From NCBI RefSeq assembly GCF_026965535.1, contig NZ_CP114039.1:7907461-7971460 (forward strand): a DNA stretch of 64,000 nt. Direction: 5' to 3'. The translations under genes and the position numbers were made by a program. Positions 1-64,000 of this stretch are shown here, piece by piece. The notes below the pieces were generated by a model. It saw only the letters and a list, made by a program, of their open reading frames with translations, was not told the origin of the DNA and ran no database searches. Source of the stretch: Corallococcus sp. NCRR. GTDB taxonomy: Bacteria; Myxococcota; Myxococcia; Myxococcales; Myxococcaceae. Numbering within the stretch: position 1 is the stretch's first letter; every line of letters starts with the position of its first letter.

Positions 1-392
1 TCCGCGGGAGGCAGATCGAAGTGGGGCACCAGGGCGCGGACGATGCTCGCGGACCCCTGGTGCAAGGAGAGAACAGTGACTCGCCGTGAACCGTTCATCT
101 GAAAACACGAGACACCATCCGGTGTTTCACTGTCAACGATGCGCGACGTGCGATGCGTTTTTCAATGTCTGAGAAATGCCTGCTCGCCGCACTGGATCCA
201 ACCTGCTCCGTCATGACGCGGGCTGATACATGCCCGTGAAACATCCGGGTGGGTCTGGGCCAGCGGGTCGCGCCTGGCGCCCTGCCTGCCCGGTCTGTGC
301 TCACGGGCACAGTGGCAACGGCTGAAGCGCGCATGGCCATGGCTGGAGGGCCTCCCCATCCTGCCCCCGCGACATTCACGGGGGGTTTGGAC

Positions 393-1025
393 ATGCGGAC
401 AGCGAAATTCTGGATGGGGACGCTGCTGGCGGGAGCGCTGGCGCTGGGCTACGGCTGCGGAAGTGAGGCGAACAAGGATCCTGCGCCGCAGGATGTGCCA
501 CAGCAGCAGGTCCCGGACGCGGGCACCGACGCAGGCGTGATGCTGACGCTCACCGACGCGCAGATCGCCCGCGTCCTGCAGGTGGCCAACGAGGGCGAGG
601 TGATGCTGGGCCAATACGCCGCGCCGCTCGCCACCGAGCAGGCGGTGATCGACTTCAACAACCAGATGGTGACGGAGCACACCGCCGTGAAACAACGGCT
701 GGACGGGGTGCTCGCGGCCCAAGGCATCACGCCCGAGGACTCCCCGCTGAGCCTCCAATTGCAGACGGAGGTCCAGCAGCTGATGGAGGTCCTCGGCGGC
801 CCGAACGCGCCGCCCGCGGGCGCCGCGCGCGACCTGGCGCTGATCAGCGCGCAGCTCACCGCGCACGCGCGCGTGGCCTTCCTCGCCGACAGCCTGCTGA
901 CGCCCCAGATCACCAACCCGGCTCTCGCCCAGGAGGCGACCAGCGAGCGGCAGGCCGTGCAGATGCACATCGACGCGGCCACGGCGCTCCAGTCACCCCT
1001 CGTGCTCCCACCCGCCACGCCGTAG
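393..1025 (+). CDS. DUF4142-like secreted/lipoprotein (start taken at MRTAKFW; track ORF opens with GTG at 249)
   Basis: Signal peptide with Cys (LAGALALGYGCGS) after an internal ATG at 393; the rest resembles DUF4142 family proteins (helical repeats QVANEGEV...EHTAV); high GC3 codon bias. Confidence 0.55.
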   Translation: MRTAKFWMGTLLAGALALGYGCGSEANKDPAPQDVPQQQVPDAGTDAGVMLTLTDAQIARVLQVANEGEVMLGQYAAPLATEQAVIDFNNQMVTEHTAVKQRLDGVLAAQGITPEDSPLSLQLQTEVQQLMEVLGGPNAPPAGAARDLALISAQLTAHARVAFLADSLLTPQITNPALAQEATSERQAVQMHIDAATALQSPLVLPPATP

Positions 1026-1173
1026 CGGGAGCGCTTTCCGTCCCTGGATAAAAATACAGCTCGGGCTCTCAGAACCTGAGAGCCCGGGCGCATTCGCACG
1101 ACCTGTGGGGGAGGATTCGACCCAGGTGCTTTCCAATCGTGTCGGCCCGGTTTAGTAGGAATTTGGACCGCCG

Positions 1174-2817
1174 ATGCAAAAGCCAACCGAACCGACCTCC
1201 GCGCAGAGTGAGCCGTTGACGACGGGCCGGGTCCTGCGCTCCACGTATGAGATTGGCACCGTGCTGGGCAAGGGCGGCATGGGCGCGGTGTTCCTCGCGC
1301 GCCACCTGCGCCTGCCGGGCAAGCAGGTCGCCATCAAGGTGCTGCACGGCGCGGAGGCGCTGTCGGAAGAGGTGGCGGTGCGCTTCCGGCGGGAGGCGGA
1401 GATCGCCTCGCGGCTGGGGCACCCGAACATCGTGGAGGTGCTGGACTTCGACACCCTGGAGGACGGCACGCCCTTCATGGTGATGGAGTACCTGCGCGGC
1501 GAGGGCCTGTCGCGCCGGCTGCGCAAGCAGAAGCAGCTGCCGCTGGAGGAGGTCTTCTCCATCACGCGGCAGATGGGCGCGGCGTTGCAGGCGGCGCACC
1601 GCGCGGGCGTGGTGCACCGCGACCTGAAGCCGGGCAACGTGTTCCTCGTGCCCACGGAGGCGGGCGGCGTCGTGGGCGAGCGCGTGAAGCTGCTCGACTT
1701 CGGCATCTCCAAGCTCGTGGACGCGCGCACGGTGATGACGCTGGACTCCGTGCTGATGGGGACGCCGCAGTACATGGCCCCCGAGCAGGCCATGGGCCAC
1801 AACAGCAACGTGGACGCGCGCACGGACCTCTTCGCGTTCGGCTGCATCGTCTACGAGATGCTCGCGGGCCGGCCGCCCTACTCCGGCGAGAACGTCGCGG
1901 AACTCATCTACCAGATCGTCCACCTGGAGCCCCCGCCGCTCTTGACGCTGGCGCCCGGGACGCCGCCGCACGTGGTGACGGCCATCGCCCGCGCGATGGC
2001 GAAGAAGCCGGAGGACCGCCACCCGGACGTGGGCGCGTTCATCCTGGAGCTGACGGGCAGCCCGCTCCAGACGCTCGCGGAGATGAAGCCGGAGCAGCGC
2101 TCGCGCCCCACCCCGTCCACGGCCCCGCAGTCCGTGCCGCGTCCGCTGGACCGTGAGGAGCACATCCCCACGGTGGGCATGCGCCCCCACGCTCCTTCCG
2201 GACCCCAGACGGAGTCCCTGCCCGCGCAGCCGCTGGCCCCTGCCCGCCCGAAGTGGCCGGTGGCCGTGGCCGTGGGGATGGCGGTCATCATCGCGTTCGC
2301 GGTCGCCTTCTTCTGGAAGCGCCCGGGTGTGGCGCCGCCCGCCGCCGTCGTGGTGAATCCGCCGGTCCAGCCTCAAGCCCGGCCCGCGGCGCCCGTCACC
2401 CCGCCGTCCGCCGCTGTCGTGGCGCCGCCGGAGGACGCGAAGAAGCCCGTGGTGGACCCGGAGCCCCAGCAGACGCAGCCGACGGAGCCGGAGGAGCCCC
2501 GGCAGCCCACGGCGGAGCCGACCGCCGTGACGGCCCGGCCGAAGCCGCGCGGGGCCCCCGAGTCCATGCCGGACAGCGTGCGCGAGGACCTGGCGTCGGC
2601 GCAGAAGGCGCTGGACGCGTCCAACACGGCGGAAGCGCTGCGTCACATCCGGCGCAGCCAGCGCACGAAGATCACCGGCCTGTCGTTCTCACTGCTCACC
2701 CGCGTGTACTGCCAGCAGCACGACCTGGCGAACGCGCGGGCGCAATGGACCCGCGTCCCGGCAACGGAACGTCCAAGGGTCCGACAATACTGTTCGCAGT
2801 ACGATATCGACCTGTAG
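1174..2817 (+). CDS. Serine/threonine protein kinase, membrane-anchored, Pro-rich linker, C-terminal TPR-like tail
   Basis: Gly-loop GKGGMGAVF, VAIK, HRDLKPGNVF, DFG, GTPQYMAPE, TM helix WPVAVAVGMAVIIAFAVAFFW; ATG at 1174. Confidence 0.88.
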   Translation: MQKPTEPTSAQSEPLTTGRVLRSTYEIGTVLGKGGMGAVFLARHLRLPGKQVAIKVLHGAEALSEEVAVRFRREAEIASRLGHPNIVEVLDFDTLEDGTPFMVMEYLRGEGLSRRLRKQKQLPLEEVFSITRQMGAALQAAHRAGVVHRDLKPGNVFLVPTEAGGVVGERVKLLDFGISKLVDARTVMTLDSVLMGTPQYMAPEQAMGHNSNVDARTDLFAFGCIVYEMLAGRPPYSGENVAELIYQIVHLEPPPLLTLAPGTPPHVVTAIARAMAKKPEDRHPDVGAFILELTGSPLQTLAEMKPEQRSRPTPSTAPQSVPRPLDREEHIPTVGMRPHAPSGPQTESLPAQPLAPARPKWPVAVAVGMAVIIAFAVAFFWKRPGVAPPAAVVVNPPVQPQARPAAPVTPPSAAVVAPPEDAKKPVVDPEPQQTQPTEPEEPRQPTAEPTAVTARPKPRGAPESMPDSVREDLASAQKALDASNTAEALRHIRRSQRTKITGLSFSLLTRVYCQQHDLANARAQWTRVPATERPRVRQYCSQYDIDL

Positions 2818-2877
2818 GGTCGTCCGGGCGCGCGGAAACTCCAGAGTGGGGGCGCGCCCGCATTCCAAGGAGTCGTC

Positions 2878-3708
2878 GTGAGAGTGCTACTGGCAGTGGG
2901 GGTCGTGGCGCTGTCCCTGGGGTGTACCCGGGGCGTGCGGCCCGACAGCGAGGTGGCGGGGACGAAGCCCGCCACCGGCAAGGTGTATTCCAACGAGGCC
3001 GGAGAGAAGATCACCCTCATCGCGCTGGAGCCCGGTGACGCGAAGAAGGCGCTGGTCGCGTTCGACGGCACGAAGAGCGAGCTGGACGGCCAGGTGCTGG
3101 TCGCCTCCGTGGGCCGGGACAGGCGCGCCACGGAGTACTGGACGCTGTGGCGCGGCCGCAAGCAGCGCTTCGTCTCCGTGGAGGACCGGGGCGGCTACGA
3201 GGACCTCATCTTCAGCGGCGTGAACCACACGGGCTACACGCACCTGAAGCCGGACACGGGCAAGACGGGCTCGCTGAAGGTGGAGAAGGTCTTCGAGCGC
3301 TACCAGGACCTGGAGGGCGACAAGAAGTACCAGGCGATGCTCGCGTTCGACCGCAAGTTCTGGGCGAACCAGGCGGAGACGCAGCTGGCGGAGGCCCTGG
3401 CGGAGACGAACAAGGCGTGCGGCTCCAAGCTGACGTCCACCGTGGCCTGGGACTCCATCACGGACGCGCAGATCAACGAGATCTCCTTCGGCAGCTACTG
3501 CGTGGGCCCGCTGGAGTCGCTCCAGAAGCTGTGCGAGCGCTCCGACGAGGCGAAGCGCACCGTGCAGCAGAAGCTCCAGGCGGTGGAGTGCCGCATGGAC
3601 GCGAAGGCCGCGCTGAAGCTGGAGGCCCAGAAGGTCATCTGGACCGTGACCTCCGGTGAGACGGTCCAGCCGGACGCGACCACCTCCTTCTTCACCGACA
3701 CCCTCTAG
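2878..3708 (+). CDS. Hypothetical lipoprotein
   Basis: GTG start preceded by aaggag RBS (2865-2870); lipobox ALSLGC; high GC3. Confidence 0.6.
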   Translation: MRVLLAVGVVALSLGCTRGVRPDSEVAGTKPATGKVYSNEAGEKITLIALEPGDAKKALVAFDGTKSELDGQVLVASVGRDRRATEYWTLWRGRKQRFVSVEDRGGYEDLIFSGVNHTGYTHLKPDTGKTGSLKVEKVFERYQDLEGDKKYQAMLAFDRKFWANQAETQLAEALAETNKACGSKLTSTVAWDSITDAQINEISFGSYCVGPLESLQKLCERSDEAKRTVQQKLQAVECRMDAKAALKLEAQKVIWTVTSGETVQPDATTSFFTDTL

Positions 3709-3726
3709 AACGAAAGCCCACCGACA

Positions 3727-4542
3727 ATGACGCTTCGACACATGGTCATCGCCCTGGGGCTCGTCCTGGCCCCGCAAGCCGCGCTCGCGCTGGATCCGCC
3801 CTGGAAGAAGGAGGAGAAGCTGCGCGACCGCATGGTGCTGGAGTCCGCGAAGGTCTGCGCGGACGGCAAGGGCCACTACACGGTCCTCCTGCCCCAGACG
3901 CCCGAGCACGACGGCGAGCTGTACTACGGGGACGGCAAGACGTTCACGCAGGTGGCGCCCGTGGGCTACCCCAACGCCACGGAGGGCGGCTTCTTCGAGC
4001 CCCGCTTCTTCAACCCCAAGGCCAACGACAACTTCCGCGGCATGGACTACCGGGTCGTCTCGTATCTGAAGCTCAGCGAGGACCTGAAGACGTGCACGCT
4101 CAGCTGCGGGGAGAAGACCCTGCCGCAGCAGCCGGTGCCGGCGGATCAGGCCAAGGAGCTCCTGCGCAAGGCCGCCTACCAGCCCAGCCCGGTGAAGTTC
4201 CAGCCGTACGCGCTGCTGCGCGACGACAAGGGCGTCTACTACCTGGTGGAGCGCGGCATCGGGGCGGACAACAAGAGCTTCCGCATCTTCACGGGCCAGC
4301 GCGGCCAGGTGAAGCAGCAGAAGATGCTCAACGTCGTCACCGACTCGCAGGGAGAGATCTTCTCCACGCAGGGCGGCGACCTGCGCCTCGTGGTGGACCG
4401 CGAGGAGCCGTCGTTCTGGGTGGTGAAGAGCAAGCGCCAGAAGCTGCGCGCGGTGCCGGTGGGTGAGAACCTGCCCTTCATCTACAACGAGCTGGGCGTC
4501 TACACGGGCGCGCGGCTGGGCACGCCCTGCGACGACGTGTAG
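3727..4542 (+). CDS. Hypothetical secreted protein
   Basis: ATG at 3727, 18 nt after upstream gene; signal peptide MVIALGLVLAPQAALA; coding bias. Confidence 0.6.
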   Translation: MTLRHMVIALGLVLAPQAALALDPPWKKEEKLRDRMVLESAKVCADGKGHYTVLLPQTPEHDGELYYGDGKTFTQVAPVGYPNATEGGFFEPRFFNPKANDNFRGMDYRVVSYLKLSEDLKTCTLSCGEKTLPQQPVPADQAKELLRKAAYQPSPVKFQPYALLRDDKGVYYLVERGIGADNKSFRIFTGQRGQVKQQKMLNVVTDSQGEIFSTQGGDLRLVVDREEPSFWVVKSKRQKLRAVPVGENLPFIYNELGVYTGARLGTPCDDV

Positions 4543-4573
4543 TCCCGTAAGCCCCGGGGAGCCCCGGGCACGG

Positions 4574-7342
4574 TCAGCCGTTGAGCACCTTCACGGCCTT
4601 GACCATGTCCGGGGCCAGCTCCTCGTGTTCCAGGAGCGTGAACCCCAGCTTCTTGCTGACGGCCTGCATGCCGCGGTTGCGCGCGAGGATGTCCGCGACG
4701 ATGCGGCGCAGGCCCCAGTCCTTCCCGATATCCACCAGCCGCCGCAAGAGCTCCGTGCCCAGGCCCAGCCGCTGGGCCGTGTCGCTGACGGTGATGGCGA
4801 ACTCCGCGTCCTTCGTGCCGCGCAGGCGCGTGAGCCGGCCCACCGCGAGAATCTCTCCCCCACCCTTCCCGTCCGGCGACGGCCTCTCCGCGACGAGCGC
4901 CATCTCCCGCGCGTAGTCGTTGAAGCAGATGCGCGCCAGGCGCTCATGGGCCACGCGCTGGCTGAGCTTCATCAGGCCCGCGTAGCGCATGAACACCGTC
5001 TGTTCGGAGAGGGCCTGGTGGAAGCGGCCCATGGCGGGCTCGTCCTCCGGGCGGATGGGACGCACGAGCAACTGCTCGCCGTTCTTCAGCGTGAGCATCT
5101 TCGCGTACTGGTGCGGGTACGGTTCGATGGCGAGCTTCGGCAGCGACGCGGCCTGGACGTCCGGCGGGTGCAGCACCACGCGCGCGTCCAGCGCGATGAT
5201 GCGCTCGCCGGAGGCGAGCAGCGGGTTGATGTCCAGCTCGCGGATGAGGGGCTGCTCCACCACCAGTTGGCTGAAGCGCACCATCAGCCGCTCCAGCGCG
5301 CCCAGGTCCACGGGGGCCCGGCCGCGCACGCCCTTGAGCGCGTGGTGGATGCGCGTGCGCTCCATCATCCGCCGCGCCAGCGTGGTGGTGAGGGGCGGCA
5401 GGCCCAGGGCCCGGTCCTGCATCACCTCCACCAGCGTGCCGCCCGCGCCGAAGAGCAGCACCGGCCCGAACTGCGCGTCCAGGCTGCTGCCCAGGATCAG
5501 CTCGTAGCCGTCCAGCTTCGCCATGGGCTGCACGGTGACGCCGTCGAACGCGTCCTGGAGGCCCCGCTCCGCGAGCGCGTCGCGGATGGCGCGGAAGGCC
5601 TCCCGCACCTGCGCCTCGTCGCGCAGGTCCAACCGCACGCCGCCCACGTCCGTCTTGTGCGTCACCGTGAGCGAGTGCAGCTTGAGCACCACGGGGAAGC
5701 CCAGCGGGAGGGCCTTCTCCACCGCTTCGTCCTCCGACGTGGCGAGCCACGTCTCCACGGTCGGGATGCCGTAGGCGGCCAGCAGGCGCTTGGACTCGTA
5801 CTCCGACAGGAGGGTGCGGCCGGAGGCGCGGGCCTCGTCCACCAGGGCGCGCGCCACGTCGCGGCCTCCGCCGGTGGGCTCCTCCGCCAGCGTGGGCGTC
5901 TCATAGAGCCCGGCGATGTTGTCCGAGTAGCGCCACATGTAGTTGAAGACGCGCGCCGCGGTGTCCGGGTAGCCGAACGTCGGGATGCCCGCGTCGTTGA
6001 GGATGCGCTCGCCGGCGGCGACCTCCGAACCGCCCATCCAGCTGGCGAGCACGGGCTTGCCGGGCAGCTTCGCGTAGCCCTTGAGGCGGTCCGCCGTCTG
6101 GGTGGGCTCCGTCATGTCCTGCGGGGTGAGGATGACGAGCAGGCCGTCGCTGTTGGGGTCCGCGCCGGTGGTCTCCAGGGCCTTCGCGTAGCGCTCCGCG
6201 TCCGCGTCTCCCAGGATGTCCACCGGGTTGGCGTGGCTCCACGGCGGCGGCAGGAAGCCGTCCAGTTGCTTCCGGGTGTCGTCGGACAGCACGGCCAGCT
6301 CTCCGCCGCCGGACACGAGCGCGTCCGTGGCGAGCACCGCGGGGCCGCCCGCGTTGGTGAGCAGCGTGAGCCTGCGGCCGGAGGGCCGGGGCTGGCGGGC
6401 CAGCACCTCCGCCATGTGGAACAGGTCCTCGATGGAGTCCACGCGCAGCACGCCCGCGCGGCGGAAGGCGGCGGAGAGCACCTCGTCGCTGCCGGCGAGC
6501 GTGCCGGTGTGGGACGCGGCGGCCTGCGCGGCCTGCGCGGTGCGGCCGGCCTTGATGACGATGATGGGCTTGGTGAGGGCCACCTCGCGCGCGGCGGACA
6601 GGAAGGCGCGCGCGTCGCCGATGGACTCCATGTACAGCAGGATGGAGCGCGTCATCGGATCATCCGCGAGGAAGTCGATGAGGTCTCCCCAGCCCACGTC
6701 CAGCATGGAGCCCACGGAGACGAAGGCGCTGAAGCCCACGGCCTCGCGCAGGCTCCAGTCGAGGATGGAGGTGAGCAGCGCGCCGGACTGACTGATGAAG
6801 GCCACGTTGCCGGGGCGGGCCATGCCCTTGGCGAAGGTGGCGTTGAAGCCGCTCGTGGGGCGCATCACGCCCAGGCAGTTGGGGCCGATGATGCGCAGGT
6901 TCGCGGCCTGGGCGATGTGCAGCACCTCCTGCTCCAGCTTCGCGCCCTCCGGGCCCGTCTCCTTGAAGCCCGCGGAGATGATGATGACGCCCTTGACGCC
7001 GACCTCCGCGCACTCGCGGATGATGGCCGGCACGGACTTCGCGGGGGTGACGATGACGGCCAGGTCCACGGCTTCCGGCAGCGCGCGCAGGGACGGCCAC
7101 GCCTTGATGCCGAGCACGTTGGGGCGCTGCGGGTTCACCGGGTAGACGGTGCCGCCGAACGGGCTGCTGATGAGGTTCCAGAGGACGGTGCGCCCCACGC
7201 TGCCGGGGCGCTCGCTCGCCCCCACCACCGCGACGCTGCGGGGGGAGAAGATGACCTCCAGCGGTTGGCGGGTCCGCTGGTGGAGCAGGTCGATGGAGGG
7301 GTCCGTCCGGGCCGGGGGCTTGGCGGGGCGTTGCTCGTCCAT
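4574..7342 (-). CDS. Pat-like bifunctional protein: NDP-forming acyl-CoA synthetase domains (CoA-binding, succinyl-CoA-synthetase-like, ATP-grasp) fused to C-terminal GNAT acetyltransferase
   Basis: N-term [14 protein letters not shown] CoA-binding motif, succinyl-CoA ligase-like flavodoxin and ATP-grasp segments, C-term GNAT ([13 protein letters not shown]...[13 protein letters not shown]); ATG at 7342 (MDEQRP); track ORF extends further upstream. Confidence 0.8.
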
Positions 7343-7516
7343 GGTGCGCTCTTCTTCCGTGGGGTGACCGTACCGGAGCAATCTCCGGCAGGCCCCCATC
7401 GTGCACCAGTCGTGAGGAAGGGGACGGGGCAGCGGACGTCTCCCCCTCCTGTTCCTGATGCGAGCGAACGGTCGGACGCCCCGCGTGCGGAGCGGAGCGT
7501 CCGTGGCCTCACCCCG

Positions 7517-10500
7517 CTAACGGACGCGACGGCGCCGCAAGCCCCAGCCGAGCACGACGAGCGTCCCGAGCCATGGCGCCCACCCCGAGGCGCCGCCCGC
7601 CGAGCACGCGAAGCCGCCGGGCGCGTTCTCCGCCTCCTCGAGCCCCTGCCCACCGCTCATCCGCCACGACGAGGCCGACACCACGCTGAAGGACGCGGGC
7701 GGGGAGAAGCCGCTGCGGTGCCCTTGAGAGTCCTGCGCCTCCACGCGCCACGTGTACGTGCCGGGAGACAGCGTCCCGGGCAGCGTGAGCGTCGTGCCCG
7801 CGGCGTTGAGGGAGGCGATGACGGCGCCGTCGCGGCTCAGCTCCAGGCGGTAGCTGACCGCATCGCCCTCCGGGTCCAGCGAGGCGTCCCACGTGAAGGT
7901 CACGTCGCCCGAGGGCACGAGCGCGGTGTCGGAAGGCGCGCGGAGCACGGGCACGGCGGGCGCGTGGGGCACCTGCGCGACGACGGTGGCGGTGATCGTG
8001 GCGGGAACGGACGCGGTGGTGCCGTCATGCGCCTGGAAGGTGAAGGTGTCCGGCCCCTCGTAGCCCGCTTGCGGCGTGTAGATGACGTGGGGCGCGGTGC
8101 CGGAGAGCGTGCCGTGCGCGGGGAGCTGGAGCACGCTGTACGTCAGCGTGTCGCCGTCCGCGTCGGTGGCTTCCAGGGTGACGGGCACGCCCTGCCCCAC
8201 CACGGTGGTGAGCGACGCGCTCCGGGCCACGGGGGCCAGGTTCACGGTGCCGAGCGTCACGGTCACGGGCCAGGAGTCGGTGGTCCCGTCATTCACCCGG
8301 TAGGTGAAGGAGTCCGTGCCGGTGTGGCCCGCGTTGGGCGTGTACGTCAGGTCCGGCGCGGTGCCGGACAGCGTGCCGCGCGTGGGCTGGGTGAGGACCC
8401 GGAACGTGAGCGCGTCGCCGTCGTTGTCCCGGCCGGTGAGCGTGAGTTGCACGGGCTTCGCCTTGGAGGTGGTGACGGCGAAGGCAAGCGCCACCGGGAC
8501 GGAGTTGCTCACCCGCAGCGTCACGGTGCCCAGGTTGGAGTCCGCGACGCCGTCGCTCACCCGGAAGGTGAACGTGTCGACGCCGCTGTAGCCGGGCTGG
8601 GGCGTGTAGACGTGGGATGCGCCCGCGCCGGACAGCGTGCCGTGCTGGGGCGCCTGGACGATGGCGTACGTCAGCGAGTCCGAGTCCGCGTCCGCGCCAG
8701 ACAGCGTCACGGCGACAGGCGTGTTCTTCGACACGGACAGGGAGGCGTTGAGCGCGACGGGGGCGGCGTTCTCGTCGGTGACGCGCACCATGCGGCCACC
8801 GGTGACGCCCTGGACGGTGACGAGCAGCAGGTACTGTCCGGCCGCCACGGTGGGCGCGCGCGCGGAGAACTGCTTGCCGTCCTGCCATCCCGTCACGCCC
8901 TTCATCCAGGAGACCGCGCCGCTCTCCACGTTCACCAGGCGGGCCAGGGGGGCCTCGCTTGAGGACGCGTTCGTGTTGCCGCCGCCACCTTCCGAGACGC
9001 CGCGCAGACGGGTGCCCGTGGCGATGAACGGGGCCCCGGGAGACAGGATGCGCGGCGCGTCGAGCGTGGGCCGCGCGGAGGCCACCGCGGTCACGGGGTC
9101 GAGGGACTCCACGGAGGCCAGCACCGTGCTGCTGCGTCCGCCGGTCACGAGGATTTCACCCGAGGAAAGCAGCGTCGCGGTATGGCCCGCGCGAGCCACG
9201 ACCATGGGGGTCAGGTAGTCCCAGGCGGCCGTGGATGCCTCGAAGCGCTCGACGCTGTTGAAGTAGCTCTCCGCTCCGCTGTGGCCACCGGTAATGACGA
9301 CGTCGCCGGAGGGCAGCAGCGTCGCGGTGTGTCCCGCGCGCGGAACACCCAGCCGGGCGAGCCGGGTCCAGGTGTTGAGGCCCGGATCGTACTGCTCCAC
9401 TTCAGGCGTAGCGCCGCCGCCGGTGGTGAGGCCGCCGACGAGCAGCACCTTGCCGGAGAGCAGCACGGTCGCGGTGTGGTCCTCCCGGGCGGTGTTCATC
9501 GTGAGCACGGCGCTCCACGTGTCCGTGGCGGGATCGTAGACCTGCGCGGTGTTGAGCGGCGCGGTGCCGTTGGTGCCGCCCGCGACCAGCACCTTGCCGT
9601 TGGGCAGCAGCGTGGCGGAGTGCGAAGCGCGTGGCGAGGCCATGCGGCTCGCGGCGGTCCACAAGCCACTGCGCGGGTCATACAGCTCCACGGTGTCGTG
9701 GACGCCGTAGTAGCTCGCGCCGCCCGTCACCAGCACCTTGCCGGAAGGCAGCAACGTCGCGGTGTGCCGCGCGCGCTCCACGGACATCCGGCCCGCGGGC
9801 AGCCACTGGCTGGAGGCCGCGTCATACAGCTCCGCTTCGGAGACGGGCGCGAAGCCATCCGAACCTCCGGTGACGAGCACGCGGCCCGAGGGCAGCAGGG
9901 TCGCGGTGTGCTGGGTGCGCGGGCTGAGCATCCACGCGGCCCCGCCCCACTGCTTCCTGTCGCGGTCGTAGAGGTCCGAGGAGGCGAGCGCACCCGTCGA
10001 ATCCCGTCCTCCGGTGATCAGCAGCTGACCGGAAGGAAGCGGCGTCACGGTGTGATCCACGCGGGGCGTGACGCCTGGAGCCTCGGAGACCCAACGCCCC
10101 GAAGACTCCAGCAGCTCAGGGTGATTCATGTAGTTGGTGTCATTGCTGTTGGTCGTGAAGAAGTAGCCGCCCGCCACCAACAACCGGCCTGACGGCAGCA
10201 GGGTCGCGGTGTGGTTGCCTCGCGCGGTCTGGAGCAGCCCCCCGCGCTGCCAGGTGCCCGTCACGGGGTTGTAGAGCTCCGTGGCGTTCGTTCCGAGTGC
10301 CCAGCCGGCGGTCTGGCTGTCGACGCCACCCACGATGAGCACCCGGCCATCCGGCATCGCCGTGGCCGTGTGCCACTTGTGCGCGGCGGGCATGGCCGCC
10401 GTGGCCGTCCAACGCCCCGTGGCAGGGTCATACGTCTCGCAGGCGGCGATCATCTGGAAGTAGGAGTCCGTAGCCGTTCCTCCCGCGACCAGCACCCGCC

Positions 10501-11920
10501 CGTCGGACAGCAGGGTCGCGGTATGCTCCCTGCGGGCATTCACCATGGCGCCCGTGGTGCTCCACGTCCCCGTGACCGGATTGAAGAGGTCGGTGACGCC
10601 GGTGGCGAGGTTCCCGCCAGCGAGCAGAACCTGCCCCGAAGGCAACAACGTCGCGGTGCCATACGTTCGGGCAACGGACATGGCGCCAGCGGGCGACCAG
10701 GCACCCGTCTCGGGATTGAAGACCTCGGCGGAGGCAAGCACCGTGGTCGTGTCACCGCGTCCTCCTGCCACCAGGACGCGGCCGTCGGACAGCAGCGTCG
10801 CGGTGTGGAAAAAACGGCCCGTGGTCAAGACATCCGCGGGACTCCACGTTTCGGATTCAGGGTCGAAGAGTTCCGTCGTGGCGACAGGGGCACTCGCGAA
10901 GGAGCCACCTGCGATGAGCACCCGACCCGACGCAAGCAGCGTCGCGGTGTGCCCGGCCCGGGCGCCCGCCAGACGCGTGACGCCCCTCCACGTCCCGGTC
11001 ATGGAGTCGAAGAGTTCCGCGCTCGGCGTCATGGCGGAGGCACTGGTATGCCCGCCGGCCACCAGGACCCTGCCGGACGGCAGTAGCGTCGCGGTGTGAT
11101 AGCGGCGGGCCGTGGACATGCTGCCCGTCGACGACCAGCCCGGATCCACGACCACGGGCCCCTGCATCCCGCGCAGGTCCACGGCCATCGCCACGTCCAG
11201 GTTGCGCCCTGACAGCGCGTAGCGCGCGGGCCCCGCGCCCGGCACCCGCACCGCGCCGAGCAACTGGACCGTGCCCTCGCGGCTCAGCCCCTCCGCGTCC
11301 CGCGCGACCAGCGTGTGCATGCGCAGTTGGGGCACGCCGTGCGCGTCCGCGAACTCCAGATAGTCCCCCAGGTCGCGCACCGTGACGATGCCCTCGGGCA
11401 CCTCCACCGTGTAGCGCACGCGGTGCTCGGCGGCGCCCTCCGGCGCGACGTCGTACTCCTCCACGCGGGACGTCACCCAGCGGCCCGCCGCGTCCGTCGA
11501 ACGCGCCCCCACCTGCGCCCAGAAGTGCGGCGCGGCGGCGCGGTCCTTCAACGGGGCGCCCAGCCCTTCCACGCCGTGCCGCCTCGCGCGGAAAGTGAGG
11601 CCCCGGGTCTCCACCTCCAGCGTCCCCGTGGCCGTCGGGGGCACCGTCACGCGCAGTGCCGACGGCGGCGCTTCGGCTGGAGCGTCACCACCGGGAGCCA
11701 ACTCCGGGAAGTACGCATGCGCCAACGCGCGGGCCCCGGCTTCGGACGGCGCCTCCCGCCACGCTCGCACCGCCGCGCTCCGGGCTTCAGCGGCCCCTGG
11801 GTTTGCTCCGAGCCGTGACTCCGAAGTGACTCCCACCTCTTCGCGCGGACGTGAGGCAATACCGTCACACGCCGTCACCCCCAAAAGGAGGCACAGCCAC
11901 ACGACCACCGGTCTTCTCAT
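7517..11920 (-). CDS. Cell-surface Kelch-repeat beta-propeller protein with three cadherin/Ig-like repeats, an FN3-like domain and a MYXO-CTERM sorting tail
   Basis: Lipoprotein signal MRRPVVVWLCLLLGVTAC; about 20 Kelch blades (HTATLLPSGRVLVAGG repeated); three ~95-aa Ig-like repeats (VSDGVADSNLGTVTLRV; VNDGTTDSWPVTVTL; AHDGTTASVPATITA); C-terminal GGFACSAGGASGW...LGWGLRRRRVR. Confidence 0.82.
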   Translation of the reverse strand: MRRPVVVWLCLLLGVTACDGIASRPREEVGVTSESRLGANPGAAEARSAAVRAWREAPSEAGARALAHAYFPELAPGGDAPAEAPPSALRVTVPPTATGTLEVETRGLTFRARRHGVEGLGAPLKDRAAAPHFWAQVGARSTDAAGRWVTSRVEEYDVAPEGAAEHRVRYTVEVPEGIVTVRDLGDYLEFADAHGVPQLRMHTLVARDAEGLSREGTVQLLGAVRVPGAGPARYALSGRNLDVAMAVDLRGMQGPVVVDPGWSSTGSMSTARRYHTATLLPSGRVLVAGGHTSASAMTPSAELFDSMTGTWRGVTRLAGARAGHTATLLASGRVLIAGGSFASAPVATTELFDPESETWSPADVLTTGRFFHTATLLSDGRVLVAGGRGDTTTVLASAEVFNPETGAWSPAGAMSVARTYGTATLLPSGQVLLAGGNLATGVTDLFNPVTGTWSTTGAMVNARREHTATLLSDGRVLVAGGTATDSYFQMIAACETYDPATGRWTATAAMPAAHKWHTATAMPDGRVLIVGGVDSQTAGWALGTNATELYNPVTGTWQRGGLLQTARGNHTATLLPSGRLLVAGGYFFTTNSNDTNYMNHPELLESSGRWVSEAPGVTPRVDHTVTPLPSGQLLITGGRDSTGALASSDLYDRDRKQWGGAAWMLSPRTQHTATLLPSGRVLVTGGSDGFAPVSEAELYDAASSQWLPAGRMSVERARHTATLLPSGKVLVTGGASYYGVHDTVELYDPRSGLWTAASRMASPRASHSATLLPNGKVLVAGGTNGTAPLNTAQVYDPATDTWSAVLTMNTAREDHTATVLLSGKVLLVGGLTTGGGATPEVEQYDPGLNTWTRLARLGVPRAGHTATLLPSGDVVITGGHSGAESYFNSVERFEASTAAWDYLTPMVVARAGHTATLLSSGEILVTGGRSSTVLASVESLDPVTAVASARPTLDAPRILSPGAPFIATGTRLRGVSEGGGGNTNASSSEAPLARLVNVESGAVSWMKGVTGWQDGKQFSARAPTVAAGQYLLLVTVQGVTGGRMVRVTDENAAPVALNASLSVSKNTPVAVTLSGADADSDSLTYAIVQAPQHGTLSGAGASHVYTPQPGYSGVDTFTFRVSDGVADSNLGTVTLRVSNSVPVALAFAVTTSKAKPVQLTLTGRDNDGDALTFRVLTQPTRGTLSGTAPDLTYTPNAGHTGTDSFTYRVNDGTTDSWPVTVTLGTVNLAPVARSASLTTVVGQGVPVTLEATDADGDTLTYSVLQLPAHGTLSGTAPHVIYTPQAGYEGPDTFTFQAHDGTTASVPATITATVVAQVPHAPAVPVLRAPSDTALVPSGDVTFTWDASLDPEGDAVSYRLELSRDGAVIASLNAAGTTLTLPGTLSPGTYTWRVEAQDSQGHRSGFSPPASFSVVSASSWRMSGGQGLEEAENAPGGFACSAGGASGWAPWLGTLVVLGWGLRRRRVR

Positions 11921-12106
11921 GTCGAGCACGCCTGTCAGCCCGGCACACACGGCGGCGCTCGTGCCGGACGGGATGGTGTTGAGCGCAATGGCCCGCGCTC
12001 AACGCAATCCCCAGGCCAGGACCCAACCCCCTGGATTCTCAGGCTCTCAATCCCAGACAAGACCAGTCACGTTGTACCCGGGTCCCCACGCCCGGAGACG
12101 CTGGCG

Positions 12107-13000
12107 TCAGGACGCGCGCGCCTGCTCCACCGCCGGCTTGAGCACGGTGCTCGCGAACTCCGCCAGCGTGGTGGGCGTGGTGGTCTCCTTCGAGCGCGGC
12201 TCGGCCGACGCCATGCGCCCGTCCTGGATGGCGCGGTACATCTCCACGAAGGTGTCCGCCGCGAAGGCGGGCATGCCCGCGCCCAGCATCCCGTTGCGCA
12301 GGTCCTCCAGCCCCACCCGCACGTACTTCACGGGCTGGCCCAGCACCTGGGTGAGGATGCTGGCGACCTCCGGATAGGTGAGGTCCTGGGGCCCGTGCAC
12401 GCCCACGTAGCGGTGGCCCGTCCATGACGGATCCAGCAGCACCTCGGCGGCCTTGGCCGCGATGTCCGCCGTGGCGACCATGGGGAACGCCTGCGTCTCC
12501 GGGTTCGCGCTGAAGAGCGCGCCCGTCTTCGCCAGCCCGTGCACGTCGCGCAGCAGGTTCTCCATGAAGAAGCCGGCGCGCAGGCTGACGACGTCGGGCG
12601 CCGCCGCCTGGAAGGCCTCTTCAATGGACTTCATCGCGGACACCGGCCCCGTGCCCGCACCGCTCTGCGCGCCGACGCTGGAGAGCATCACCACGCGCTT
12701 CACGCCGTGCGCCTTCACGCGCTCCGCGGCCCGCTGGCCGTTGGCCTTCGCCCAGTCGTGGAAGTCCGGGCGGATGGCGGGCGGAGACAGCCAGAACAGC
12801 GCCTCCGCGCCCGCGAGCGCCGCGTCCAGCGTGGCCTGCTCGTCGATGGAGCCCTGCACCAGCTTCGCCCCCAGCTTCACCAGGTCCGCCACCTTCTCCG
12901 GCGTGCGCGAGATGACGGTGACCTTTCGGCCCGCCTTCAGCAGCTTCTCCACGAGGGGACGACCGATGTTGCCGTTCGGGGTGTTGATGACGATGGACAT
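12107..13000 (-). CDS. NmrA-like NAD(P)H-binding oxidoreductase
   Basis: MSIVINTPNGNIGRPLVEKLLKAG Rossmann motif; ATG at 13000; divergent from the LysR gene. Confidence 0.8.
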   Translation of the reverse strand: MSIVINTPNGNIGRPLVEKLLKAGRKVTVISRTPEKVADLVKLGAKLVQGSIDEQATLDAALAGAEALFWLSPPAIRPDFHDWAKANGQRAAERVKAHGVKRVVMLSSVGAQSGAGTGPVSAMKSIEEAFQAAAPDVVSLRAGFFMENLLRDVHGLAKTGALFSANPETQAFPMVATADIAAKAAEVLLDPSWTGHRYVGVHGPQDLTYPEVASILTQVLGQPVKYVRVGLEDLRNGMLGAGMPAFAADTFVEMYRAIQDGRMASAEPRSKETTTPTTLAEFASTVLKPAVEQARAS

Positions 13001-13082
13001 GGGGTGCCTCCAGCGACAGCGAGATGGACTGAACAGTGCCCCCGCGCGCCCCATGAGGCCACTGCATGCTATGCATGCACCC

Positions 13083-14084
13083 ATGCGCCGCGTTCATGAA
13101 ACCCCAGCGCCCTCCTTGAAGGAGGTGGACCTCTCCGGCATCAACCTCAACCTGATGGTGGCGCTGGACGCGCTGCTGCACGAGGTGCACGTCACCCGCG
13201 CCGCCGCGCGCGTGGGCCTCACCCAGTCCGCGATGAGCCACGCGCTCGCGCAGCTGCGGGAGCTGCTGGGCGACGCGCTCCTCATCCGCGGCCGGGGCGG
13301 CATGGTGCTGACGCCGCGCGCGCAAGCACTCGCCGCGCCGCTCAAGCGGGGACTGGCGGAGCTGCGGCGGGCCCTGCGCGACGAGCCCGCGTTCGCGCCC
13401 GCCACCGCGAAGCGCCGCTTCACCCTGGCCACGCGCGACTTCTTCGGGTCGGTGCTGCTGCCGGGCGCGCTGGAGCTGTTGGGCCGCGAGGCCCCCGGCG
13501 TGGACCTGACCGTGCTGCACGTGGACAGCAACACCTTCGCCAGCCACCTGGAGACGGGCGAGGTGGACCTGGCCATCATCGTCGCGCCCGTGCCGTCCGC
13601 GCCGGGCCTGCGCCAGCAGAAGCTGCTCACCGAGGACTTCGTCTGCGTGGTGCGCAAGGACCACCCCACCGTGCGCCGCACGCTGGACGTGGACACCTAC
13701 CTGAAGCTGTCCCACATCCTCATCAGCCCCAAGGGCGACGGCGTGGGCGCGGTGGACCTGGCCCTGGCCCAGCGCGGCCTGCCCCCGCGCCGCATCGCCG
13801 TGCGCGTGCCCTACTTCCTCATCGCGCCGCTCGCGGTGTCGCGCTCGGACCACGTCCTCACCGCGCCCCGCCGCCTCATCGCCGCGTTCAAGGACGCGTA
13901 TGAGCTCCAGGTGTTCCCCCCGCCCCTCCCCCTGCGCGCCTTCGACATCCTGCAGGTCTGGCACGAGCGCTTCGACGGAGACCCCGCGCACCAGTGGCTG
14001 CGCGGACTGGTGGCGCGGTCCGTCAACACAGGGTCTGAAAACACCCGGAGTTCACGAAGGGTGCGGCGCGCGCCAGCTTCCTGA
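13083..14084 (+). CDS. LysR family transcriptional regulator
   Basis: N-terminal HTH LNLMVALDALLHEVHVTRAAARVGLTQSAMSHAL plus LysR substrate-binding domain; ATG at 13083 (alternative 13071); the upstream part of the track ORF is antisense to the NmrA gene. Confidence 0.85.
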   Translation: MRRVHETPAPSLKEVDLSGINLNLMVALDALLHEVHVTRAAARVGLTQSAMSHALAQLRELLGDALLIRGRGGMVLTPRAQALAAPLKRGLAELRRALRDEPAFAPATAKRRFTLATRDFFGSVLLPGALELLGREAPGVDLTVLHVDSNTFASHLETGEVDLAIIVAPVPSAPGLRQQKLLTEDFVCVVRKDHPTVRRTLDVDTYLKLSHILISPKGDGVGAVDLALAQRGLPPRRIAVRVPYFLIAPLAVSRSDHVLTAPRRLIAAFKDAYELQVFPPPLPLRAFDILQVWHERFDGDPAHQWLRGLVARSVNTGSENTRSSRRVRRAPAS

Positions 14085-14163
14085 CACTCGGGGGGCGCGA
14101 CACTGAACGTCAGTACACAGGTGGGGGAGCATCGCATGGGGGGCTTCGTGTAGGGTGCTCCCC

Positions 14164-14781
14164 ATGAATCCTGAGAAGCTTGTCTTCGCCCAGACCGTCG
14201 AGGCGCTCTTCGTCCGCGCGTTGGAGAATCGCCTGACGCCCGCGTGCCGAGAGCACCTCAAGCGGGCTGGGCTGGACCTCGACAAGAAGCTGGAGCGCAC
14301 CTACTCGCTGGAGCAGTGGCGGGAGTTCCTGCGCATCGCGGCCGGGCACGTCTACGGCGGCGTGCCGGCGGAGGCCGCGTACTACTCCCTGGGCGAGCGC
14401 TTCATGGACGCCTACTTCGGGACGTTCTTTGGCCGTGCGCTGCTGGGCGTGGGCCGCCTGGCCGGTCCCCGGCGGATGCTGCTGCGGGCGGACCTGGGCT
14501 TTCGCGCCGGCAACAACTTCAGTGAAGTCAAAATCGTGGAGCGCGGCGCGACGTCGCTGGAGCTCTGGATGAACGACGTGCTGGCGGACCAGCCGACGTT
14601 CGCTGCGGGGCTCCTGGCGCGCGCGGTGGCGCTGTGCGGGGGCTGGCGGGTGGTGGCGCTGCCGGAGGAGTTCGACGGCACGGCGGCCACGTTCCACCTG
14701 CGCTGGAGCGAGGCCCCCTCGGAAGGGGCGCTCAGCGCCACTGGGGATGGGTCCGGAGGCGACGCTCGACCTCAGGCGTGA
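14164..14781 (+). CDS. DUF2378/TIGR02265-like protein (myxobacterial paralogous family)
   Basis: About 205 aa (MNPEKLVFAQTVEALFVRALENRL...); size and sequence style match the Myxococcus TIGR02265 family; family assignment from memory. Confidence 0.5.
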   Translation: MNPEKLVFAQTVEALFVRALENRLTPACREHLKRAGLDLDKKLERTYSLEQWREFLRIAAGHVYGGVPAEAAYYSLGERFMDAYFGTFFGRALLGVGRLAGPRRMLLRADLGFRAGNNFSEVKIVERGATSLELWMNDVLADQPTFAAGLLARAVALCGGWRVVALPEEFDGTAATFHLRWSEAPSEGALSATGDGSGGDARPQA

Positions 14782-15577
14782 GGCTGCCTCCGTGCGGGGC
14801 CCGGGAGGACGAGCGCTCCCAGCGCGCGAGCCACCGGGGCCCCAGCGGGGCGGTCAGGGATTCGTAGCGGGTCGAGGCCACGGTGGTCTCCCCCTTGGTG
14901 CCGGTGGAAGCGCCGGCGCCCACGTAGAACCCCGCGAGCAGCAGCGTGACGCGGGTGGGCGTGGCCGCGCTGTAGGTCATCAGCAGGGCGCCCTCTCCGT
15001 CTTCCCGGCAGTGCCGGCGCACCCGGGCGAGGACGGCTTCGGTCCACATGTCCGGGTTGGACGCGGGTGAGAACGGGTCGAAGAAGACGAGGTCCGCCGG
15101 GGGCAGCTCCGCGTCCAGGAAGGGCACCGCGTCCCCCAGCTTGAGGGTCCACTGGATGCCGGGCTCGCTCCACGCGCCGTGCTTCATGAGGCTCTCACAG
15201 GCTTCGCGGAACGGCTGGAGGAAGGGGAAGCCCTCCGCGTCCGCGAGCGCGAGCCTCAAGGGGGCCAGGTCCACCTCGAAGCTGACGATGTGCAGGTCGC
15301 GGGCGCGGTCCGGGCCCAGCTCGCGGGCGCGGGTGAGCGCGGCGACGGCGTTGGTGGCGGCGCCCAGGCCCACGTCGTGGATGACGAGCGGCGGGCCGGG
15401 CATTCGCAGGCGGTCCGCGAGGCCGGGCTGGTCGACGTAGAGGCGCAGGGCCTCCTGCCACGGGCCTACCGCGGGGTGCATGACCTCGCCATGGCCCAGG
15501 TGGCGCACGGCGCGGTGGCCGTTGCGCAGGGTGACGAGCTCGAAGTCGCCGTCGCGCGGATGGGAGGGCTCGGACAT
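14732..15577 (-). CDS. MnmC/MnmD-like SAM-dependent methyltransferase (DUF752)
   Basis: ATG at 15577 (MSEPSHP); motifs LVIHDVGLGAATN and DLVFFDPFSPASNPDMWT match DUF752; the long Arg-rich upstream extension in the track is rejected. Confidence 0.6.
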   Translation of the reverse strand: MSEPSHPRDGDFELVTLRNGHRAVRHLGHGEVMHPAVGPWQEALRLYVDQPGLADRLRMPGPPLVIHDVGLGAATNAVAALTRARELGPDRARDLHIVSFEVDLAPLRLALADAEGFPFLQPFREACESLMKHGAWSEPGIQWTLKLGDAVPFLDAELPPADLVFFDPFSPASNPDMWTEAVLARVRRHCREDGEGALLMTYSAATPTRVTLLLAGFYVGAGASTGTKGETTVASTRYESLTAPLGPRWLARWERSSSRAPHGGSLTPEVERRLRTHPQWR

Positions 15578-15625
15578 GGGGCTCCTGGCCTGGAGGGGAC
15601 GTGTGGGAAAGGATGGGTGCCTAGC

Positions 15626-16609
15626 ATGACGACTCCAGGGCAGGAACATCGGGGAGTGCTTCACGGGGAGGACGTCCGGCACGGGGAGGCTCCATTCGAG
15701 GGCGGCCGGGCGCGGCTGTCGCTGCGGGTGGAGGCGAAGACGCGCACGGTGCTGGCGGCGGCGTGGGAAGCCCCCGTGAAAGCGGGGCATCCGCTGGCGG
15801 TGTGCCTGGAGTCGCTGTGTCAGAACGCGGTGGGCATGGGGGTGGACGTGTTCCTGCGCTTCGACGACTTCCACCTGCGCTCGGGGTGTCCGGAGGGGAT
15901 GGAGGCGACGGAGGAGGCGGGGCTGGCGGTGCGGGTGTTCCGGCTGGCGTTCAGCCAGTTCCATCCCCGGGCCACGGGGCCCGCGTACCTGTCGAGCGGG
16001 CTGGTGCTGGCGAAGCTGCCCCGGGGCGTGCGTCCGGAGTGGGACGAGCCGGGGTTCTACTTCGCGCACTACTACCGCGAGGAGCTGTGGCCCGCGGCGG
16101 TGGAGGAGGCGCGCCGGGGCGGCGTGCTGGGGCCTCGGGCGGCGTGTGCGTACATCGATGCGCTGCTGGCGAAGGCGGATGACACGGTGGAGCTGGACTG
16201 GCCCGTGGAGCAGGGCGCGGCGACCTGGGACTGGCTGACGCGCGTGTGCCTGCCGGCGGTGACGGGGGGCGAGGCGCGGACGCGGCAACTGCTGGAGGGC
16301 GGGTACGGGGGCGCGAGCGGCACGGGGAGTTTCCCCTTCGGGCACCTGGACGGTGGCGCATGGCATCCCCCGGAGGGGCTGCCGGAGCCGGAGGACGTGG
16401 GGCACGCGGAGTTCATCCTCGGGGATCTGGAGCACCTGTTGCCGGAGCTGCCGAGGGGCGGCGTGCTGCTGGCCGCGCCCCGGTGGATGGCGGTGGGACA
16501 GACCCAGGACTCCCCTGCCCTGCGCCGCGCGGACATCTCCAGTGAGGAGGCCGGAGGCTTCGGCCTGTTCAACGCGGCGGCGCACGACGCGGGTGAAGAC
16601 GATGATTGA
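15626..16609 (+). CDS. Hypothetical protein
   Basis: ATG at 15626 (MTTPGQEH); high GC3; divergent from the mnmD-like gene; its stop overlaps the start of the next gene (ATGATTGA). Confidence 0.45.
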   Translation: MTTPGQEHRGVLHGEDVRHGEAPFEGGRARLSLRVEAKTRTVLAAAWEAPVKAGHPLAVCLESLCQNAVGMGVDVFLRFDDFHLRSGCPEGMEATEEAGLAVRVFRLAFSQFHPRATGPAYLSSGLVLAKLPRGVRPEWDEPGFYFAHYYREELWPAAVEEARRGGVLGPRAACAYIDALLAKADDTVELDWPVEQGAATWDWLTRVCLPAVTGGEARTRQLLEGGYGGASGTGSFPFGHLDGGAWHPPEGLPEPEDVGHAEFILGDLEHLLPELPRGGVLLAAPRWMAVGQTQDSPALRRADISSEEAGGFGLFNAAAHDAGEDDD

Positions 16610-17327
16610 GCGGCGCCTGCTGGGGGTGCTGGTGGCACTGCTCAGTGTGTCGTGCGCTTCGGGGCCGGCGCGGTACGCGCAGACGACCGACTCCGCGACC
16701 AGCGGCTGTCTGCGCAATCCCACCTGCTACACGCAGCCGGGGGACGAAGCGTTGCTCCCGTGGGTGGACAAGGCCGTCAGGGCCGCGGCCGGCGCGGGCG
16801 CGACGCTGAAGCTCCTGGAGGCGGCGGACGTGGCCCGCATCGAGCACCTGTTGGTGGAGTGCGCGAAGGAAGCGAACTTCATCGTCAATGAACGTGAGTA
16901 CGGCGAGGGGAAATACCCGGACGACAAGGAGTGCTTGCGTGTGGTGGGCTACGACAAGCACGGCGATCCCATACGACGACAGGCCGAGCTTGGGACAATG
17001 AAGCACGACGTTGCCTTCGCATGCGTGCGGCGCGAAATCCTCCGGCTCTTCCCCAACAACGTATCGATCGAGCCAAGCTACGTGGTCCGTGCCAGCAAGG
17101 CAGGACAACCCTCTGACCTCATGAAGCCTGACATCGTCCTTCATGCCTCGGGTCGGCCGGATCAGGTCCAATGCGTCTTCGACTTCAAGTTCCCATGCCT
17201 CAAGGACCGAAAGAGCGACCCACTTTCGGTTCCAAATACAAGGGTTCAGATGAATCGGTATGTAAACCTTGATGGACAATGCAATCCCGCCATCATCACA
17301 CCTCAGTTCGGGATCATTCGTGAGTAG
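16602..17327 (+). CDS. Secreted/lipoprotein with a lower-GC C-terminal half carrying a PD-(D/E)xK-like motif (candidate polymorphic toxin)
   Basis: Signal MIERRLLGVLVALLSVSC; N-terminal 90 aa is high GC, C-terminal about 150 aa drops to about 45-55% GC; KPDIVLH ... VFDFKF resembles a PD-(D/E)xK nuclease core. Confidence 0.5.
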   Translation: MIERRLLGVLVALLSVSCASGPARYAQTTDSATSGCLRNPTCYTQPGDEALLPWVDKAVRAAAGAGATLKLLEAADVARIEHLLVECAKEANFIVNEREYGEGKYPDDKECLRVVGYDKHGDPIRRQAELGTMKHDVAFACVRREILRLFPNNVSIEPSYVVRASKAGQPSDLMKPDIVLHASGRPDQVQCVFDFKFPCLKDRKSDPLSVPNTRVQMNRYVNLDGQCNPAIITPQFGIIRE

Positions 17328-18324
17328 CTACACGCTCTCTGAACACTTCGCCACGACACTCCCCAGGGTCCAGCTCGTCCTGCGCGTCGTGTTCTACCTC
17401 CCGCATGACCACGGCCCACTTGCTCCATACGCGAGACAGTCTCTGGACCTGTTTCTCAACGCCATTGGGCATGCGCCTGAGAAGCTGACCACGGGCTATG
17501 ACCCGGACATCAGTGAGGCGGCCTTCCCACTCACATCTGAGTTCTGGGAGGAGGCGCGGCGCCATGTCGAGAGGTCTCGCTTTGAGCCCTTGGATGACAT
17601 GGAGCAAGACTCCATCTGGTTCCGCACGCTGACCAAGCGGGGCTTCGACACGTGGATCCATCTCATCGGTGGAGAGTCGGACCCCAGTGGTTATGAATTC
17701 AGCTTCCGCTCCCGGCTTCCCTGGCGAAAACCTTCGTCCGAATACAGCGTTCTGAGCGTGAAGGTCCCCATGCAGTATCTGGAGGAGCAAGGGCCGGAGA
17801 AGGCACGTGAGCTGGCGCTGTCGCTGGCGAGGCTTCTTCCCTTCAGCACGGGCCATGCGGGACTGTCGCTCTCGTTCACCCGTGGCAGGTCGAAACTCCT
17901 TCCCCTCCTGAAGGAGCAACTGGTCCAGCATCCCGGCTGGGATGTCCCACGGGAGAGCACGTGGGGCATGGGAGAAGGAGTGGACGGCATCCACTGGCTG
18001 AACTTCCTGGGCCCGCCCCTCCTCGAAACCGTCGGCGGCATCCAGGCGCTCCGCTCGCACCTGAGCCACCCGGAGACTTCCGTCCAGGAGCTCACCGGAG
18101 GCCGTGCCGTGATTGGCCTGGGCCCCGCGCCGCTCGCGGGGAACACGAAGTGGGGTGAGACGCTGCCGGCGTATCGGGAGCTGGCCCGGTTCCTGGAGCC
18201 GTGGCTCCTGCCCTCCACTCCCTTCAACAATTTCGAGGGCTACACCCAGGAGGAGGCCCGTCTGTGGTGGCGCCGCTTCCTGGAGGCCCCTCCCGAGAAG
18301 CGCTACGACCCACGGGACGGGTAA
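17269..18324 (+). CDS. Hypothetical protein, candidate cognate immunity protein (alternative GTG start at 17320)
   Basis: 351-aa ORF overlapping the upstream gene end in another frame; intermediate GC; no signal peptide; position typical of immunity genes. Confidence 0.5.
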   Translation: MMDNAIPPSSHLSSGSFVSSYTLSEHFATTLPRVQLVLRVVFYLPHDHGPLAPYARQSLDLFLNAIGHAPEKLTTGYDPDISEAAFPLTSEFWEEARRHVERSRFEPLDDMEQDSIWFRTLTKRGFDTWIHLIGGESDPSGYEFSFRSRLPWRKPSSEYSVLSVKVPMQYLEEQGPEKARELALSLARLLPFSTGHAGLSLSFTRGRSKLLPLLKEQLVQHPGWDVPRESTWGMGEGVDGIHWLNFLGPPLLETVGGIQALRSHLSHPETSVQELTGGRAVIGLGPAPLAGNTKWGETLPAYRELARFLEPWLLPSTPFNNFEGYTQEEARLWWRRFLEAPPEKRYDPRDG

Positions 18325-18453
18325 CCGCGCCGGATTTTTTCACGCATTGCCCCAGCACCCGGCGCACTGATAATCCGCAACCCGGAGTGTTTACGTCGAG
18401 CGGCGGGCCGACGGTCGTGTTCGCGCCAGCCCTCGCGGATCGGGGTTTCATCG

Positions 18454-21400
18454 ATGCGGTCACAACGCGCTGTCTGGAGCAGGCTCCTGTTGTTCGCCGC
18501 GAGCCTGGGCCTTCTGTCCTGCGGCGGGAACGAGCGCCCGGCGGCACCCGGGGGCATCCGCGCCACGCAGGCCCGTCTCGCGACGGCCCCTGCCTGGTAC
18601 GCCACCCCGTCCATGGCGACGCCGCGCGGGCAACACGCGGCCGTCCTGCTCCCCACCGGGAAGCTGCTCGTCGTCAACGGCGTCAACAGGGACGGCTTCG
18701 TGGGCACGGCGGATCTCTACGATCCCGACACCAACACCTGGAGCTCCGCGGGCCCCTCCAGCCTCACGGGCAACATCACCCTGGCCGTGCTCCTGCCCAC
18801 CGGCAGGGTGCTGGTGCTGACCGACGGCTCGCAGGGGGGACGCCTCTATGATCCCATCACCAATACCTGGTCCGCCACGGGCAACATGGCCTCGACCCGC
18901 AGCCTCACCACGGCCACGCTGCTGGCCACGGGACAGGTCCTGATCGCGGGCGGCACCGGCGGTGGCGGCGTCCGGCTCACCACCGCGGAGCTCTACGACC
19001 CCGCGACCAACACCTTCACCGCCACGGGCTCCATGTCCGCGGGCCGGAACGCGCACACCGCCACGCGGCTGCGCGATGGCCGCGTGCTCGCGGTGAGCGG
19101 CTTCAGCGGCAGCGGTGAGGTGCCCGGCGCCGACCTCTACAACCCGGCCACCGGCACCTGGTCCGCCGCCGCGCCCCCGCTGGTGGCCCGGCACTACGCC
19201 ACCAGCACCCTGCTCCCCGACGGCCGCGTGCTCGTCGCGGGTGGCTTCGCCGCGGGCGGCGTGACGGCCCAGTCGGAGCTCTATGACCCGGCGGCCAACA
19301 CCTGGACCGCGACCGGCAGCCTCGCGTTCCCGCGCGCCGGCCACCAGGCCACGCTGCTGGCCGACGGGCGCGTCCTCGTCAGCGGCGGCGCCGTCAGCGG
19401 AGCACCCGCGCAGGCCGAGTCCGAGATCTACGATCCCGCCACCGGCACCTGGTCTCCCGGCGGCACGATGAACATCGCCCGCGAGAACCACACCGCGACG
19501 CTGCTGCCCGGCGGCAAGGTGTTCGTCACGGGCGGCTTCACCAGCGCCCCCAGCCTGACCTTCTACGCGGACACGGAGCTCTACGACCCCGCCCGCAGCC
19601 AGTGGTCCCCGGCCGGCGCCATGGGGACGCCCCGGACGGATCCCGTGGTGGCGCTGCTGCCTGGCGGCCAGGTGCTCGTCGCGGGAGGCCGGGGTGTCAG
19701 TTCCTCCGCGGCGGCGGAGGTGTATGACCGCGCGAGCAACAACTGGAGCGCCGCGCCCGCGCTCGCCGTGCCCCGCGAGCGCGCGACCGCGACCGTCCTG
19801 CGCTCCGGCCAGGTGCTGGTCGCGGGTGGACGCAACGGGGGCATCTCGACGGCATCCGCCGAACGCTTCGACTCCACCACCGGGACCTGGCTGCCCACCG
19901 CCGACCTGCTCGGCACGAGGCACCTCCACTCCGCCACGCTCCTGCCGGATGGCCGGGTGCTCGTGTCCGGCGGCCAGCGCAACGCCGCGGTGCTTGCCTC
20001 CGCGGAGCTCTACTCGCCCGACGCCAACACCTGGAGCGCGGCGGCGTCCCCCAGCATCGCGCGCGCCAGCCACGGCGCGGTGCTGCTCCATGACGGCAGG
20101 GTGCTCGTCGCTGGCGGTCATGACAACACCGGCGCGGAGACGGCCTCGGCGGAGCTGTACAACCCCGCCACGAACACCTGGGCCCCCGCGGCGAACCTCG
20201 GCGCGGCCCGGGACGAGCTGACGCTGACGCTGCTGCCCTCGGGCCAGGTGCTGGCGGTGGGCGGGATCGCGAGCCTCAACTACCTCACGTCCGCGGAGCT
20301 GTACGACCCCGCCACGAACACCTGGACGCCGGTGGGCCCGCTCGCGCAGTCGCGCATGCACCACACCGCCACGTTGCTGCCCTCCGGCAAGGTCCTGATC
20401 GCGGGCGGCCTGACCGACTTGGGCGCGTACGTCGACACCGCGGAGCTCTTCGACCCCCAGCTGCGCATCTTCACCACCGTCGCGGACCCCACCACGCGCG
20501 GAGGGCTGATCTCCACCGCCCTGCCTTCAGGCGAGGTCCTCCTCGTGGGAGGCGTGGGCCCGCCCGACGCGGAGCTGTTCAACGAGAACGGCGCCCAGCC
20601 CGCGTGGCGGCCCACCGTGACGAACCCGGTGACGCTCGTCGCCGCTTGCCCCACCGTCCTGGAGGGCCTGCTGTTCCGGGGCATCTCCGGCGGCGGCAGC
20701 GGCACCTACTCGGACTCCTCCACCGACTTCCCCCTGGTGCGCTTCCGCGCCGCGGAGGGCGGGCGGCTCTGGACGCTCCCCTCCAGCAACACCTCCGCCA
20801 CGCGCGCGACGGTGACCGTCCCCGCGGACGTGCCGGTGGGCCCCTACGGGCTGACCGTCTTCTCCAACGCCATCTCCGGCGGGCGGATGGTGAACGTCGT
20901 CGCCAACCGTCCTCCGACGGCGGCGGACCAGACGGTCACCGTTCCGAAGGACACGGTCACCGCCATCGCCCTGAACGGCACGGATCCGGACCCCGGCCAG
21001 GTGTTGAGCTGGACCACGGTCACCCAGCCGCAGCACGGCACGCTCGGCACCAGCGCGCAGGGGACGCTCGAGTACACCCCCAACCCCGGCTTCGTGGGCA
21101 CGGACAGCTTCACCTACCGCGTCCGTGACTGCGCCGACGACAGCAACATCGCGACCGTGACCCTCAACGTGACGGAGGACACGGTCCCCCCCACCCTCAC
21201 CTGCCCCGCGGACGTCACCGTGGAGGCGACGGATCCGGACGGCGCGATCGTGACCTACGACCCCGCGGTGCTGGAGCCGGCGGGAGGGCTCCCCGTGAGC
21301 TACTCGCAGCCGTCGGGCGCGCTGTTCCCGATTGGCACCACCCCGGTCACCGCGACCTCCACCGGCCTCACCTGCACGTTCCAGGTGACGGTGCAGGACA

Positions 21401-21753
21401 CCACCGCGCCCACCCTCACCTGCCCCGCGGACATCACGGTGGCGCCAGGCACGACGGTGACGTTCGAGCCCACGGCCACGGACGCGGTGACGGCCAATCC
21501 GGTCGTGACGTCCTCGCCCCCGTCGGGCAGCGACTTCCCCGCCGGGGCCACGCAGGTGACGGTCACCGCCACGGATGATGCGGGCAACACCGCGCAGTGC
21601 ACGTTCCAGGTCCGGGTCCAGGCGCAGGTCGTGGAGATCGCTGGCGGTGGCTGCAACAGCACCGGCGCCGGCTCTTCCGCGCTGGCGCTCCTCGCCGCGC
21701 TGGCGGCCTGGGGCACGTCGCGTCGCCGTCAGAACCCGGCCCGGGGGAACTGA
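18454..21753 (+). CDS. Kelch-repeat lipoprotein with two HYR (hyalin-repeat) domains and a MYXO-CTERM tail
   Basis: Lipobox LGLLSCGG; about 18 Kelch blades; two HYR domains (PPTLTCPADVTVEATDPDGAIVTYDP...FPIGTTPVTATSTGLTCTFQVTVQD, and a second copy); C-terminal GGGCNSTGAGSSALALLAALAAWGTSRRRQ. Confidence 0.82.
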   Translation: MRSQRAVWSRLLLFAASLGLLSCGGNERPAAPGGIRATQARLATAPAWYATPSMATPRGQHAAVLLPTGKLLVVNGVNRDGFVGTADLYDPDTNTWSSAGPSSLTGNITLAVLLPTGRVLVLTDGSQGGRLYDPITNTWSATGNMASTRSLTTATLLATGQVLIAGGTGGGGVRLTTAELYDPATNTFTATGSMSAGRNAHTATRLRDGRVLAVSGFSGSGEVPGADLYNPATGTWSAAAPPLVARHYATSTLLPDGRVLVAGGFAAGGVTAQSELYDPAANTWTATGSLAFPRAGHQATLLADGRVLVSGGAVSGAPAQAESEIYDPATGTWSPGGTMNIARENHTATLLPGGKVFVTGGFTSAPSLTFYADTELYDPARSQWSPAGAMGTPRTDPVVALLPGGQVLVAGGRGVSSSAAAEVYDRASNNWSAAPALAVPRERATATVLRSGQVLVAGGRNGGISTASAERFDSTTGTWLPTADLLGTRHLHSATLLPDGRVLVSGGQRNAAVLASAELYSPDANTWSAAASPSIARASHGAVLLHDGRVLVAGGHDNTGAETASAELYNPATNTWAPAANLGAARDELTLTLLPSGQVLAVGGIASLNYLTSAELYDPATNTWTPVGPLAQSRMHHTATLLPSGKVLIAGGLTDLGAYVDTAELFDPQLRIFTTVADPTTRGGLISTALPSGEVLLVGGVGPPDAELFNENGAQPAWRPTVTNPVTLVAACPTVLEGLLFRGISGGGSGTYSDSSTDFPLVRFRAAEGGRLWTLPSSNTSATRATVTVPADVPVGPYGLTVFSNAISGGRMVNVVANRPPTAADQTVTVPKDTVTAIALNGTDPDPGQVLSWTTVTQPQHGTLGTSAQGTLEYTPNPGFVGTDSFTYRVRDCADDSNIATVTLNVTEDTVPPTLTCPADVTVEATDPDGAIVTYDPAVLEPAGGLPVSYSQPSGALFPIGTTPVTATSTGLTCTFQVTVQDTTAPTLTCPADITVAPGTTVTFEPTATDAVTANPVVTSSPPSGSDFPAGATQVTVTATDDAGNTAQCTFQVRVQAQVVEIAGGGCNSTGAGSSALALLAALAAWGTSRRRQNPARGN

Positions 21754-21756
21754 GAC

Positions 21757-23415
21757 ATGCGCTCCCTCTTTTCTCGAATGGACCTCTCCTTGCGTACGAA
21801 GGCTCAGAGCTGGGCGCTGGCCGCGCTGCTGGCCACCGCCGTCACCCCCGCCGCGTTCGGGCAGACCACCACGAGCCCGCTGAGGCCGCTGGACCTGGAG
21901 CGCCTGCGCTTCACGCCAGCGGCGACGGACTCGATGCTGGTGGACACCGGCCGCGTGCTCCCCGAGGGCGGCTACCGCCTGCTCCTCATGGTCAACTACG
22001 AGCGCGGCATCCTCCTGCTCCAGGGCAGTGATGGGCTGGAGCGCTCCATCCTCCACTACCGCACCGCGGGCTGGCTGGCCGGCGCGTGGTCGCCGGTGGA
22101 CCGGTTGGAGTTCTCCGCGAAGCTGCCCGTCATCATCGCGCAGGGCGGCCACGGCGCGGAGCAGTTGGTGGGCGTGAGCGAGCCGGACTCGTTCGGCCTG
22201 GGCACGCCGGAGCTGGGCGTGCGCTACGAGCTCTTGCGGCGCGAGGAAGGCGCGCCGGTGTTCCTGGGCCTGGGCCTGGACATCGGGATTCCGGGCGGCA
22301 CGGCGGACGCGTTCGGCCGTCAGGCGGGCTGGGCCGGGTTCCAGTTCGCGCCCCGCGTGTCGGTGAGCCGCGAGCTGGGCCCGGTGGTGCTGGGCGCCAA
22401 CGCAGGCATCCGGATCCGCTCGAAGGAGGTCGAGCCGGGCCGCGATGTGGGCACGGAGCTGGAGCAGGGCGTGGTGGTGGCCACGCGAGGCAAGGGGCTG
22501 CGCGCCGAAATCGCGCTGCAGGCCGCCGAGTCGCTCGTGGAGTCGGACCTGGCGCTGGAGCTGCTCGGCGGCGTGCGGCTGCCGGTGGGCGCGGGCTTCG
22601 AGGCCTTCGCGATTGGCGGGCACGGCTTCACGGACATCCCCGGCACGCCGTCGTTCCGGTTGGGCGCAGGCATCGCGTACGCGAACGAGCCGGAGCCCGT
22701 GGACCACTGCCGCACTGGCCGCAGCCACACGCCGGAGCAGTGCCCCAACGAGGACGACGACGGCGACGGCGTGGCGAACAAGGACGACCGCTGCCCGCTG
22801 GAGGCCGGCTCCGTGGAGAACAACGGCTGCCCGGACAAGGACTCGGACGGCGACGGCGTGGTGGACCGCGAGGACCAGTGCCCGAACGAAGCTGGTCCTT
22901 CCTCCGAGCGCGGCTGCCCCGTGAAGGACACGGATGGCGACGGCGTGCCGGACAAGGACGACGCCTGCCCGAACGAGGCCGGCCCCGCGTCCGAGCGTGG
23001 CTGCCCCGCGAAGGAGCAGCCCAAGCCCGAGGAGCCCAAGCCCCAGCCCGAGGAGAAGCCCGCGGAGACGACGTCGCCGCTGGAGCACATCGTCCAGTTC
23101 CCGGTGAACCAGTCGGAGTTCCAGGAGAACGAGCAGCAGCAACTGGACGCCATCGCGGCCTACCTGAAGGCGAACCCCAAGCTGAACATCCGGATTGAAG
23201 GCCACACGGACAACAGCGGCCCGGAGGAGGCCAACCGCACGTTGAGTCAGCAGCGCGCGAACCGCGTGCGCGCGTACCTCATCCAGAAGGGCATCGCGGG
23301 CTCGCGGCTGGAGGCGAAGGGCTTCGGCCCCGACCGTCCGCGCGTGTCCAACGAGACGCCGGAAGGCCGCAGCGAGAACCGCCGCGTGGAGTTCGTCCCC
23401 GTCACGGGGAGCTGA
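21757..23415 (+). CDS. OmpA-family outer-membrane protein with thrombospondin type-3 (calcium-binding) repeats
   Basis: Signal peptide; repeated DxDxDGxxDxxDxCP motifs (DDDGDGVANKDDRCP, DKDSDGDGVVDREDQCP, DTDGDGVPDKDDACP); C-terminal OmpA domain NIRIEGHTDNSG...SQQRANRVRAYL...NRRVEFV; starts 4 nt after the Kelch/HYR gene. Confidence 0.88.
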   Translation: MRSLFSRMDLSLRTKAQSWALAALLATAVTPAAFGQTTTSPLRPLDLERLRFTPAATDSMLVDTGRVLPEGGYRLLLMVNYERGILLLQGSDGLERSILHYRTAGWLAGAWSPVDRLEFSAKLPVIIAQGGHGAEQLVGVSEPDSFGLGTPELGVRYELLRREEGAPVFLGLGLDIGIPGGTADAFGRQAGWAGFQFAPRVSVSRELGPVVLGANAGIRIRSKEVEPGRDVGTELEQGVVVATRGKGLRAEIALQAAESLVESDLALELLGGVRLPVGAGFEAFAIGGHGFTDIPGTPSFRLGAGIAYANEPEPVDHCRTGRSHTPEQCPNEDDDGDGVANKDDRCPLEAGSVENNGCPDKDSDGDGVVDREDQCPNEAGPSSERGCPVKDTDGDGVPDKDDACPNEAGPASERGCPAKEQPKPEEPKPQPEEKPAETTSPLEHIVQFPVNQSEFQENEQQQLDAIAAYLKANPKLNIRIEGHTDNSGPEEANRTLSQQRANRVRAYLIQKGIAGSRLEAKGFGPDRPRVSNETPEGRSENRRVEFVPVTGS

Positions 23416-23475
23416 CCGCGTCGACGTGACGCCGCTTCGTGGACCCCCACGAAGCGGCGCGTGGTGGTTTCAGTG

Positions 23476-23509
23476 AAACGGGCGTGGAGGCCTCCTCCAC
23501 GCCCGTTTT
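23476..23509. terminator. Bidirectional intrinsic terminator between the convergent OmpA and HAD genes
   Basis: Perfect 12-bp stem cgggcgtggagg / cctccacgcccg with a 3-nt loop, flanked by AAA upstream and TTTT downstream; a second hairpin sits at 23431-23459. Confidence 0.6.
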
Positions 23510-23512
23510 GCG

Positions 23513-24286
23513 TCAGGCCTCTTCGGGGTGCAGCTGCACCAGCGCGGGCAGCTCCGCCGCGCGGTCGCGCAGCCGCGACTTGGGCCGGATGGCCACCGGG
23601 ACGCGGGAGGCCGCGAGCAGCTCCAGGTCGAACACGTTGTCGCCGAACGCCGCGTAGAGCGGCCGGTCTGTCCGCAGCCTCAGGCTGTTCACCTTGCCGG
23701 GGCCGTAGGGCACGGGCTCGAAGACGGACGTCAGCAGCCGTCCGCCCTCCTCCTTCGGCGTGCACGCCACCACGAAGTCGGACGGGATGCCCACCTCGCG
23801 CACGGCGGCCTCCACCACCGCGCGCGGCGACGCGCTGACCACGTAGCAGTCCACGCCCTGCCCCCGCGCCCACTCCACCACGCGGCGGGCCTCCGGATGG
23901 ACGCGGCCAGCCACGCCCCGCCGCGCCACCACATCATGGGCGAAGCCGCGCACCTCCTCCGCGTGCCAGCCGGCGAAGACCCACGCCATCATCTCGTAGG
24001 TGTCCTTCTCCGGCAGGCGCCCGGCCTCGAACGCCTTGAACAGCGCGTGCGCCAGCGTCACCGCGTCCGGATGCGACTCCACGCCATGGCGGGCCCCCAG
24101 CCGCTCCAGCGCCGCGCGGGCCTCGGGGCGTACGCCGCCGTGCTCCAGCAGGGCCATGAACAGGTCATCCCCCACGTCCCCGCTCCACAGCGTGCCGTCC
24201 CCGTCGAAGGCCAGCACGCCATCCGGCGTCCGCTCCACCTCGCGACGGATGCGCTCCAGCGTCTCCTCGACCCGCTCAGTCCTCAT
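23513..24286 (-). CDS. HAD-superfamily hydrolase (HAD-IB/phosphoserine-phosphatase-like)
   Basis: Motif I AFDGDGTLW; ATG at 24286 (alternatives at 24295 and 24310). Confidence 0.75.
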   Translation of the reverse strand: MRTERVEETLERIRREVERTPDGVLAFDGDGTLWSGDVGDDLFMALLEHGGVRPEARAALERLGARHGVESHPDAVTLAHALFKAFEAGRLPEKDTYEMMAWVFAGWHAEEVRGFAHDVVARRGVAGRVHPEARRVVEWARGQGVDCYVVSASPRAVVEAAVREVGIPSDFVVACTPKEEGGRLLTSVFEPVPYGPGKVNSLRLRTDRPLYAAFGDNVFDLELLAASRVPVAIRPKSRLRDRAAELPALVQLHPEEA

Positions 24287-24389
24287 GGCCGGCATCCTCG
24301 CTGGCCGCACTGTCCGGTGTCACCCGTGTCCACGAGACCGGGACGCGGGCTGTTCACCATCCCTGCATTGGATGAGTACCCTCCCGGGC

Positions 24390-24950
24390 ATGGCACGAAC
24401 GGAGAAAGAGAAGATGCTCGCGGGCGAGCTGTACAGCGCCGTCGACCCGCGGCTGGTGGCCGAGCGGGCCCGCGCCCGCAAGCTCCTGCGCTCCTACAAC
24501 CAGTCCACCGAGGAAGAGCTGCCGCTGCGTGAGAGCCTGCTCACCGAGTTGCTGGGCAGGGTGGGCGCCGGGACGTGGATCGAACCGCCGTTCTTCTGCG
24601 ACTACGGCGAGCACATCCGGCTGGGCGAGCGCGTCTTCATGAACTTCCAGTGCGTCATCCTGGACTGCAACACGGTGACGATTGGCGACGACGTGTCCTT
24701 CGGCCCGAACGTGCAGGTGTACGCGGCCACGCATCCCCTGGATCCGGATGAGCGCATCAAGGGCCCGGAGCTGGGCCGCGCCATCACCATCGGTTCGAAG
24801 GTGTGGATTGGTGGCGGCTCCATCATCTGCCCGGGCGTCACCATCGGCGAAGGCACGACCATCGGCGCGGGCAGCGTGGTGACGCGGGACATCCCTCCGT
24901 ATGTCTTCGCCGCCGGCAATCCCTGTCGCGTCATCCGGAGCCTCCGGTAG
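24390..24950 (+). CDS. maa: Sugar O-acetyltransferase (maltose/galactoside O-acetyltransferase family, hexapeptide repeats)
   Basis: Left-handed beta-helix hexapeptide repeats (IGDDVSFGPNVQVY..., IGSKVWIGGGSIICPGVTIGEGTTIGAGSVV); ATG at 24390. Confidence 0.85.
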   Translation: MARTEKEKMLAGELYSAVDPRLVAERARARKLLRSYNQSTEEELPLRESLLTELLGRVGAGTWIEPPFFCDYGEHIRLGERVFMNFQCVILDCNTVTIGDDVSFGPNVQVYAATHPLDPDERIKGPELGRAITIGSKVWIGGGSIICPGVTIGEGTTIGAGSVVTRDIPPYVFAAGNPCRVIRSLR

Positions 24951-24992
24951 TCCTCTGTCATTGCGGCCCGGAATCGAGCAAGACTCGGGGCC

Positions 24993-25730
24993 ATGAGCCC
25001 GATATCGCTTCTGCTGGCGAAGAAGACGGCCCTGATCTGGGAGCGCCCCGAGCCTGCCCATCCGCCCGGGGCGATCTCGCTGCGGCGGGAGGCCATCGCA
25101 CGGGCAGCCATGAGCCTTGCTGACAAGAAAGGGCTCGGCGCCGTCTCCCTTCGTACCGTGGCGGCCGCGCTGAAGGTGGACCCGAAGCGGCTTCGCGAGC
25201 ACGTGTTCTCGAAGGACGAGGTGCACGAGCTCATGTCCGACGCGTTCTACCGGGAGCTGGTCGCGGACAGCCTGTTCGCCGGCGACTGGCGCCAGATCAT
25301 GCGCGAAGTCGCCCACCAGTTCCGGCGGGCCGTGCACAAGCACCTGTGGTTCACCGACCTGACGGGCGCCCGAATCGCCATGGTTCCCCACGCGATCGTG
25401 TACACAGAGAGAGCGCTGGCCGCGTTGGTGGATGAACCCGGGTTCGAGGACATCGGCATCGCCATGCGGACCCTGCAGCACGTCAGTGCCTACGCCGTGG
25501 GCGCCGTCCACGGCGAATCCGATGAGCTTCGCTACGAGCGCCGCTTCGGCAAGGCATGGATGGAGTTGCTGTTCACCATGGGGCCCTACTACCGGCGGAT
25601 GCTCGAATCCGGCCGGTTCCCGCGGACCGTCCAGGTGGCCGAGGCCTCCACGGACACGCCCCTGGACACGGTGTTCGACCAGGGACTGGAGTTCATGCTC
25701 GACGGGATTTCCGCGAAGCACTCTCACTGA
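24993..25730 (+). CDS. TetR/AcrR family transcriptional regulator
   Basis: N-terminal HTH (REAIARAAMSLADKKGLGAVSLRTVAAALKV) plus a helical ligand-binding domain. Confidence 0.8.
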   Translation: MSPISLLLAKKTALIWERPEPAHPPGAISLRREAIARAAMSLADKKGLGAVSLRTVAAALKVDPKRLREHVFSKDEVHELMSDAFYRELVADSLFAGDWRQIMREVAHQFRRAVHKHLWFTDLTGARIAMVPHAIVYTERALAALVDEPGFEDIGIAMRTLQHVSAYAVGAVHGESDELRYERRFGKAWMELLFTMGPYYRRMLESGRFPRTVQVAEASTDTPLDTVFDQGLEFMLDGISAKHSH

Positions 25731-25740
25731 GGCGGGGACT

Positions 25741-26496
25741 TCAGCCCACGGCCTGATGGGTCTCGGTGACGCCCTTGTACCCGTAGAGGCCGCTGTCATA
25801 CGGGGTGATGGCGTCGTCGGCCTTCTTGGTGCAGGCCGCGGCGGTCGGGTCGAAGGCCTGGAACTGGCCCTTGTCGTCCTTGAACTCCACCCACGCATGG
25901 AGGCCCCGGTCCGTATTGCCGAAGACGACCTGCGCGTCCACGCCGGCCTGCTCGAAGCGCTGTTCGGCCTCGATGGCCATGTCCACGCAGACGCCGGACT
26001 TGGACGCGTCGAAGTTGCCGGCGTTCTTCATGGCGGCATCCCACGACTTGCCGCCCGTGTAGTCGTAATTCCAGGACGTGGCCTCCTTCGCGATGTCCTG
26101 GGCCACCGCCTCCGCGCTCTTGCCGGAGGACGGGCCCTTCGCGCCCTGCGCCTGGGTGGGAGCCGGGGCCGGAGCGGGCTGGGGCTTCTGGGCCTGGGCC
26201 TTGGCCGGCTCGAAGCTGTCGCGGTTCCTGTTCTGCTGGAAGCGCTGGGAGCCATCGGTGGTGGGCTTCGGGCCCTGGGCCTTCACGGCCTCGCCCTTCA
26301 GCAGGGACTCCTTCGTCAGGCCCAGGTCCTTCAGCAGCTTGGCGAACTCCTGGGGCTGCTTCGCGGAGTCCACCGTCTTCACGTGCGAGCCATCCGGGTT
26401 GACGACCTTCACCACGACATTCCGCGGGGCCTGAGCGGCATCGGTCGGGAGCTTCGCGCACGGGCTGGAGGACGGACGCAGGGAGGAGATCGCCAT
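25741..26496 (-). CDS. Hypothetical protein with a transglutaminase-like (papain-fold) Cys-His-Asp core and a low-complexity K/Q/P/A-rich N-terminal region
   Basis: GVCVDMAIEAEQ ... HAWVEFKDDKGQFQAFDPT resembles the catalytic Cys / His / Asp spacing of the transglutaminase-like superfamily. Confidence 0.5.
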   Translation of the reverse strand: MAISSLRPSSSPCAKLPTDAAQAPRNVVVKVVNPDGSHVKTVDSAKQPQEFAKLLKDLGLTKESLLKGEAVKAQGPKPTTDGSQRFQQNRNRDSFEPAKAQAQKPQPAPAPAPTQAQGAKGPSSGKSAEAVAQDIAKEATSWNYDYTGGKSWDAAMKNAGNFDASKSGVCVDMAIEAEQRFEQAGVDAQVVFGNTDRGLHAWVEFKDDKGQFQAFDPTAAACTKKADDAITPYDSGLYGYKGVTETHQAVG

Positions 26497-26664
26497 GGGA
26501 CAGGGCCTCGAAGAACAGCGGGGATGCCTGTCCCATGAGCACGGCGCGTGCCAGGGCCCGGGGCGCCCAGGGCGAACGCCAAACCCCTGTCTTTCCAGCC
26601 TGTCCTCCTCAGCGCGGGCCCGCGCCCCTGATGACAGCCGTGCGCGGGGTGATGTCCGGCGTCA

Positions 26665-27849
26665 TCACCCCGCCGGCTCGGCGGCGCCCTCGGGCTCTGG
26701 CTCCTCCGGCCCCTCCACGGTGCGCTCCAACGTGCGAGCGAGCGCGGCCCGGGCCTCCTCCGCCTCCTCGAAGGGCTCATCACTCCCGGCCCGCGCCGGA
26801 GGAGGCACCGTCGCGTCCAGTTCCTCCGGATGCAGGCGGAACCACTTCGCGACGAGCATCACCTCCTGGGCCTCCTGCGCGCGGAGGCCAATCGCCTCCG
26901 GCTCCGGCACGTCGAAGATGGCCCGCACGCGCGCGTCCAGCGCCGCCTGCTCGTCCGGCGTCCGGGGCGTGGGCACCTCCGCGCGGATCCGTCCCCGCCT
27001 GAGCACGTACGTGCGGTCCTCCCCGCCGTGCCCGCGCGCCGTGTAGATCAACGACAGCCGCCGCAGCGTGCGCCCCAGCTCGACGATCCACGCCTGCACG
27101 TTCTCCAGCCGCTCCGCGCGGTCGCGCAGCTCCGCCGCGTATTCGAACTGGAGCCGCCGCGCCGCCATCGCCATGCGCTCGCGGAGGATGACGAGCGGCC
27201 GGTCCGACTCGCCGTTGAGGAACGCCCGGGCCAGCGCGACCTGTGCCAGGTACTCCGCCGTCGTGCACCCGCTCGCGCACGGCGACAGACAGCGCGCCGT
27301 CTGCCCGCGCATGCACCGCGGGTCATCCTTCAGGGGGAAGAGCTGGATCTGATCCGCCAGCCGCATGGGCGTCTCGGACGGGCAGTCGCGCAGCTCCAGC
27401 AAATCATTCACCGCGCGCACCACGTCCGCCATGGTGTGCCGGCCATGGAAGGGCCCGAAGTACTCCGCGCTCCCGCCGCCGCCGGGCTGCCTCACCACGC
27501 GCAGCCGGGGCACGGCCTCGCGCGTGAGCTGGAGGAAGCAGTGCGCGCGGTCGCGCTTGTGCTCCACGTTGTAGAGGGGCCGGTGGCTCTTGATGAGGCG
27601 GAACTCATGCAGCAGCGCCGCGAACTCGCTGGCCGTGTACTCCCACTCCACCTGGTGCGCCTGGGCGACGATCTCCCAGGCCTTCTCGCCCTCGTCCGCG
27701 CGGAAGTACGACAACAGCCGCGTGCGCACCCGCACGGACTTGCCCACGTAGAGCAGCTCTCCAGCGGGGCCGAAGAACCGGTACACGCCGGGCCGGTTCT
27801 CCGCGCTCGCGCGGACGTGACTCAGGAGGGTGGCGACGCGCGGGTCCAT
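26665..27849 (-). CDS. GIY-YIG nuclease, UvrC-homologue (Cho-like) with UVR motif and an acidic C-terminal extension
   Basis: GIY-YIG GVYRFFGPAGELLYVGKSVRVRTRLLSYF; UvrC-like Cys cluster; UVR-like EYAAELRDRAERLENV; ATG at 27849. Confidence 0.7.
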   Translation of the reverse strand: MDPRVATLLSHVRASAENRPGVYRFFGPAGELLYVGKSVRVRTRLLSYFRADEGEKAWEIVAQAHQVEWEYTASEFAALLHEFRLIKSHRPLYNVEHKRDRAHCFLQLTREAVPRLRVVRQPGGGGSAEYFGPFHGRHTMADVVRAVNDLLELRDCPSETPMRLADQIQLFPLKDDPRCMRGQTARCLSPCASGCTTAEYLAQVALARAFLNGESDRPLVILRERMAMAARRLQFEYAAELRDRAERLENVQAWIVELGRTLRRLSLIYTARGHGGEDRTYVLRRGRIRAEVPTPRTPDEQAALDARVRAIFDVPEPEAIGLRAQEAQEVMLVAKWFRLHPEELDATVPPPARAGSDEPFEEAEEARAALARTLERTVEGPEEPEPEGAAEPAG

Positions 27850-27972
27850 GCGGTGAAGGGGCCCGAAACCGGGGCACCGCAGGCTAACCCGCCACGTCCC
27901 TGCGCACCGCCGTCCGCGCACGGCCCGTCACAACCCGGCCGGAGAGCGGCCAGCGGGCCACGCGCCCGGACT

Positions 27973-29244
<1,272 letters not shown>

Positions 29245-29376
29245 CTACCTGCACCTGGGGGCGGGGGGTGGGAAGGCGGCATTTCCGGGGCGGCCCGGCG
29301 GTTACATTGGGTCCTTCCGTTACCGATTCACCGCGCGTCTTGGGTCGCCGCGCCATTTCCGTTACAAGCCGCCGCC

Positions 29377-30975
29377 ATGTTCAACGTCATCAACGTCTCC
29401 AAGGCCTATGGGCCCAAGAAGCTGTTCGAGGAGGTCAACGTCGCCTTCTCGCCGGGCCGCCGCTACGGCCTGACCGGCCCGAACGGGGCCGGCAAGTCCA
29501 CGTTCATGAAGATCCTCGCGGGAGACGAGGAGCAGGACACGGGCGAGATCATCCGCCCGCGCAAGCTGGGCATCCTGCGCCAGGACCACTTCCGCTACGA
29601 GAACGACCGCGTCATCGACGTGGTGTTGATGGGCAACCGCCACCTGTGGGCGGCGATGGACGAGAAGAACAAGCTGCTCGCCAAGTCGGACATCACCGAG
29701 GAGGACGGCAACCGGCTGGGTGAGCTGGAAGGCGTCATCGCGGAAGAGGACGGCTATTCGGCGGAGAGCGACGCGGCCACGCTGCTGGCCGGTCTGGGCA
29801 TCGAGGAGTCCTTCCACGAAGAGCCCATGCGCCAGCTGACGGGCGGCCTGAAGCTGCGCGTGCTGCTCGCGCAGGCGCTGTTCGGCAAGCCGGACGGGCT
29901 GCTGCTCGACGAGCCCACGAACAACCTGGATATCGACTCCATCCGCTGGCTGGAGAACTTCCTCCACGTGTACGAGGGCGTGCTGATCACCATCAGCCAC
30001 GACCGGCACTTCCTGAACAGCATCTGCACGCACATCGCGGACATCGATTACGAGACCATCATCCAGTACACGGGTGGTTACGACGACATGGTCCGGCAGA
30101 AGTCGCAGCTGCGCACCCGGGTCGAGTCCGAGACGGCGGAGAAGAAGAAGAAGATCGCCCAGCTGCAGGACTTCGTGGCGCGCTTCCACGCCGGTACGCG
30201 CGCGTCGCAGGTGCAGAGCCGCATCAAGCAGATCGACAAGCTGAAGACGGAGGACCTGAAGCGCTCGAACATCGCGCGGCCGTTCATCCGGTTCGACCAG
30301 AAGGTGGTCAGCGGGCGGCAGACGCTGATGTTCGAGGGGCTGAAGAAGTCCTTCGACGGGCAGCAGGTCATCAAGCCGTTCACGGGCCTGGTGTGCAAGG
30401 GCGAGCGCATCTGCGTGATTGGCCGCAACGCGGTGGGTAAGTCCACGCTGGTGAAGATGCTGGCCAACCAGTTGGAGCCGGACGCGGGGACCATCACCTG
30501 GGGCCACCAGGCGACGGTGGGTTACCTGCCGCAGGACCACCACGGCGTCATCCACAAGGGCACGACGTGCTTCGGCTACCTCCGGGAGATCAGCGAGAAG
30601 CTGACGAACGAGGAGATTTCCGGCGTGTTGGGCCGGATGCTCTTCTCGGGTGAGGAGCGGATGAAGGCGACGGACACGCTCTCCGGTGGTGAGACGGTGC
30701 GCGTGCTGTTGTCCAAGCTGATGATCATGCAGGACAACGTGCTGATCCTGGACGAGCCGACGAACCACCTGGACCTGGAGTCCATCGCGGCGCTGGCGGA
30801 AGGCCTGTCCAAGTTCGAAGGCACGGTCATCTGCGTGACCCACGACCAGGAGCTCATCTCCGAGGTCGCGACCCGCATCTGGAGCCTGGAGGCGGGCAAG
30901 GAAGTGCTCGACTTCAACGGCCCCTACTCCGAGTTCATGGAGAAGCACGCGGACGCGGCGCTCAAGCGCCGGTAG
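29377..30975 (+). CDS. ABC-F family ATPase (YbiT/EttA-like; two ABC domains, no TMD)
   Basis: Two Walker A (GPNGAGKST, GRNAVGKST), two ABC signatures (LTGGLKLR, LSGGETVR), two Walker B (LLLDEPTNNLD, LILDEPTNHLD); ATG at 29377. Confidence 0.9.
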   Translation: MFNVINVSKAYGPKKLFEEVNVAFSPGRRYGLTGPNGAGKSTFMKILAGDEEQDTGEIIRPRKLGILRQDHFRYENDRVIDVVLMGNRHLWAAMDEKNKLLAKSDITEEDGNRLGELEGVIAEEDGYSAESDAATLLAGLGIEESFHEEPMRQLTGGLKLRVLLAQALFGKPDGLLLDEPTNNLDIDSIRWLENFLHVYEGVLITISHDRHFLNSICTHIADIDYETIIQYTGGYDDMVRQKSQLRTRVESETAEKKKKIAQLQDFVARFHAGTRASQVQSRIKQIDKLKTEDLKRSNIARPFIRFDQKVVSGRQTLMFEGLKKSFDGQQVIKPFTGLVCKGERICVIGRNAVGKSTLVKMLANQLEPDAGTITWGHQATVGYLPQDHHGVIHKGTTCFGYLREISEKLTNEEISGVLGRMLFSGEERMKATDTLSGGETVRVLLSKLMIMQDNVLILDEPTNHLDLESIAALAEGLSKFEGTVICVTHDQELISEVATRIWSLEAGKEVLDFNGPYSEFMEKHADAALKRR

Positions 30976-31002
30976 TCCTTCGCTACTTCAGGCAGTGCCC
31001 AC

Positions 31003-31045
31003 GCCGCCCGTTTCCGGTCCTCCGGAAGCGAGGCGGCGTTTTCGT
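31003..31045 (+). terminator. Putative intrinsic terminator downstream of the ABC-F gene at the island boundary
   Basis: Imperfect inverted repeat gccgcccgtttccgg-tcct-ccggaagcgaggcggc followed by GTTTTCGTG. Confidence 0.4.
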
Positions 31046-31149
31046 GCAGGTGTCAATCACCCTCACGGGGGATGCAATCGCAGCGAGGAGTGCGCCAGAA
31101 CCTGGGGTGCCAGGTCGTCCCACCCATGACGACCCGGGGGGGCACCTCC

Positions 31150-34100
31150 ATGACTCCGAACGACTCGGTCCTGCTGAAAGAGCTTCAGCAGCAACGCACC
31201 CGGTTGCTGGATCTGAGCGCAACCAACCGACTCCTCCATTTCAAGCACACGGCCCGGACGTCGCTGCGCATTGTGGATGAATTGCCAGGTGTCGTCTTCG
31301 AGCGCCTGAGCAACCACCGCGCGCTCACGTTCCTGCCGGTGATGCCGCCGGCGCATGCCTCCAAGGAAGAGGAGGACGTCGACCCCGCCGCCGCGACGGT
31401 GGTGTTTTCGATGACGACGGAGGAAGCCCCCAGCAAGGACGCCCGTCAGAATCTGGTGCTTCAACAGGCGAAGAAGTTGGGCATTGATACCCGGTATGAG
31501 CTGCCCAAGGCGCTCCCGGCAGAGAGCGGCAGCAATCCTCGCAAGCACCAGGACCGCCACCTCCAGACGTTGTACTTCCCGGAGGATCTGGAGAGCCACT
31601 TGCACCGTATCCAGGGCCTCGCGCAAACGGCCATCCAGGAGACCGGAGCCAACCTGCTCCACTTCGTCTTCGGGTTCCTGCGCTGGTACGAGTCTGGCGA
31701 CACGCGGCAGGAGAAGCCTCGCAGCGCTCCGCTCGTGCTCATGCCGGTGAGCCTCAAGCGCGGTCAGGCGCACCCGGAGACGCAGGTCCACGCCTACGAA
31801 GTGGACTACAACGAAGGCGAGTCCATCGAAACGAACCTCACGCTCCAGGAGAAATTGCGGCAGGAATTCGGCATCACGCTGCCGGCCTTCTCCGCGGACG
31901 AGGGCCTGGAGGCGTACTTCGACAAGGTGACGACGCTGCTCAAGGGACTGCGTCCTGGCTGGAGCCTGGAGCGGCAGGTGACCCTGACGCTGCTGTCCTT
32001 CGGGCGGCTCCTGATGTGGCGGGACCTGGAGCCTACCCGCTGGCCCCAGAACAGTCCCATGCTGGCGAACCCGCTCGTCCGAACACTGATGGGAGGACAG
32101 GCGCAGGCGAACGAACCTGGTGGAGGTGGCGGGGGCAGTCGGGAACGCCGGAGCGAGGTCTACGACCTGGATTCACCCGAGGTAAATCCTCCGCCGCTCA
32201 TCACGGACGCCGACAGCAGCCAGCACAGTGTGTTGGTGGACGTACTCCGAGGCGAAAACCTGGTGGTCCAGGGGCCGCCTGGCACCGGGAAATCACAGAC
32301 CATCACCAACCTCATTGGCGCGGCGCTGGCGGCGGGCAAGACCGTGCTGTTCGTCACGCAGAAGCTGGCGGCGCTGGAGGTCGTCTCGCGCCGCCTCCAG
32401 CAGGCGGGGCTCGGCGAGTTCTGCCTGGAGTTGCATAGCCACAAGACCCAGAAACAGCAGTTCATGGAGGATCTGCGTCGACGACTCAACCTGGATACGA
32501 GCGCGAGCGCCCCTCGCCCTCTCACCGAACAGGTCTTGAGCGCGGCAGGCATCCTGCGCGCGCACACCGAGCGAATGCACAAGCCTTTCGGGACGCTCGG
32601 CATGTCACCGCACGACGTGTTCTGGAAGGTCAGTCGTGCGGAGTCAGAGTTGGGGGAAGCGGTCGTGGAGTTGGAGGGCCTCCGCTTCGAGGGCGCTGAA
32701 GGTATGTCCCCCCTTGCGCTGGCGGAGGTTCGCAACGCGGTTCGGAACCTCGCGGCGCAACTGGGGGATGTTCGCCGCGTCGCGCCCATCCTCAGTGCCC
32801 ACCCATGGGCGGGTGTAACGAACGATGCGCTGACCGACAAGGACCGCCAGACACTCATTCAACGGATCGCCACCTGGGAAGAGTCCGCCCTACTTCTAGA
32901 GAAGGCGCTGGCGACCTTCACCGTCCGCACGGGCGTCACGCCCAGGTCGAGCGCGCTCGCGGTGGATGCGCTGGTCTCCAACATCCGGGTCCTGCCGCAG
33001 CTTCCGGAGGGTGCTCCCGCAACGCTGGTCCCTGCCCTACTCGATTCGACGCAGCGCCAGGGATTACGAGTCCTGCTCGATGCCATCGAAGCGGTCCAGA
33101 AGCAGTGGGCGGGGTTGGAGGCGGGCTGGCGAGCCCAGGAGGACCTGACCGTGACCGCGCTGCGCGACGCGGAAGCCGTCCTCGACATTACCCTGCGCCT
33201 GCTCTCGCCTGACACCACGCTCGTCACCCTGACGCGCGCGCACGAAGCGGTGGAAGCAGCGGCCCGAGGCCTGGGGCAGGCTCGCCGGTTCGTTGCCGAA
33301 GTGGCCTTGCGCCTGGAGGTCGACGTCACGCTCTGGACGCCTCAACAAATCCAGATTTTCGCCCGCGTCGTCGAGGCCATGGCCGCCCTGGACGACACCA
33401 CTTTGGAGTGGCGGGACCCACGCTGGCTTGAGCGCGAAGCCGAGGAGGCACTTCGGAAAGCCGGGGTGACGTGCACGGAATTGAAAGAGCAGGGCCGGGC
33501 GCTCGCGGTGCGCTTCATGCCCGAGCTTGTCCCTCCCCTCGCAACACTCAAGTCCCATGCCGTCGCGGTTTCGACCGCGCCATTCATCCCCTGGTTCTCG
33601 GGCGCATGGCGTGCCGCGCGGCGGGACTTCCAGGCCATGGCTCATGGTGTCCGTCCAACAAAGCCCGTACTCATCCAGGGATACAACGACCTGCTGGCAC
33701 ATTACGCGGCACGGGAGCGGTTCCAAGAGGACGCGACCCTGAAAGAGACCCTGGGTGCCCGCTTCCAGGGAATCGAGACGCGTTTCGATCGAATCCTCTC
33801 GTGGTTGGACACATACCGGAACATCGACGCATTGCTCCTCCCAATGGGCGAGCGAGGTCTGGAGCTGCGCCGCGCGGTGTTGGAGCGTTCCCCGAGCCAG
33901 TGGCGAGATGCCCTGGCGAGGGTCCGCGCGAAGAGTGATGAACTTCCCCAGGTCCGCGACGTGAGTACCTCCGTGCAAGAGGCCTCGACGCGCATGGGGC
34001 TGCCGCACGCGCCCTGGAACACCGAGCCCTGCGGAAAGGCCCAGGACAGTCTCGACGCCCTGCTGAAGCACCTGGGTAAGGTTCTGCATTGGGCACGGAA

Positions 34101-36348
34101 GGGAGATGCCCCGCCGTCCCTGCCCCTCTCTCAACTCCAGGGACAGTTGCGCAGGGTGCGCGAGGCGTGCGGAGCCGCGGAGCGGCTGGAAGCTCACGCT
34201 CCCGCAGCGGCCCTGCCGGGGGTGGCCTACCAGGGCCGGAAAACCTCACTCGCGGGTCCCCGAAGCGTTCTTCGCCATGTCGATGCCCTCCTGGCGGCGC
34301 CGCTGCCGGAAGGTCTGGCGGAGTGGCTGCTGCGAGAGGACACGCCACGAAGGCACGCGGACCTGCATGCGGCCGCGAACGAGTTGGAGACCGGGCTCAC
34401 TGCCTATAGACAGTCCGCCGCCCAAGCCTGGGAACTGGGAAGGATGGCCCCGGGCACCTGGGAGGAACTCGCCACCGAGTCCCCGCTCCAATCGACGGTC
34501 TTGCGCCTGCGTCAGGCCCGAAGCCAGTCCGCGACGCTTCCGGCCTGGTGCGCGTATCAACGGCAGCGGCGCGCCGTCGCGCGAGCGCGGAGCACCGCCG
34601 GGTTCCTGGAGCGCGTCGACACACGCCCCGGTCTGGAGCCGGAACAGCTGGTCTCCGCCTTCGACGCTGTCTTCTTCCGCTCTCTGGCGGAAGCCATCCT
34701 GCGAGACCAACCAGAGCTCGATCAATTCACTGGCGCCATCCATGCATCCCAGCGAGAGGAGTTCGCACGCTTGGACACGCATTGCATCGAAAAGCAGGGC
34801 CGCTACCTGGCGCGTCAACTCAGCCAGCGTCCGGTTCCTCCCGGCGTGTCCTCGGCGAAGGTAGCGGGCATGACGGAGACTCATCTTCTGAGGCACGAGC
34901 TGGGAAAGAAGCAGCGGCACCTCCCCATCCGTGAACTGGTGGCACGCGCCGGCAGTGCGCTCCAGACGCTGATGCCGTGTTTCATGATGGGTCCGCAGTC
35001 TGTCGCCCAGTACCTGCCCGCCGGACAGCTGACCTTCGACCTGGTGGTGATGGACGAGGCCAGTCAGATGCGCCCCGAAGATGCCCTGGGAGCCATTGCC
35101 CGAGGAAAGCAGTTGGTAGTGGTGGGCGACCCGGAGCAACTCCCTCCCACCAGCTTCTTCGCCCAGATGGAGCAAGAGGACACAGACTCCAACGACGAGA
35201 CAGGACACGAGGCCGAGGGCCCGTCCTTCCTGGAGGATTCAGAGAGCATCCTCACGGCGGCGGCGGAGCGGTTCCCCATGCGCATGCTGCGCTGGCATTA
35301 CCGTTCCCGGCACCCCTCACTGATCGCCTTCAGCAATCGCGAGTTCTACAACGGTGACCTCATCACCTTCCCTGCACCGGGTGAGCAACTGGAAGGGTTG
35401 GGACTGCGCTTCCATAAGGTGGACGGAGGACTGTACGAGTCCAACCGCAACGTCCCCGAGGCTCGTGAGGTGCTCGCGAAGGTGAAAGAGCACGCGCGTA
35501 CACACCCCGAGCAAAGCCTGTTGGTCGTCACGTTGAACTCGAAGCAGCGGGATCTCATCGACGATCTGGTGACGGCCGAGGAGAAGAACGACGCGGACCT
35601 CCGGGCCTTCCTGGCGAGGTGGGAGAAGTCACCCATGCCTTTCGACGTGAAGAACCTGGAGAACGTCCAGGGCGACGAGCGCGACGCCATCTTCGTGTCG
35701 GTCACGTTCGGTCCGGACAAGAACGATCGCTTCCGGATGAACTTCGGACCCATCAACCAGGCGGACGGATACCGCCGGTTGAACGTCCTTTTCACGCGGG
35801 CGCGCTGCGCACTCACGGTGTTCGCGTCCTTCGACCCCTCGGACCTCAAGGTCCAGGAGAGCAGTCCCCGTGGGATGCGCGTCCTGCAACGGTACCTGTC
35901 CGAAGCCAAGGGAGAGAAGGTTGCGCACGGCGTGGGGAGCGGCCGTCCACCAGACTCCGACTTCGAAATCGCCGTCGCGAAGGCGCTCGCGGCGCGGGGC
36001 TTCGAGGTGGTTCCGCAGGTAGGTGTCGCGGGCTACTTCATCGACATGGCCCTCCGGCATCCCCAGCAATCGGGCCGATACATCCTCGGCGTCGAGTGTG
36101 ACGGCGAGCGGTACCACTCGTCGCGCTCCGCACGGGACCGGGATCGGCTCCGGGACCAGGTGTTGAAAGGCCTGGGGTGGAAGCTTCACCGCATCTGGTC
36201 CACGGATTGGTTCCGCTCGCCTTCAGAAGAGGTCGCCCGGATCGTCGCGCACGTTGAGGAACTCCTTCGGGAGGAGGCGGCTGGGTTGCCAGCCGTGGCG
36301 CGAGAAGAGTCCCCTGTGGATCAGCCAATGCGCGCCGTCAGCGCCTGA
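31150..36348 (+). CDS. DUF4011 / SF1 (Upf1-like) helicase / DUF3320 (Vsr/DUF559-like nuclease) giant protein; Hhe-like defence helicase-nuclease
   Basis: N-terminal DUF4011 (LLKELQQQRTRLLDLSATNRLLHFKH); Walker A VVQGPPGTGKSQTI; DEAS LVVMDEASQM; VVVGDPEQLPP; motif VI LNVLFTRARCALTVF; C-terminal Vsr-like IAVAKALAARGFEV...ILGVECDGERYHSS...RDRLRDQVLKGLGWKLHRIW; modestly lower GC than flanks. Confidence 0.82.
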   Translation: MTPNDSVLLKELQQQRTRLLDLSATNRLLHFKHTARTSLRIVDELPGVVFERLSNHRALTFLPVMPPAHASKEEEDVDPAAATVVFSMTTEEAPSKDARQNLVLQQAKKLGIDTRYELPKALPAESGSNPRKHQDRHLQTLYFPEDLESHLHRIQGLAQTAIQETGANLLHFVFGFLRWYESGDTRQEKPRSAPLVLMPVSLKRGQAHPETQVHAYEVDYNEGESIETNLTLQEKLRQEFGITLPAFSADEGLEAYFDKVTTLLKGLRPGWSLERQVTLTLLSFGRLLMWRDLEPTRWPQNSPMLANPLVRTLMGGQAQANEPGGGGGGSRERRSEVYDLDSPEVNPPPLITDADSSQHSVLVDVLRGENLVVQGPPGTGKSQTITNLIGAALAAGKTVLFVTQKLAALEVVSRRLQQAGLGEFCLELHSHKTQKQQFMEDLRRRLNLDTSASAPRPLTEQVLSAAGILRAHTERMHKPFGTLGMSPHDVFWKVSRAESELGEAVVELEGLRFEGAEGMSPLALAEVRNAVRNLAAQLGDVRRVAPILSAHPWAGVTNDALTDKDRQTLIQRIATWEESALLLEKALATFTVRTGVTPRSSALAVDALVSNIRVLPQLPEGAPATLVPALLDSTQRQGLRVLLDAIEAVQKQWAGLEAGWRAQEDLTVTALRDAEAVLDITLRLLSPDTTLVTLTRAHEAVEAAARGLGQARRFVAEVALRLEVDVTLWTPQQIQIFARVVEAMAALDDTTLEWRDPRWLEREAEEALRKAGVTCTELKEQGRALAVRFMPELVPPLATLKSHAVAVSTAPFIPWFSGAWRAARRDFQAMAHGVRPTKPVLIQGYNDLLAHYAARERFQEDATLKETLGARFQGIETRFDRILSWLDTYRNIDALLLPMGERGLELRRAVLERSPSQWRDALARVRAKSDELPQVRDVSTSVQEASTRMGLPHAPWNTEPCGKAQDSLDALLKHLGKVLHWARKGDAPPSLPLSQLQGQLRRVREACGAAERLEAHAPAAALPGVAYQGRKTSLAGPRSVLRHVDALLAAPLPEGLAEWLLREDTPRRHADLHAAANELETGLTAYRQSAAQAWELGRMAPGTWEELATESPLQSTVLRLRQARSQSATLPAWCAYQRQRRAVARARSTAGFLERVDTRPGLEPEQLVSAFDAVFFRSLAEAILRDQPELDQFTGAIHASQREEFARLDTHCIEKQGRYLARQLSQRPVPPGVSSAKVAGMTETHLLRHELGKKQRHLPIRELVARAGSALQTLMPCFMMGPQSVAQYLPAGQLTFDLVVMDEASQMRPEDALGAIARGKQLVVVGDPEQLPPTSFFAQMEQEDTDSNDETGHEAEGPSFLEDSESILTAAAERFPMRMLRWHYRSRHPSLIAFSNREFYNGDLITFPAPGEQLEGLGLRFHKVDGGLYESNRNVPEAREVLAKVKEHARTHPEQSLLVVTLNSKQRDLIDDLVTAEEKNDADLRAFLARWEKSPMPFDVKNLENVQGDERDAIFVSVTFGPDKNDRFRMNFGPINQADGYRRLNVLFTRARCALTVFASFDPSDLKVQESSPRGMRVLQRYLSEAKGEKVAHGVGSGRPPDSDFEIAVAKALAARGFEVVPQVGVAGYFIDMALRHPQQSGRYILGVECDGERYHSSRSARDRDRLRDQVLKGLGWKLHRIWSTDWFRSPSEEVARIVAHVEELLREEAAGLPAVAREESPVDQPMRAVSA

Positions 36349-36361
36349 ACAGGAAATATCC

Positions 36362-37927
36362 ATGACAACGATCATCGCCATTGGCCTGGGCGTTTTGGGC
36401 CTTTTGCTCCTGGGCTTGTTGCTGCGGACGCGAAGCCAACTCAAGGCGGTCCAGGCACGATTCAAGCCCATCCTGGACCTGGAGGCCGAACGACGCCGGC
36501 TCGCGGAGGAGTTGACGCAAGCCCGCACTGACGCAACCGCCGCGATGGCTGCGGAACAGAAGCGGGTCCAGGATGAGTTGGCGAAGTCCCGGAGCGAAGC
36601 GGACAATGCGCTGGCTGCGGAGCGGAAGCGGGTGGAAACCGAGCTCGCCCGCGCCAAGGCGGACGTAGAGCAGGCCATCTCCGCGGAGCAGGGCCGGGCG
36701 AAGGCGGAGTTGAACCGGATCCGCGAAGAAACGAACCGGACGACGCAAAGCGCGACGCGCGCCATGGAGGAGGCGGAAGCACGTCGAAAGCAGGCGAACA
36801 CCGAGCGGACCAGCCTGGAAACAGGCCTTGCCCGATTGAAAGCCGAATTGAAGGCATTGGAGGAAGAGGAGGTTCTGCTCACCTTCGGCTTCTACAAACC
36901 GGTGTACGCGCTGGCGTCGGTCAAGGAGTACGAGGACCGCTTGGAGAGGATCCGCGAATCGCAGAAGCAGATGCTGAAGAACAAGGAAGCAGCCACATGC
37001 TCCATTCAGTGGGAGGTGAATGGGAGCAAGGCGGAAGGCAAGAAGCAGATTGACCGGACCTTGAAGCTGATGCTCCGGGCGTTCAATGGCGAGGCGGACG
37101 CATGTGTGGCGAAGGTCTCCTACAAGAACGTGAAGGCCATGGAGACGCGTATCGAGAAGGCAGCTGCCGCCATCAATGGCCTCGCGGAGATCCAGCAGTG
37201 CGTCATTGCCAGGCGCTACGTCAAGCTCAAGGTCGAAGAGTTGATGCTCGCGTATGAGTACGAGGAGAAGGTGCAGCAGGAGCGTGACGAGCAGCGCCGG
37301 ATCCGGGAGCAGATGCGTGAGGAGGAGGCCGCCCAACGCGAACTGGAAAAGGCGAAACTGGAAGCGGAGCGCGAAGCGAAGCGCGACGCGGAGGCCCTGG
37401 CCAAGGCGAAAGCGGACTACGAGCAGGCCAAAGGCTCAGAGCAGCAGAAGTTGATGGAGCGCATCGCGGAGCTGGAGCGCCGTGTGGCGGAGGACCTGGA
37501 GAAGCAGCGGGCCATCTCCCAGGCCCAACTCACCCGGACAGGGCACGTCTACGTCATCTCCAACATCGGCTCGTTCGGGGAGGGCGTGTTCAAGATGGGC
37601 ATGACCCGCCGGCTGGTGCCCCAGGACCGCATCGACGAACTGGGAGACGCCTCGGTGCCGTTCGAGTTCGACGTTCACGCCATCATCCGGACCTCGGACG
37701 CCCCAGCCCTGGAAAACGCCCTGCACAAGGCCTTCGCGAACCGGCGCGTCAACCGCATCAACGAGCGCAAGGAGTTCTTCCGCGTCAACCTGGATGAGAT
37801 CGCGGAAGCGGTCCGCAAGCACCACGGCGAGTTTGAATTGACCCGGGTGGCCGAAGCTGCGGAATACCGGAAGACATTGGCACTCCAAGAGGAGGAACAG
37901 GGTCGACCCGGTGAGCGGGCCGCATGA
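36362..37927 (+). CDS. Membrane-anchored coiled-coil protein with DUF4041 and a C-terminal T5orf172 (GIY-YIG-superfamily) domain
   Basis: N-terminal TM MTTIIAIGLGVLGLLLLGLLL; long E/R/A/K-rich coiled coils; DUF4041 (LLTFGFYKPVYALASVKEYEDRLERIRESQ...); T5orf172 (GHVYVISNIGSFGEGVFKMGMTRRLVPQDRIDELGDASVPFEFDVHAIIRTSDAPALENALHKAF); starts 14 nt after the helicase stop. Confidence 0.78.
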   Translation: MTTIIAIGLGVLGLLLLGLLLRTRSQLKAVQARFKPILDLEAERRRLAEELTQARTDATAAMAAEQKRVQDELAKSRSEADNALAAERKRVETELARAKADVEQAISAEQGRAKAELNRIREETNRTTQSATRAMEEAEARRKQANTERTSLETGLARLKAELKALEEEEVLLTFGFYKPVYALASVKEYEDRLERIRESQKQMLKNKEAATCSIQWEVNGSKAEGKKQIDRTLKLMLRAFNGEADACVAKVSYKNVKAMETRIEKAAAAINGLAEIQQCVIARRYVKLKVEELMLAYEYEEKVQQERDEQRRIREQMREEEAAQRELEKAKLEAEREAKRDAEALAKAKADYEQAKGSEQQKLMERIAELERRVAEDLEKQRAISQAQLTRTGHVYVISNIGSFGEGVFKMGMTRRLVPQDRIDELGDASVPFEFDVHAIIRTSDAPALENALHKAFANRRVNRINERKEFFRVNLDEIAEAVRKHHGEFELTRVAEAAEYRKTLALQEEEQGRPGERAA

Positions 37928-39701
37928 ATTCGGCCCCGCCTACACTTCTGGTAGCGTTCACCTCTCAATGAGTTCCAACCCGTTTTCGTTTCCTGGGGAT
38001 GCGCTCCCCGACGCTGTCATTTCTGCCTCTAAAACTCGGAAAATCGCGTTCCTGGTAGGCTCTCCCTTGTCGACACAGGAAAGAGCCGACGCGCCCCAGG
38101 TTCCTGGCGTGAGCGCGATGGTGGCTCTGATCCGCGAGCACCTTCCGGCCGAAGCCCAAGCAAAATTTGACGCAGACCGACTGCATAACCAATCCAACGA
38201 GTACCAATGGGCCATGCGCTTCCTGCAGGGCCGAAGCAACAAAACGGCCGCCGAGAAAGTCGTACGAGAAGCTGTCCTCCGGGCACGGCTGGATCGACAA
38301 AAGGATGGCGCTGCCACGGACGAACAGCTTGACCAAGACTATCGTGGATGGGCGCTGCCGCCTGCGACGGAGCACCTCGGCAAACTCCTGGTGGAGAGGG
38401 CCGACAAGTTTGGTCCTGTCTTGACTACAAACTTCGACCCCCTCATCTCCGCGTCAATCAAGATGGCTGGCGGGAATTTCCATCGCACCCTCGTAGTCAA
38501 CGACAGTCCCTTCGGGCATACGACGCCGTCCTCCAACTCGACACACATCATTCATCTGCACGGGTACTGGCACAATTCGCCCACGCTACATACCAGCGCA
38601 CAGATCGCTCGTGATCGTGATCAGGTCGCCGCAGAACTCGTTCAGATCCTTCAAAACCACACACTCATTGTCGTCGGATACGGCGGCTGGGATGACATCT
38701 TCACCAAGACGCTCTCAGCGATCAACGCCAACCGGCACAATGACGTCGACATTCTCTGGGCATTCTACGAAACCGAAGCAGACCATCTGCTTGAGGCTCG
38801 CTATCAGCATCTATTCAGCAAGGTCACCAACTTAAGAGGCAATACGGGCCTTCGCTGCTACAGCGGAATCAATTGCCACAAATTCTTCCCTGAACTGCGG
38901 AGGCAGTTTGACGCATCCATTGCCCCGCAGACGCTCCCTCCCAGCACAATCCGACCGCCACCGCAGCCATCCTCCACAAGGGCCCCAAGCTCCAAAGCAT
39001 CTGAGCCAGTCGCCTCGACATCCTCAAGTGCGGCGAAGCCACCCGCGCCTGTGCCCCCCGTGTCGGACCGTCCCGCCTCCCCTTCCATTCCGAAAACAGA
39101 CGGCTCGGGCAGCCCTCCGAAATCGGGCTCCAGGAGGATCCTTACGTTTGCGGCAGCCGCGCTGATTGCCGGCGGGATGGCAGCAGTCTGGCCATCCCCG
39201 AGCAAAGACGTCAGCAATGACGTCTTCGTCGTTCAGACTCCGCGCAATCTGAGGCCTGTCCAGCCGCAGCCTCCTGCGGCTTACACTCCGTTCCCATCTC
39301 CCGCCGGTGGAACACTCCGGACCGCCCGCCAGCAACACCAGGTCGTACCTGCTTCGGACGCCGAACGTGGGACTCGCGTCTCGCAGCTTCCCAGGGGCCG
39401 TTACGCCTTTGTCCCGATGAGCGCTGTTCCCACCTATAGCGCGGACACATCCATCTATGGCCCGATCCAGGAGGGAATCGAGCTTCATCGCGCCCTCTCG
39501 GATGGGTCCCTGTACCTCGTGGGCTACGCGGATGCTCCAACCATCACGGCCCTGGGATATCCGAACCCTGCTCCCATCGTCATCACCCCCACGCCCAGCA
39601 ACAGAAGGACGCAGGTCGCGAGCATTCCCGTGACCCGGATGGCCACCGCGGAAGTTCGCATGGACAAAGGCACCCGCGTGTTGGTCCTCCACCTCAACTA
39701 A
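37911..39701 (+). CDS. SIR2_2-family (defence-type sirtuin-like) protein with Pro/Ser-rich linker, single TM helix and C-terminal domain; GTG start at 37911 overlaps the upstream gene (alternative ATG 37968)
   Basis: SIR2_2 motifs KIAFLVGSPLS, VLTTNFDPLISAS, HIIHLHGYWHN, LIVVGYGGWDDIF; low-complexity PPQPSSTRAPSSKAS... linker; TM ILTFAAAALIAGGMAAVWP; about 190-aa C-terminal region. Confidence 0.72.
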   Translation: MSGPHEFGPAYTSGSVHLSMSSNPFSFPGDALPDAVISASKTRKIAFLVGSPLSTQERADAPQVPGVSAMVALIREHLPAEAQAKFDADRLHNQSNEYQWAMRFLQGRSNKTAAEKVVREAVLRARLDRQKDGAATDEQLDQDYRGWALPPATEHLGKLLVERADKFGPVLTTNFDPLISASIKMAGGNFHRTLVVNDSPFGHTTPSSNSTHIIHLHGYWHNSPTLHTSAQIARDRDQVAAELVQILQNHTLIVVGYGGWDDIFTKTLSAINANRHNDVDILWAFYETEADHLLEARYQHLFSKVTNLRGNTGLRCYSGINCHKFFPELRRQFDASIAPQTLPPSTIRPPPQPSSTRAPSSKASEPVASTSSSAAKPPAPVPPVSDRPASPSIPKTDGSGSPPKSGSRRILTFAAAALIAGGMAAVWPSPSKDVSNDVFVVQTPRNLRPVQPQPPAAYTPFPSPAGGTLRTARQQHQVVPASDAERGTRVSQLPRGRYAFVPMSAVPTYSADTSIYGPIQEGIELHRALSDGSLYLVGYADAPTITALGYPNPAPIVITPTPSNRRTQVASIPVTRMATAEVRMDKGTRVLVLHLN

Positions 39702-39707
39702 CAATCA

Positions 39708-40370
39708 ATGACACTCAACAATCGAATCCTCATTCTTGGGCTGACGTCGGTTATCCTGCTAGCGGGCTGTGGGCCCGAGGACTTCAGCCCGGGCCCCATC
39801 ACGGAAGACCCGCCACTCGAAGAAATTTGTACTTCGGCGAACTGCGCAGGCTGCTGCGATCCAACCACGAACAAGTGCGTCGAAGTTCGCACCAACGATG
39901 CATGCGGAGTCACCGGCACCCAATGCACGAAGTGCGCGACCGGGACCATCTGCCATCCATCACAGCAGCAGTGCTACACCCCCACCATCCGCACGAAGAT
40001 CCAGCCTCTGCGCGCCCAGATCGCGCCGCAGGATCCTGCCGACAACAGTGATTGGGATGTGGATGGCTCGCCGCCGGATGTCGTGATCAAGCTGTCCTGC
40101 CCCAACGCGCAGCCTGCGCCCCCATCCGAGGAAGTTGAAAGCTTCACTCCCACCTGGACGAAGGGGGCATGCGACGTCCTGAGCACCGATCTGCTTTCGG
40201 CCCCCATCCAGTTCAGCGTCATCGACGTCGACACCCTCTTTGACGACCCGATTGCGTCGGTGCAGTACCAGGTGACTCGAGCCGACACTGACCGTGGCGT
40301 CCTGGAGTTCACGGGGTCCGGTGCGTTGCTCTCCGTGGCTTTCCAGGTCACCACCTACTACGCCGAATAG
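39708..40370 (+). CDS. Cys-rich lipoprotein (paralogue of 47184..47801)
   Basis: Lipobox ILLAGCGP; Cys-rich N-terminal module (CTSANCAGCCDPTTNKCVEV...CGVTGTQCTKCATGTICH...CYTP); shared motifs DWDVDGSPPDVVI and VQYQVTRAD with the 47184 gene; starts 7 nt after the SIR2 gene. Confidence 0.58.
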   Translation: MTLNNRILILGLTSVILLAGCGPEDFSPGPITEDPPLEEICTSANCAGCCDPTTNKCVEVRTNDACGVTGTQCTKCATGTICHPSQQQCYTPTIRTKIQPLRAQIAPQDPADNSDWDVDGSPPDVVIKLSCPNAQPAPPSEEVESFTPTWTKGACDVLSTDLLSAPIQFSVIDVDTLFDDPIASVQYQVTRADTDRGVLEFTGSGALLSVAFQVTTYYAE

Positions 40371-41488
40371 ACGGATACCTCGATCCGCCGCCAGCGTTGC
40401 TGGATGCTGGCGGCCATGTGCTTGCGGAGGTTTGCCATCCAGCGCTGACACGTCCTGGTCGCATCCTGCTCCCCTGCATTGAAGCCCAGTTCCAGGTCGA
40501 GGGCCCAATGCAGACTGGTGATGGCCTCGAGCCGCAGCTCATCCGGGGCCTTGAGCCGCGAGCGGGCCGCTGCCTCGAAGCATGGGTCCAGGAGGAGTGC
40601 CGCGATCGTGAGTTGAGGGCACGCCCCGCTTCGCCGGTCGATCAGCTCCCACAGTGCCGCCAGTGGCTCCGGACGCGCTCCGCCAATCAGCATCGCGACA
40701 ACGGCCAGCTTGTGGAAGATGGGATGTGTCTCACGGAAGAGCGCGAGGATTTCAGCATCCACGCCAGGACTCATCTCCACCGCTGCTTCCACGTGCAGCA
40801 CCAGCTCCTTACGGTCCAACCATCGGAGCGCGCGCGGGCCGGGGTCGAGAAGGAGGGCATCCATGAACGATGGGTACCCGCCATACTCCTGATAATAGCG
40901 CACACCTGCATTGCCCAGTCCCGCCCGCGCGTAGGTGCGAGGCCGGTCCGACAGAACGCCCGCGACACACGCTTCCTCCATGTCACAGCAAGACAACTCC
41001 GCGCCTCGGAGATTGGCGCAGCGCAGGTCCGCCTTCATCAATGTCGCTGCGGTCAAACGGGCGCCCTGAAGCCGGACGCGGCGGAATGAGCCGCGCACCA
41101 GGTTCGAAGCCGTGAGGGTCGCCCCTTCCATGGAGGCATCGTCCCAGCAGGTGCCCATCGCGACACACGCCATCAAACTGGCGCGCTCCAATCGCGCCCA
41201 GGACAGCGAGGCACCTGACAACGTGGCGAAGTCGAGCCGCGCCTCTTGGAGCCCGCAGTCGTCCAGACGGGCGCCATCGAGCCGTACATGGACGAGATCC
41301 GCGCCCGGTAGCTCTTCTTGTGTGAGGTCGATGCCTCGGAGATCCCCCACTTGGGGCCCCAGTGCATCCGCTCCCGGAAAGCCCTTGAGGACTTCACGCC
41401 AGGGCCCCTGGAATCCCGAGGCGAGCAGTCGCTCGCGCCGATGCAAGCCATCAGGTGTGAGCCAGCGCTCTGTCAGTTCGGGCAGCAT
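40358..41488 (-). CDS. Pentapeptide-repeat protein
   Basis: Many tandem A(D/N)LxG-type pentapeptides (ADLVHVRLDGARLDDCGLQEARLDFATLSGASLSWARLERASL...; ADLRCANLRGAELSCCDMEEA). Confidence 0.8.
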   Translation of the reverse strand: MLPELTERWLTPDGLHRRERLLASGFQGPWREVLKGFPGADALGPQVGDLRGIDLTQEELPGADLVHVRLDGARLDDCGLQEARLDFATLSGASLSWARLERASLMACVAMGTCWDDASMEGATLTASNLVRGSFRRVRLQGARLTAATLMKADLRCANLRGAELSCCDMEEACVAGVLSDRPRTYARAGLGNAGVRYYQEYGGYPSFMDALLLDPGPRALRWLDRKELVLHVEAAVEMSPGVDAEILALFRETHPIFHKLAVVAMLIGGARPEPLAALWELIDRRSGACPQLTIAALLLDPCFEAAARSRLKAPDELRLEAITSLHWALDLELGFNAGEQDATRTCQRWMANLRKHMAASIQQRWRRIEVSVYSA

Positions 41489-41591
41489 GGCCGGGCTATA
41501 ACACCTGGAACCAGAGGCGTTCGATGCCCTCCGGAACGTTCGCTATTCCTGATGCCGGGAGCACGGGTACCAGTGGGTATGATGCAAGGCC

Positions 41592-43043
41592 ATGTACCCG
41601 ATTCGCCGCCTTCTCGTTCGTGGACCGTGGTTGTTCGACCTCCGACCGCATCGGCTCATCGCCTTCCACGGAGCTGAAGGCATGCGCCGGGAGGTAGAAG
41701 GAGACGTGCCGGAGTACTCGTCCGCGCCCGTAGTGCTCGCCGCGCTCAATGAGTCAACGGACGTCTGGGTGGGAAGCGGGGATCGGCGTGTCTTCTCCGT
41801 GAGCACCGATGTGAGCGCATCCGTTCAGGCCTTTCCGAGGGAATGCTTCGATCTCACCTCCGATGGGAACCGGCTCATTGGAACGATGGTGGACGGCGCC
41901 CTCAAGCTGACCACCGTCTTCACGACCGATGGGTCCGGGCAGCGTTGGGAGCCCATGACTTTGCCCAAGCCCGTGTCCACCACGCACGGGTATGGCTATT
42001 CCGAGGGACGCCCTCCCCGTCAGTCCCCAGATGGGGCGTTCCTCGACACGAGCCCCTTTGGCATCACCGTCGTGGAGAAGGGCCGGGGCCGCGTCTACGT
42101 GCTCCGCTCGGGGGCGGCTCAGCCGGAGGGCGCGCTCCAGGTGGAACCGGGCCATGAGCAGGACATCTGGCGGGCCCTGGCCACTTCCCAGGGTGTGCTT
42201 CTCCTGCTCGTCATCGACTACCGGCAGACGGTGCTTCTTCACTTCGCGCTCGACGGCACCCTACTCGGCTCCCTCCCGTCCAACGATGAGGATGAGGACG
42301 AAGATGACGTTGAACTGACCTGGGGCGGTAAAGGGGTGTGCGTTCTCGACTCGGAGCGGGCGCTCCTCTTCGTGCAGGACAAGACCCTCCTGGTATCCCT
42401 GCCCGGGCTCCAGGTGCTTGAGACGCTCGCGGGGGAGTGGCCCCAATTCGTGTCCGTGGCGCCCGCTGGGCCAAACCGGTGGTGGGTGGGGTCCGAGGAC
42501 AGTGACGCGCTCTTCCTGCTCACCGCCGAGCCCGGACAGCCCTTGCGCCTCGACACCTCGAACCGTCCGGTGAGCCCGGGCGCGCCGCTCATGCACGTGG
42601 GCTACAAGACACCCACGCTCCACTGGACCGAACACACCTCGGCACCGCTGACTGTGTCCGCGCCCGTGTCCGAGACGTGGCGGGCGGTGGTGCGCAATGA
42701 CGGGACCGCGTGCGAGGCGGTACGGATCCGCGTGTCCGGGGTGCTCATCGGTGCTCGTGTGGTGGACGTGAGCGTGCGGTATCGCGGTCAGCCACTCCCG
42801 ATGGAGGAGGAGCACCGCGTGAACGTCGTGGGGGTTACCGGCGGCCTGGAGGCAGGGGCCACCGCGGAGCTGGAGATGACCTTCAAGCCCCGGAGCGAGG
42901 GCTCAGGACCGCTGACCATCACCGTCGAGCCATGCTCCTGGCAGTCTCAGGGCAAAGAGTGGCAGTGGGACAAAGAGCCGTCTCGCGTCCTCGTGGTGAC
43001 GGGCCATTCGGCATCCGCTCAATTCCTGCTCACGGTGGAGTAG
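41592..43043 (+). CDS. Hypothetical protein (possible beta-propeller-like N-terminal half plus Ig-like C-terminal)
   Basis: 483-aa ORF with ATG at 41592, consistent coding bias, no recognisable catalytic motif. Confidence 0.5.
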   Translation: MYPIRRLLVRGPWLFDLRPHRLIAFHGAEGMRREVEGDVPEYSSAPVVLAALNESTDVWVGSGDRRVFSVSTDVSASVQAFPRECFDLTSDGNRLIGTMVDGALKLTTVFTTDGSGQRWEPMTLPKPVSTTHGYGYSEGRPPRQSPDGAFLDTSPFGITVVEKGRGRVYVLRSGAAQPEGALQVEPGHEQDIWRALATSQGVLLLLVIDYRQTVLLHFALDGTLLGSLPSNDEDEDEDDVELTWGGKGVCVLDSERALLFVQDKTLLVSLPGLQVLETLAGEWPQFVSVAPAGPNRWWVGSEDSDALFLLTAEPGQPLRLDTSNRPVSPGAPLMHVGYKTPTLHWTEHTSAPLTVSAPVSETWRAVVRNDGTACEAVRIRVSGVLIGARVVDVSVRYRGQPLPMEEEHRVNVVGVTGGLEAGATAELEMTFKPRSEGSGPLTITVEPCSWQSQGKEWQWDKEPSRVLVVTGHSASAQFLLTVE

Positions 43044-44199
43044 CGCGAACCTTCTCGGGCTCGGGTGCGGCGCTCATCCTCCAGAGCAGGGCGCCTCCCC
43101 CAATGACGACTCCCAGGCCCACTGCCGCCGCGAGGATCCATCCTCGTCCCAGGCGGGGCCGTGCCTGGCTCTCCGGGCCGTCCGGAGCCGGGGCAATGAC
43201 GCTCGGATCGTCGCTCGGTGAGACCTGTTGGACGAGTTGGGCCACCTGTTTCGGTGTCACCGGCTCCCTCACCGAACGGATGAAGGCCTCCAGGTCCTTC
43301 CGGAACGCGTGGCAGTCCGGATACCGCTCGTCCCGATCCTTCGCGAGCGCCCGGGCGAGGATGGCTCGTAGGGCATCGGGCAGGTCTGGCCGGTGCTGCT
43401 CGGCAGGGACGATGGGCTCAGTCGCGACGACCCGAAACAAGTCCCAGTCGGACGTGGACTCAAAGGGCCTACGCGTGGTGAGCAGTTCGTAGAGCACCAG
43501 ACCCAGCGCGTAGACGTCCGCCCGCCGGTCCAACGGCCTGCCCATGACCTCCTCGGACGCCATGTACCTGTACTTGCCTAGGTTGGGCATGGGGTGTTCG
43601 GGTGTCCACCGGATCCGGAAATGCTCGATGCCGAAGTCCACCACCTTCGTCGTCCCCTGGCGCGACAGGAGGATGTTGTACGGCCGGATGCAGCGGTGGA
43701 TGAGCCGCAGCGGCTGGTTCGTCTCGGGGTCGGTGAGGTCGTGGGCATAGGCGAGCCCCTCGCAAGCTTGCGAGATGATGCGCGCGCACAGCGTCGCTGG
43801 CAGGGTCATCCGCTGGGCCACCACGTGATTGATCACCCCGCGCAGGCTGGGCCCATCAACGTGCTCTCTCGCGAGAAAGTACGTGCCTTCCGCCTCACCT
43901 ACATCAAAGACCTTCCCGAGGTGCGGGTGCGTGAGCCGGGCGGCGTCCCTCGCCGTGTCGAGGAACATCTCCGGGACATCCACCTGCTCCGCCATGTCCG
44001 AGCGGAGGCACTGGAGCACCAGCGTCTTCTCGACGCCCCGCGGGCCGGCGGCCGTGGCCAGATGGTCCTCGATGATGCCTTCGGAGAGCAGGCGGATGCG
44101 CTGGTATTTGCCGACTTGGGATGTCACGGGGCGTATGAATAGCAGACCATGACCCGCTACCGCTTCCTTGGGCTTCTGCTGGCGCTGCTGCCTCTCCAT
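43030..44199 (-). CDS. Degenerate Ser/Thr protein kinase (pseudokinase) with C-terminal TM anchor
   Basis: Kinase fold recognisable (DFG present: VVDFGIE; C-lobe YALGLVLYELL) but no Gly-loop, beta3 Lys absent (VLQCLR), catalytic loop HRCIRPYN instead of HRDLKPxN, SEE instead of APE; TM GWILAAAVGLGVVIGGGALLW; ATG at 44199 (alternative GTG at 44127); the track ORF upstream extension is antisense. Confidence 0.6.
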   Translation of the reverse strand: MERQQRQQKPKEAVAGHGLLFIRPVTSQVGKYQRIRLLSEGIIEDHLATAAGPRGVEKTLVLQCLRSDMAEQVDVPEMFLDTARDAARLTHPHLGKVFDVGEAEGTYFLAREHVDGPSLRGVINHVVAQRMTLPATLCARIISQACEGLAYAHDLTDPETNQPLRLIHRCIRPYNILLSRQGTTKVVDFGIEHFRIRWTPEHPMPNLGKYRYMASEEVMGRPLDRRADVYALGLVLYELLTTRRPFESTSDWDLFRVVATEPIVPAEQHRPDLPDALRAILARALAKDRDERYPDCHAFRKDLEAFIRSVREPVTPKQVAQLVQQVSPSDDPSVIAPAPDGPESQARPRLGRGWILAAAVGLGVVIGGGALLWRMSAAPEPEKVRATPP

Positions 44200-45900
44200 G
44201 TCAGCGCTGTCCCCATTCCAGCGGAGCAGTTGGTGGGAACCTGGGGCAGTGAGCGCGTCCTCGGACCTCAGGTTCGCGGAGAGTTGACACTGGTTCGTGA
44301 AGGAACGACGTGGCGAGCATGCATCGCGGGCTTCGACGTCCCGGCCCAGGTCGAGGGCCGCAAGGTGTCCGTCGTCTTCCCAGGCGGCGAACTCCGAGCG
44401 ACGTTGGCGGAGAACGGCCAGATCATCTCGGGGCACTGGATCCAGCCGCGCGTGCTCATGAGCGGCATGAAGTTCGCCTCTCCCGTGGAGCTGCGCGCGC
44501 TTCAGCCGAGGGTCTGGCGCGGCAACGTGGCTCCGCTGGAGGACCGGTTCTCGCTGTACCTCGTCGTCCAGAAGCAGCCTGACGGCTCCGTGACGGCATT
44601 CATCCGCAACCCGGAGCGGAACTTCGGCAACCGCATGCTGTTCCGCGTGGAGCTCCAGGACCGCACGGTCCGGCTCACGTCCACCAAGGACAACACCCGT
44701 ATCGAAGGCACGTTCGACGCGCAGTCCGGACGGCTGTCCCTCCCCTACCCTCCCTTCGACACGATGTTCGACTTCACCCGCCGGGACCGTTCGCAGGCCG
44801 TGGGTCTCTACTCCCGCACACCTGCTCCCGGCCCCTACGCCTACCAAAAGCCCATCGCGGAGGATGACGGTTGGACCACGGCATCCCCTACCGACGTCGG
44901 CATGGACATCCAGCCGCTCCAGCAACTCGTGCAGCGCATCCTCGACCAGGAACCGAGCCCGGAATCCGTCCCCGCCATTCAGGGCCTGCTCATCGCGCGC
45001 CATGGAAAGCTCATCCTCGAAGAGTACTTCCAGGGCTTCGACAAGGAGCGTCCCCATGACCTGCGGTCCTCCTCCAAGTCCTATGCGTCCCTGCTGATTG
45101 GCATTGCCCTGGACCAGGGCGCCCCCTTCACCGTGGACACGCCCGTCGCGTCACTCTTCCCCGAGTACAAGGGCAAGCTCTCCAACCTGGACGCGCGCAA
45201 GCGCAAGCTCACCGTCGCTCACCTGATGACCATGGCCACGGGTCTGGCCTGTGACGACGACGATCCGGATTCACCTGGCAACGAGGACCGGCTCGAGGAC
45301 TCCGTACCGGATTGGTACAAGTACACGCTAGACCTCCCCATGGTCCGCGCTCCCGGCGGTGGGAAGGCCGTGTACTGCTCCGCGAACATCAACCTGCTCG
45401 GGGGCATCCTCCACAACACCACCCGCACCTGGATCCCCGAGTTCTTCACCCAGAACGTCGCCACGCCCCTCCAGATGCGCGGCTACCACCTGGACCTGAT
45501 GCCCGACGGCGAGCAGTACCTGGGCGGCGGCATCTACATGCGTCCCCGCGATGCCCTGAAGCTCGGGCAGCTCTACCTCTCCGGCGGCACGTGGAATGGG
45601 AAGCGCGTGGTGAGCCAGCGATGGGTGGAACGCTCCGTCGCGAAACAGGCGACGATGCCGGATGGACGAACCTACGGCTACACGTGGTGGCGCCATGAGC
45701 TTCGCGTCGGTGACCGGGTGTATTCGCAGTACGAAGCCAGCGGCAACGGTGGCCAGCTCGTGATGGTCGTCCCGGAGCTGGACCTCGTCGTGCTGTTCAC
45801 CGCGGGCAACTACAACCACGTCTCCCTCTGGCGGAAGTTCCGCGAGGAGCTCCTGCCCCGGTACGTCATGGCCGCGGTCACGGCTCCCCCGCGGCCCTGA
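44149..45900 (+). CDS. Beta-lactamase-family serine hydrolase (class C / PBP-like) with N-terminal extra domain
   Basis: Signal peptide MTRYRFLGLLLALLPLHVSA; SxxK motif SSSKSYASLLIGIAL; YxN-like; starts 50 nt inside the divergent pseudokinase 5' end. Confidence 0.8.
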   Translation: MTRYRFLGLLLALLPLHVSAVPIPAEQLVGTWGSERVLGPQVRGELTLVREGTTWRACIAGFDVPAQVEGRKVSVVFPGGELRATLAENGQIISGHWIQPRVLMSGMKFASPVELRALQPRVWRGNVAPLEDRFSLYLVVQKQPDGSVTAFIRNPERNFGNRMLFRVELQDRTVRLTSTKDNTRIEGTFDAQSGRLSLPYPPFDTMFDFTRRDRSQAVGLYSRTPAPGPYAYQKPIAEDDGWTTASPTDVGMDIQPLQQLVQRILDQEPSPESVPAIQGLLIARHGKLILEEYFQGFDKERPHDLRSSSKSYASLLIGIALDQGAPFTVDTPVASLFPEYKGKLSNLDARKRKLTVAHLMTMATGLACDDDDPDSPGNEDRLEDSVPDWYKYTLDLPMVRAPGGGKAVYCSANINLLGGILHNTTRTWIPEFFTQNVATPLQMRGYHLDLMPDGEQYLGGGIYMRPRDALKLGQLYLSGGTWNGKRVVSQRWVERSVAKQATMPDGRTYGYTWWRHELRVGDRVYSQYEASGNGGQLVMVVPELDLVVLFTAGNYNHVSLWRKFREELLPRYVMAAVTAPPRP

Positions 45901-45907
45901 CCGGCGT

Positions 45908-46567
45908 TCAATCGCGGTCCGGCGCTCCCAGCGGGAAGAAATGCCGGTAGGGCCGCCCCCCATCCACCGCGCGGGCAACGGACGGGCGCGCGAGCAACCT
46001 CGCGCGATAGGCGCGCAGTTGGGGACACGACTCGGGAATCCGATGCGTCCAGTCCGCGTAGAACAGCGACGGCGCGGCCGCACAGTCCGCCAGAGTGAAG
46101 TCGTTGCCCGCCGCCCAGGTCCGGCCCCCCAGCTGCCCTTCAATCCAGCCGTAGGCGCGCTCCAGTTTCTCCACCGCCATCTTCATCCCGTCCTGGCGCT
46201 TCACCGGATCCCCCGTCAGCGCTCCGTCCACGGCGTGCTGGGCCGCGTTCATGACGTGCAGGTCGAAGAAGCGGTCGAGGAACCGCACGTCCAGCGCGGC
46301 CATCGGTTCCTCCGGCAACAGGCGCACCTGCCCGGGATGCTTCAGCTGGAGATACTCGATGATGATGCTCGTCTCGACGACCTGACGGTCCCCGTCCACC
46401 AGCAGCGGGAACTTGCGCAGCGGCCAGCGGCGCAGCCATTCGGCTGAATGCTCCGGCGTCTCCGGGCTGATGCTTCGAAACTCGAAGGACGTGCCGTTCT
46501 CGTACAGCGCGATGAGCACCTTCTGCGTGTACGAAGAGAAATAGTGACCGTAGACCGCGAGCGACAT
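45908..46567 (-). CDS. Glutathione S-transferase family protein
   Basis: MSLAVYGHYFSSYTQKVLIALYENG...FPLLVDGDRQVVETSIIIEYL thioredoxin-like N-domain; ATG at 46567. Confidence 0.8.
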   Translation of the reverse strand: MSLAVYGHYFSSYTQKVLIALYENGTSFEFRSISPETPEHSAEWLRRWPLRKFPLLVDGDRQVVETSIIIEYLQLKHPGQVRLLPEEPMAALDVRFLDRFFDLHVMNAAQHAVDGALTGDPVKRQDGMKMAVEKLERAYGWIEGQLGGRTWAAGNDFTLADCAAAPSLFYADWTHRIPESCPQLRAYRARLLARPSVARAVDGGRPYRHFFPLGAPDRD

Positions 46568-46646
46568 CGTTGGACCCCTCCATGAGACCACTTGCGTTTC
46601 GCAATGGGTTGAACCGTAGTTGGACCCCTTGCATACTGCAAGGAGC

Positions 46647-47150
46647 ATGGCCAGGCCTCAAACAGGGCGCTCCGGCTGCCCCATCAACCTGACACTCGAA
46701 CAGCTCGGCGACCGTTGGAGCCTGATCGTCATCCGCGATGTCATGTTCGGGAACCGGCGCAGCTACGGCGACCTGCTCTCGCAGAGCGAGGAAGGCATCG
46801 CCTCCAACATCCTCGCGGACCGGCTCAAGCGCCTGACCGCGTCCGGCCTGCTGTCGCGGCGTCCGGATCCGAAGCACCAGCAAAAAGGCATCTACAGCCT
46901 CACGGAGGCGTCCATCCAACTGGTGCCCCTGCTCGCGCACATGGGGGCCTGGGGCCGCCGACACACACAGGTGAGCGAGGAGCTGTCCGTGCGCGCGGAG
47001 CTGCTGGAGAAGGGCGGCCCGCCGCTCTGGGACGCGTTCATGGAGGAGTTGCGCCACCTGCACCTGGACGCTCCACGCCCTTCCCGCTCGGTGTTCCGTG
47101 AGCTTCAGGCCGCATATGAGAAGGCCGTCGCACGCAAGGCCCGGGACTGA
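46647..47150 (+). CDS. HxlR-type winged-helix transcriptional regulator
   Basis: CPINLTLEQLGDRWSLIVIRDVMFGNRRSYGDLL...IASNILADRLKRLTASGLL; aggag RBS at 46641-46645; divergent from the GST gene. Confidence 0.82.
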   Translation: MARPQTGRSGCPINLTLEQLGDRWSLIVIRDVMFGNRRSYGDLLSQSEEGIASNILADRLKRLTASGLLSRRPDPKHQQKGIYSLTEASIQLVPLLAHMGAWGRRHTQVSEELSVRAELLEKGGPPLWDAFMEELRHLHLDAPRPSRSVFRELQAAYEKAVARKARD

Positions 47151-47183
47151 AGGTCCTGAAACGGGTTAGCGTTCACCGCGCTC

Positions 47184-47801
47184 ATGAAAGTCCTCGGCTG
47201 GTTGTTCGTCCTGATGTGCGCGCTGTGGCTCCCTGCATGCGGTCCCTACGACTGCACCCCGGAGAACTGCGCGGACGGCTGCTGCTCCGCGCTCAATGAG
47301 TGCATCCGCTACCGGAGCGACTCGGAATGCGGCCCCAATGGCGGCCTCTGTGAAGCCTGCGGGGCAGGCAGTGTCTGCCGGCTGGACCAGCGCGCCTGCT
47401 ACACGGGCGTGATGCGCACCTTCATCCAGCCCCGGTACGCCACCATCGCGGACTTCGACCCGGACACGGGCGAGGACTGGGATTCCGATGGCTCGCCGCC
47501 GGACGTCGTCGTGGAGATGAACTGCCCCTCCGCTCCCGAACGCACCCGCACCGAGGAAGACGAGAGCTGGGACCCCGAATGGAGGACCGGCGGCTGCCAG
47601 GTCATCACGTCCAACCTCCTGCGCTACCCGCTCGAAATCTCCATCTTCGACAACGACGACTACACCTTCGATGACGAGTTCGGCGGCCTCTCCTACCAGG
47701 TCACCCGCGCAGACCTGAACCTGGGCCGCATCGAGCTCTCCATCCCGCCCATCGTGAAGACGCTCGTCTTCGACCTGAGCCACAACTACGCGCCGCAGTG
47801 A
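47184..47801 (+). CDS. Cys-rich lipoprotein (paralogue of 39708..40370)
   Basis: Signal/lipobox LWLPACGP; NCADGCCSALNEC...CGPNGGLCEACGAGSVC...CYTG; DWDSDGSPPDVVV; SYQVTRADLNLG. Confidence 0.58.
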   Translation: MKVLGWLFVLMCALWLPACGPYDCTPENCADGCCSALNECIRYRSDSECGPNGGLCEACGAGSVCRLDQRACYTGVMRTFIQPRYATIADFDPDTGEDWDSDGSPPDVVVEMNCPSAPERTRTEEDESWDPEWRTGGCQVITSNLLRYPLEISIFDNDDYTFDDEFGGLSYQVTRADLNLGRIELSIPPIVKTLVFDLSHNYAPQ

Positions 47802-47839
47802 GCTGTAACCGCCCCCGCGTCCCCGGCGTAGTCCTGACC

Positions 47840-48325
47840 ATGCGCGCCCACCTCCTGCCGCTCATGGTCCTGTTCACCGCCGCCTGTGGTCCCTCCTCCT
47901 CCGTGGACGAAGGGCTCGGCGTCGTCCAGGGCATCGACACGTCCGAGGACGGCATCACCGCCTTCGTCCGCTCGGGCCAGTACACCTCCTGGCTCGCGGA
48001 GCCCTCGGTCCACGACACGCGCGCGCCCCACGGCAGCAAGGTCCGCGTGTTCTTCAACGACGTCGTCGTGCAGTCCCTGCTCGATGGCAACGCCACGCAC
48101 CCCGTGGGCAGCATCCTGGTGAAGGAGCTCTTCGAGGATGACGGGAAGACGCTCCGGGGCCACGCGCTGGACGTGAAGGTCGCGGAAGGCCCCGGCAAGG
48201 ACACCTGGATCTTCTACGAGGGCTTCGGCCCCGACTACACGCGCAACTACTACGGCCGCGCCCACTCGACCTGTCACGGGTGCCACTCGGACGGGGTGGA
48301 CTACGTCACGTCCCCGCTGCCGTGA
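47840..48325 (+). CDS. Cytochrome P460-like periplasmic lipoprotein with CXXCH haem-binding motif
   Basis: Lipobox LFTAACGP; C-terminal STCHGCH (C-x-x-C-H); size about 160 aa; ATG at 47840. Confidence 0.5.
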   Translation: MRAHLLPLMVLFTAACGPSSSVDEGLGVVQGIDTSEDGITAFVRSGQYTSWLAEPSVHDTRAPHGSKVRVFFNDVVVQSLLDGNATHPVGSILVKELFEDDGKTLRGHALDVKVAEGPGKDTWIFYEGFGPDYTRNYYGRAHSTCHGCHSDGVDYVTSPLP

Positions 48326-48379
48326 AAATGAAGACGGGCGGCCCCCTTCCGAGGACCGCCCGCCGTCGAACGGCCAGGA

Positions 48380-49423
48380 CTACCGCGCCGCGGACTTGCG
48401 GCGCATCAGGAACACGCCCAGGCCCACGCCCGCGGCCCACTTCGCCGCGGCGGCCAGCGGCGTCTTGCCAAGCGCCACCGGGCGGCTCTCGTACTGGGGC
48501 TGGGGCGGAACCGGACGGAAGTCCGTGGCGCCGGGGAGGTTCGCGCCCTGCTCCTCCGCCTCCGTCTTCGTCACGTTCGGTCCCGGTGCATCCGGATCGC
48601 GCGCACCCGGCGCCTTCCCGTCCGGCGACTTGTGCTCGAGGATGCCGTTGATCTCCGCGCCCAGCAGCACGACCATGCAGGAGATCTGCATCCACAGCAG
48701 CATCACGATGACACCGCCGATGGCGCCGTAGTTCACGTCGTACGAGCCGAAGTTCGACACGTACTTCGAGAACCCCCACGAGGCGATGACCCAGATGATC
48801 ACGCTCACCACCGACCCCGGGGTGATGAACTTGAACTTCTGCTTCACGTCCGGCAGCACGTAGTACAGCACCGCCAGCAGCAGCATCATCAGGATGCCCG
48901 CCACGGGCATGCGCAGCCACAGCACGAGGTTGGTGAGCAGTCCGCCGCCCAGCCTGTCCGCGATCGCCGGCGTCACGACGGCGACGAGGGCCGCCAGCAC
49001 CACCGTGATGGCCGTGCCCAGCGTCGTCAGCAGCGCGATGCCACGCTTCTTCCAGAACGGTCGCTTCTCCGTCACGCCATAGACCGTGTTGAGCGCGTCC
49101 ATCAGCGCCACCACACCGCCCGAGGCCGCCCAGACAGCGCCCACGCCACCGATCGTCAGGAGCCCCACCGGGTTGCTGCTCGCCAGCGCCTCCAGCCGCT
49201 CGCCCAGGATCTTCGTCACCTCCTGGGGTGCCACCTTCGACAGCTCCTGGATGAGCTGCTGCGCCTGGTGCGGATCAATCAGCACGCCGGCCAGTGACAC
49301 GAGGAACAGCAGGAACGGGAACAGCGCCATGATGGCGGAGAACGTCAGCGCCCCCGCGACGTTGCCCACGTTGTCGCGTCCCCACTCGTCCTTGAGGGAC
49401 TTGAAGAACTCCTTCCAACTCAT
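48380..49423 (-). CDS. YihY/BrkB (virulence factor BrkB / ribonuclease BN-like) family inner-membrane protein
   Basis: MSWKEFFKSLKDEWGRDNVGNVAGALTFSAIMALFPFLLFLVSL... six TM helices; ATG at 49423. Confidence 0.82.
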   Translation of the reverse strand: MSWKEFFKSLKDEWGRDNVGNVAGALTFSAIMALFPFLLFLVSLAGVLIDPHQAQQLIQELSKVAPQEVTKILGERLEALASSNPVGLLTIGGVGAVWAASGGVVALMDALNTVYGVTEKRPFWKKRGIALLTTLGTAITVVLAALVAVVTPAIADRLGGGLLTNLVLWLRMPVAGILMMLLLAVLYYVLPDVKQKFKFITPGSVVSVIIWVIASWGFSKYVSNFGSYDVNYGAIGGVIVMLLWMQISCMVVLLGAEINGILEHKSPDGKAPGARDPDAPGPNVTKTEAEEQGANLPGATDFRPVPPQPQYESRPVALGKTPLAAAAKWAAGVGLGVFLMRRKSAAR

Positions 49424-49590
49424 TCCCCTGCCGGGCAGGACCATGCGTCTCCTCCTGGGAGGAGATTGGGCATTCCATCCCCCGGCTGGCTTCCTCCCCC
49501 GGGACGAGGCCTGCCTCCCTGCCTGCTCACCGCGCAGGAGGCGAAGAATGACAAGCCCCCCGCGCCACGCCTGCCCGGCCGCCTTCAGCG

Positions 49591-50136
49591 TCAGAAAACG
49601 GGCAGCACCGGCGCGTCCTTCAGCCGGGGCGCGCGCAGATCCTTCGCGGACAGGAGCGGCTCCTTCACCGGCCAGGGGATGGCCAGGTCCGGATCATCCC
49701 AGATGACGCTCCGCTCGGTCTCCGGGGAGTACAGCGCGGTGCACTTGTAGAAGAAGTCCGCCGAGTCGCTCACCACGCAGAAGCCGTGCGCGAAGCCCGC
49801 CGGCACCCAGAGCTGGTGCTTGTTCTCGCCCGTCAGCTCCGCGGCCACCCAGCGGCCGAACGTGGGCGACCCCTTGCGGATGTCCACCGCCACGTCCCAC
49901 ACCGCGCCCGCCAGGCACTGCACCAGCTTGCCCTGCGCGTTGGGCTCCTGGAAGTGCAGCCCGCGCAGCGTGCCCTTCACCGAGCGCGACAGGTTGTCCT
50001 GCACGAACGGGCCCACGACGCCCGCGTCCGCGTAGCGCTTCGCGTGGAAGGACTCGAGGAAGAAGCCCCGGTCGTCGCCGAACACCTTCGGCTCGATGAG
50101 CAGGACGTCCGGAATCGCCAGCGGGGTGACCTTCAC
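49591..50136 (-). CDS. rmlC: dTDP-4-dehydrorhamnose 3,5-epimerase
   Basis: [30 protein letters not shown]...; GTG start at 50136 overlapping the rmlA stop (GTGA); the track ORF upstream extension is rejected. Confidence 0.85.
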
Positions 50137-51014
50137 GACACCGCCCCCCGCTTCTCCACCAGGTCCAACAGGTACTGGCCGTACTCGTTCTTGCGCATGG
50201 GCTCCGCCAGCGCCGTCAGCCGCTGCTCGTCGATGTAGCCCATGCGGAAGGCGATCTCCTCCGGACAGGCCACCTTGAGGCCCTGACGGCGCTCGATGAT
50301 CTCGATGTAGTTGGACGCCTGCATCAGCGACTCGTGCGTGCCGGTGTCCAGCCACGCATAGCCGCGTCCCATCAGCTCCACGTTGAGCTGGCCGCGGCGC
50401 AGGTACTCCGCGTTGACGTCGGTGATTTCGTACTCGCCGCGCTTGCCCGGCTTGAGGTTCGCCGCGATGTCGATGACCTGGTTGTCGTAGAAGTACAGGC
50501 CCGTGACGGCGTAGTGCGACTTGGGCTTCGCCGGCTTCTCCTCGATGCTGACGGCCTTGTGCTGGGCGTTGAGCTCCACCACGCCGTAGCGCTCCGGATC
50601 CTTCACGTAGTAGCCGAACACGGTGGCGCCCTGCGTGCGCTTGGACGCGCGCTGCGTGAGCTCCCCCATGCCGTGGCCGTAGAAGATGTTGTCACCCAGG
50701 ATGAGCGACACCGGGTCCTTGCCCACGAAGTCCCGGCCGATGACGAACGCCTGCGCCAGGCCCTCTGGACGCGGCTGCTCGGCGTACTGGAGACGGATGC
50801 CCCACTGCTCTCCGTCGCCCAGCAGCTCGCGAAAGCGCGGCAGGTCCTGCGGCGTGGAGATGACGAGGATCTCCCGGATGCCCGCCAGCATCAGCGTCGT
50901 CAGCGGGTAGTAGATCATCGGCTTGTCGTAGACGGGCAACAGCTGCTTGCTCACCACGCGCGTCAGCGGGTACAGGCGCGTGCCCGAACCCCCGGCCAGA
51001 ATGATTCCCTTCAT
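50133..51014 (-). CDS. rmlA: Glucose-1-phosphate thymidylyltransferase
   Basis: [38 protein letters not shown]...; ATG at 51014. Confidence 0.92.
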
Positions 51015-51086
51015 GAGTTCTCCCCTGTGTTCCACGGCCCGGCCGCGAAACGGATGCGCGCGGCCCGGCCGCCACGCGCGGATGCA

Positions 51087-51986
51087 CTAGCTGGCGCGGT
51101 GCGCCTTCCAGGCCGCGTGGAAGCGCGCCAGCGACTCCGCCAGCTCCAGCGGTTGGGCCTTCAGCTCCGTGCGCACCTTGTCCGTCTTGAGGCCGCTCCG
51201 CAGCGGCCGGGGGCTGGCCAGCTTCAGGTCCGCCATCCGCGTGGGGGTGATCAGCGACGCGTCGAAGCCGAACACCTCGCAGAGCGCCCGGCCGAAGCCG
51301 ACCCGGTCGATGACCGTGCCGCCGCAGGTGTTCCACACGCCGCCCAGCCGCCGCTCGCCCAGCTCCACCAGCATGGCGGCCACGCTGTCCGCGAAGCTGG
51401 GGGACACGACCTGGTCCTCGAAGAGCTTCACCGGCTGGCCCTTCTCCAGGGCCCCCACCAGCCACGCTCCGAAGTTGGGACGCCCCGCCGCGGGCCAGCC
51501 GTACACCACCGCCGTGCGCGCGATGGCGCAGCCCGGCACGAAGACGCGCGCGGCCTGCTCGGCCATGTGCTTGGTCAGCGCGTAGACGCCGCGCGGGTTG
51601 GGCAGCGCGTCCTCCGAATACGGCCCCGCGTCCCCGTCGAAGACGTAGTCCGTGGAGACGTGCACCAGGTGCGCGCCCGCCGCCTTCGCGGCCCGGGCCA
51701 CCGCCGCGGTGGCGTGGACGTTCGCCGCGTAGGCCGCGTCCGGGTCCTTCTCACACGCGTCCACCTCCGTCATGGAGGCGGGGTGGATGATGGCCTCCGG
51801 TTGGGCCCGGGCGATGGCCGCGGCCACGTCCTGCTCGCGCGTGAGGTCCACCTCCACGTAGCCGTGCGTGCCGCCCGTGCGCCGGGGACCGCGCCCCAGG
51901 CCCACGACTTCATGTCCACGCTCGGTCAGCTGCGCGCAGACGCGGCTGCCCACCAGGCCGTTGGCCCCCGTGACGAGAAAGCGCAT
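51087..51986 (-). CDS. rmlD: dTDP-4-dehydrorhamnose reductase
   Basis: MRFLVTGANGLVGSRV...STDYVFDG... RmlD substrate-binding fold. Confidence 0.85.
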   Translation of the reverse strand: MRFLVTGANGLVGSRVCAQLTERGHEVVGLGRGPRRTGGTHGYVEVDLTREQDVAAAIARAQPEAIIHPASMTEVDACEKDPDAAYAANVHATAAVARAAKAAGAHLVHVSTDYVFDGDAGPYSEDALPNPRGVYALTKHMAEQAARVFVPGCAIARTAVVYGWPAAGRPNFGAWLVGALEKGQPVKLFEDQVVSPSFADSVAAMLVELGERRLGGVWNTCGGTVIDRVGFGRALCEVFGFDASLITPTRMADLKLASPRPLRSGLKTDKVRTELKAQPLELAESLARFHAAWKAHRAS

Positions 51987-51990
51987 GGCG

Positions 51991-53016
51991 CTAGCCCCGC
52001 CCCTGCAGACGGGCCTTGTACTGGGTGTCGAAGTACTGGCGGTAGGCGCCGCTGGTGACGCGCTCCCACCAGGCGCGGTTCTCCACGTACCAGGTCACCG
52101 TCTCCGCCAGCCCCTGCTCGAAGGTGTGCTTGGGCTGATAGCCCAGCTCCGTGCGGATCTTCGTGGGGTCGATGGCGTAGCGGCGGTCATGGCCGGGCCG
52201 GTCCGCCACGTACTGGATGAGCGACTCGGGCTTCTTCAGCAGGCCCAGGATGCCCTTGACGATCTCGATGTTGCGGCGCTCGGAGCCGCCGCCGATGTTG
52301 TAGACCTCGCCCGCGCGGCCCTTCTCCAGCGCCACCAGCAGGCCCTGGCAGTGGTCCTCCACGTGGAGCCAGTCGCGCACGTTGGCGCCGTCGCCGTAGA
52401 CGGGCAGCGGCTTGTCGTGCAGCGCGTTCACCACCATCAGCGGGATGAGCTTCTCCGGGAACTGGTAGCGGCCGTAGTTGTTCGAGCAGCGCGTCACCAC
52501 CGCGTCCATCTTGAACGTGTGGTGGTAGGCCAGCGCGATCAGGTCCGAGGACGTCTTGGAGGCCGAGTACGGGCTGGAGGGCTGCAGCGGAGAGGTCTCC
52601 GTGAAGGCGCCCGTGGGGCCCAGCGAGCCGTAGACCTCGTCGGTGGAGACCATCAGGAAGCGCTTCACGCCCCGGGCGCGGCAGGCCTCCAGCAGCTGCT
52701 GGGTGCCCAGCACGTTGGTGTTGATGAACACCTCCGGGCCCAGGATGGAGCGGTCCACGTGGCTTTCGGCCGCCAGGTGCATCACCGCGTCGACGCCGTG
52801 CTGGACGATGAGGTGCTCCACCAGCTCCCGGTTGCCGATGTCGCCGCGCACGAAGACGTGCTTCGGGTCGCCTTCCAGGTCGGCGAGGGTCTCGAGGTTG
52901 CCCGCGTACGTGAGCTTGTCGAGGTTGATGATCTTCCAGTCGGGCCGCTCGCGGCGGAGGTACTTCACCAGGTTGGAGCCGATGAAGCCGCAGCCACCTG
53001 TCACCAGGACGTTCAT
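51991..53016 (-). CDS. rmlB: dTDP-glucose 4,6-dehydratase
   Basis: MNVLVTGGCGFIGSNLVKYL...STDEVYGSL...YSASKTSSD...; ATG at 53016; the track ORF upstream part is antisense to the GT4 gene. Confidence 0.92.
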   Translation of the reverse strand: MNVLVTGGCGFIGSNLVKYLRRERPDWKIINLDKLTYAGNLETLADLEGDPKHVFVRGDIGNRELVEHLIVQHGVDAVMHLAAESHVDRSILGPEVFINTNVLGTQQLLEACRARGVKRFLMVSTDEVYGSLGPTGAFTETSPLQPSSPYSASKTSSDLIALAYHHTFKMDAVVTRCSNNYGRYQFPEKLIPLMVVNALHDKPLPVYGDGANVRDWLHVEDHCQGLLVALEKGRAGEVYNIGGGSERRNIEIVKGILGLLKKPESLIQYVADRPGHDRRYAIDPTKIRTELGYQPKHTFEQGLAETVTWYVENRAWWERVTSGAYRQYFDTQYKARLQGRG

Positions 53017-53130
53017 TGACACGCCACCACTCGGACAACGGGAGAAAGCGCCCTCCGTAGCGGAGCGACGGATCCCCGTCAAGGCAAGCGCGCGGCCACT
53101 TGTGGCCGGTGCGGGCCAGGGGTAAATGCC

Positions 53131-54777
53131 ATGGCCAACGTGAGCCTCTGGAACAGCAAGCGAGGGACCGCGTCCTCGAGCGCCGGAGCGGTCCACCAGC
53201 TCGTGCCGCGGCTGGCCTGGGGCGACGCCGTGGGCAACCAGGTGCGCTACCTGCGCGACCTCCTGCGCGGGTGGGGGTACGCGTCGGAGATCTACGCGGA
53301 GCAGTGGGACGAGGCGTGCCGCGACGAGGTGCGCCCCGCGCTGGAATACGCGCGCGACGCGGGCCGGGACACGGCGCTGCTCGTCCACCACAGCTTCGAG
53401 TCGCGGCTGGTGCCGCTGGTGGCCAAGGCGAAGGGGCGCAAGGCGCTGCTGTACCACAACGTCACGCCGGAGCGTTTCTTCGAGGGCACGGACCGCCACG
53501 TCGCCCGCGGCTGCATGCTGGCGCGCGAGGAGCTGCTCCAACTGCGCGAGCACGTGACGCACGCGTGGGCCTACTCGCACTTCAGCGTGGAGGAGCTGTC
53601 CGCCGCGGGGTTCCCGGACGCGAGCGTCCTGCCCTTCGCGGTGGACTGGAACGCGTTCAACGTGCCGCCGGACGCGGCCCTGCGCGAGCAGGTGGCGGAC
53701 GGCTGCGCCAACGTGCTCTTCGTGGGCCGCACCGTGCCCAGCAAGCGGCTGGAGGACGTGCTGCGCGTCTTCACCGCCTACCAGCGCCTGTACCAGCCCA
53801 AGAGCCGGCTGCTGGTGGCGGGGACGCTCTACAGCAGCGCGCCCTATGACGCGTCCGTGCTGGCGCTGCGCGAACAACTGGGCCCGGATCGCGTGATGTT
53901 CCTGGGGCGGGTGGACGCCGCCCAGCTGTCCGCGTGCTTCGCCTCCGCCACGGCGTACCTCTCCATGAGCCGCCACGAGGGCTTCGGCGTGCCGCTGCTG
54001 GAGGCCATGTACCGGGGCGTGCCGGTGGTGGCCTACGGCGCCGCGGCGGTGCCGGAGACCATGGGCGGCGCGGGCCTCACCACCCTGTCGGACGACCCCT
54101 CGCAGGTGGCGGGGCTGCTGGCGGTGCTGGAGCGCGACCCCGCCCTGCGCTCGCGGGTGGTGGAGGCGCAGCGCCAGCGCCTGGCGTCCCTGGATCAGCG
54201 GTCCGTGGCCCAGCGCGTGCGCGAGGCGCTCATGCCCTTCATCCAGGGAGATGCGCCCCCTCCCCGTCCGTCCGCCGGGCCCGCCGTCACCGTGGTGTGC
54301 CCGGGCTTCGACGTCGCGCCGGAGGCGCCCATGTCCCGGCTGGCGCGCGCGGTGGTGGACCGGCTGCCGGACGCGAGCCTGTGGACGGTGCGCCGCCAGG
54401 TGCTGCCCCTGCAGCTGGCCCCAAGTGACGAGCGCGAGGGTGTGACGCGGGTGCGGCGCTTCACGCCGGACGAGCCCACCTTCGGACTGGACGGGCCCGG
54501 CCCGCCGTCGTCGTCGCTGGAGACGGGCGTGCGGTGCGCCCCGGGGCCGCTGCTGTTCGCGGGCGCCGGTGAAGAAGTGGCCCGGCGCACGGTGTCGCGG
54601 CTCCCCGCGGAAGCGCGCGTCGCGGGCGTCTGGGAGCCCCGCCGCGCGCCGGACGCGAGCGTGCGGCAGGTCCTGGGAAAGAAGCTGTGGGAGCTCACCC
54701 CGGGGAGCGACCTGACGTCCCTGGCGGCGGAGCTGGCACGAGAGCTGGACGTGGGAGGACATCCGCATGCGCGCTGA
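53131..54777 (+). CDS. Glycosyltransferase family 4 (GT-B, group 1) protein with long C-terminal extension
   Basis: C-terminal GT4 motif SMSRHEGFGVPLLEAMYRGVPVVAYGAAAVPE; divergent from rmlB. Confidence 0.75.
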   Translation: MANVSLWNSKRGTASSSAGAVHQLVPRLAWGDAVGNQVRYLRDLLRGWGYASEIYAEQWDEACRDEVRPALEYARDAGRDTALLVHHSFESRLVPLVAKAKGRKALLYHNVTPERFFEGTDRHVARGCMLAREELLQLREHVTHAWAYSHFSVEELSAAGFPDASVLPFAVDWNAFNVPPDAALREQVADGCANVLFVGRTVPSKRLEDVLRVFTAYQRLYQPKSRLLVAGTLYSSAPYDASVLALREQLGPDRVMFLGRVDAAQLSACFASATAYLSMSRHEGFGVPLLEAMYRGVPVVAYGAAAVPETMGGAGLTTLSDDPSQVAGLLAVLERDPALRSRVVEAQRQRLASLDQRSVAQRVREALMPFIQGDAPPPRPSAGPAVTVVCPGFDVAPEAPMSRLARAVVDRLPDASLWTVRRQVLPLQLAPSDEREGVTRVRRFTPDEPTFGLDGPGPPSSSLETGVRCAPGPLLFAGAGEEVARRTVSRLPAEARVAGVWEPRRAPDASVRQVLGKKLWELTPGSDLTSLAAELARELDVGGHPHAR

Positions 54778-55267
54778 GGACCTCATCACCGACGATCCCA
54801 CCGTGAAGGCGGTGCTGGAGTCGCTGGAGCGGCTGCCCACGCCCGAGCCCGAGAAGGTGGAGGCGCTGCGCCGGCGCCTCGCCGCCACCCAGGCCCCGGC
54901 CGCCAGCGCCGCGTGGCCTGCGTTCCTGGAGGGCGCGCGGCTGAAGCGCGACGCGCGCTACGCGGATCCGCCTTCGTCCCACCGGCCCCTGGTGGGGCCC
55001 GCGCTGGTGATGGCCAAGCGCGCCTTCCGGCTGGCGTTCCAGCCCTTCATCAACGAGGCGCTCCGGCGGCAGGTGGAGTTCAACGAGGCCATCCTGGACG
55101 CGCTCATGCTCATCCACGAGCACCAGCGCGTGCAGGCGCGCACGCAGTCCCTGTGGCGCCAGGAGGTGGAGCGCCAACTGGAGCAGCTGACGTCGCGCCT
55201 GCCCCCGGCCGCGCCGGAGCCCCCGTCGAAACCCGCTCGGGCGCCGTCCCGGCGTCGTGGCCGGTAG
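54767..55267 (+). CDS. Hypothetical protein
   Basis: 166-aa ORF overlapping the GT4 stop by 11 nt; coding bias only. Confidence 0.4.
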   Translation: MRAEDLITDDPTVKAVLESLERLPTPEPEKVEALRRRLAATQAPAASAAWPAFLEGARLKRDARYADPPSSHRPLVGPALVMAKRAFRLAFQPFINEALRRQVEFNEAILDALMLIHEHQRVQARTQSLWRQEVERQLEQLTSRLPPAAPEPPSKPARAPSRRRGR

Positions 55268-55273
55268 CCCGCT

Positions 55274-56146
55274 TCAGGGCAGAGGCTTCTTCACCTCCAG
55301 GATCCACACCGCCTCCAGGCAGGAGGGATCCAGGAAGACCATCCGGATGTTGAAGGGCAGGCCCAGCTGATCACGGGCCACGGTGAACATCTCGAACATC
55401 TCGGTGAGCGTCCACACGTGGAAGTGGATGTTGACGCGATCCCGGATGAAGGCCTCCGTCAGGTGGGCCAGCTCCTCGCCCTCTTTCCGGTCGATGAGGC
55501 GCAGCCACTCGTCATAGTGGGCGCGCCGCGAGCCCTCCGGCCCCTTGAGGTAGTCCTCCACGACGTGTGCCGTGGGGGTGATGGCCCGGGGCAGGTCGAA
55601 GGTGAAGCGCTTGTCCGGGATGGCCATGAAGAGGATGCCTCCGGGCCGCAGGACCCGGATGAAGTTCTTCACCGTGCCAATGGGGTTTTCGCAGTGCTCC
55701 AGGACGTGGTTGGCGATGACGAAGTCCTGGGACTCCGCCGCCACCGTGCCCAGCTCCTCGCCGTTGTCGATGATGTCCGGCGTGACGATGCGGTCGGCCA
55801 CTTCCGGGAAACGGGAGCGCAGCACGTCGATGGGCGCCACGTCCACATAGCGGGCCCGGGCCCCGGCGGGCAGCTTCGTGGGATTGCACAGGGCGCCAAT
55901 CTCCAGGCCCTCGCCGCGCAGGTAGTGGGCCGCGATGAGCTCCCGGGTGAGGGGCGGAGCCACGGGGGCCTGAGGGGCCGGCTCCACGGGCACCGGCGGT
56001 GGCGGCTCCACGGGGGCCGGCGGCATCCAACGCGACCGGAGTGACGCCAGCTGGTTCTCCGTGCGCGTCAGCCCCGTGTGGAGCTGGGAGCGCACGACGG
56101 CCTTCATTGTGGGGGGAATCAGGGCCTTGAGCTGCGACAGACGCAT
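55274..56146 (-). CDS. Class I SAM-dependent methyltransferase
   Basis: VIANHVLEHCENP...VLRPGGILFMAIPD; Pro-rich N-terminal linker. Confidence 0.7.
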   Translation of the reverse strand: MRLSQLKALIPPTMKAVVRSQLHTGLTRTENQLASLRSRWMPPAPVEPPPPVPVEPAPQAPVAPPLTRELIAAHYLRGEGLEIGALCNPTKLPAGARARYVDVAPIDVLRSRFPEVADRIVTPDIIDNGEELGTVAAESQDFVIANHVLEHCENPIGTVKNFIRVLRPGGILFMAIPDKRFTFDLPRAITPTAHVVEDYLKGPEGSRRAHYDEWLRLIDRKEGEELAHLTEAFIRDRVNIHFHVWTLTEMFEMFTVARDQLGLPFNIRMVFLDPSCLEAVWILEVKKPLP

Positions 56147-56164
56147 GGAGTGCCTCCGGGGGTT

Positions 56165-59100
56165 TCAGCGATGGATGGTCGCGGCGCTGGCCTCCGCGCG
56201 GGGCGTGCTTCGCGCGGCGGGTGGCGCCACCAGGCCGGAGAGGAGCTCACGGAGTTCCCGGGCCTGGGTGACGTAGTCGCGCACGGCGGCGCGCTGGGGG
56301 TTCTGGTACCGGGCCAGACGCTCCGGGTGGGCCATCAGGTCGCGCAGCACGCGGCGGTAGCCGTCGGCGTCACCCATGTCCAGGACGTTGCCGTTGACGC
56401 CCTCCACGATGTCCTCGCTGACGCCGCCCGACGCCGTGGTGACCACCCACACGTTCCGGGCCAGGGCCTCGCGCACCGCCAGCCCGAAGCTCTCCTTCCA
56501 CTGTGAAGGCATCAGCAGCACGTCCACTCCGTCGAAGAAGGCGTCCAGCCCGTCCTGGTCATACGGAGGCACCACCTCCACCTGGCCCTTCACCTTCCAT
56601 TCCTTCGCGTCGATGGAGGCCGACCCCATGCGCAGCTGGATGTCCGTCATCTTCAGGACCCAGTTGGACTCATGCACCGACTCCATGAGGTCCTTGAGCC
56701 AGAAGTACCCCTTGTGCACCGCGCGGCCGCCCAGGTAGGCGAAGCGCACCGGAGCGTTCGCGGGGCGCGAGGCGCGCTCGCGGTGGGGCATCAGCACGCC
56801 GTTCTTGTTCACGACGATGCGCTCCGGCGCGACGCCGTTGGCGATGTAGAGCTGGCGCTGGAACTCGCTGGGCGTCAGCAGCAGGGCCGCGCCGTCCAGC
56901 ACCTTGCGCAGGGCGAAGGTGCGCGTGAAGGTGTAGCGCGAGTCCGGCACGCACTTGGAGCACACCCGCAGGTCGATGCCCTTCTGGTTGCAGTACGTGG
57001 CGTCCTCGCGGACCATGAACTGCCGCTCGCACAGCCACCACGCGTCATGCAGGGTGATGGTGTACGGGATGCCCTCCGCGACGCACGCCGTGGCGAGCGC
57101 GGAGCTCAAGAGCTGGATGGAGTGGAAGTGCACCACGTCCGGGCGCACCGCCTTGAGCACCTGGGTGAAGGTCTCCCCGATGCGCGGGTTCTGGTACTCC
57201 TGGGCGCGGTCGGTCTGGGGCGGCACCTGCGTGGCGATGACCGGCAGGCCCAGCGCCTCGTAGCGCACCACCGAATAGGCGGGCAGCGGCGAGTTCAGGA
57301 TGCCGGTGAACACGGTGACGTCGCAGCCCTCCTCCTTCAGCCGGTGCGCCACCTGCTCCGCGACGATGGTGGCCCCTCCGAAGCTCAAGGGCGCGAAGAG
57401 GATGTTGGCCTCCAGCACCTTGAGGCGCGGCGGCGGCGCGGGCGGCAGGTGCTGGAGGATGGGCTGCAGCCGCTCCGTGGCCACCACCGCGGGGTGGTAG
57501 CGCGCCGTCACGCTGCGGTGGGCCTCCTCGCCCATGCGCTTGCGCAGCGCCGCGTCCTGCACCAGCGCCGAGAGCGCGGACTCCCACTCCTCGCGGGTGG
57601 TGGCGATGAAGCCGTTGTTGCCGTGGTCGATGATCTCCCGGAACGGCCCGGCGCCGGAGCACACCGCGGGCACGCGGAAGATGGACGCCTCGATGAACTT
57701 GATGTTGCTCTTGGCGTCGTTGAAGACCGTCTGCTCCAGCGGCGCGATGGAGATCTGCCAGGACGCGAGCGCGCGCAGGTAGTCGTCCGCGTCCAGGAAC
57801 GGGATGCGGAAGACGCGGTCGGAGAAGCGCTGGAAGCCCTCCGGCAGCTCCAGGAAGCCGTGGATGGCCAGGCGCACGTTCGGATGGCGCTCCATCACCG
57901 CGAGGATGGCGTCGGCGGCGATGGTGAAGTCGGCGTCGTGCGTGCGCGTGCCGCTGCCGTAGCCGATGGTGACCGTGTCCGCGTCCACCACGGGCGGGCG
58001 CACTTCCATCTCCCGGGCCAGCTCCAGGATGCCTTCGTCCAGGCAGTTCTCGACGACGTAGACCTTGCCGGAGACGACCTTGCCCATCTCCCTGGCGATG
58101 GTGGGCGTGCTGGCGATGGCGTGCTCACACAGGCTGAGCGCCTTGCGGTAGAGCTTCGCGCCGTTGAGCAGCAGCTCGCGCTCGGCGGCGGGCAGCCGCT
58201 GCACGTTGGAGTTCCGCCGGTACTCCTCCTCATCGAAGATGAGGTCGTCGACGTCGAAGAAGTGCGGGATGCCCAGGCGTTTGGTCTCCGCGAGCAGCAC
58301 CTCCACGTCGGGGAAGGCGGGCACGCGGTAGTAGATGACCAGGCCGTGGAACTGGAGCGCGGCCTTGCACTCCGCGTGGTCGGTCCAGCGCAGGACGGTG
58401 ACGTCGTACCCCAGCCGCTGGAACATCGCGACCTTCTGATCCACGCGGTAGCGCTTGCACTGGGGCAGCGACAGCTCCGCGATGATGAGGATGCGCCGGC
58501 CCTGGCTGGCCTGGGAGATCCGCGTCAGCGGCGCGGTCCACGGAGCCGGGAGCGCGGGCGGCGCGCTCGGGACCGGGGCCGCGATCGCCGCGGTGGGGGT
58601 GACGGGAGCGGCCGGCGTGAGGGCGGCCCTGGCGGCACGCAGCGCCTGGAGCGCGCTCTGCTTCGCGGGCAGCTTGATCAGCTTCGCGCCCACCTTGTGC
58701 AGCGTGCCCTTGCTCTTCTGGTAGAGGTGGCCGCGCTTCGTTCCGGGGGGCAGCACGCGCTCGCGCATGGCCCAGTAGCGGTTGATGGCCTTCCAGGCGA
58801 GGCTGCCGTTGATGTGCGCCAGCTCCGAGCCCTGGCGCGCCACGTGCGCATCCAGCTCGAAGATGCGTGCGTTCTTGCGGCCCAGCTCTTCCTGGAGCAT
58901 CCGCTGGCTCAGGCCCAGCCGCGCGATCCGGCGCTCGGACTCGCGCAGGGTCTGCGCCGCTTCCAGCGCCTGCTCGCGGGCGGCGTCCAGTTCCGCCTGG
59001 AGCCGCTGCGCGTGGAGCGCCTGGTCCGCGACCTGCCGCTCCTTCTCACCGTAGGCGCTGAGCAGGTGCTGCTCGTGCAGTTGGAGCGTCAGGCGCGAGC

Positions 59101-59782
59101 CCAGCGTGGCGAAGGCCTGCCGCACGCGTTCGCGCTCCGCGTCCCGGGTGCTCGTCAGGGCCTTCATCCCTTCCGGCTGCTCCGGGCCCACGGCGAGCAC
59201 GCCCAGACCGTAGCCGTGCTCGAACTCGAAGGAGGGATACTGGTTCCGGAGTTCCTCCCACAGCCGCCAGACACCGAAGCCGCGCTCGCGCGTATGGGTG
59301 TCGTGGAAGAGGATGACGCCGCGCGCGCTCATCTTGGGGCGCCAGCGCTCGAAGTCCGCCTTCACCTGGGCGTATTCGTGACAGCCGTCGATGTGGAGCA
59401 GGTCGATGGAGCCGTCCGCGAAGTGGCTCACGGCCTCGTCGAAGGTCATCGCGTGCAGCTGCGAGAACCGGCTGTAGAGCGGGTCATGGTGCGCGCGCAG
59501 GTCCGCGAGCACGTCCGGTCCGTAGAAGCCCGCGTGCGGGTCGCCCTTCCACGTGTCCACCGCGTGGCAGCGCGTCTCCAGCTTCAGCGCGTCCACCGTC
59601 TGGCAGAACGCGGAGTAGGACACGCCGGTGTGCGTTCCCAGCTCCACCAGCGTCGCGGGACGCAGCAGGTCCACCAGGAACATCGCGAAGGGGACGTGCT
59701 CCACCCAGGCAGAGGATGCCAGCAGCCGCAGGGGCTGCGTCAGGCAGAGGGGGTGTTCCAGGGGATTGAGCTGTGAATGCAT
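56165..59782 (-). CDS. Multidomain methyltransferase (CmcI/TylF-like) / coiled-coil / tandem GT-B glycosyltransferase protein
   Basis: N-terminal [26 protein letters not shown]...[33 protein letters not shown]; central coiled coil; two group-1 glycosyltransferase-like domains; ATG at 59782. Confidence 0.75.
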
Positions 59783-59932
59783 GGTCGTGGCGTCCGGAAG
59801 GCCGACCCTCGCAGCAGGCAAGGCACGCCCCCCTCTCCTTGGCGGATGTCCTCCATGTCATCCCCCTCCGGGAGCGTCAAGGCTGGCAGGCCGCCCGCCC
59901 CCCTTGGGAGAAGGCGCGTTCGTTGTTCTTTT

Positions 59933-62200
59933 CTACGGTGTCTGGACGAAGTCGAGGCGCGGGTGGCCGGAAGGGTCGGTCCGTCCCGCGCGAGCCCATG
60001 TTTCACGCAGCCGGTCCGCGTCGCGGGCAGCCGCGTGTGCGCCCTTCCGCGAACGGGTACGCACGAGTCGCGCGTGGGGTGCGTAGAGGATGCGCAGTCC
60101 GGCTTCGCCCGCGCGCAGGCACAGGTCCACGCCCCGGGCCTCGTCGGACATGAAGGCCGCGTCCCAACCTCCGAGTGACTCCAGGACCTCGCGGCGGATC
60201 ATCGCGCAGGCGCTGGAGACGGCGCGCACGTCGCGCGGCCAATGCGAGCCGCCGAATGCGCCGAGCGTGGGATCGAGCATCCCCGCGAAGGGGCGCAGCA
60301 CCCGGCCCTCGGCGTCGAAGCGCAGCCCGGCCTCCAGCACCTGTCCCGCGGGAGAGACGATGCGCGCGCCCACCACGCCGACGTCGCGGCGCAATGCCTG
60401 CGATGCGAGCTCTCTCAGCCACCCCGGTCCGGTCGGGAGCGTGCCGGCCTCCAGGACGAGGATGAGCTCGCCCCGGGCCTCGCGCAGCAGCCGGTTCGCC
60501 ACGGCGCCCGGGGTCGCGTCCGCGTCCACCTGGACGTGGATGACGTCGCGAGTGGAGGAAGCGACAGGAGACGCAACAGGGATGCGGACCTCCACGTCCA
60601 GGTCGTCCGTGAAGGCGAGGAGCGCCGCGAGCTCGGACCCGGTGGGCGCCTCCGACAGCAGCACGGACACCCTCGGGCGGCCCACGAGCGGGTGGCGGAT
60701 CCGGTACAGCCCGGGGGCGACGGTCTCCGCCGAGCCGCCCTCCCCCATGCGCGCCAGGTGCTCCGCCACGGCCCTGCGGCCCGCTTCGGAGGCGGCGGGC
60801 TTCGCGCTGGCGTCCGTGGCGGTGGAGCCGGGCAGCGTCCTCCAGTGATAGAGCACGCGGGGGATGTGCTCGAAGCGCTGTGTGCGCTCCATCAGGCGCA
60901 GGAGCAGGTCATGGTCCTGCGCTCCCTCGAAGCCCGTGCGGATGCCCCCTACTTCGCGCAGCAGCGATGCGCGCACCACGAGGAAGTGGCACACGTAATT
61001 CACCGCGCGCAGCAGCTCCGGGGACAGCGCGGGCTTCAGGTAGGGCGCGAAGCGCAGGCCCCGCGCGTCCACCTTGTCCTCGTCCGAGTAGACGACGTCC
61101 GCGTCCGGAGCATCTCCCAGCCGCAGCGCGACCTCGGCCAATGCATGCGGCGCGAGCAGGTCGTCGTGGTCGAGGAAGCCCACGTACTCCCCGGTGGCCA
61201 GGGCCAGCGCGGCGTTGGTCGCGCGGGCGATGCCCTGGTTCGACTCCAGCCGCTCGAAGCGGATCCGCGCGTCCCCGGCCGCGGCCTCACGTAGCGCTTC
61301 CGCCACCGCCGCCGAGCGCGAGCCGTCATCCACGATGCACAGCTCCCAGTGCGGGTACACCTGCGCTCGCACGGACGCGATGCATGCGCGGAGGACGTCC
61401 ACGGGCGTCTCCCAGGCGGGAGTGATCAGGCTGATCCGCGGCTGGCGCTCCAGCCGGGCCAGCGCGGCGGTCGCGGCGCGGACCTCACGGTCTTCCTGTG
61501 CCAGAGCCTCGCGCGTGTACGTCTCCGGTGAGGGAAACAGCACGGCGGGACGGGCCGCGTCCAACAGGTGCCGCAACAGGCGGACGGTCGCGTGATTGAA
61601 GGCGACCTGCCGCCGCCACAGCTCGCGCCAAAGTGGCAGGCCCACCACGCCGGCCTCTTGCGACAGCACGTCGCAGCGGGCCTCCAGCGCGTCCAGTGCC
61701 TCGGCGGCGCCGTCGGTCCGAAGGGGCCACCCGGCCCTGGAGAGCAAGGCCACGACCGCGAGGTTCCAGGACCGCTGCGCCTCCAGCCCCGGCACGGAGG
61801 GAAGCCACCGGCCCACCGCGCCCACGGGCCGAGGATCCGCGAGTCGCGTGAGCTCCTCGCGGGCCAGCTCCGGCAGCGTCGGTTCCGGTTGCCGGAGCAA
61901 CGCCCTCAGCCGCAGGTCGAAGCGCAGCTGGCGGTCCAGCACCCACCGTTGCAGGGGCGAAAGCCCCCGCGTCCCCCACCGTTTGGCGGCCGTGATGACC
62001 GGGCCCCAACGTGCGCGGTGCGACCGCGGCACGTCGAAGCCCAGCACCTCGACGAAGTCATCGTGCGGCGGATGCGCTCGAGCGCCGGGATGTCCCGACG
62101 CGGCCTGCGTGGCGAAGGATGGCATCCGGTCGGCCTCGTCCAACGTCGCGACCTCGACGCCAGGTGTCTCCGGCGGGCCCTCGCTGTCGGGGGTGCCCAT
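59933..62200 (-). CDS. Glycosyltransferase family 2 protein (tandem GT-A domains)
   Basis: ISLITPAWETPVDVLRACIASVRAQVYPHWELCIVDDGS...GEYVGFLDHDDLLAP; a second GT-A-like region toward the C-terminus. Confidence 0.75.
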   Translation of the reverse strand: MGTPDSEGPPETPGVEVATLDEADRMPSFATQAASGHPGARAHPPHDDFVEVLGFDVPRSHRARWGPVITAAKRWGTRGLSPLQRWVLDRQLRFDLRLRALLRQPEPTLPELAREELTRLADPRPVGAVGRWLPSVPGLEAQRSWNLAVVALLSRAGWPLRTDGAAEALDALEARCDVLSQEAGVVGLPLWRELWRRQVAFNHATVRLLRHLLDAARPAVLFPSPETYTREALAQEDREVRAATAALARLERQPRISLITPAWETPVDVLRACIASVRAQVYPHWELCIVDDGSRSAAVAEALREAAAGDARIRFERLESNQGIARATNAALALATGEYVGFLDHDDLLAPHALAEVALRLGDAPDADVVYSDEDKVDARGLRFAPYLKPALSPELLRAVNYVCHFLVVRASLLREVGGIRTGFEGAQDHDLLLRLMERTQRFEHIPRVLYHWRTLPGSTATDASAKPAASEAGRRAVAEHLARMGEGGSAETVAPGLYRIRHPLVGRPRVSVLLSEAPTGSELAALLAFTDDLDVEVRIPVASPVASSTRDVIHVQVDADATPGAVANRLLREARGELILVLEAGTLPTGPGWLRELASQALRRDVGVVGARIVSPAGQVLEAGLRFDAEGRVLRPFAGMLDPTLGAFGGSHWPRDVRAVSSACAMIRREVLESLGGWDAAFMSDEARGVDLCLRAGEAGLRILYAPHARLVRTRSRKGAHAAARDADRLRETWARAGRTDPSGHPRLDFVQTP

Positions 62201-62204
62201 CGGC

Positions 62205-63626
62205 TCAGCGCTCGCCGTCGCGTTTGAGCCGGTTCGCCAGGGCCCGGAGCGTGCCGTGGACCCAGGGGATGCCGTGGACCCGGGCGTTCAGCGCGTCCAC
62301 CATCCGGTGCCGGAACTCACGGGCCTGGAGCGTCTCCTCGCGGATGCGCGCCACGGTGTCCACCCAGGCATCCAGCGGACGCACCAGCCAGGTCCCCGGA
62401 GCCACGGCGACCGCCCGCGGCTCGCCCGGCCCGCGCACCTCGCACGAAGCGATGCCGCCCAGGAACACCGGGGGGAACAGCGCCCCCATCCGCGCGGGCA
62501 GGTCCGCGAGTCCCGACTCCATCACCACCGGGAAGGGCCCGATGCGGCTCCGGTCGATGACCATCGCGTGGACGAGCTCCGGGTGCAGCACTAGGTGCTC
62601 CACCTCCAACCGGTCGCCCAGCGGGAACGGCACCTTCGCGCGCACGTAGGGCGGAGTTCCCTCACCGGCTGCCCACTCGGTGCGGAACGCCCGCGCCAAC
62701 GCCCAGGCCTCGCGGCCCGTCTGGAGCGCGCGCACCAACTCCACGTAGTGGCGCGGGTACACCACGCACCGCGCATCCACGAACGCCAGGTACTGTCCCC
62801 GGGCCTCGCGCACGGCCTCCGCGTACAGGGCTCCCACGGGCGCACGAACGGTGCGCGCCTGGAACGACCCCAACCTGCCGTAGCGCTCCAGCGCCGCCTC
62901 CGCGACGGACAGGTCCACGCCCTCGGGCGCCGCGAGCAGCAACTCCAGCGGCTGCTGCTCCTGACAGGCCAACGCGAACAGGGTCTCATCCAGCGCTGAG
63001 TCCCGCGTGCCCGGATCCACCATGACGACGACACTGAGCAGCCCCGCCACCGTCGCGCGCACGGGCCCGTCCGGCACCGCGACGTAGAGCCCCTCCTCCA
63101 CCTGCGTGGACGGCGACAACTGGACCAGCAGCGCCCGCAGCGCCCGCGCCGTGTCCTCCGCCAGCGCCGTGCCTCCGGACGCGCACGGCACCACCTCGCG
63201 GTGCGCCAGGCGGTAGCCCGCCTCGGCCAGCCGCCGCAGCATCCGCTGTTCGGAGAGACCCGCGCGCACCGGCGCCTCACCGGTCAGCGCGCCCAGCAGC
63301 GCCCGCGCCGAGCCCGCGTTGCGCAGGCTGAACACCAGCTCCGCCCCCGGCGCCTCGCGCCGCAGCGCCTCCAGCCCGTCTTCCAGCACCCGGTCGACCG
63401 CGTCGCCCTCCAGCACCACCAGCGCCGGCGCGGGCCCCCTGCCCCGCTTCCACTCCGGCCCCGGCAGCTCCCGCACGGCGGCGCCCCGCGCACGCAGGGC
63501 CTCCGCCAGCGCTGGCGACGCGCCCACGAGGGTCACCGCCGTGCCCGCGCCCGCACGCGACAGCACCAGCTCCATCCACCGCGCGGACGCGGCGGACGGG
63601 GGCGCCGCTTCGGAAAGAGCGTTCAC
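62205..63626 (-). CDS. Hypothetical glycosyltransferase-associated protein (degenerate GT-A / methyltransferase-like)
   Basis: Operonic, 4 nt from the downstream gene; LAFVDARCVVYPRHYVEL resembles a GT-A DxD region; otherwise no clear motif. Confidence 0.5.
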   Translation of the reverse strand: MNALSEAAPPSAASARWMELVLSRAGAGTAVTLVGASPALAEALRARGAAVRELPGPEWKRGRGPAPALVVLEGDAVDRVLEDGLEALRREAPGAELVFSLRNAGSARALLGALTGEAPVRAGLSEQRMLRRLAEAGYRLAHREVVPCASGGTALAEDTARALRALLVQLSPSTQVEEGLYVAVPDGPVRATVAGLLSVVVMVDPGTRDSALDETLFALACQEQQPLELLLAAPEGVDLSVAEAALERYGRLGSFQARTVRAPVGALYAEAVREARGQYLAFVDARCVVYPRHYVELVRALQTGREAWALARAFRTEWAAGEGTPPYVRAKVPFPLGDRLEVEHLVLHPELVHAMVIDRSRIGPFPVVMESGLADLPARMGALFPPVFLGGIASCEVRGPGEPRAVAVAPGTWLVRPLDAWVDTVARIREETLQAREFRHRMVDALNARVHGIPWVHGTLRALANRLKRDGER

Positions 63627-64000
63627 CAGCGCCTCCGGGCGAACTCCAGGTGGTGCCTGAAGTCCGCGATGCCCGCGAGCTTGCGCCCGGGCTTGACGAT
63701 GTCGGGCGTCTGGAACGGCTCGCCGCCCAGCCGCGCGTACTCCCGCAGGCGGTCATTCATGAAGGCCGCGTCCCCGTACTTCGCCCCGAGCAGGGCCGCG
63801 CTGCGGCGGACCATCCGCTCGCGCACCGGGCTCTCCTCGCGGGTGACGGTGTAGTGGTGCACCAGCGCGGCGGGCGCCACCCGGATGGACAACCCGTACG
63901 CCCTCGCCCGCCACGACAGGTCCACGTCCTCGCAGTACATGAAGAAGCGCTCGTCGAAGCCTCCCACGCGCGCGTGCAGCGTCCGCGTCACCAGCAGCAC
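63623..64000 (-). CDS. Glycosyltransferase family 2, C-terminal fragment (gene continues beyond window end)
   Basis: GGFDERFFMYCEDVDLSWRARAYG typical GT2 C-terminal motif; ATGA overlap with the downstream gene. Confidence 0.7.
   Translation of the reverse strand: MLLVTRTLHARVGGFDERFFMYCEDVDLSWRARAYGLSIRVAPAALVHHYTVTREESPVRERMVRRSAALLGAKYGDAAFMNDRLREYARLGGEPFQTPDIVKPGRKLAGIADFRHHLEFARRRW

Follow-up and report, generated by a model that had tools for sequence, protein, structure and literature searches.

Two adjacent genes of Corallococcus sp. NCRR, located in the 64,000-nucleotide stretch of contig NZ_CP114039.1 analysed here (hereafter the window), on balance probably form an envelope-spanning conflict module, most likely one acting in anti-phage abortive infection. 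Gene 1 encodes a SIR2 protein whose tail follows a transmembrane (TM) helix and ends in a folded domain without family assignment (hereafter CTD), while gene 2 encodes a putative C2-domain lipoprotein (Table 1). Given this unannotated CTD, its linkage to the C2 lipoprotein, and the five effector head types found on the same tail, the pair has the look of a new myxobacterial immune module for sensing at the envelope. Because the CTD is widespread, common to four other head types, and lipoprotein-linked, we treat the two-gene module as the unit of interest.

Table 1. Features of the two genes and of the defence genes directly upstream (gene 1 residues numbered from GTG 37911)
Feature	Positions	Strand	Details
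Hhe/PDC-S37-type helicase-nuclease defence gene	31072..36348	+	PADLOC PDC-S37 1258 bits, Hhe E 1.5e-283
PD-Lambda-1 defence gene	36254..37927	+	DUF4041 + T5orf172; PADLOC E 3.8e-152, Pfam
Gene 1, SIR2-linker-TM-stalk-CTD protein	37968..39701	+	likely start ATG 37968, 577 aa
SIR2_2 domain, predicted cytoplasmic	38022..38945	+	aa ~38-345; Pfam core aa 170-289 = 38418-38777
Gly-rich loop of SIR2_2 domain			FLVGSPLS
N174, predicted catalytic	38430-38432	+	
H217, predicted catalytic	38559-38561	+	
Pro/Ser/Ala-rich low-complexity linker, predicted cytoplasmic	38946..39137	+	aa 346-409; ends KSGSRR, abutting TM helix
Single TM helix	39138..39194	+	aa 410-428; hydropathy
Pro-rich stalk, predicted periplasmic	39195..39305	+	aa 429-465; alignment columns 510-590
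CTD, alpha/beta, predicted periplasmic	39306..39698	+	aa 466-596; AF2 model, family profile
Gene 2, predicted lipoprotein	39708..40370	+	starts 6 nt past gene 1 stop
Gene 2 signal peptide and lipobox			aa 1-20; LLAG-C21, Gly at +2
Gene 2 Cys-rich module	39828-39974	+	aa 41-89
Gene 2 C2 beta-sandwich	39984-40367	+	aa 93-220

A SIR2 head on an unannotated folded tail

An earlier note on this DNA had described gene 1 as a SIR2_2 protein with an atypical layout after the head, and that description was borne out. The open reading frame was recovered exactly as given (37911..39701, plus strand, 596 aa from its GTG at 37911), and its translation contains every segment quoted, i.e. the motifs VLTTNFDPLIS, HIIHLHGYWHN, and VVGYGGWDD, the PPQPSS...PVPPVS linker, ILTFAAAALIAGGMAAVWP, and the C-terminal stretch. 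The N-termini of homologues align to M20, that is ATG 37968, which is likely the start codon. An identical Corallococcus protein (P0001) is publicly annotated at 527 aa with a start at M70, which removes the conserved KIAFLVGSPLS loop.

The SIR2_2 domain is intact, as the earlier note had proposed. PF13289 is the sole Pfam match of gene 1 (E 1.8e-11, 44.8 bits vs a cut-off of 24.5), and N174, D176, and H217 are invariant across 18 aligned homologues, within invariant blocks T172-L178, L216-G218, and G258-D262. The nearest solved relative of the head is FAM118B, whose TTNFD/HIHG motifs align with those carrying N174, D176, and H217. From these motifs the head is predicted to be an NADase, with N174 and H217 in the catalytic role that these residues have in ThsA-type SIR2 proteins. 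The closest homologues of the head outside Myxococcaceae carry NB-ARC/NACHT/TPR or TIR in place of the CTD, and PADLOC matches of gene 1 are weak and limited to the SIR2 part of the pAgo-SIR2, PDC-S65, and LmuA models.

The atypical layout downstream, i.e. a linker, a TM helix, and a domain without family assignment, was likewise recovered. The linker varies in sequence and length across the homologue alignment, and the stalk spans 35-85 aa in homologues. The TM helix (mean Kyte-Doolittle 1.79 over 19 aa) is flanked by four K/R on its N-terminal side and one on its C-terminal side, a bias whose direction is shared by 26 of the 28 fusion proteins that were informative (p = 1.5e-6). Gene 1 is thus predicted to be a single-pass inner-membrane protein with SIR2 inside and the CTD in the periplasm, a topology called from hydropathy and charge bias only. 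The reversed topology, with SIR2 outside, was rejected based on the lack of an N-terminal signal peptide, the need of the enzyme for NAD+, and the opposite charge bias it would require.

The earlier note could assign no family to the C-terminal part, which holds true, and described it as rich in Pro/Tyr/Thr, which falls short: rather than being of low complexity, its 131 aa make up a folded domain, the CTD, with a compact alpha/beta AlphaFold2 model (mean pLDDT 93.5, pTM 0.86). It matched no Pfam family even at E<=10, no NCBIfam, PADLOC, or PHROG profile, and no fold in a structure search of the PDB, and it does not correspond to any annotated domain of SIR2 defence proteins. A profile search nonetheless gathered 617 protein clusters, and a further, third homologue search, based on CTD alignment A6, yielded one match and nothing new. 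The domain is kept across Corallococcus, Myxococcus, and Pyxidicoccus at 21-50% identity, with R473 (LR), E524-x-H526, G538, and P573..R576 conserved in the family alignments. The stand-alone copies that the earlier note had suggested looking for do exist. Small proteins without signal peptide or TM helix make up about one third of the best 150 family representatives, and in small forms with an N-terminal TM helix the charge bias points to a cytoplasmic CTD in 16 of 17; because so many small members appear soluble or cytoplasmic-facing, the CTD is not intrinsically periplasmic. Secreted tandem-CTD proteins also exist (P0126, P0171). The small stand-alone CTD genes inspected (L006, L007, L058) had no recognisable conserved partner gene, and no CTD relative that might point to a trigger was detected in phage genomes by tblastn or in PHROGs.

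A lipoprotein gene linked to the tail

Gene 2 combines a signal peptide, a lipobox, and a Cys (C21) invariant in 29 family sequences, and is accordingly predicted to encode a lipidated bacterial lipoprotein; one family member also matches LPAM_1. The family holds 12 conserved Cys, which together with the lipobox fits an oxidising compartment. The C-terminal module of gene 2 is an eight-stranded C2 beta-sandwich. Gene 2 itself does not match PF00168, which 14 of 29 family members match at E<=1 (best 3.7e-7), and a second, unlinked paralog in the window, at 47184, scores 20.5 bits against the cut-off of 22. Position +2 of the gene 2 protein is Gly and position +7 is not Ala, a pattern that agrees with neither of two M. 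xanthus sorting signals, the one for the inner membrane and the one for the matrix (PMC3222651). The predicted location of the protein is the outer membrane, where it would be anchored on the periplasmic side.

Across all non-redundant fusion loci with sufficient 3' sequence, a C2 lipoprotein gene lies downstream (10/10, including all five head types), starting 7-160 nt past the fusion gene or overlapping it by 4 nt, as established by six-frame HMM searches for neighbour genes. Distances between CTDs correlate with those between lipoproteins (Mantel r 0.87, p 1e-4; with the closest pair removed, r 0.71, p 0.002), which common ancestry could explain without co-evolution. The lipoprotein family extends beyond the module: of 41 genomic loci with a lipoprotein gene, just 4 have a CTD gene. 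No fusion of CTD and lipoprotein (“Rosetta stone”) was detected among 265 proteins, including the best ~150 CTD representatives.

Exchangeable effector heads and genomic context

The TM-CTD tail is common to five head types, namely SIR2, TIR, PNP nucleosidase, metallophosphoesterase, and LmuA-type FAD/Rossmann, all of which are known defence effector modules. Among 32 large representatives, the domains preceding TM-CTD include TIR_2 (7), PNP_UDP_1 (7), FAD/Rossmann (4), and Metallophos (2), in addition to SIR2_2. PADLOC models matched were ThsB, Aga_TIR, and PDC-S66 for TIR heads, the CBASS PN effector and PDC-M60C for PNP heads, the CBASS endonuclease effector and PDC-S60 for Metallophos heads, and Lamassu LmuA (E 9e-91) for the FAD/Rossmann head. 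The CTD of the window protein is 21% identical to that of another SIR2 protein (L004) and 32% identical to that of an FAD-head protein (L019); CTD identity thus does not track head type, from which we conclude that heads have been exchanged while the tail stayed constant.

In the window, the pair lies directly downstream of the Hhe gene, in which Pfam identifies DUF4011, AAA_11/12, and MTES_1575, and of PD-Lambda-1, within the stretch of lowest GC content (0.60 vs 0.70-0.73). Its placement in a defence island is based on this one window together with scattered nuclease or immunity neighbours at other loci, and only genes 1 and 2 move together between genomes.

Proposed mechanism and alternative explanations

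In the anti-phage reading, the CTD, held in the periplasm by the Pro-rich stalk, and the disulfide-rich gene 2 lipoprotein, with its C2 domain of membrane/Ca2+-binding type and its outer-membrane anchor, would together do the sensing and stay constant, with the SIR2 NADase head in the cytoplasm as the exchangeable effector. An envelope event, with phage adsorption, genome injection, or envelope breach as candidates, would alter the state of the CTD and lipoprotein and cause the receptor to cluster, whereupon the clustered heads would begin to hydrolyse NAD+ and the cell would arrest or die. Counting against this reading are the many small family members with a seemingly cytoplasmic CTD, the lipoprotein genes without a CTD neighbour, and the negative searches for a phage relative of the CTD. 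More specifically, and tentatively, the module may act as a trans-envelope immune receptor, in which a bridge across the periplasm between the CTD and the outer-membrane C2 lipoprotein is disturbed by phage entry or envelope damage and clustering fires the cytoplasmic head, which is the NADase here and a TIR, PNP, phosphoesterase, or LmuA-type head in relatives.

Several other explanations were considered for the same observations. That gene 1 is a solo SIR2 defence protein with a fast-evolving filler tail and an unrelated lipoprotein neighbour would agree with the lone SIR2_2 match in Pfam and with the public names of the two genes (“SIR2 family protein” and “hypothetical protein”), but is highly improbable for a tail modelled at such confidence, shared by hundreds of clusters, and followed by the same neighbour at every locus and with every head type. 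We also regard as rather improbable that the CTD and lipoprotein only anchor, localise, or restrain the effector, with a cytoplasmic cue activating the SIR2 head or linker. In favour of this view, the CTD could be assigned to no ligand-binding family, and many family members are cytoplasmic or soluble, which would suit a domain with a general role in interaction or oligomerisation. Against it, five unrelated heads that answer to one cytoplasmic cue yet keep only their outside parts constant are hard to explain, and the tail is strictly linked to a gene for an exported protein.

The same architecture could alternatively respond to a non-phage trigger, which we consider unlikely: in these social bacteria it would serve as a death receptor for self/non-self recognition or for development. 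Cells in contact would then swap the outer-membrane lipoprotein, or the lipoprotein would react when other myxobacteria attack; its state would be read by the CTD, and kin discrimination or programmed cell death would be carried out by the NADase. Such a role would be in line with the detection of the full effector-TM-CTD and lipoprotein module only in Myxococcota, with the presence on one PNP-TM-CTD protein of EAD5, a domain of multicellular-bacteria conflict systems, and with the L008 locus, which adjoins Imm52, DUF2380, and Gmx_para_CXXCG genes. These three families are typical of myxobacterial toxin/immunity regions. M. xanthus cells are also reported to swap outer-membrane lipoproteins when touching (PMC4488436). 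The pair in the window nevertheless accompanies two anti-phage genes, its heads are those of phage-defence systems, and the lipoprotein gives no sign of the polymorphism of kin-recognition loci, with orthologues within Corallococcus being 72-91% identical.

Comparison with known systems

Almost all SIR2, TIR, and PNP defence effectors known so far answer to a sensor in the cytoplasm, be it a STAND NTPase, a cyclic-nucleotide receptor, or an Argonaute. The module instead joins these effectors to a putative two-protein sensing part, predicted to be extracytoplasmic, that is unannotated in Pfam, NCBIfam, PADLOC, and PHROGs. Gene 1 shares with Avs5, ThsA, LmuA-SIR2, SPARSA, and DSR a SIR2_2-type head with Asn/His motifs and, by analogy, an expected output of NAD+ depletion, probably via multimerisation (PMC12700824), multimerisation or filament formation being required for the activity of ThsA, Avs5, and FAM118B (PMC12700824). 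Unlike these proteins, it comes without a STAND NTPase, SLOG, APAZ/pAgo, SMC partner, or HerA, and its putative sensor consists of a TM helix, an extracytoplasmic CTD, and a lipoprotein gene. Assignment to Avs5/SIR2-STAND was rejected, as Pfam identified no P-loop domain in gene 1 and the NB-ARC/NACHT relatives are 940-1040 aa long, and so was Thoeris ThsA, with neither a ThsA or ThsB match in PADLOC nor a SLOG domain in Pfam. For Lamassu LmuA-SIR2, the LmuA match is partial (E 0.0021, aa 166-268) and the neighbours are PD-Lambda-1 and the lipoprotein, not LmuB, while matches to SPARSA (SIR2-APAZ short pAgo) span aa 156-305 only, i.e. the SIR2 part.

Defence can be set off at the membrane, as in Kiwa, Zorya, and SNIPE (PMC13434031). 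What the module would share with KwaAB, ZorAB, and SNIPE is a concept: an inner-membrane protein that reaches into the periplasm detects phage attack at the envelope and controls an effector in the cytoplasm (PMC13434031). It is unrelated to them in sequence and fold, and includes a C2 lipoprotein of outer-membrane type that they lack; their effectors are DNA-binding or nuclease proteins and their cells survive infection, whereas the heads of the module are of NAD- or nucleotide-degrading types. The TIR-TM-CTD relatives (P0129, P0130, P0138, P0169) recall Toll-like receptors in their logic of an outside sensor, one TM helix, and an inside TIR. This likeness is an analogy only, not homology: the chain order is reversed, with the head N-terminal, and the outside domain is not LRR. 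If the trans-envelope reading is correct, the module would represent outside-in bacterial immune signalling with Toll-like receptor logic.

The conflict systems of Kaur et al. (2020, PMC7159879; 2021, PMC8195603) share TIR, PNPase, SIR2, and calcineurin-like effectors with the module, along with a myxobacterial bias and the EAD5 of one CTD relative, and differ in having an NTPase core. Their membrane-associated System 4 (PMC7159879), in which the gene of an EACC1 TM protein precedes that of a caspase-headed protein, was considered as an identity for the module and rejected: it is a different gene pair, neither component of which is present at the locus. Term searches of both papers and of a wider literature library turned up neither the CTD nor the C2 lipoprotein.

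The pattern of five heads on one constant tail is typical of defence systems and recommends the module for experimental validation in Myxococcus. If confirmed, it would provide a testable case of envelope infection or damage sensing tied to NAD+ depletion, and would define a new domain family, without solved relative, with this genetic link as a way into its function. It would also indicate a periplasmic role for a bacterial C2 domain: compared to eukaryotic-type C2 domains (cPLA2, synaptotagmin, perforin), that of gene 2 is bacterial, predicted to be lipid-anchored, and preceded by a 10-Cys module.

A SIR2 protein with a membrane-linked C-terminal domain

The open reading frame singled out by the earlier note, 37911..39701 on the forward strand, is present in the window as described, and its SIR2_2 motifs are indeed intact. 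SIR2_2 is the sole Pfam domain of the gene 1 protein; it spans aa 170-289 and scores 44.8 bits (cut-off 24.5). Aligning 18 homologues shows no variation at the motif residues T172-L178 (TTNFDPL), L216-G218 (LHG) and G258-D262. The protein is a SIR2_2 family member; among solved structures, human FAM118B is nearest to it (E 1e-3 to 1e-4), and PADLOC models for pAgo-associated SIR2, PDC-S65 and LmuA match it weakly, in the SIR2 part only. Homologues support ATG 37968 as the probable start, which is equivalent to the N-terminus of all 18, over the M70 start annotated for an identical public Corallococcus protein (P0001, 527 aa). Starting at M70 (window 37911..38120) would cost the SIR2 fold its conserved Gly-rich loop, KIAFLVGSPLS. 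Full-length relatives occur in Corallococcus, Myxococcus and Pyxidicoccus (32-83% identity, 92-97% coverage), while more distant SIR2 relatives carry NB-ARC/NACHT/TPR or TIR in place of the tail formed by the transmembrane helix (TM, aa 410-428) and C-terminal domain (CTD, aa 466-596). One SIR2-TM copy labelled as a Hymenobacter MAG (P0010, 502 aa, 46% identical) has lost the CTD frame past the stalk; its contig is only 7.6 kb and the label looks doubtful, the protein being otherwise confined to Myxococcaceae.

The C-terminal region forms a genuine domain. Its last ~131 residues can be aligned in every full-length relative, where R, F, E-x-H, G and P..R positions do not vary, and AlphaFold2 (12-sequence alignment) modelled three helices and seven strands at a mean pLDDT of 93.5 and pTM of 0.86, with pLDDT >91 in all five models. 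As the earlier note had held, it could not be assigned to a family: Pfam gave zero matches even at E<=10, and NCBIfam, PADLOC and PHROG scans gave none. The structure search it had proposed likewise found no solved relative, Foldseek against 350,542 solved chains giving a best E of 1.2 and a TM-score <=0.26, and PDB sequences searched with a profile yielding no match at E<=10. The modelled CTD is thus without a solved relative within the PDB, which is narrower than a claim of a new fold.

Exchangeable enzyme heads on a common tail

A CTD profile searched against 1.84 billion cluster representatives retrieved 617 proteins at E<=1e-3, of which 132 reach E<=1e-10. They are of three kinds. In large carriers an N-terminal enzyme ("head") is joined through a low-complexity linker to one TM, from which another linker leads to the CTD; small ones (130-230 aa), the stand-alone forms whose existence the earlier note had raised, are soluble without any signal or have one N-terminal TM; others are secreted or lipoprotein-like with two or three tandem CTDs (P0126, P0171, P0224 and P0257 contain nothing else recognisable). 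Small forms (P0148-P0265; for example P0191 in L006, P0151 in L007 and P0177 in L058) also occur outside Myxococcota, as in Bryobacteraceae, and no conserved neighbour was recognised beside their genes.

Heads in 32 large representatives included, by Pfam, TIR_2 (7), PNP_UDP_1 (7, one with an additional EAD5), FAD/Rossmann (4), Metallophos (2) and SIR2_2 (2); at least five further SIR2-headed forms were found among the top profile matches. In PADLOC, PNP heads match PDC-M60C and the CBASS PN effector, TIR heads PDC-S66, ThsB and Aga_TIR, Metallophos heads PDC-S60 and the CBASS endonuclease effector, and the FAD-type head Lamassu LmuA (E 9e-91). By these matches, PADLOC classes the heads as defence effector modules. 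CTD identity does not track head type (SIR2 vs SIR2 down to 21%, SIR2 vs FAD 32%, TIR vs Metallophos 42%), which shows repeated exchange of heads on the CTD tail.

A conserved lipoprotein partner

Homologues of gene 2 (35-40% identity) lie directly 3' of fusion genes with every one of these head types (Table). A six-frame HMM search paired fusion and lipoprotein in 10/10 non-redundant loci with enough 3' sequence and found no lipoprotein beside small stand-alone CTD genes. CTD and lipoprotein distances correlate (Mantel r 0.87, p 1e-4; r 0.71, p 0.002 with the closest pair removed), which shows that the two travel together, although shared descent could explain the correlation. Because flanking genes vary from genome to genome, the mobile unit is the pair; its neighbours elsewhere include an HSDR_N protein (L001), an HNH protein (L056) and Imm52/DUF2380 genes (L008). 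Only 4 of 41 lipoprotein loci, all in Myxococcota, have a CTD gene. Relatives elsewhere sit 3' of Haem_oxygenas_2 (iron-containing redox enzyme) genes in several Corallococcus and Vitiosangium genomes, so at least one further conserved partner exists for the lipoprotein family.

Features of the window and of relatives' loci (L)
Feature	Location	Strand	Details
1381-aa protein	26830..30975	+	Two ABC_tran and AAA_21 in last ~520 aa (Pfam)
Hhe/PDC-S37 helicase-nuclease	31072..36348	+	PADLOC; DUF4011, AAA_11/12, MTES_1575
PD-Lambda-1	36254..37927	+	PADLOC; DUF4041, T5orf172
Gene 1	37968..39701	+	SIR2-linker-TM-stalk-CTD; open from GTG 37911
Gene 2 (C2 lipoprotein)	39708..40370	+	220-aa ORF; start 6 nt past SIR2 stop; lipobox LLAG-C21
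Pentapeptide-repeat protein	40358..41488	-	Several PHROGs of unknown function
483-aa protein	41592..43043	+	No Pfam, PADLOC or PHROG match
Second Cys-rich C2 lipoprotein	47184..47801	+	Paralog, 38% identical to gene 2
Gene 2 homologue	L001 (Myxococcus)		3' of SIR2-TM-CTD gene
Gene 2 homologue	L004 (uncultured relative)		3' of SIR2-TM-CTD gene; 4-nt overlap
Gene 2 homologues	L008, L056		3' of PNP-TM-CTD genes
Gene 2 homologues	L010, L054		3' of TIR-TM-CTD genes
Gene 2 homologue	L011		3' of Metallophos-TM-CTD gene
Gene 2 homologue	L019		3' of FAD-head-TM-CTD gene
Gene 2 homologue	L015		3' of N-terminally truncated fusion gene
Lipoprotein paralogs	L016 4185-4895; L021 4204-4893; L042 3748-4812		After Haem_oxygenas_2 gene

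Topology and possible function

Lys/Arg residues within 15 positions of the TM are more numerous on its N-side in 26 fusions and on its C-side in 2 (p = 1.5e-6; 4 vs 1 in the window protein). Because of this bias, and because the heads lack a signal peptide and depend on NAD+, we place the enzyme head inside and the CTD outside the membrane, as predicted from sequence. A Cys-rich partner that is predicted to be exported and lipidated is consistent with this placement. In M. xanthus lipoproteins, Lys at +2 specifies the inner membrane and Ala at +7 the matrix (PMC3222651). At these positions the mature gene 2 product carries Gly (+2) and Ser (+7), and since these fit neither signal, it would by default be anchored in the outer membrane. 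Among small CTD proteins with an N-terminal TM, 16/17 have the opposite bias, which would place the CTD in the cytoplasm, and ~50 small forms among the best ~150 CTD representatives have no export signal; the CTD evidently functions in both locations, inside and outside.

We slightly favour the pair as an envelope-spanning abortive-infection or conflict module, in which sensing would fall to the constant part, a periplasmic CTD with its C2 lipoprotein, and the cytoplasmic head would act as an interchangeable effector. Since the protein crosses the membrane through one TM helix only, the signal would most simply be passed by a change of oligomeric state. Multimerisation is a theme among TIR NADases. 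The oligomerisation model fits this theme as well as the multimerisation or filament formation required by ThsA, Avs5 and FAM118 sirtuins (PMC12700824). A trigger other than phage, such as kin recognition by way of outer-membrane lipoproteins passed between cells, or death during development, is a reading that we consider unlikely given heads that match defence effectors. That the CTD and lipoprotein are purely anchoring or inhibitory is a little less likely still. An ordinary solo SIR2 beside an unrelated lipoprotein would accord with the public annotation ("SIR2 family protein" and "hypothetical protein"), but is contradicted by the confident CTD model, the size of the CTD family and the complete pairing across loci, and appears highly improbable.

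Membership of Thoeris, Avs5, Lamassu, SPARSA and the EACC1 system was rejected, their defining parts being absent from gene 1 or its locus. Kiwa, Zorya and SNIPE are precedents for defence triggered at the membrane (PMC13434031); they are unrelated to the pair in sequence and use none of the module's effector types. Across the literature library searched by term, the two most relevant comparative-genomics papers included, nothing was found that describes the CTD, the C2 lipoprotein or their pairing. We rate the effectors and design logic as known and the proposed extracytoplasmic sensing module as new. A more tentative suggestion is that the pair is an immune receptor that spans the envelope and follows Toll-like logic.

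Genomic setting

GC content in the window is 0.70-0.73, dropping to 0.60-0.66 over ~30-48 kb with a minimum of 0.601 at 38-40 kb. Directly 5' of the pair, on the same strand, lie the Hhe/PDC-S37 and PD-Lambda-1 genes. The gene for the 1381-aa protein, whose N-terminal ~860 aa have no match in Pfam, adjoins the Hhe gene on its 5' side and is possibly another defence gene. Neither the pentapeptide-repeat gene nor that of the 483-aa protein is kept beside the pair in other genomes. The second lipoprotein, whose Pfam C2 score falls just under the cut-off, is unlinked to any adjoining CTD gene, its neighbours being HxlR, GST and BrkB-type genes; C. coralloides has the same second copy (L013 9730-10338).

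Follow-up and report, generated by a model that had tools for sequence, protein, structure and literature searches.

The 64,000-nucleotide stretch of Corallococcus sp. NCRR DNA analysed here (the window) carries two genes for similar cysteine-rich lipoproteins, copy1 (39708–40370, + strand) and copy2 (47184–47801, + strand), one on either side of a block of six other genes. The locus raises two questions: what these lipoproteins do, and how two of them came to bracket the block. A sequence-only reading had recognised no function in the family and had offered two origins for the arrangement: either an ancestral lipoprotein gene was duplicated and an island was inserted between the copies, or the island carries a copy of its own.

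BLASTP aligns the two proteins at 38% identity (80/212; E = 2e-51), in line with the 35–40% estimated by eye, with the lipobox, the Cys-rich module, DWDxDGSPPDVV, CP and YQVTRAD all in register. Copy1 does begin 7 nt after the SIR2 gene (last base 39701, copy1 ATG at 39708) and does have the lower GC content (0.614 vs. 0.657 in copy2); GC3 is 0.68 for the SIR2 gene, 0.76 for copy1, 0.90 for copy2 and 0.92–0.98 for core genes. Copy1 and copy2 were the sole members found when the family HMM was run across the window, and an exact-motif scan of one genome per species hit only this locus in the complete Corallococcus chromosomes L002 and L007; as far as that scan shows, the copies are therefore not scattered genome-wide. 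The paralogy thus stands: neither a lack of significant similarity nor a scatter of many copies was seen. Several deposited copy1 orthologues are shortened by a wrong start codon.

The bracket itself is real, but the sequence-only reading had placed defence-island genes inside it, and the recognised ones (Hhe, PD-Lambda-1 and SIR2) all lie upstream of copy1. Between the copies are genes for a pentapeptide-repeat protein (40358–41488, − strand; Pfam Pentapeptide E = 2e-19, no PADLOC match), a 483-aa protein (ORF at 41592–43043, + strand) with no match in Pfam, NCBIfam or PADLOC, a Ser/Thr protein kinase (43030–44145, − strand, start codon approximate; Pfam Pkinase E = 3.6e-24), a beta-lactamase-family serine hydrolase (44149–45900, + strand; Pfam Beta-lactamase E = 9e-29), a glutathione S-transferase (45908–46567, − strand; Pfam GST_N, GST_C) and an HxlR-family regulator (46647–47150, + strand; Pfam HxlR E = 1e-15). 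The kinase also matches the PADLOC PD-T4-6 models (E = 2.7e-55), a match of low specificity because those models describe a generic Hanks-type kinase.

Both copies are predicted bacterial lipoproteins, with a signal peptide and a lipobox cysteine that is invariant in the family alignment (LLAGC in copy1, as VILLAGC/GPED; LPAC in copy2, as ALWLPAC/GPYD). The Cys-rich head that follows (nt 39828–39974 in copy1, nt 47253–47399 in copy2) contains 10 near-invariant cysteines, nine of them strictly invariant, which fits the earlier idea of a disulfide-rich head on an exported domain. AF2 modelled the head of copy2 at low confidence, and the heads of copy1, copy2 and the multi-repeat proteins P0054, P0080 and P0088 had no Pfam or NCBIfam match.

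The C-terminal half, by contrast with the earlier statement that the family has no recognisable function, is in both lipoproteins a C2 domain (nt ~39966–40367 and ~47391–47798), as Foldseek and a profile search of the PDB indicate. Copy2 scores 20.5 bits against Pfam C2 (PF00168; gathering cut-off 22) and copy1 has no match to that model; the orthologues P0001 and P0009–13 carry precomputed PF00168 annotations, and P0019 and P0020 are named "C2 domain-containing protein" in UniRef. The AF2 model of copy2 has pLDDT ~90 over residues 70–205, the C2 region, and is an eight-stranded beta-sandwich for which the best 50 PDB matches listed by Foldseek are all C2 domains (E down to 3e-6, probability 1.00, TM 0.55–0.73). 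In the family profile search of the PDB, 26 of the 27 matches were C2 domains (best E = 0.003). In alignments the motifs DWDxDGSPPD and DxDxxxxDD fall on those of loops 1 and 3 in known C2 domains, including SDPYV and DHDMFSKDD of the plant protein At3g17980 and also those of the cPLA2 C2 domain. Across 19–20 sequences D100, D107, D156, D158, D163 and D164 are invariant and D102 is conserved in at least 90%, so that acidic residues of the Ca2+-binding type are present in loops 1 and 3 as putative sites. An extra invariant cysteine pair, C114 and C138 (copy2 numbering), lies inside the domain.

The gene directly upstream of copy1 (37968–39701, + strand; 577 aa) encodes an N-terminal SIR2_2 domain with TTNFD and HLHG motifs (38418–38777, + strand, residues 170–289 of the 596-aa ORF; Pfam E = 1.8e-11), a Pro/Ser-rich linker, a single predicted transmembrane helix (ILTFAAAALIAGGMAAVWP; 39138–39194, + strand; Kyte–Doolittle mean 1.79) and a predicted periplasmic domain of ~125 aa, the CTD (39312–39698, + strand; CTD HMM E = 1.4e-59). 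The protein has one hydrophobic segment with no second TM-like window, and four K/R residues flank that segment on the N-terminal side vs. one on the C-terminal side. Its PADLOC matches cover the SIR2 domain only (~110–130 residues, E 2e-9 to 7e-7). The CTD matched no Pfam, NCBIfam or PADLOC family, and a single-sequence AF2 model of it is all-beta with a pLDDT of only 55; the CTD HMM matches the full-length CTD genes of other loci at E values of 1e-22 to 1e-59, among them those whose proteins bear TIR or PNP domains.

In every related locus with upstream sequence, the counterpart of copy1 is immediately preceded by a CTD gene that runs in the same direction, with gaps of −4 to about 180 nt. 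The effector at the N-terminal end of the CTD protein varies: it is SIR2 (or the gene runs into a cut end) in the window, L001, L002, L009, L013, L015 and L048; PNP_UDP_1 in L016, L026–30, L033 and L046/47; EAD5 plus PNP in L045; and TIR_2 in L021 and L043, the genes in L044 and L049 having cut ends. In Corallococcus the effector is thus SIR2 and elsewhere TIR or a PNP-type nucleosidase, on a common chassis of CTD and lipoprotein. These partner proteins have exactly one strong transmembrane segment between effector and CTD (L033 has one extra TM-like window), and in most of them K/R residues are enriched on its N-terminal side. The linkage is kept across at least nine lipoprotein lineages and three unrelated effectors, down to ~30% CTD identity. 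The CTDs of L021 (TIR) and L033 (PNP) are 61% identical and their lipoproteins 75%, and between the window and L002 dS is 1.09 for the SIR2 N-domain, 0.35 for the CTD and 0.33 for copy1. CTD and lipoprotein identities correlate at r = 0.93 over 78 pairs (0.90 without Corallococcus), a mirror-tree value that is confounded by shared descent. Such swapping of effectors on a constant chassis is typical of defence or conflict systems, and at the domain level the effectors match the PADLOC models for the pAgo-associated SIR2, the CBASS PN-superfamily effector and the ThsB-like TIR. Neither the lipoprotein nor the CTD matched a PADLOC, Pfam or NCBIfam model at threshold, and the defence label therefore rests on effector type and neighbourhood. 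The wider lipoprotein family comprises 1,629 cluster representatives, and many of its members (L017–20, L042 and every copy2) have no CTD gene, so the lipoprotein can evidently work without an effector.

In the window the module is the neighbour of defence genes: directly upstream are a Hhe-type helicase-nuclease gene (31072–36348, + strand; DUF4011, AAA_11/12 and MTES_1575 REase; PADLOC Hhe E = 1.5e-283, PDC-S37 E = 0) and a PD-Lambda-1 gene (36362–37927, + strand; Pfam DUF4041 + T5orf172; PADLOC E = 8e-152), and downstream is the PD-T4-6-like kinase. Hhe and PD-Lambda-1 too lie within a variable hot spot, which extends from the ABC-F ATPase gene (29146–30972, + strand; Pfam ABC_tran, ABC_tran_Xtn), its conserved left flank, as far as copy2. 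Gene presence between ABC-F and copy2 varies across 14 Corallococcus-type loci: in L005–L014 the ABC-F gene is 89–96% identical, L010 is an empty site with ABC-F ~100 nt from copy2, and L008, L011, L012 and L014 carry different cargo. Copy2 is a core-like paralogue: every Corallococcus locus examined has it, including those that lack SIR2 and copy1, and its dN/dS is the highest of the region (0.44–0.50). In all but one of these loci it is accompanied by a P460-like haem lipoprotein (47840–48325 in the window, + strand, start codon re-read; lipobox FTAAC, CHGCH motif), whose match to Pfam Cytochrome_P460 is weak (E = 7e-4, under the gathering score). The conserved right flank, a YihY/BrkB-family membrane protein gene (48380–49444, − strand; Pfam Virul_fac_BrkB E = 4e-68), is kept in L002–L014. 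Outside Corallococcus the neighbourhoods are mixed, with toxin/immunity families, HNH, lanthipeptide synthetase and ordinary genes.

Building on the observed paralogy, C2 fold, gene linkage, effector swapping, tandem state and hot spot, we are moderately confident that copy1 is the lipoprotein subunit of a two-gene, envelope-sensing abortive-infection or conflict module with the SIR2–TM–CTD protein, and that copy2 is its tandem duplicate. The SIR2–TM–CTD protein would be a single-pass inner-membrane protein, with an NADase-type SIR2 domain in the cytoplasm and the CTD in the periplasm, and the CTD and the Cys-rich/C2 lipoprotein form a conserved and co-inherited chassis on which SIR2, TIR, PNP-type nucleosidase and EAD5-PNP have been exchanged. 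Copy1 is probably anchored in the outer membrane because it has Gly at +2, the position read by the outer-membrane sorting rule for lipoproteins that comes from M. xanthus. Its C2 domain probably contacts the CTD and binds phospholipid of the membrane, the latter in a Ca2+-dependent manner. Perturbation of the envelope, by phage adsorption or injection or by membrane damage, could alter that contact and cause the single-pass proteins to cluster; their NADase or nucleosidase domains would thereby become active in the cytoplasm and the cell would be arrested or killed, in what we presume to be a defence role. Copy2 would have arisen by duplication at the base of Corallococcus, become independent of the effector and been fixed, fast-evolving, beside the P460-like lipoprotein, and the six-gene block would have come between the copies as a later step in the window's subclade.

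The duplication draws on both the tree and synteny. In a neighbour-joining tree (a simple distance method on ~184 columns, in which deep nodes outside copy1+copy2 are weak, 21–68), the copy1 clade has a bootstrap of 97 and the copy2 clade one of 100; the two group as sisters at 99, and this pair is nested among the lipoproteins of the modules. The sequence-only reading had suggested looking for adjacent copies in relatives that lack the 40.4–47.2 kb block, and they are there: C. sicarius (L009), C. praedator (L013) and a Myxococcaceae MAG (L001, 123-nt gap) have the copies in tandem, 107–240 nt apart. The pentapeptide-repeat gene is absent from these three genomes, and the 483-aa protein gene from L002. 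By sister relationship and by adjacency in relatives, copy1 and copy2 are tandem duplicates, and the six-gene block (40.4–47.2 kb) is inserted between them in one Corallococcus subclade, which includes the window. Duplication followed by insertion therefore holds for the sister clades, the tandem relatives and the restriction of the block to one subclade, but not for the identity of the insert, which is not the SIR2/helicase cluster. The other origin, in which copy2 is an old core gene at a hot spot, SIR2 and copy1 are horizontal cargo and the adjacency of the two paralogues in C. sicarius and C. praedator follows from the position of the hot spot, we regard as unlikely, although parts of it are sound. 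Copy1 does always travel with SIR2, the two being jointly absent from many genomes that keep copy2 and sharing a low GC3; the dS of copy1 is deep (1.2) like that of island genes, vs. 0.63 for copy2 and 0.19–0.46 for three core genes; and the empty site and varied cargo are what a hot spot would give. The nearest relative of copy1 is nevertheless copy2 rather than a foreign module lipoprotein, and the deep A/B split found in one clade is found in the other too, which is the pattern that inheritance of both from a single ancestor onwards would give. Tandem duplication is the simplest account of adjacent sister paralogues, and no mobile-element ends, flanking repeats or tRNA were found.

Two further alternatives concern function. 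The module could be real but directed at something other than phage, serving social myxobacteria as a sensor for envelope stress, developmental cell death or kin/predator conflict, in which the lipoprotein reports outer-membrane state or exchange and the effector carries out programmed death; this, too, we regard as unlikely. The lipoprotein family is apparently restricted to genomes and MAGs of the Myxococcota type, the genes flanking L016 belong to the Imm52, DUF2380 and Gmx_para_CXXCG families, and the L045 homologue has EAD5, an adaptor domain of multicellular-bacteria conflict systems (PMC7159879). RcsF in the Rcs response also follows this logic, signalling as an outer-membrane lipoprotein to the periplasmic part of an inner-membrane protein (PMC11709261). 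Against this, the immediate neighbours of the module in Corallococcus, within a variable island, are two genes of validated anti-phage function, SIR2/TIR/PNP effector swapping is best known from phage defence, and no developmental or exchange genes are linked within the window. Very improbable, in our view, is the absence of any functional link, with ordinary envelope lipoproteins (Ca2+/lipid-binding, or redox partners of the P460-like protein) of which copy1 merely shares an operon with SIR2. The occurrence of copy2 and many family members without an effector gene, the haem lipoprotein consistently beside copy2 and the lack of a PADLOC defence-model match for either lipoprotein would all agree with it, but operon sharing by chance would be lost on effector replacement, whereas the CTD–lipoprotein linkage has persisted through three unrelated effector domains.

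No description of a CTD plus C2-lipoprotein module was found in the model libraries or literature searched, and as a two-gene bacterial defence module it appears to have gone undescribed so far. Known defences built on SIR2, TIR or PNP mostly recognise phage components within the cell; a conserved chassis lying entirely outside the cytoplasm, made of the CTD and the C2 lipoprotein, would point to detection of infection or attack at the envelope, an early checkpoint of which we know few examples. Exported bacterial C2 domains, for which to our knowledge there is no established function, would also gain a role. At its most speculative, and we hold this only tentatively, the module would represent a new class of immune or suicide system with its sensing side beyond the cytoplasm, in which a Ca2+/lipid-binding C2 lipoprotein of the outer membrane and a single-pass protein's periplasmic domain would detect a breach of the envelope by phage or other attackers, cluster and activate a swappable SIR2, TIR or PNP effector, as a counterpart of eukaryotic C2 membrane-damage sensing, with copy2 perhaps serving as an additional sensor or as a decoy. 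The exchange of three effectors on a single chassis provides an experimental handle, through catalytic residues, the lipobox and the predicted Ca2+-binding aspartates. For annotation, "hypothetical protein" genes adjoining membrane-anchored SIR2, TIR and PNP genes in Myxococcota belong with them, and the ABC-F/copy2 junction is a Corallococcus defence hot spot.

The C2 domains of copy1 and copy2 share with the eukaryotic type (PF00168; cPLA2, perforin, synaptotagmin/E-Syt, plant CAR) the eight-stranded beta-sandwich and the acidic DxxGxSDPY-type and DxDxxxxDD-type motifs, but are predicted to be exported and lipid-anchored rather than cytosolic, and are fused to a 10-Cys head and have the extra internal cysteine pair. 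Among the scoring structures is PDB 3w56, deposited as "C2 domain protein", which we take to be bacterial. The proposed logic, from envelope state through an inner-membrane protein to a cytoplasmic output, is comparable to that of envelope-stress sensing by NlpE–CpxA. It is likewise that of RcsF–IgaA in the Rcs stress response, where a lipoprotein of the outer membrane signals to an inner-membrane protein through the latter's periplasmic domain (PMC11709261). The likeness to both is one of logic, with no relationship of sequence or fold expected, and in the module the membrane protein would carry a fused degradative enzyme as its output instead of feeding a phosphorelay.

The EAD-coupled NTPase conflict systems (Kaur, Burroughs, Iyer and Aravind, 2020; PMC7159879) share the TIR, SIR2 and PNPase repertoire and the host range, and an N-terminal EAD5 is present in one module homologue, L045 only. 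The window module is not one of them: SIR2_2 is the sole Pfam domain of its effector protein, which lacks an EAD, and the adjacent genes include no STAND, GAP1 or MoxR-vWA core. The conflict systems' membrane-associated "System 4" consists of EACC1 and a caspase, unlike the window module, and two papers from that group make no mention of a C2 domain or lipoprotein component. Closest in their effectors are the phage-defence systems Thoeris ThsA/ThsB, DSR1/DSR2, SIR2-HerA, pAgo-SIR2/SPARSA and the CBASS purine nucleosidase, which use the same effector domain families, likewise lie in defence islands and exchange effectors on a constant sensor part. No ThsB, SLOG, HerA, pAgo, cyclase or large DSR C-terminal region lies nearby, so the module is not Thoeris, DSR1-2, SIR2-HerA or pAgo-SIR2, and neither the window SIR2 protein nor its effector homologues had a full-length PADLOC match. 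What sets the module apart from these systems is its constant part, a TM helix, a periplasmic domain and a C2 lipoprotein, which would put its sensing side outside the cytoplasm.

The two lipoprotein genes that the sequence-only reading had placed at 39708-40370 (+) and 47184-47801 (+) are both present and encode proteins of 220 aa (copy1, lipobox LLAGC) and 205 aa (copy2, lipobox LPAC). Their proposed kinship held up well: BLASTP aligns them over 212 columns at 38% identity (E=2e-51), with every motif named earlier in register. As had also been claimed, copy1 starts 7 nt past the end of the upstream SIR2 gene and is poorer in GC (0.614, GC3 0.76) than copy2 (0.657, GC3 0.90); the core genes nearby have GC3 values of 0.92-0.98. 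The concern that copies might be scattered across the genome was not borne out, in that a motif scan of complete Corallococcus chromosomes, one genome per species, returned this locus only. Within the window, the family HMM has only these two members, and the Cys-rich part of the profile also gives a weak match (E=0.009) at 19397-19525 (-). Each protein begins with a signal peptide followed by the lipobox, the Cys of which is invariant across the family. In the mature proteins, a Cys-rich head spans ~50 aa and contains 10 near-invariant Cys, of which nine are strictly invariant, and the C-terminal domain has two more invariant Cys. Three copy1 orthologues (P0019, P0020 and P0021) were deposited as 141-142-aa proteins that start at an internal Met and lack both the Cys-rich head and the signal peptide; at full length, these ORFs (L001:211-873, L015:2099-2776 and L009:~9217-9894, where L numbers denote related loci from other genomes or MAGs) encode 220-225 aa and include the lipobox.

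The sequence-only reading recognised no function in this family, which no longer stands for its C-terminal half: four lines of evidence identify that part as a C2 domain. The Pfam C2 model scores 20.5 bits on copy2, slightly short of the threshold of 22; PF00168 is precomputed on several orthologues, and UniRef names two truncated ones 'C2 domain-containing protein'. An AF2 model based on a 19-sequence alignment has a pLDDT of ~90 over residues 70-205. Among the best 50 Foldseek matches listed against the PDB, all 50 are C2 domains, including those of intersectin-2, cPLA2, perforin, Munc13 and E-Syt, and C2 domains make up 26 of the 27 matches of the family profile to PDB sequences. The Asp residues of DWDxDGSPPDVV and of a second motif, DxDxxxxDD, are invariant. 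In alignments with plant C2 proteins, the two motifs fall on SDPYV and DxDxxxxDD, which in C2 domains form the Ca2+ sites of loops 1 and 3.

The Cys-rich head is modeled at pLDDT <55 and matched no Pfam or NCBIfam model; searches of NCBIfam with the SIR2 protein, copy1, copy2 and the relatives with several repeats gave no family either. An exhaustive profile search with the lipoprotein family collected 1,629 cluster representatives (E<=1e-3), many with 4-9 tandem Cys-rich modules followed by a single C2. The module is a repeat unit, one that no curated family in Pfam or NCBIfam covers: among the homologous proteins P0054, P0080 and P0088 are proteins of 400-620 aa with 5-9 tandem copies plus one C2, and a 1279-aa protein in which 10 matched Cys-rich-module stretches are fused to a clostripain-like (C11) peptidase.

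From N- to C-terminus, the product of the gene upstream of copy1 (37968-39701, +) consists of a SIR2_2 domain (TTNFD, HLHG), a Pro/Ser-rich linker, one TM helix and a C-terminal domain (CTD) of ~125 aa. The TM helix is the protein's only hydrophobic helix and has K/R at its N-terminal flank, and the predicted topology leaves the SIR2 effector in the cytoplasm and the CTD in the periplasm. No Pfam family covers the CTD, and folding from the single sequence yields an all-beta model, weak at a pLDDT of only 55. At every locus of the copy1-like clade with upstream sequence, the CTD HMM finds its gene directly upstream on the same strand, and what varies is the domain ahead of the TM helix: SIR2 in five Corallococcus loci, PNP_UDP_1 in L016, L026-30, L033 and L046/47, EAD5 plus PNP_UDP_1 in L045, and TIR_2 in L043 (intact, L043:3242-4393) and L021 (frameshifted). 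In the L021 MAG, the TIR-TM-CTD gene is split in two (8628-9077 and 8791-9873) by a frameshift within the TIR domain, reflecting either a pseudogene or an error of the assembly. Against PADLOC, matches of the effector domains to defence effectors are confined to the domain level. Divergence of the CTD tracks that of the lipoprotein (r=0.93, 78 pairs); between L021 (TIR) and L033 (PNP), for example, the CTDs are 61% and the lipoproteins 75% identical, while the effectors are unlike. The constant upstream CTD gene, the differing effectors and the co-divergence therefore make TM, CTD and lipoprotein the conserved unit, to which an exchangeable cytoplasmic nucleotide-degrading head is joined. Three effector types were sampled across about nine independent lipoprotein lineages, the CTD contexts having been collected via the lipoproteins rather than as a full enumeration of CTDs.

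In the comparison of the window with C. coralloides KYC2213 (L002), dS is 1.09 for the SIR2 N-domain (37968-38960), versus 0.35 for the CTD, 0.33 for copy1 and 0.2-0.4 for the neighbouring genes. This pattern points to recombination that replaced the effector end only, and the SIR2 gene is a mosaic. A search with the TM+CTD alignment returned no homologues, presumably because 8000 candidates shared Pro-rich-linker words; in metagenomes, the lipoprotein profile matched just 8 loci, the majority of them divergent or cut, with a CTD gene in 0/8; and a viral-contig scan and plasmid blastn gave no matches. In the L016 MAG, the genes on the flanks of the PNP-type module (6087-7607; 10774-11469) belong to Gmx_para_CXXCG, DUF2380 lipoprotein and Imm52, families tied to myxobacterial toxin/immunity loci.

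Synteny by tblastn across 14 Corallococcus-type loci revealed a conserved frame, with uvrC-like, tgt and ABC-F genes on one side of a variable region and copy2, P460-like, YihY and RmlC genes on the other. Corallococcus genomes have a variable hot spot at the junction from ABC-F to copy2 (29146-47184 in the window), the genes of which have GC3 of 0.68-0.86 against 0.92-0.98 in the flanks. Elsewhere in the window, GC drops sharply to 0.593 at 17001-18000. The variable region is empty in C. llansteffanensis (L010), holds Hhe and PD-Lambda-1 (31072-36348 and 36362-37927 in the window) in L008 and L014, and adds SIR2 and copy1 to these in C. sicarius (L009) and C. praedator (L013); C. coralloides (L002), C. 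interemptor (L003, L015) and the window have a longer arrangement, and the cargo differs again in L011 and L012. The P460-like gene past copy2 (47840-48325) encodes a lipoprotein (MRAHLLPLMVLFTAAC) that has the haem-binding motif CHGCH and matches Cytochrome_P460 below threshold. Translation probably begins at ATG 47840 rather than at the overlapping GTG 47798, and the gene is kept beside copy2 in all loci examined except L008.

What lies between the paralogues in the window, the 40.4-47.2 kb block, is found in one subclade only, with varying completeness, and contains genes for a pentapeptide-repeat protein, an unknown protein, a kinase, a beta-lactamase-family hydrolase, a GST and an HxlR regulator. 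The Ser/Thr kinase (43030-44145, -) matches PADLOC PD-T4-6 at E=2.7e-55, these models being generic Hanks-kinase profiles. In L009, L013 and the MAG contig L001, which lack the block, copy1 lies directly beside copy2. In C. interemptor AB047A (L015:2915-5980), copy1 is followed by a radical-SAM gene, an IS transposase and then the contig end; the same site between the paralogues has here received a further insertion. A search of the block's surroundings for mobile-element signatures found no flanking repeats, and the window has no tRNA; the sole notable repeat around the block is the DWDxDGSPPD-coding stretch (59 nt, 76% identical).

Two histories had been proposed: duplication of an ancestral lipoprotein gene with the island inserted between the copies, or an island that brought its own diverged copy. 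A simple NJ tree (56 sequences, 100 bootstraps) recovers a copy1 clade (97) and a copy2 clade (100) as sisters (99), places both among the effector-associated lipoproteins and shows the same deep split in each. Sister copies in tandem, with the block inserted later, support the former history; the latter also fits in part, since copy1 resembles island cargo in its low GC3 and its dS of 1.2 versus C. praedator. Copy2 is core-like by presence and GC3, yet has the region's highest dN/dS (0.44-0.50). The simplest reading of these sequences is that the module lipoprotein was duplicated in tandem at the base of Corallococcus, with repeated loss of SIR2+copy1 thereafter and insertion between the copies in one subclade.

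Residue +2 is Gly in both lipoproteins. In M. xanthus, +2 Gly goes with outer-membrane targeting, the location predicted from this residue for copy1 and copy2. A single-pass protein plausibly signals by clustering, and oligomerisation switches on TIR and SIR2 defence enzymes; we therefore propose that the lipoprotein, its C2 domain bound to membrane lipid via Ca2+, engages the CTD. A disturbance of the envelope would change this contact and thereby switch on degradation of NAD+ or nucleotides.

The proposed logic is like that of RcsF, which PMC11709261 describes as signalling to an inner-membrane partner. From effector identity and neighbourhood, we infer a role in defence. Hhe and PD-Lambda-1 were rejected as parts of one system with SIR2+copy1: they occur without that pair in L007, L008 and L014, and outside Corallococcus the module occurs without both. 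Thoeris, DSR, SIR2-HerA, SPARSA and CBASS were likewise rejected, since only their effector domains match and their defining partners are absent here. Nor is the module one of the EAD/NTPase systems (PMC7159879), although its homologue at L045 has EAD5; 'System 4' of that work differs in composition. Literature searches found no published description of the module, which sets effectors of known type on a constant part that is new and extracytoplasmic.
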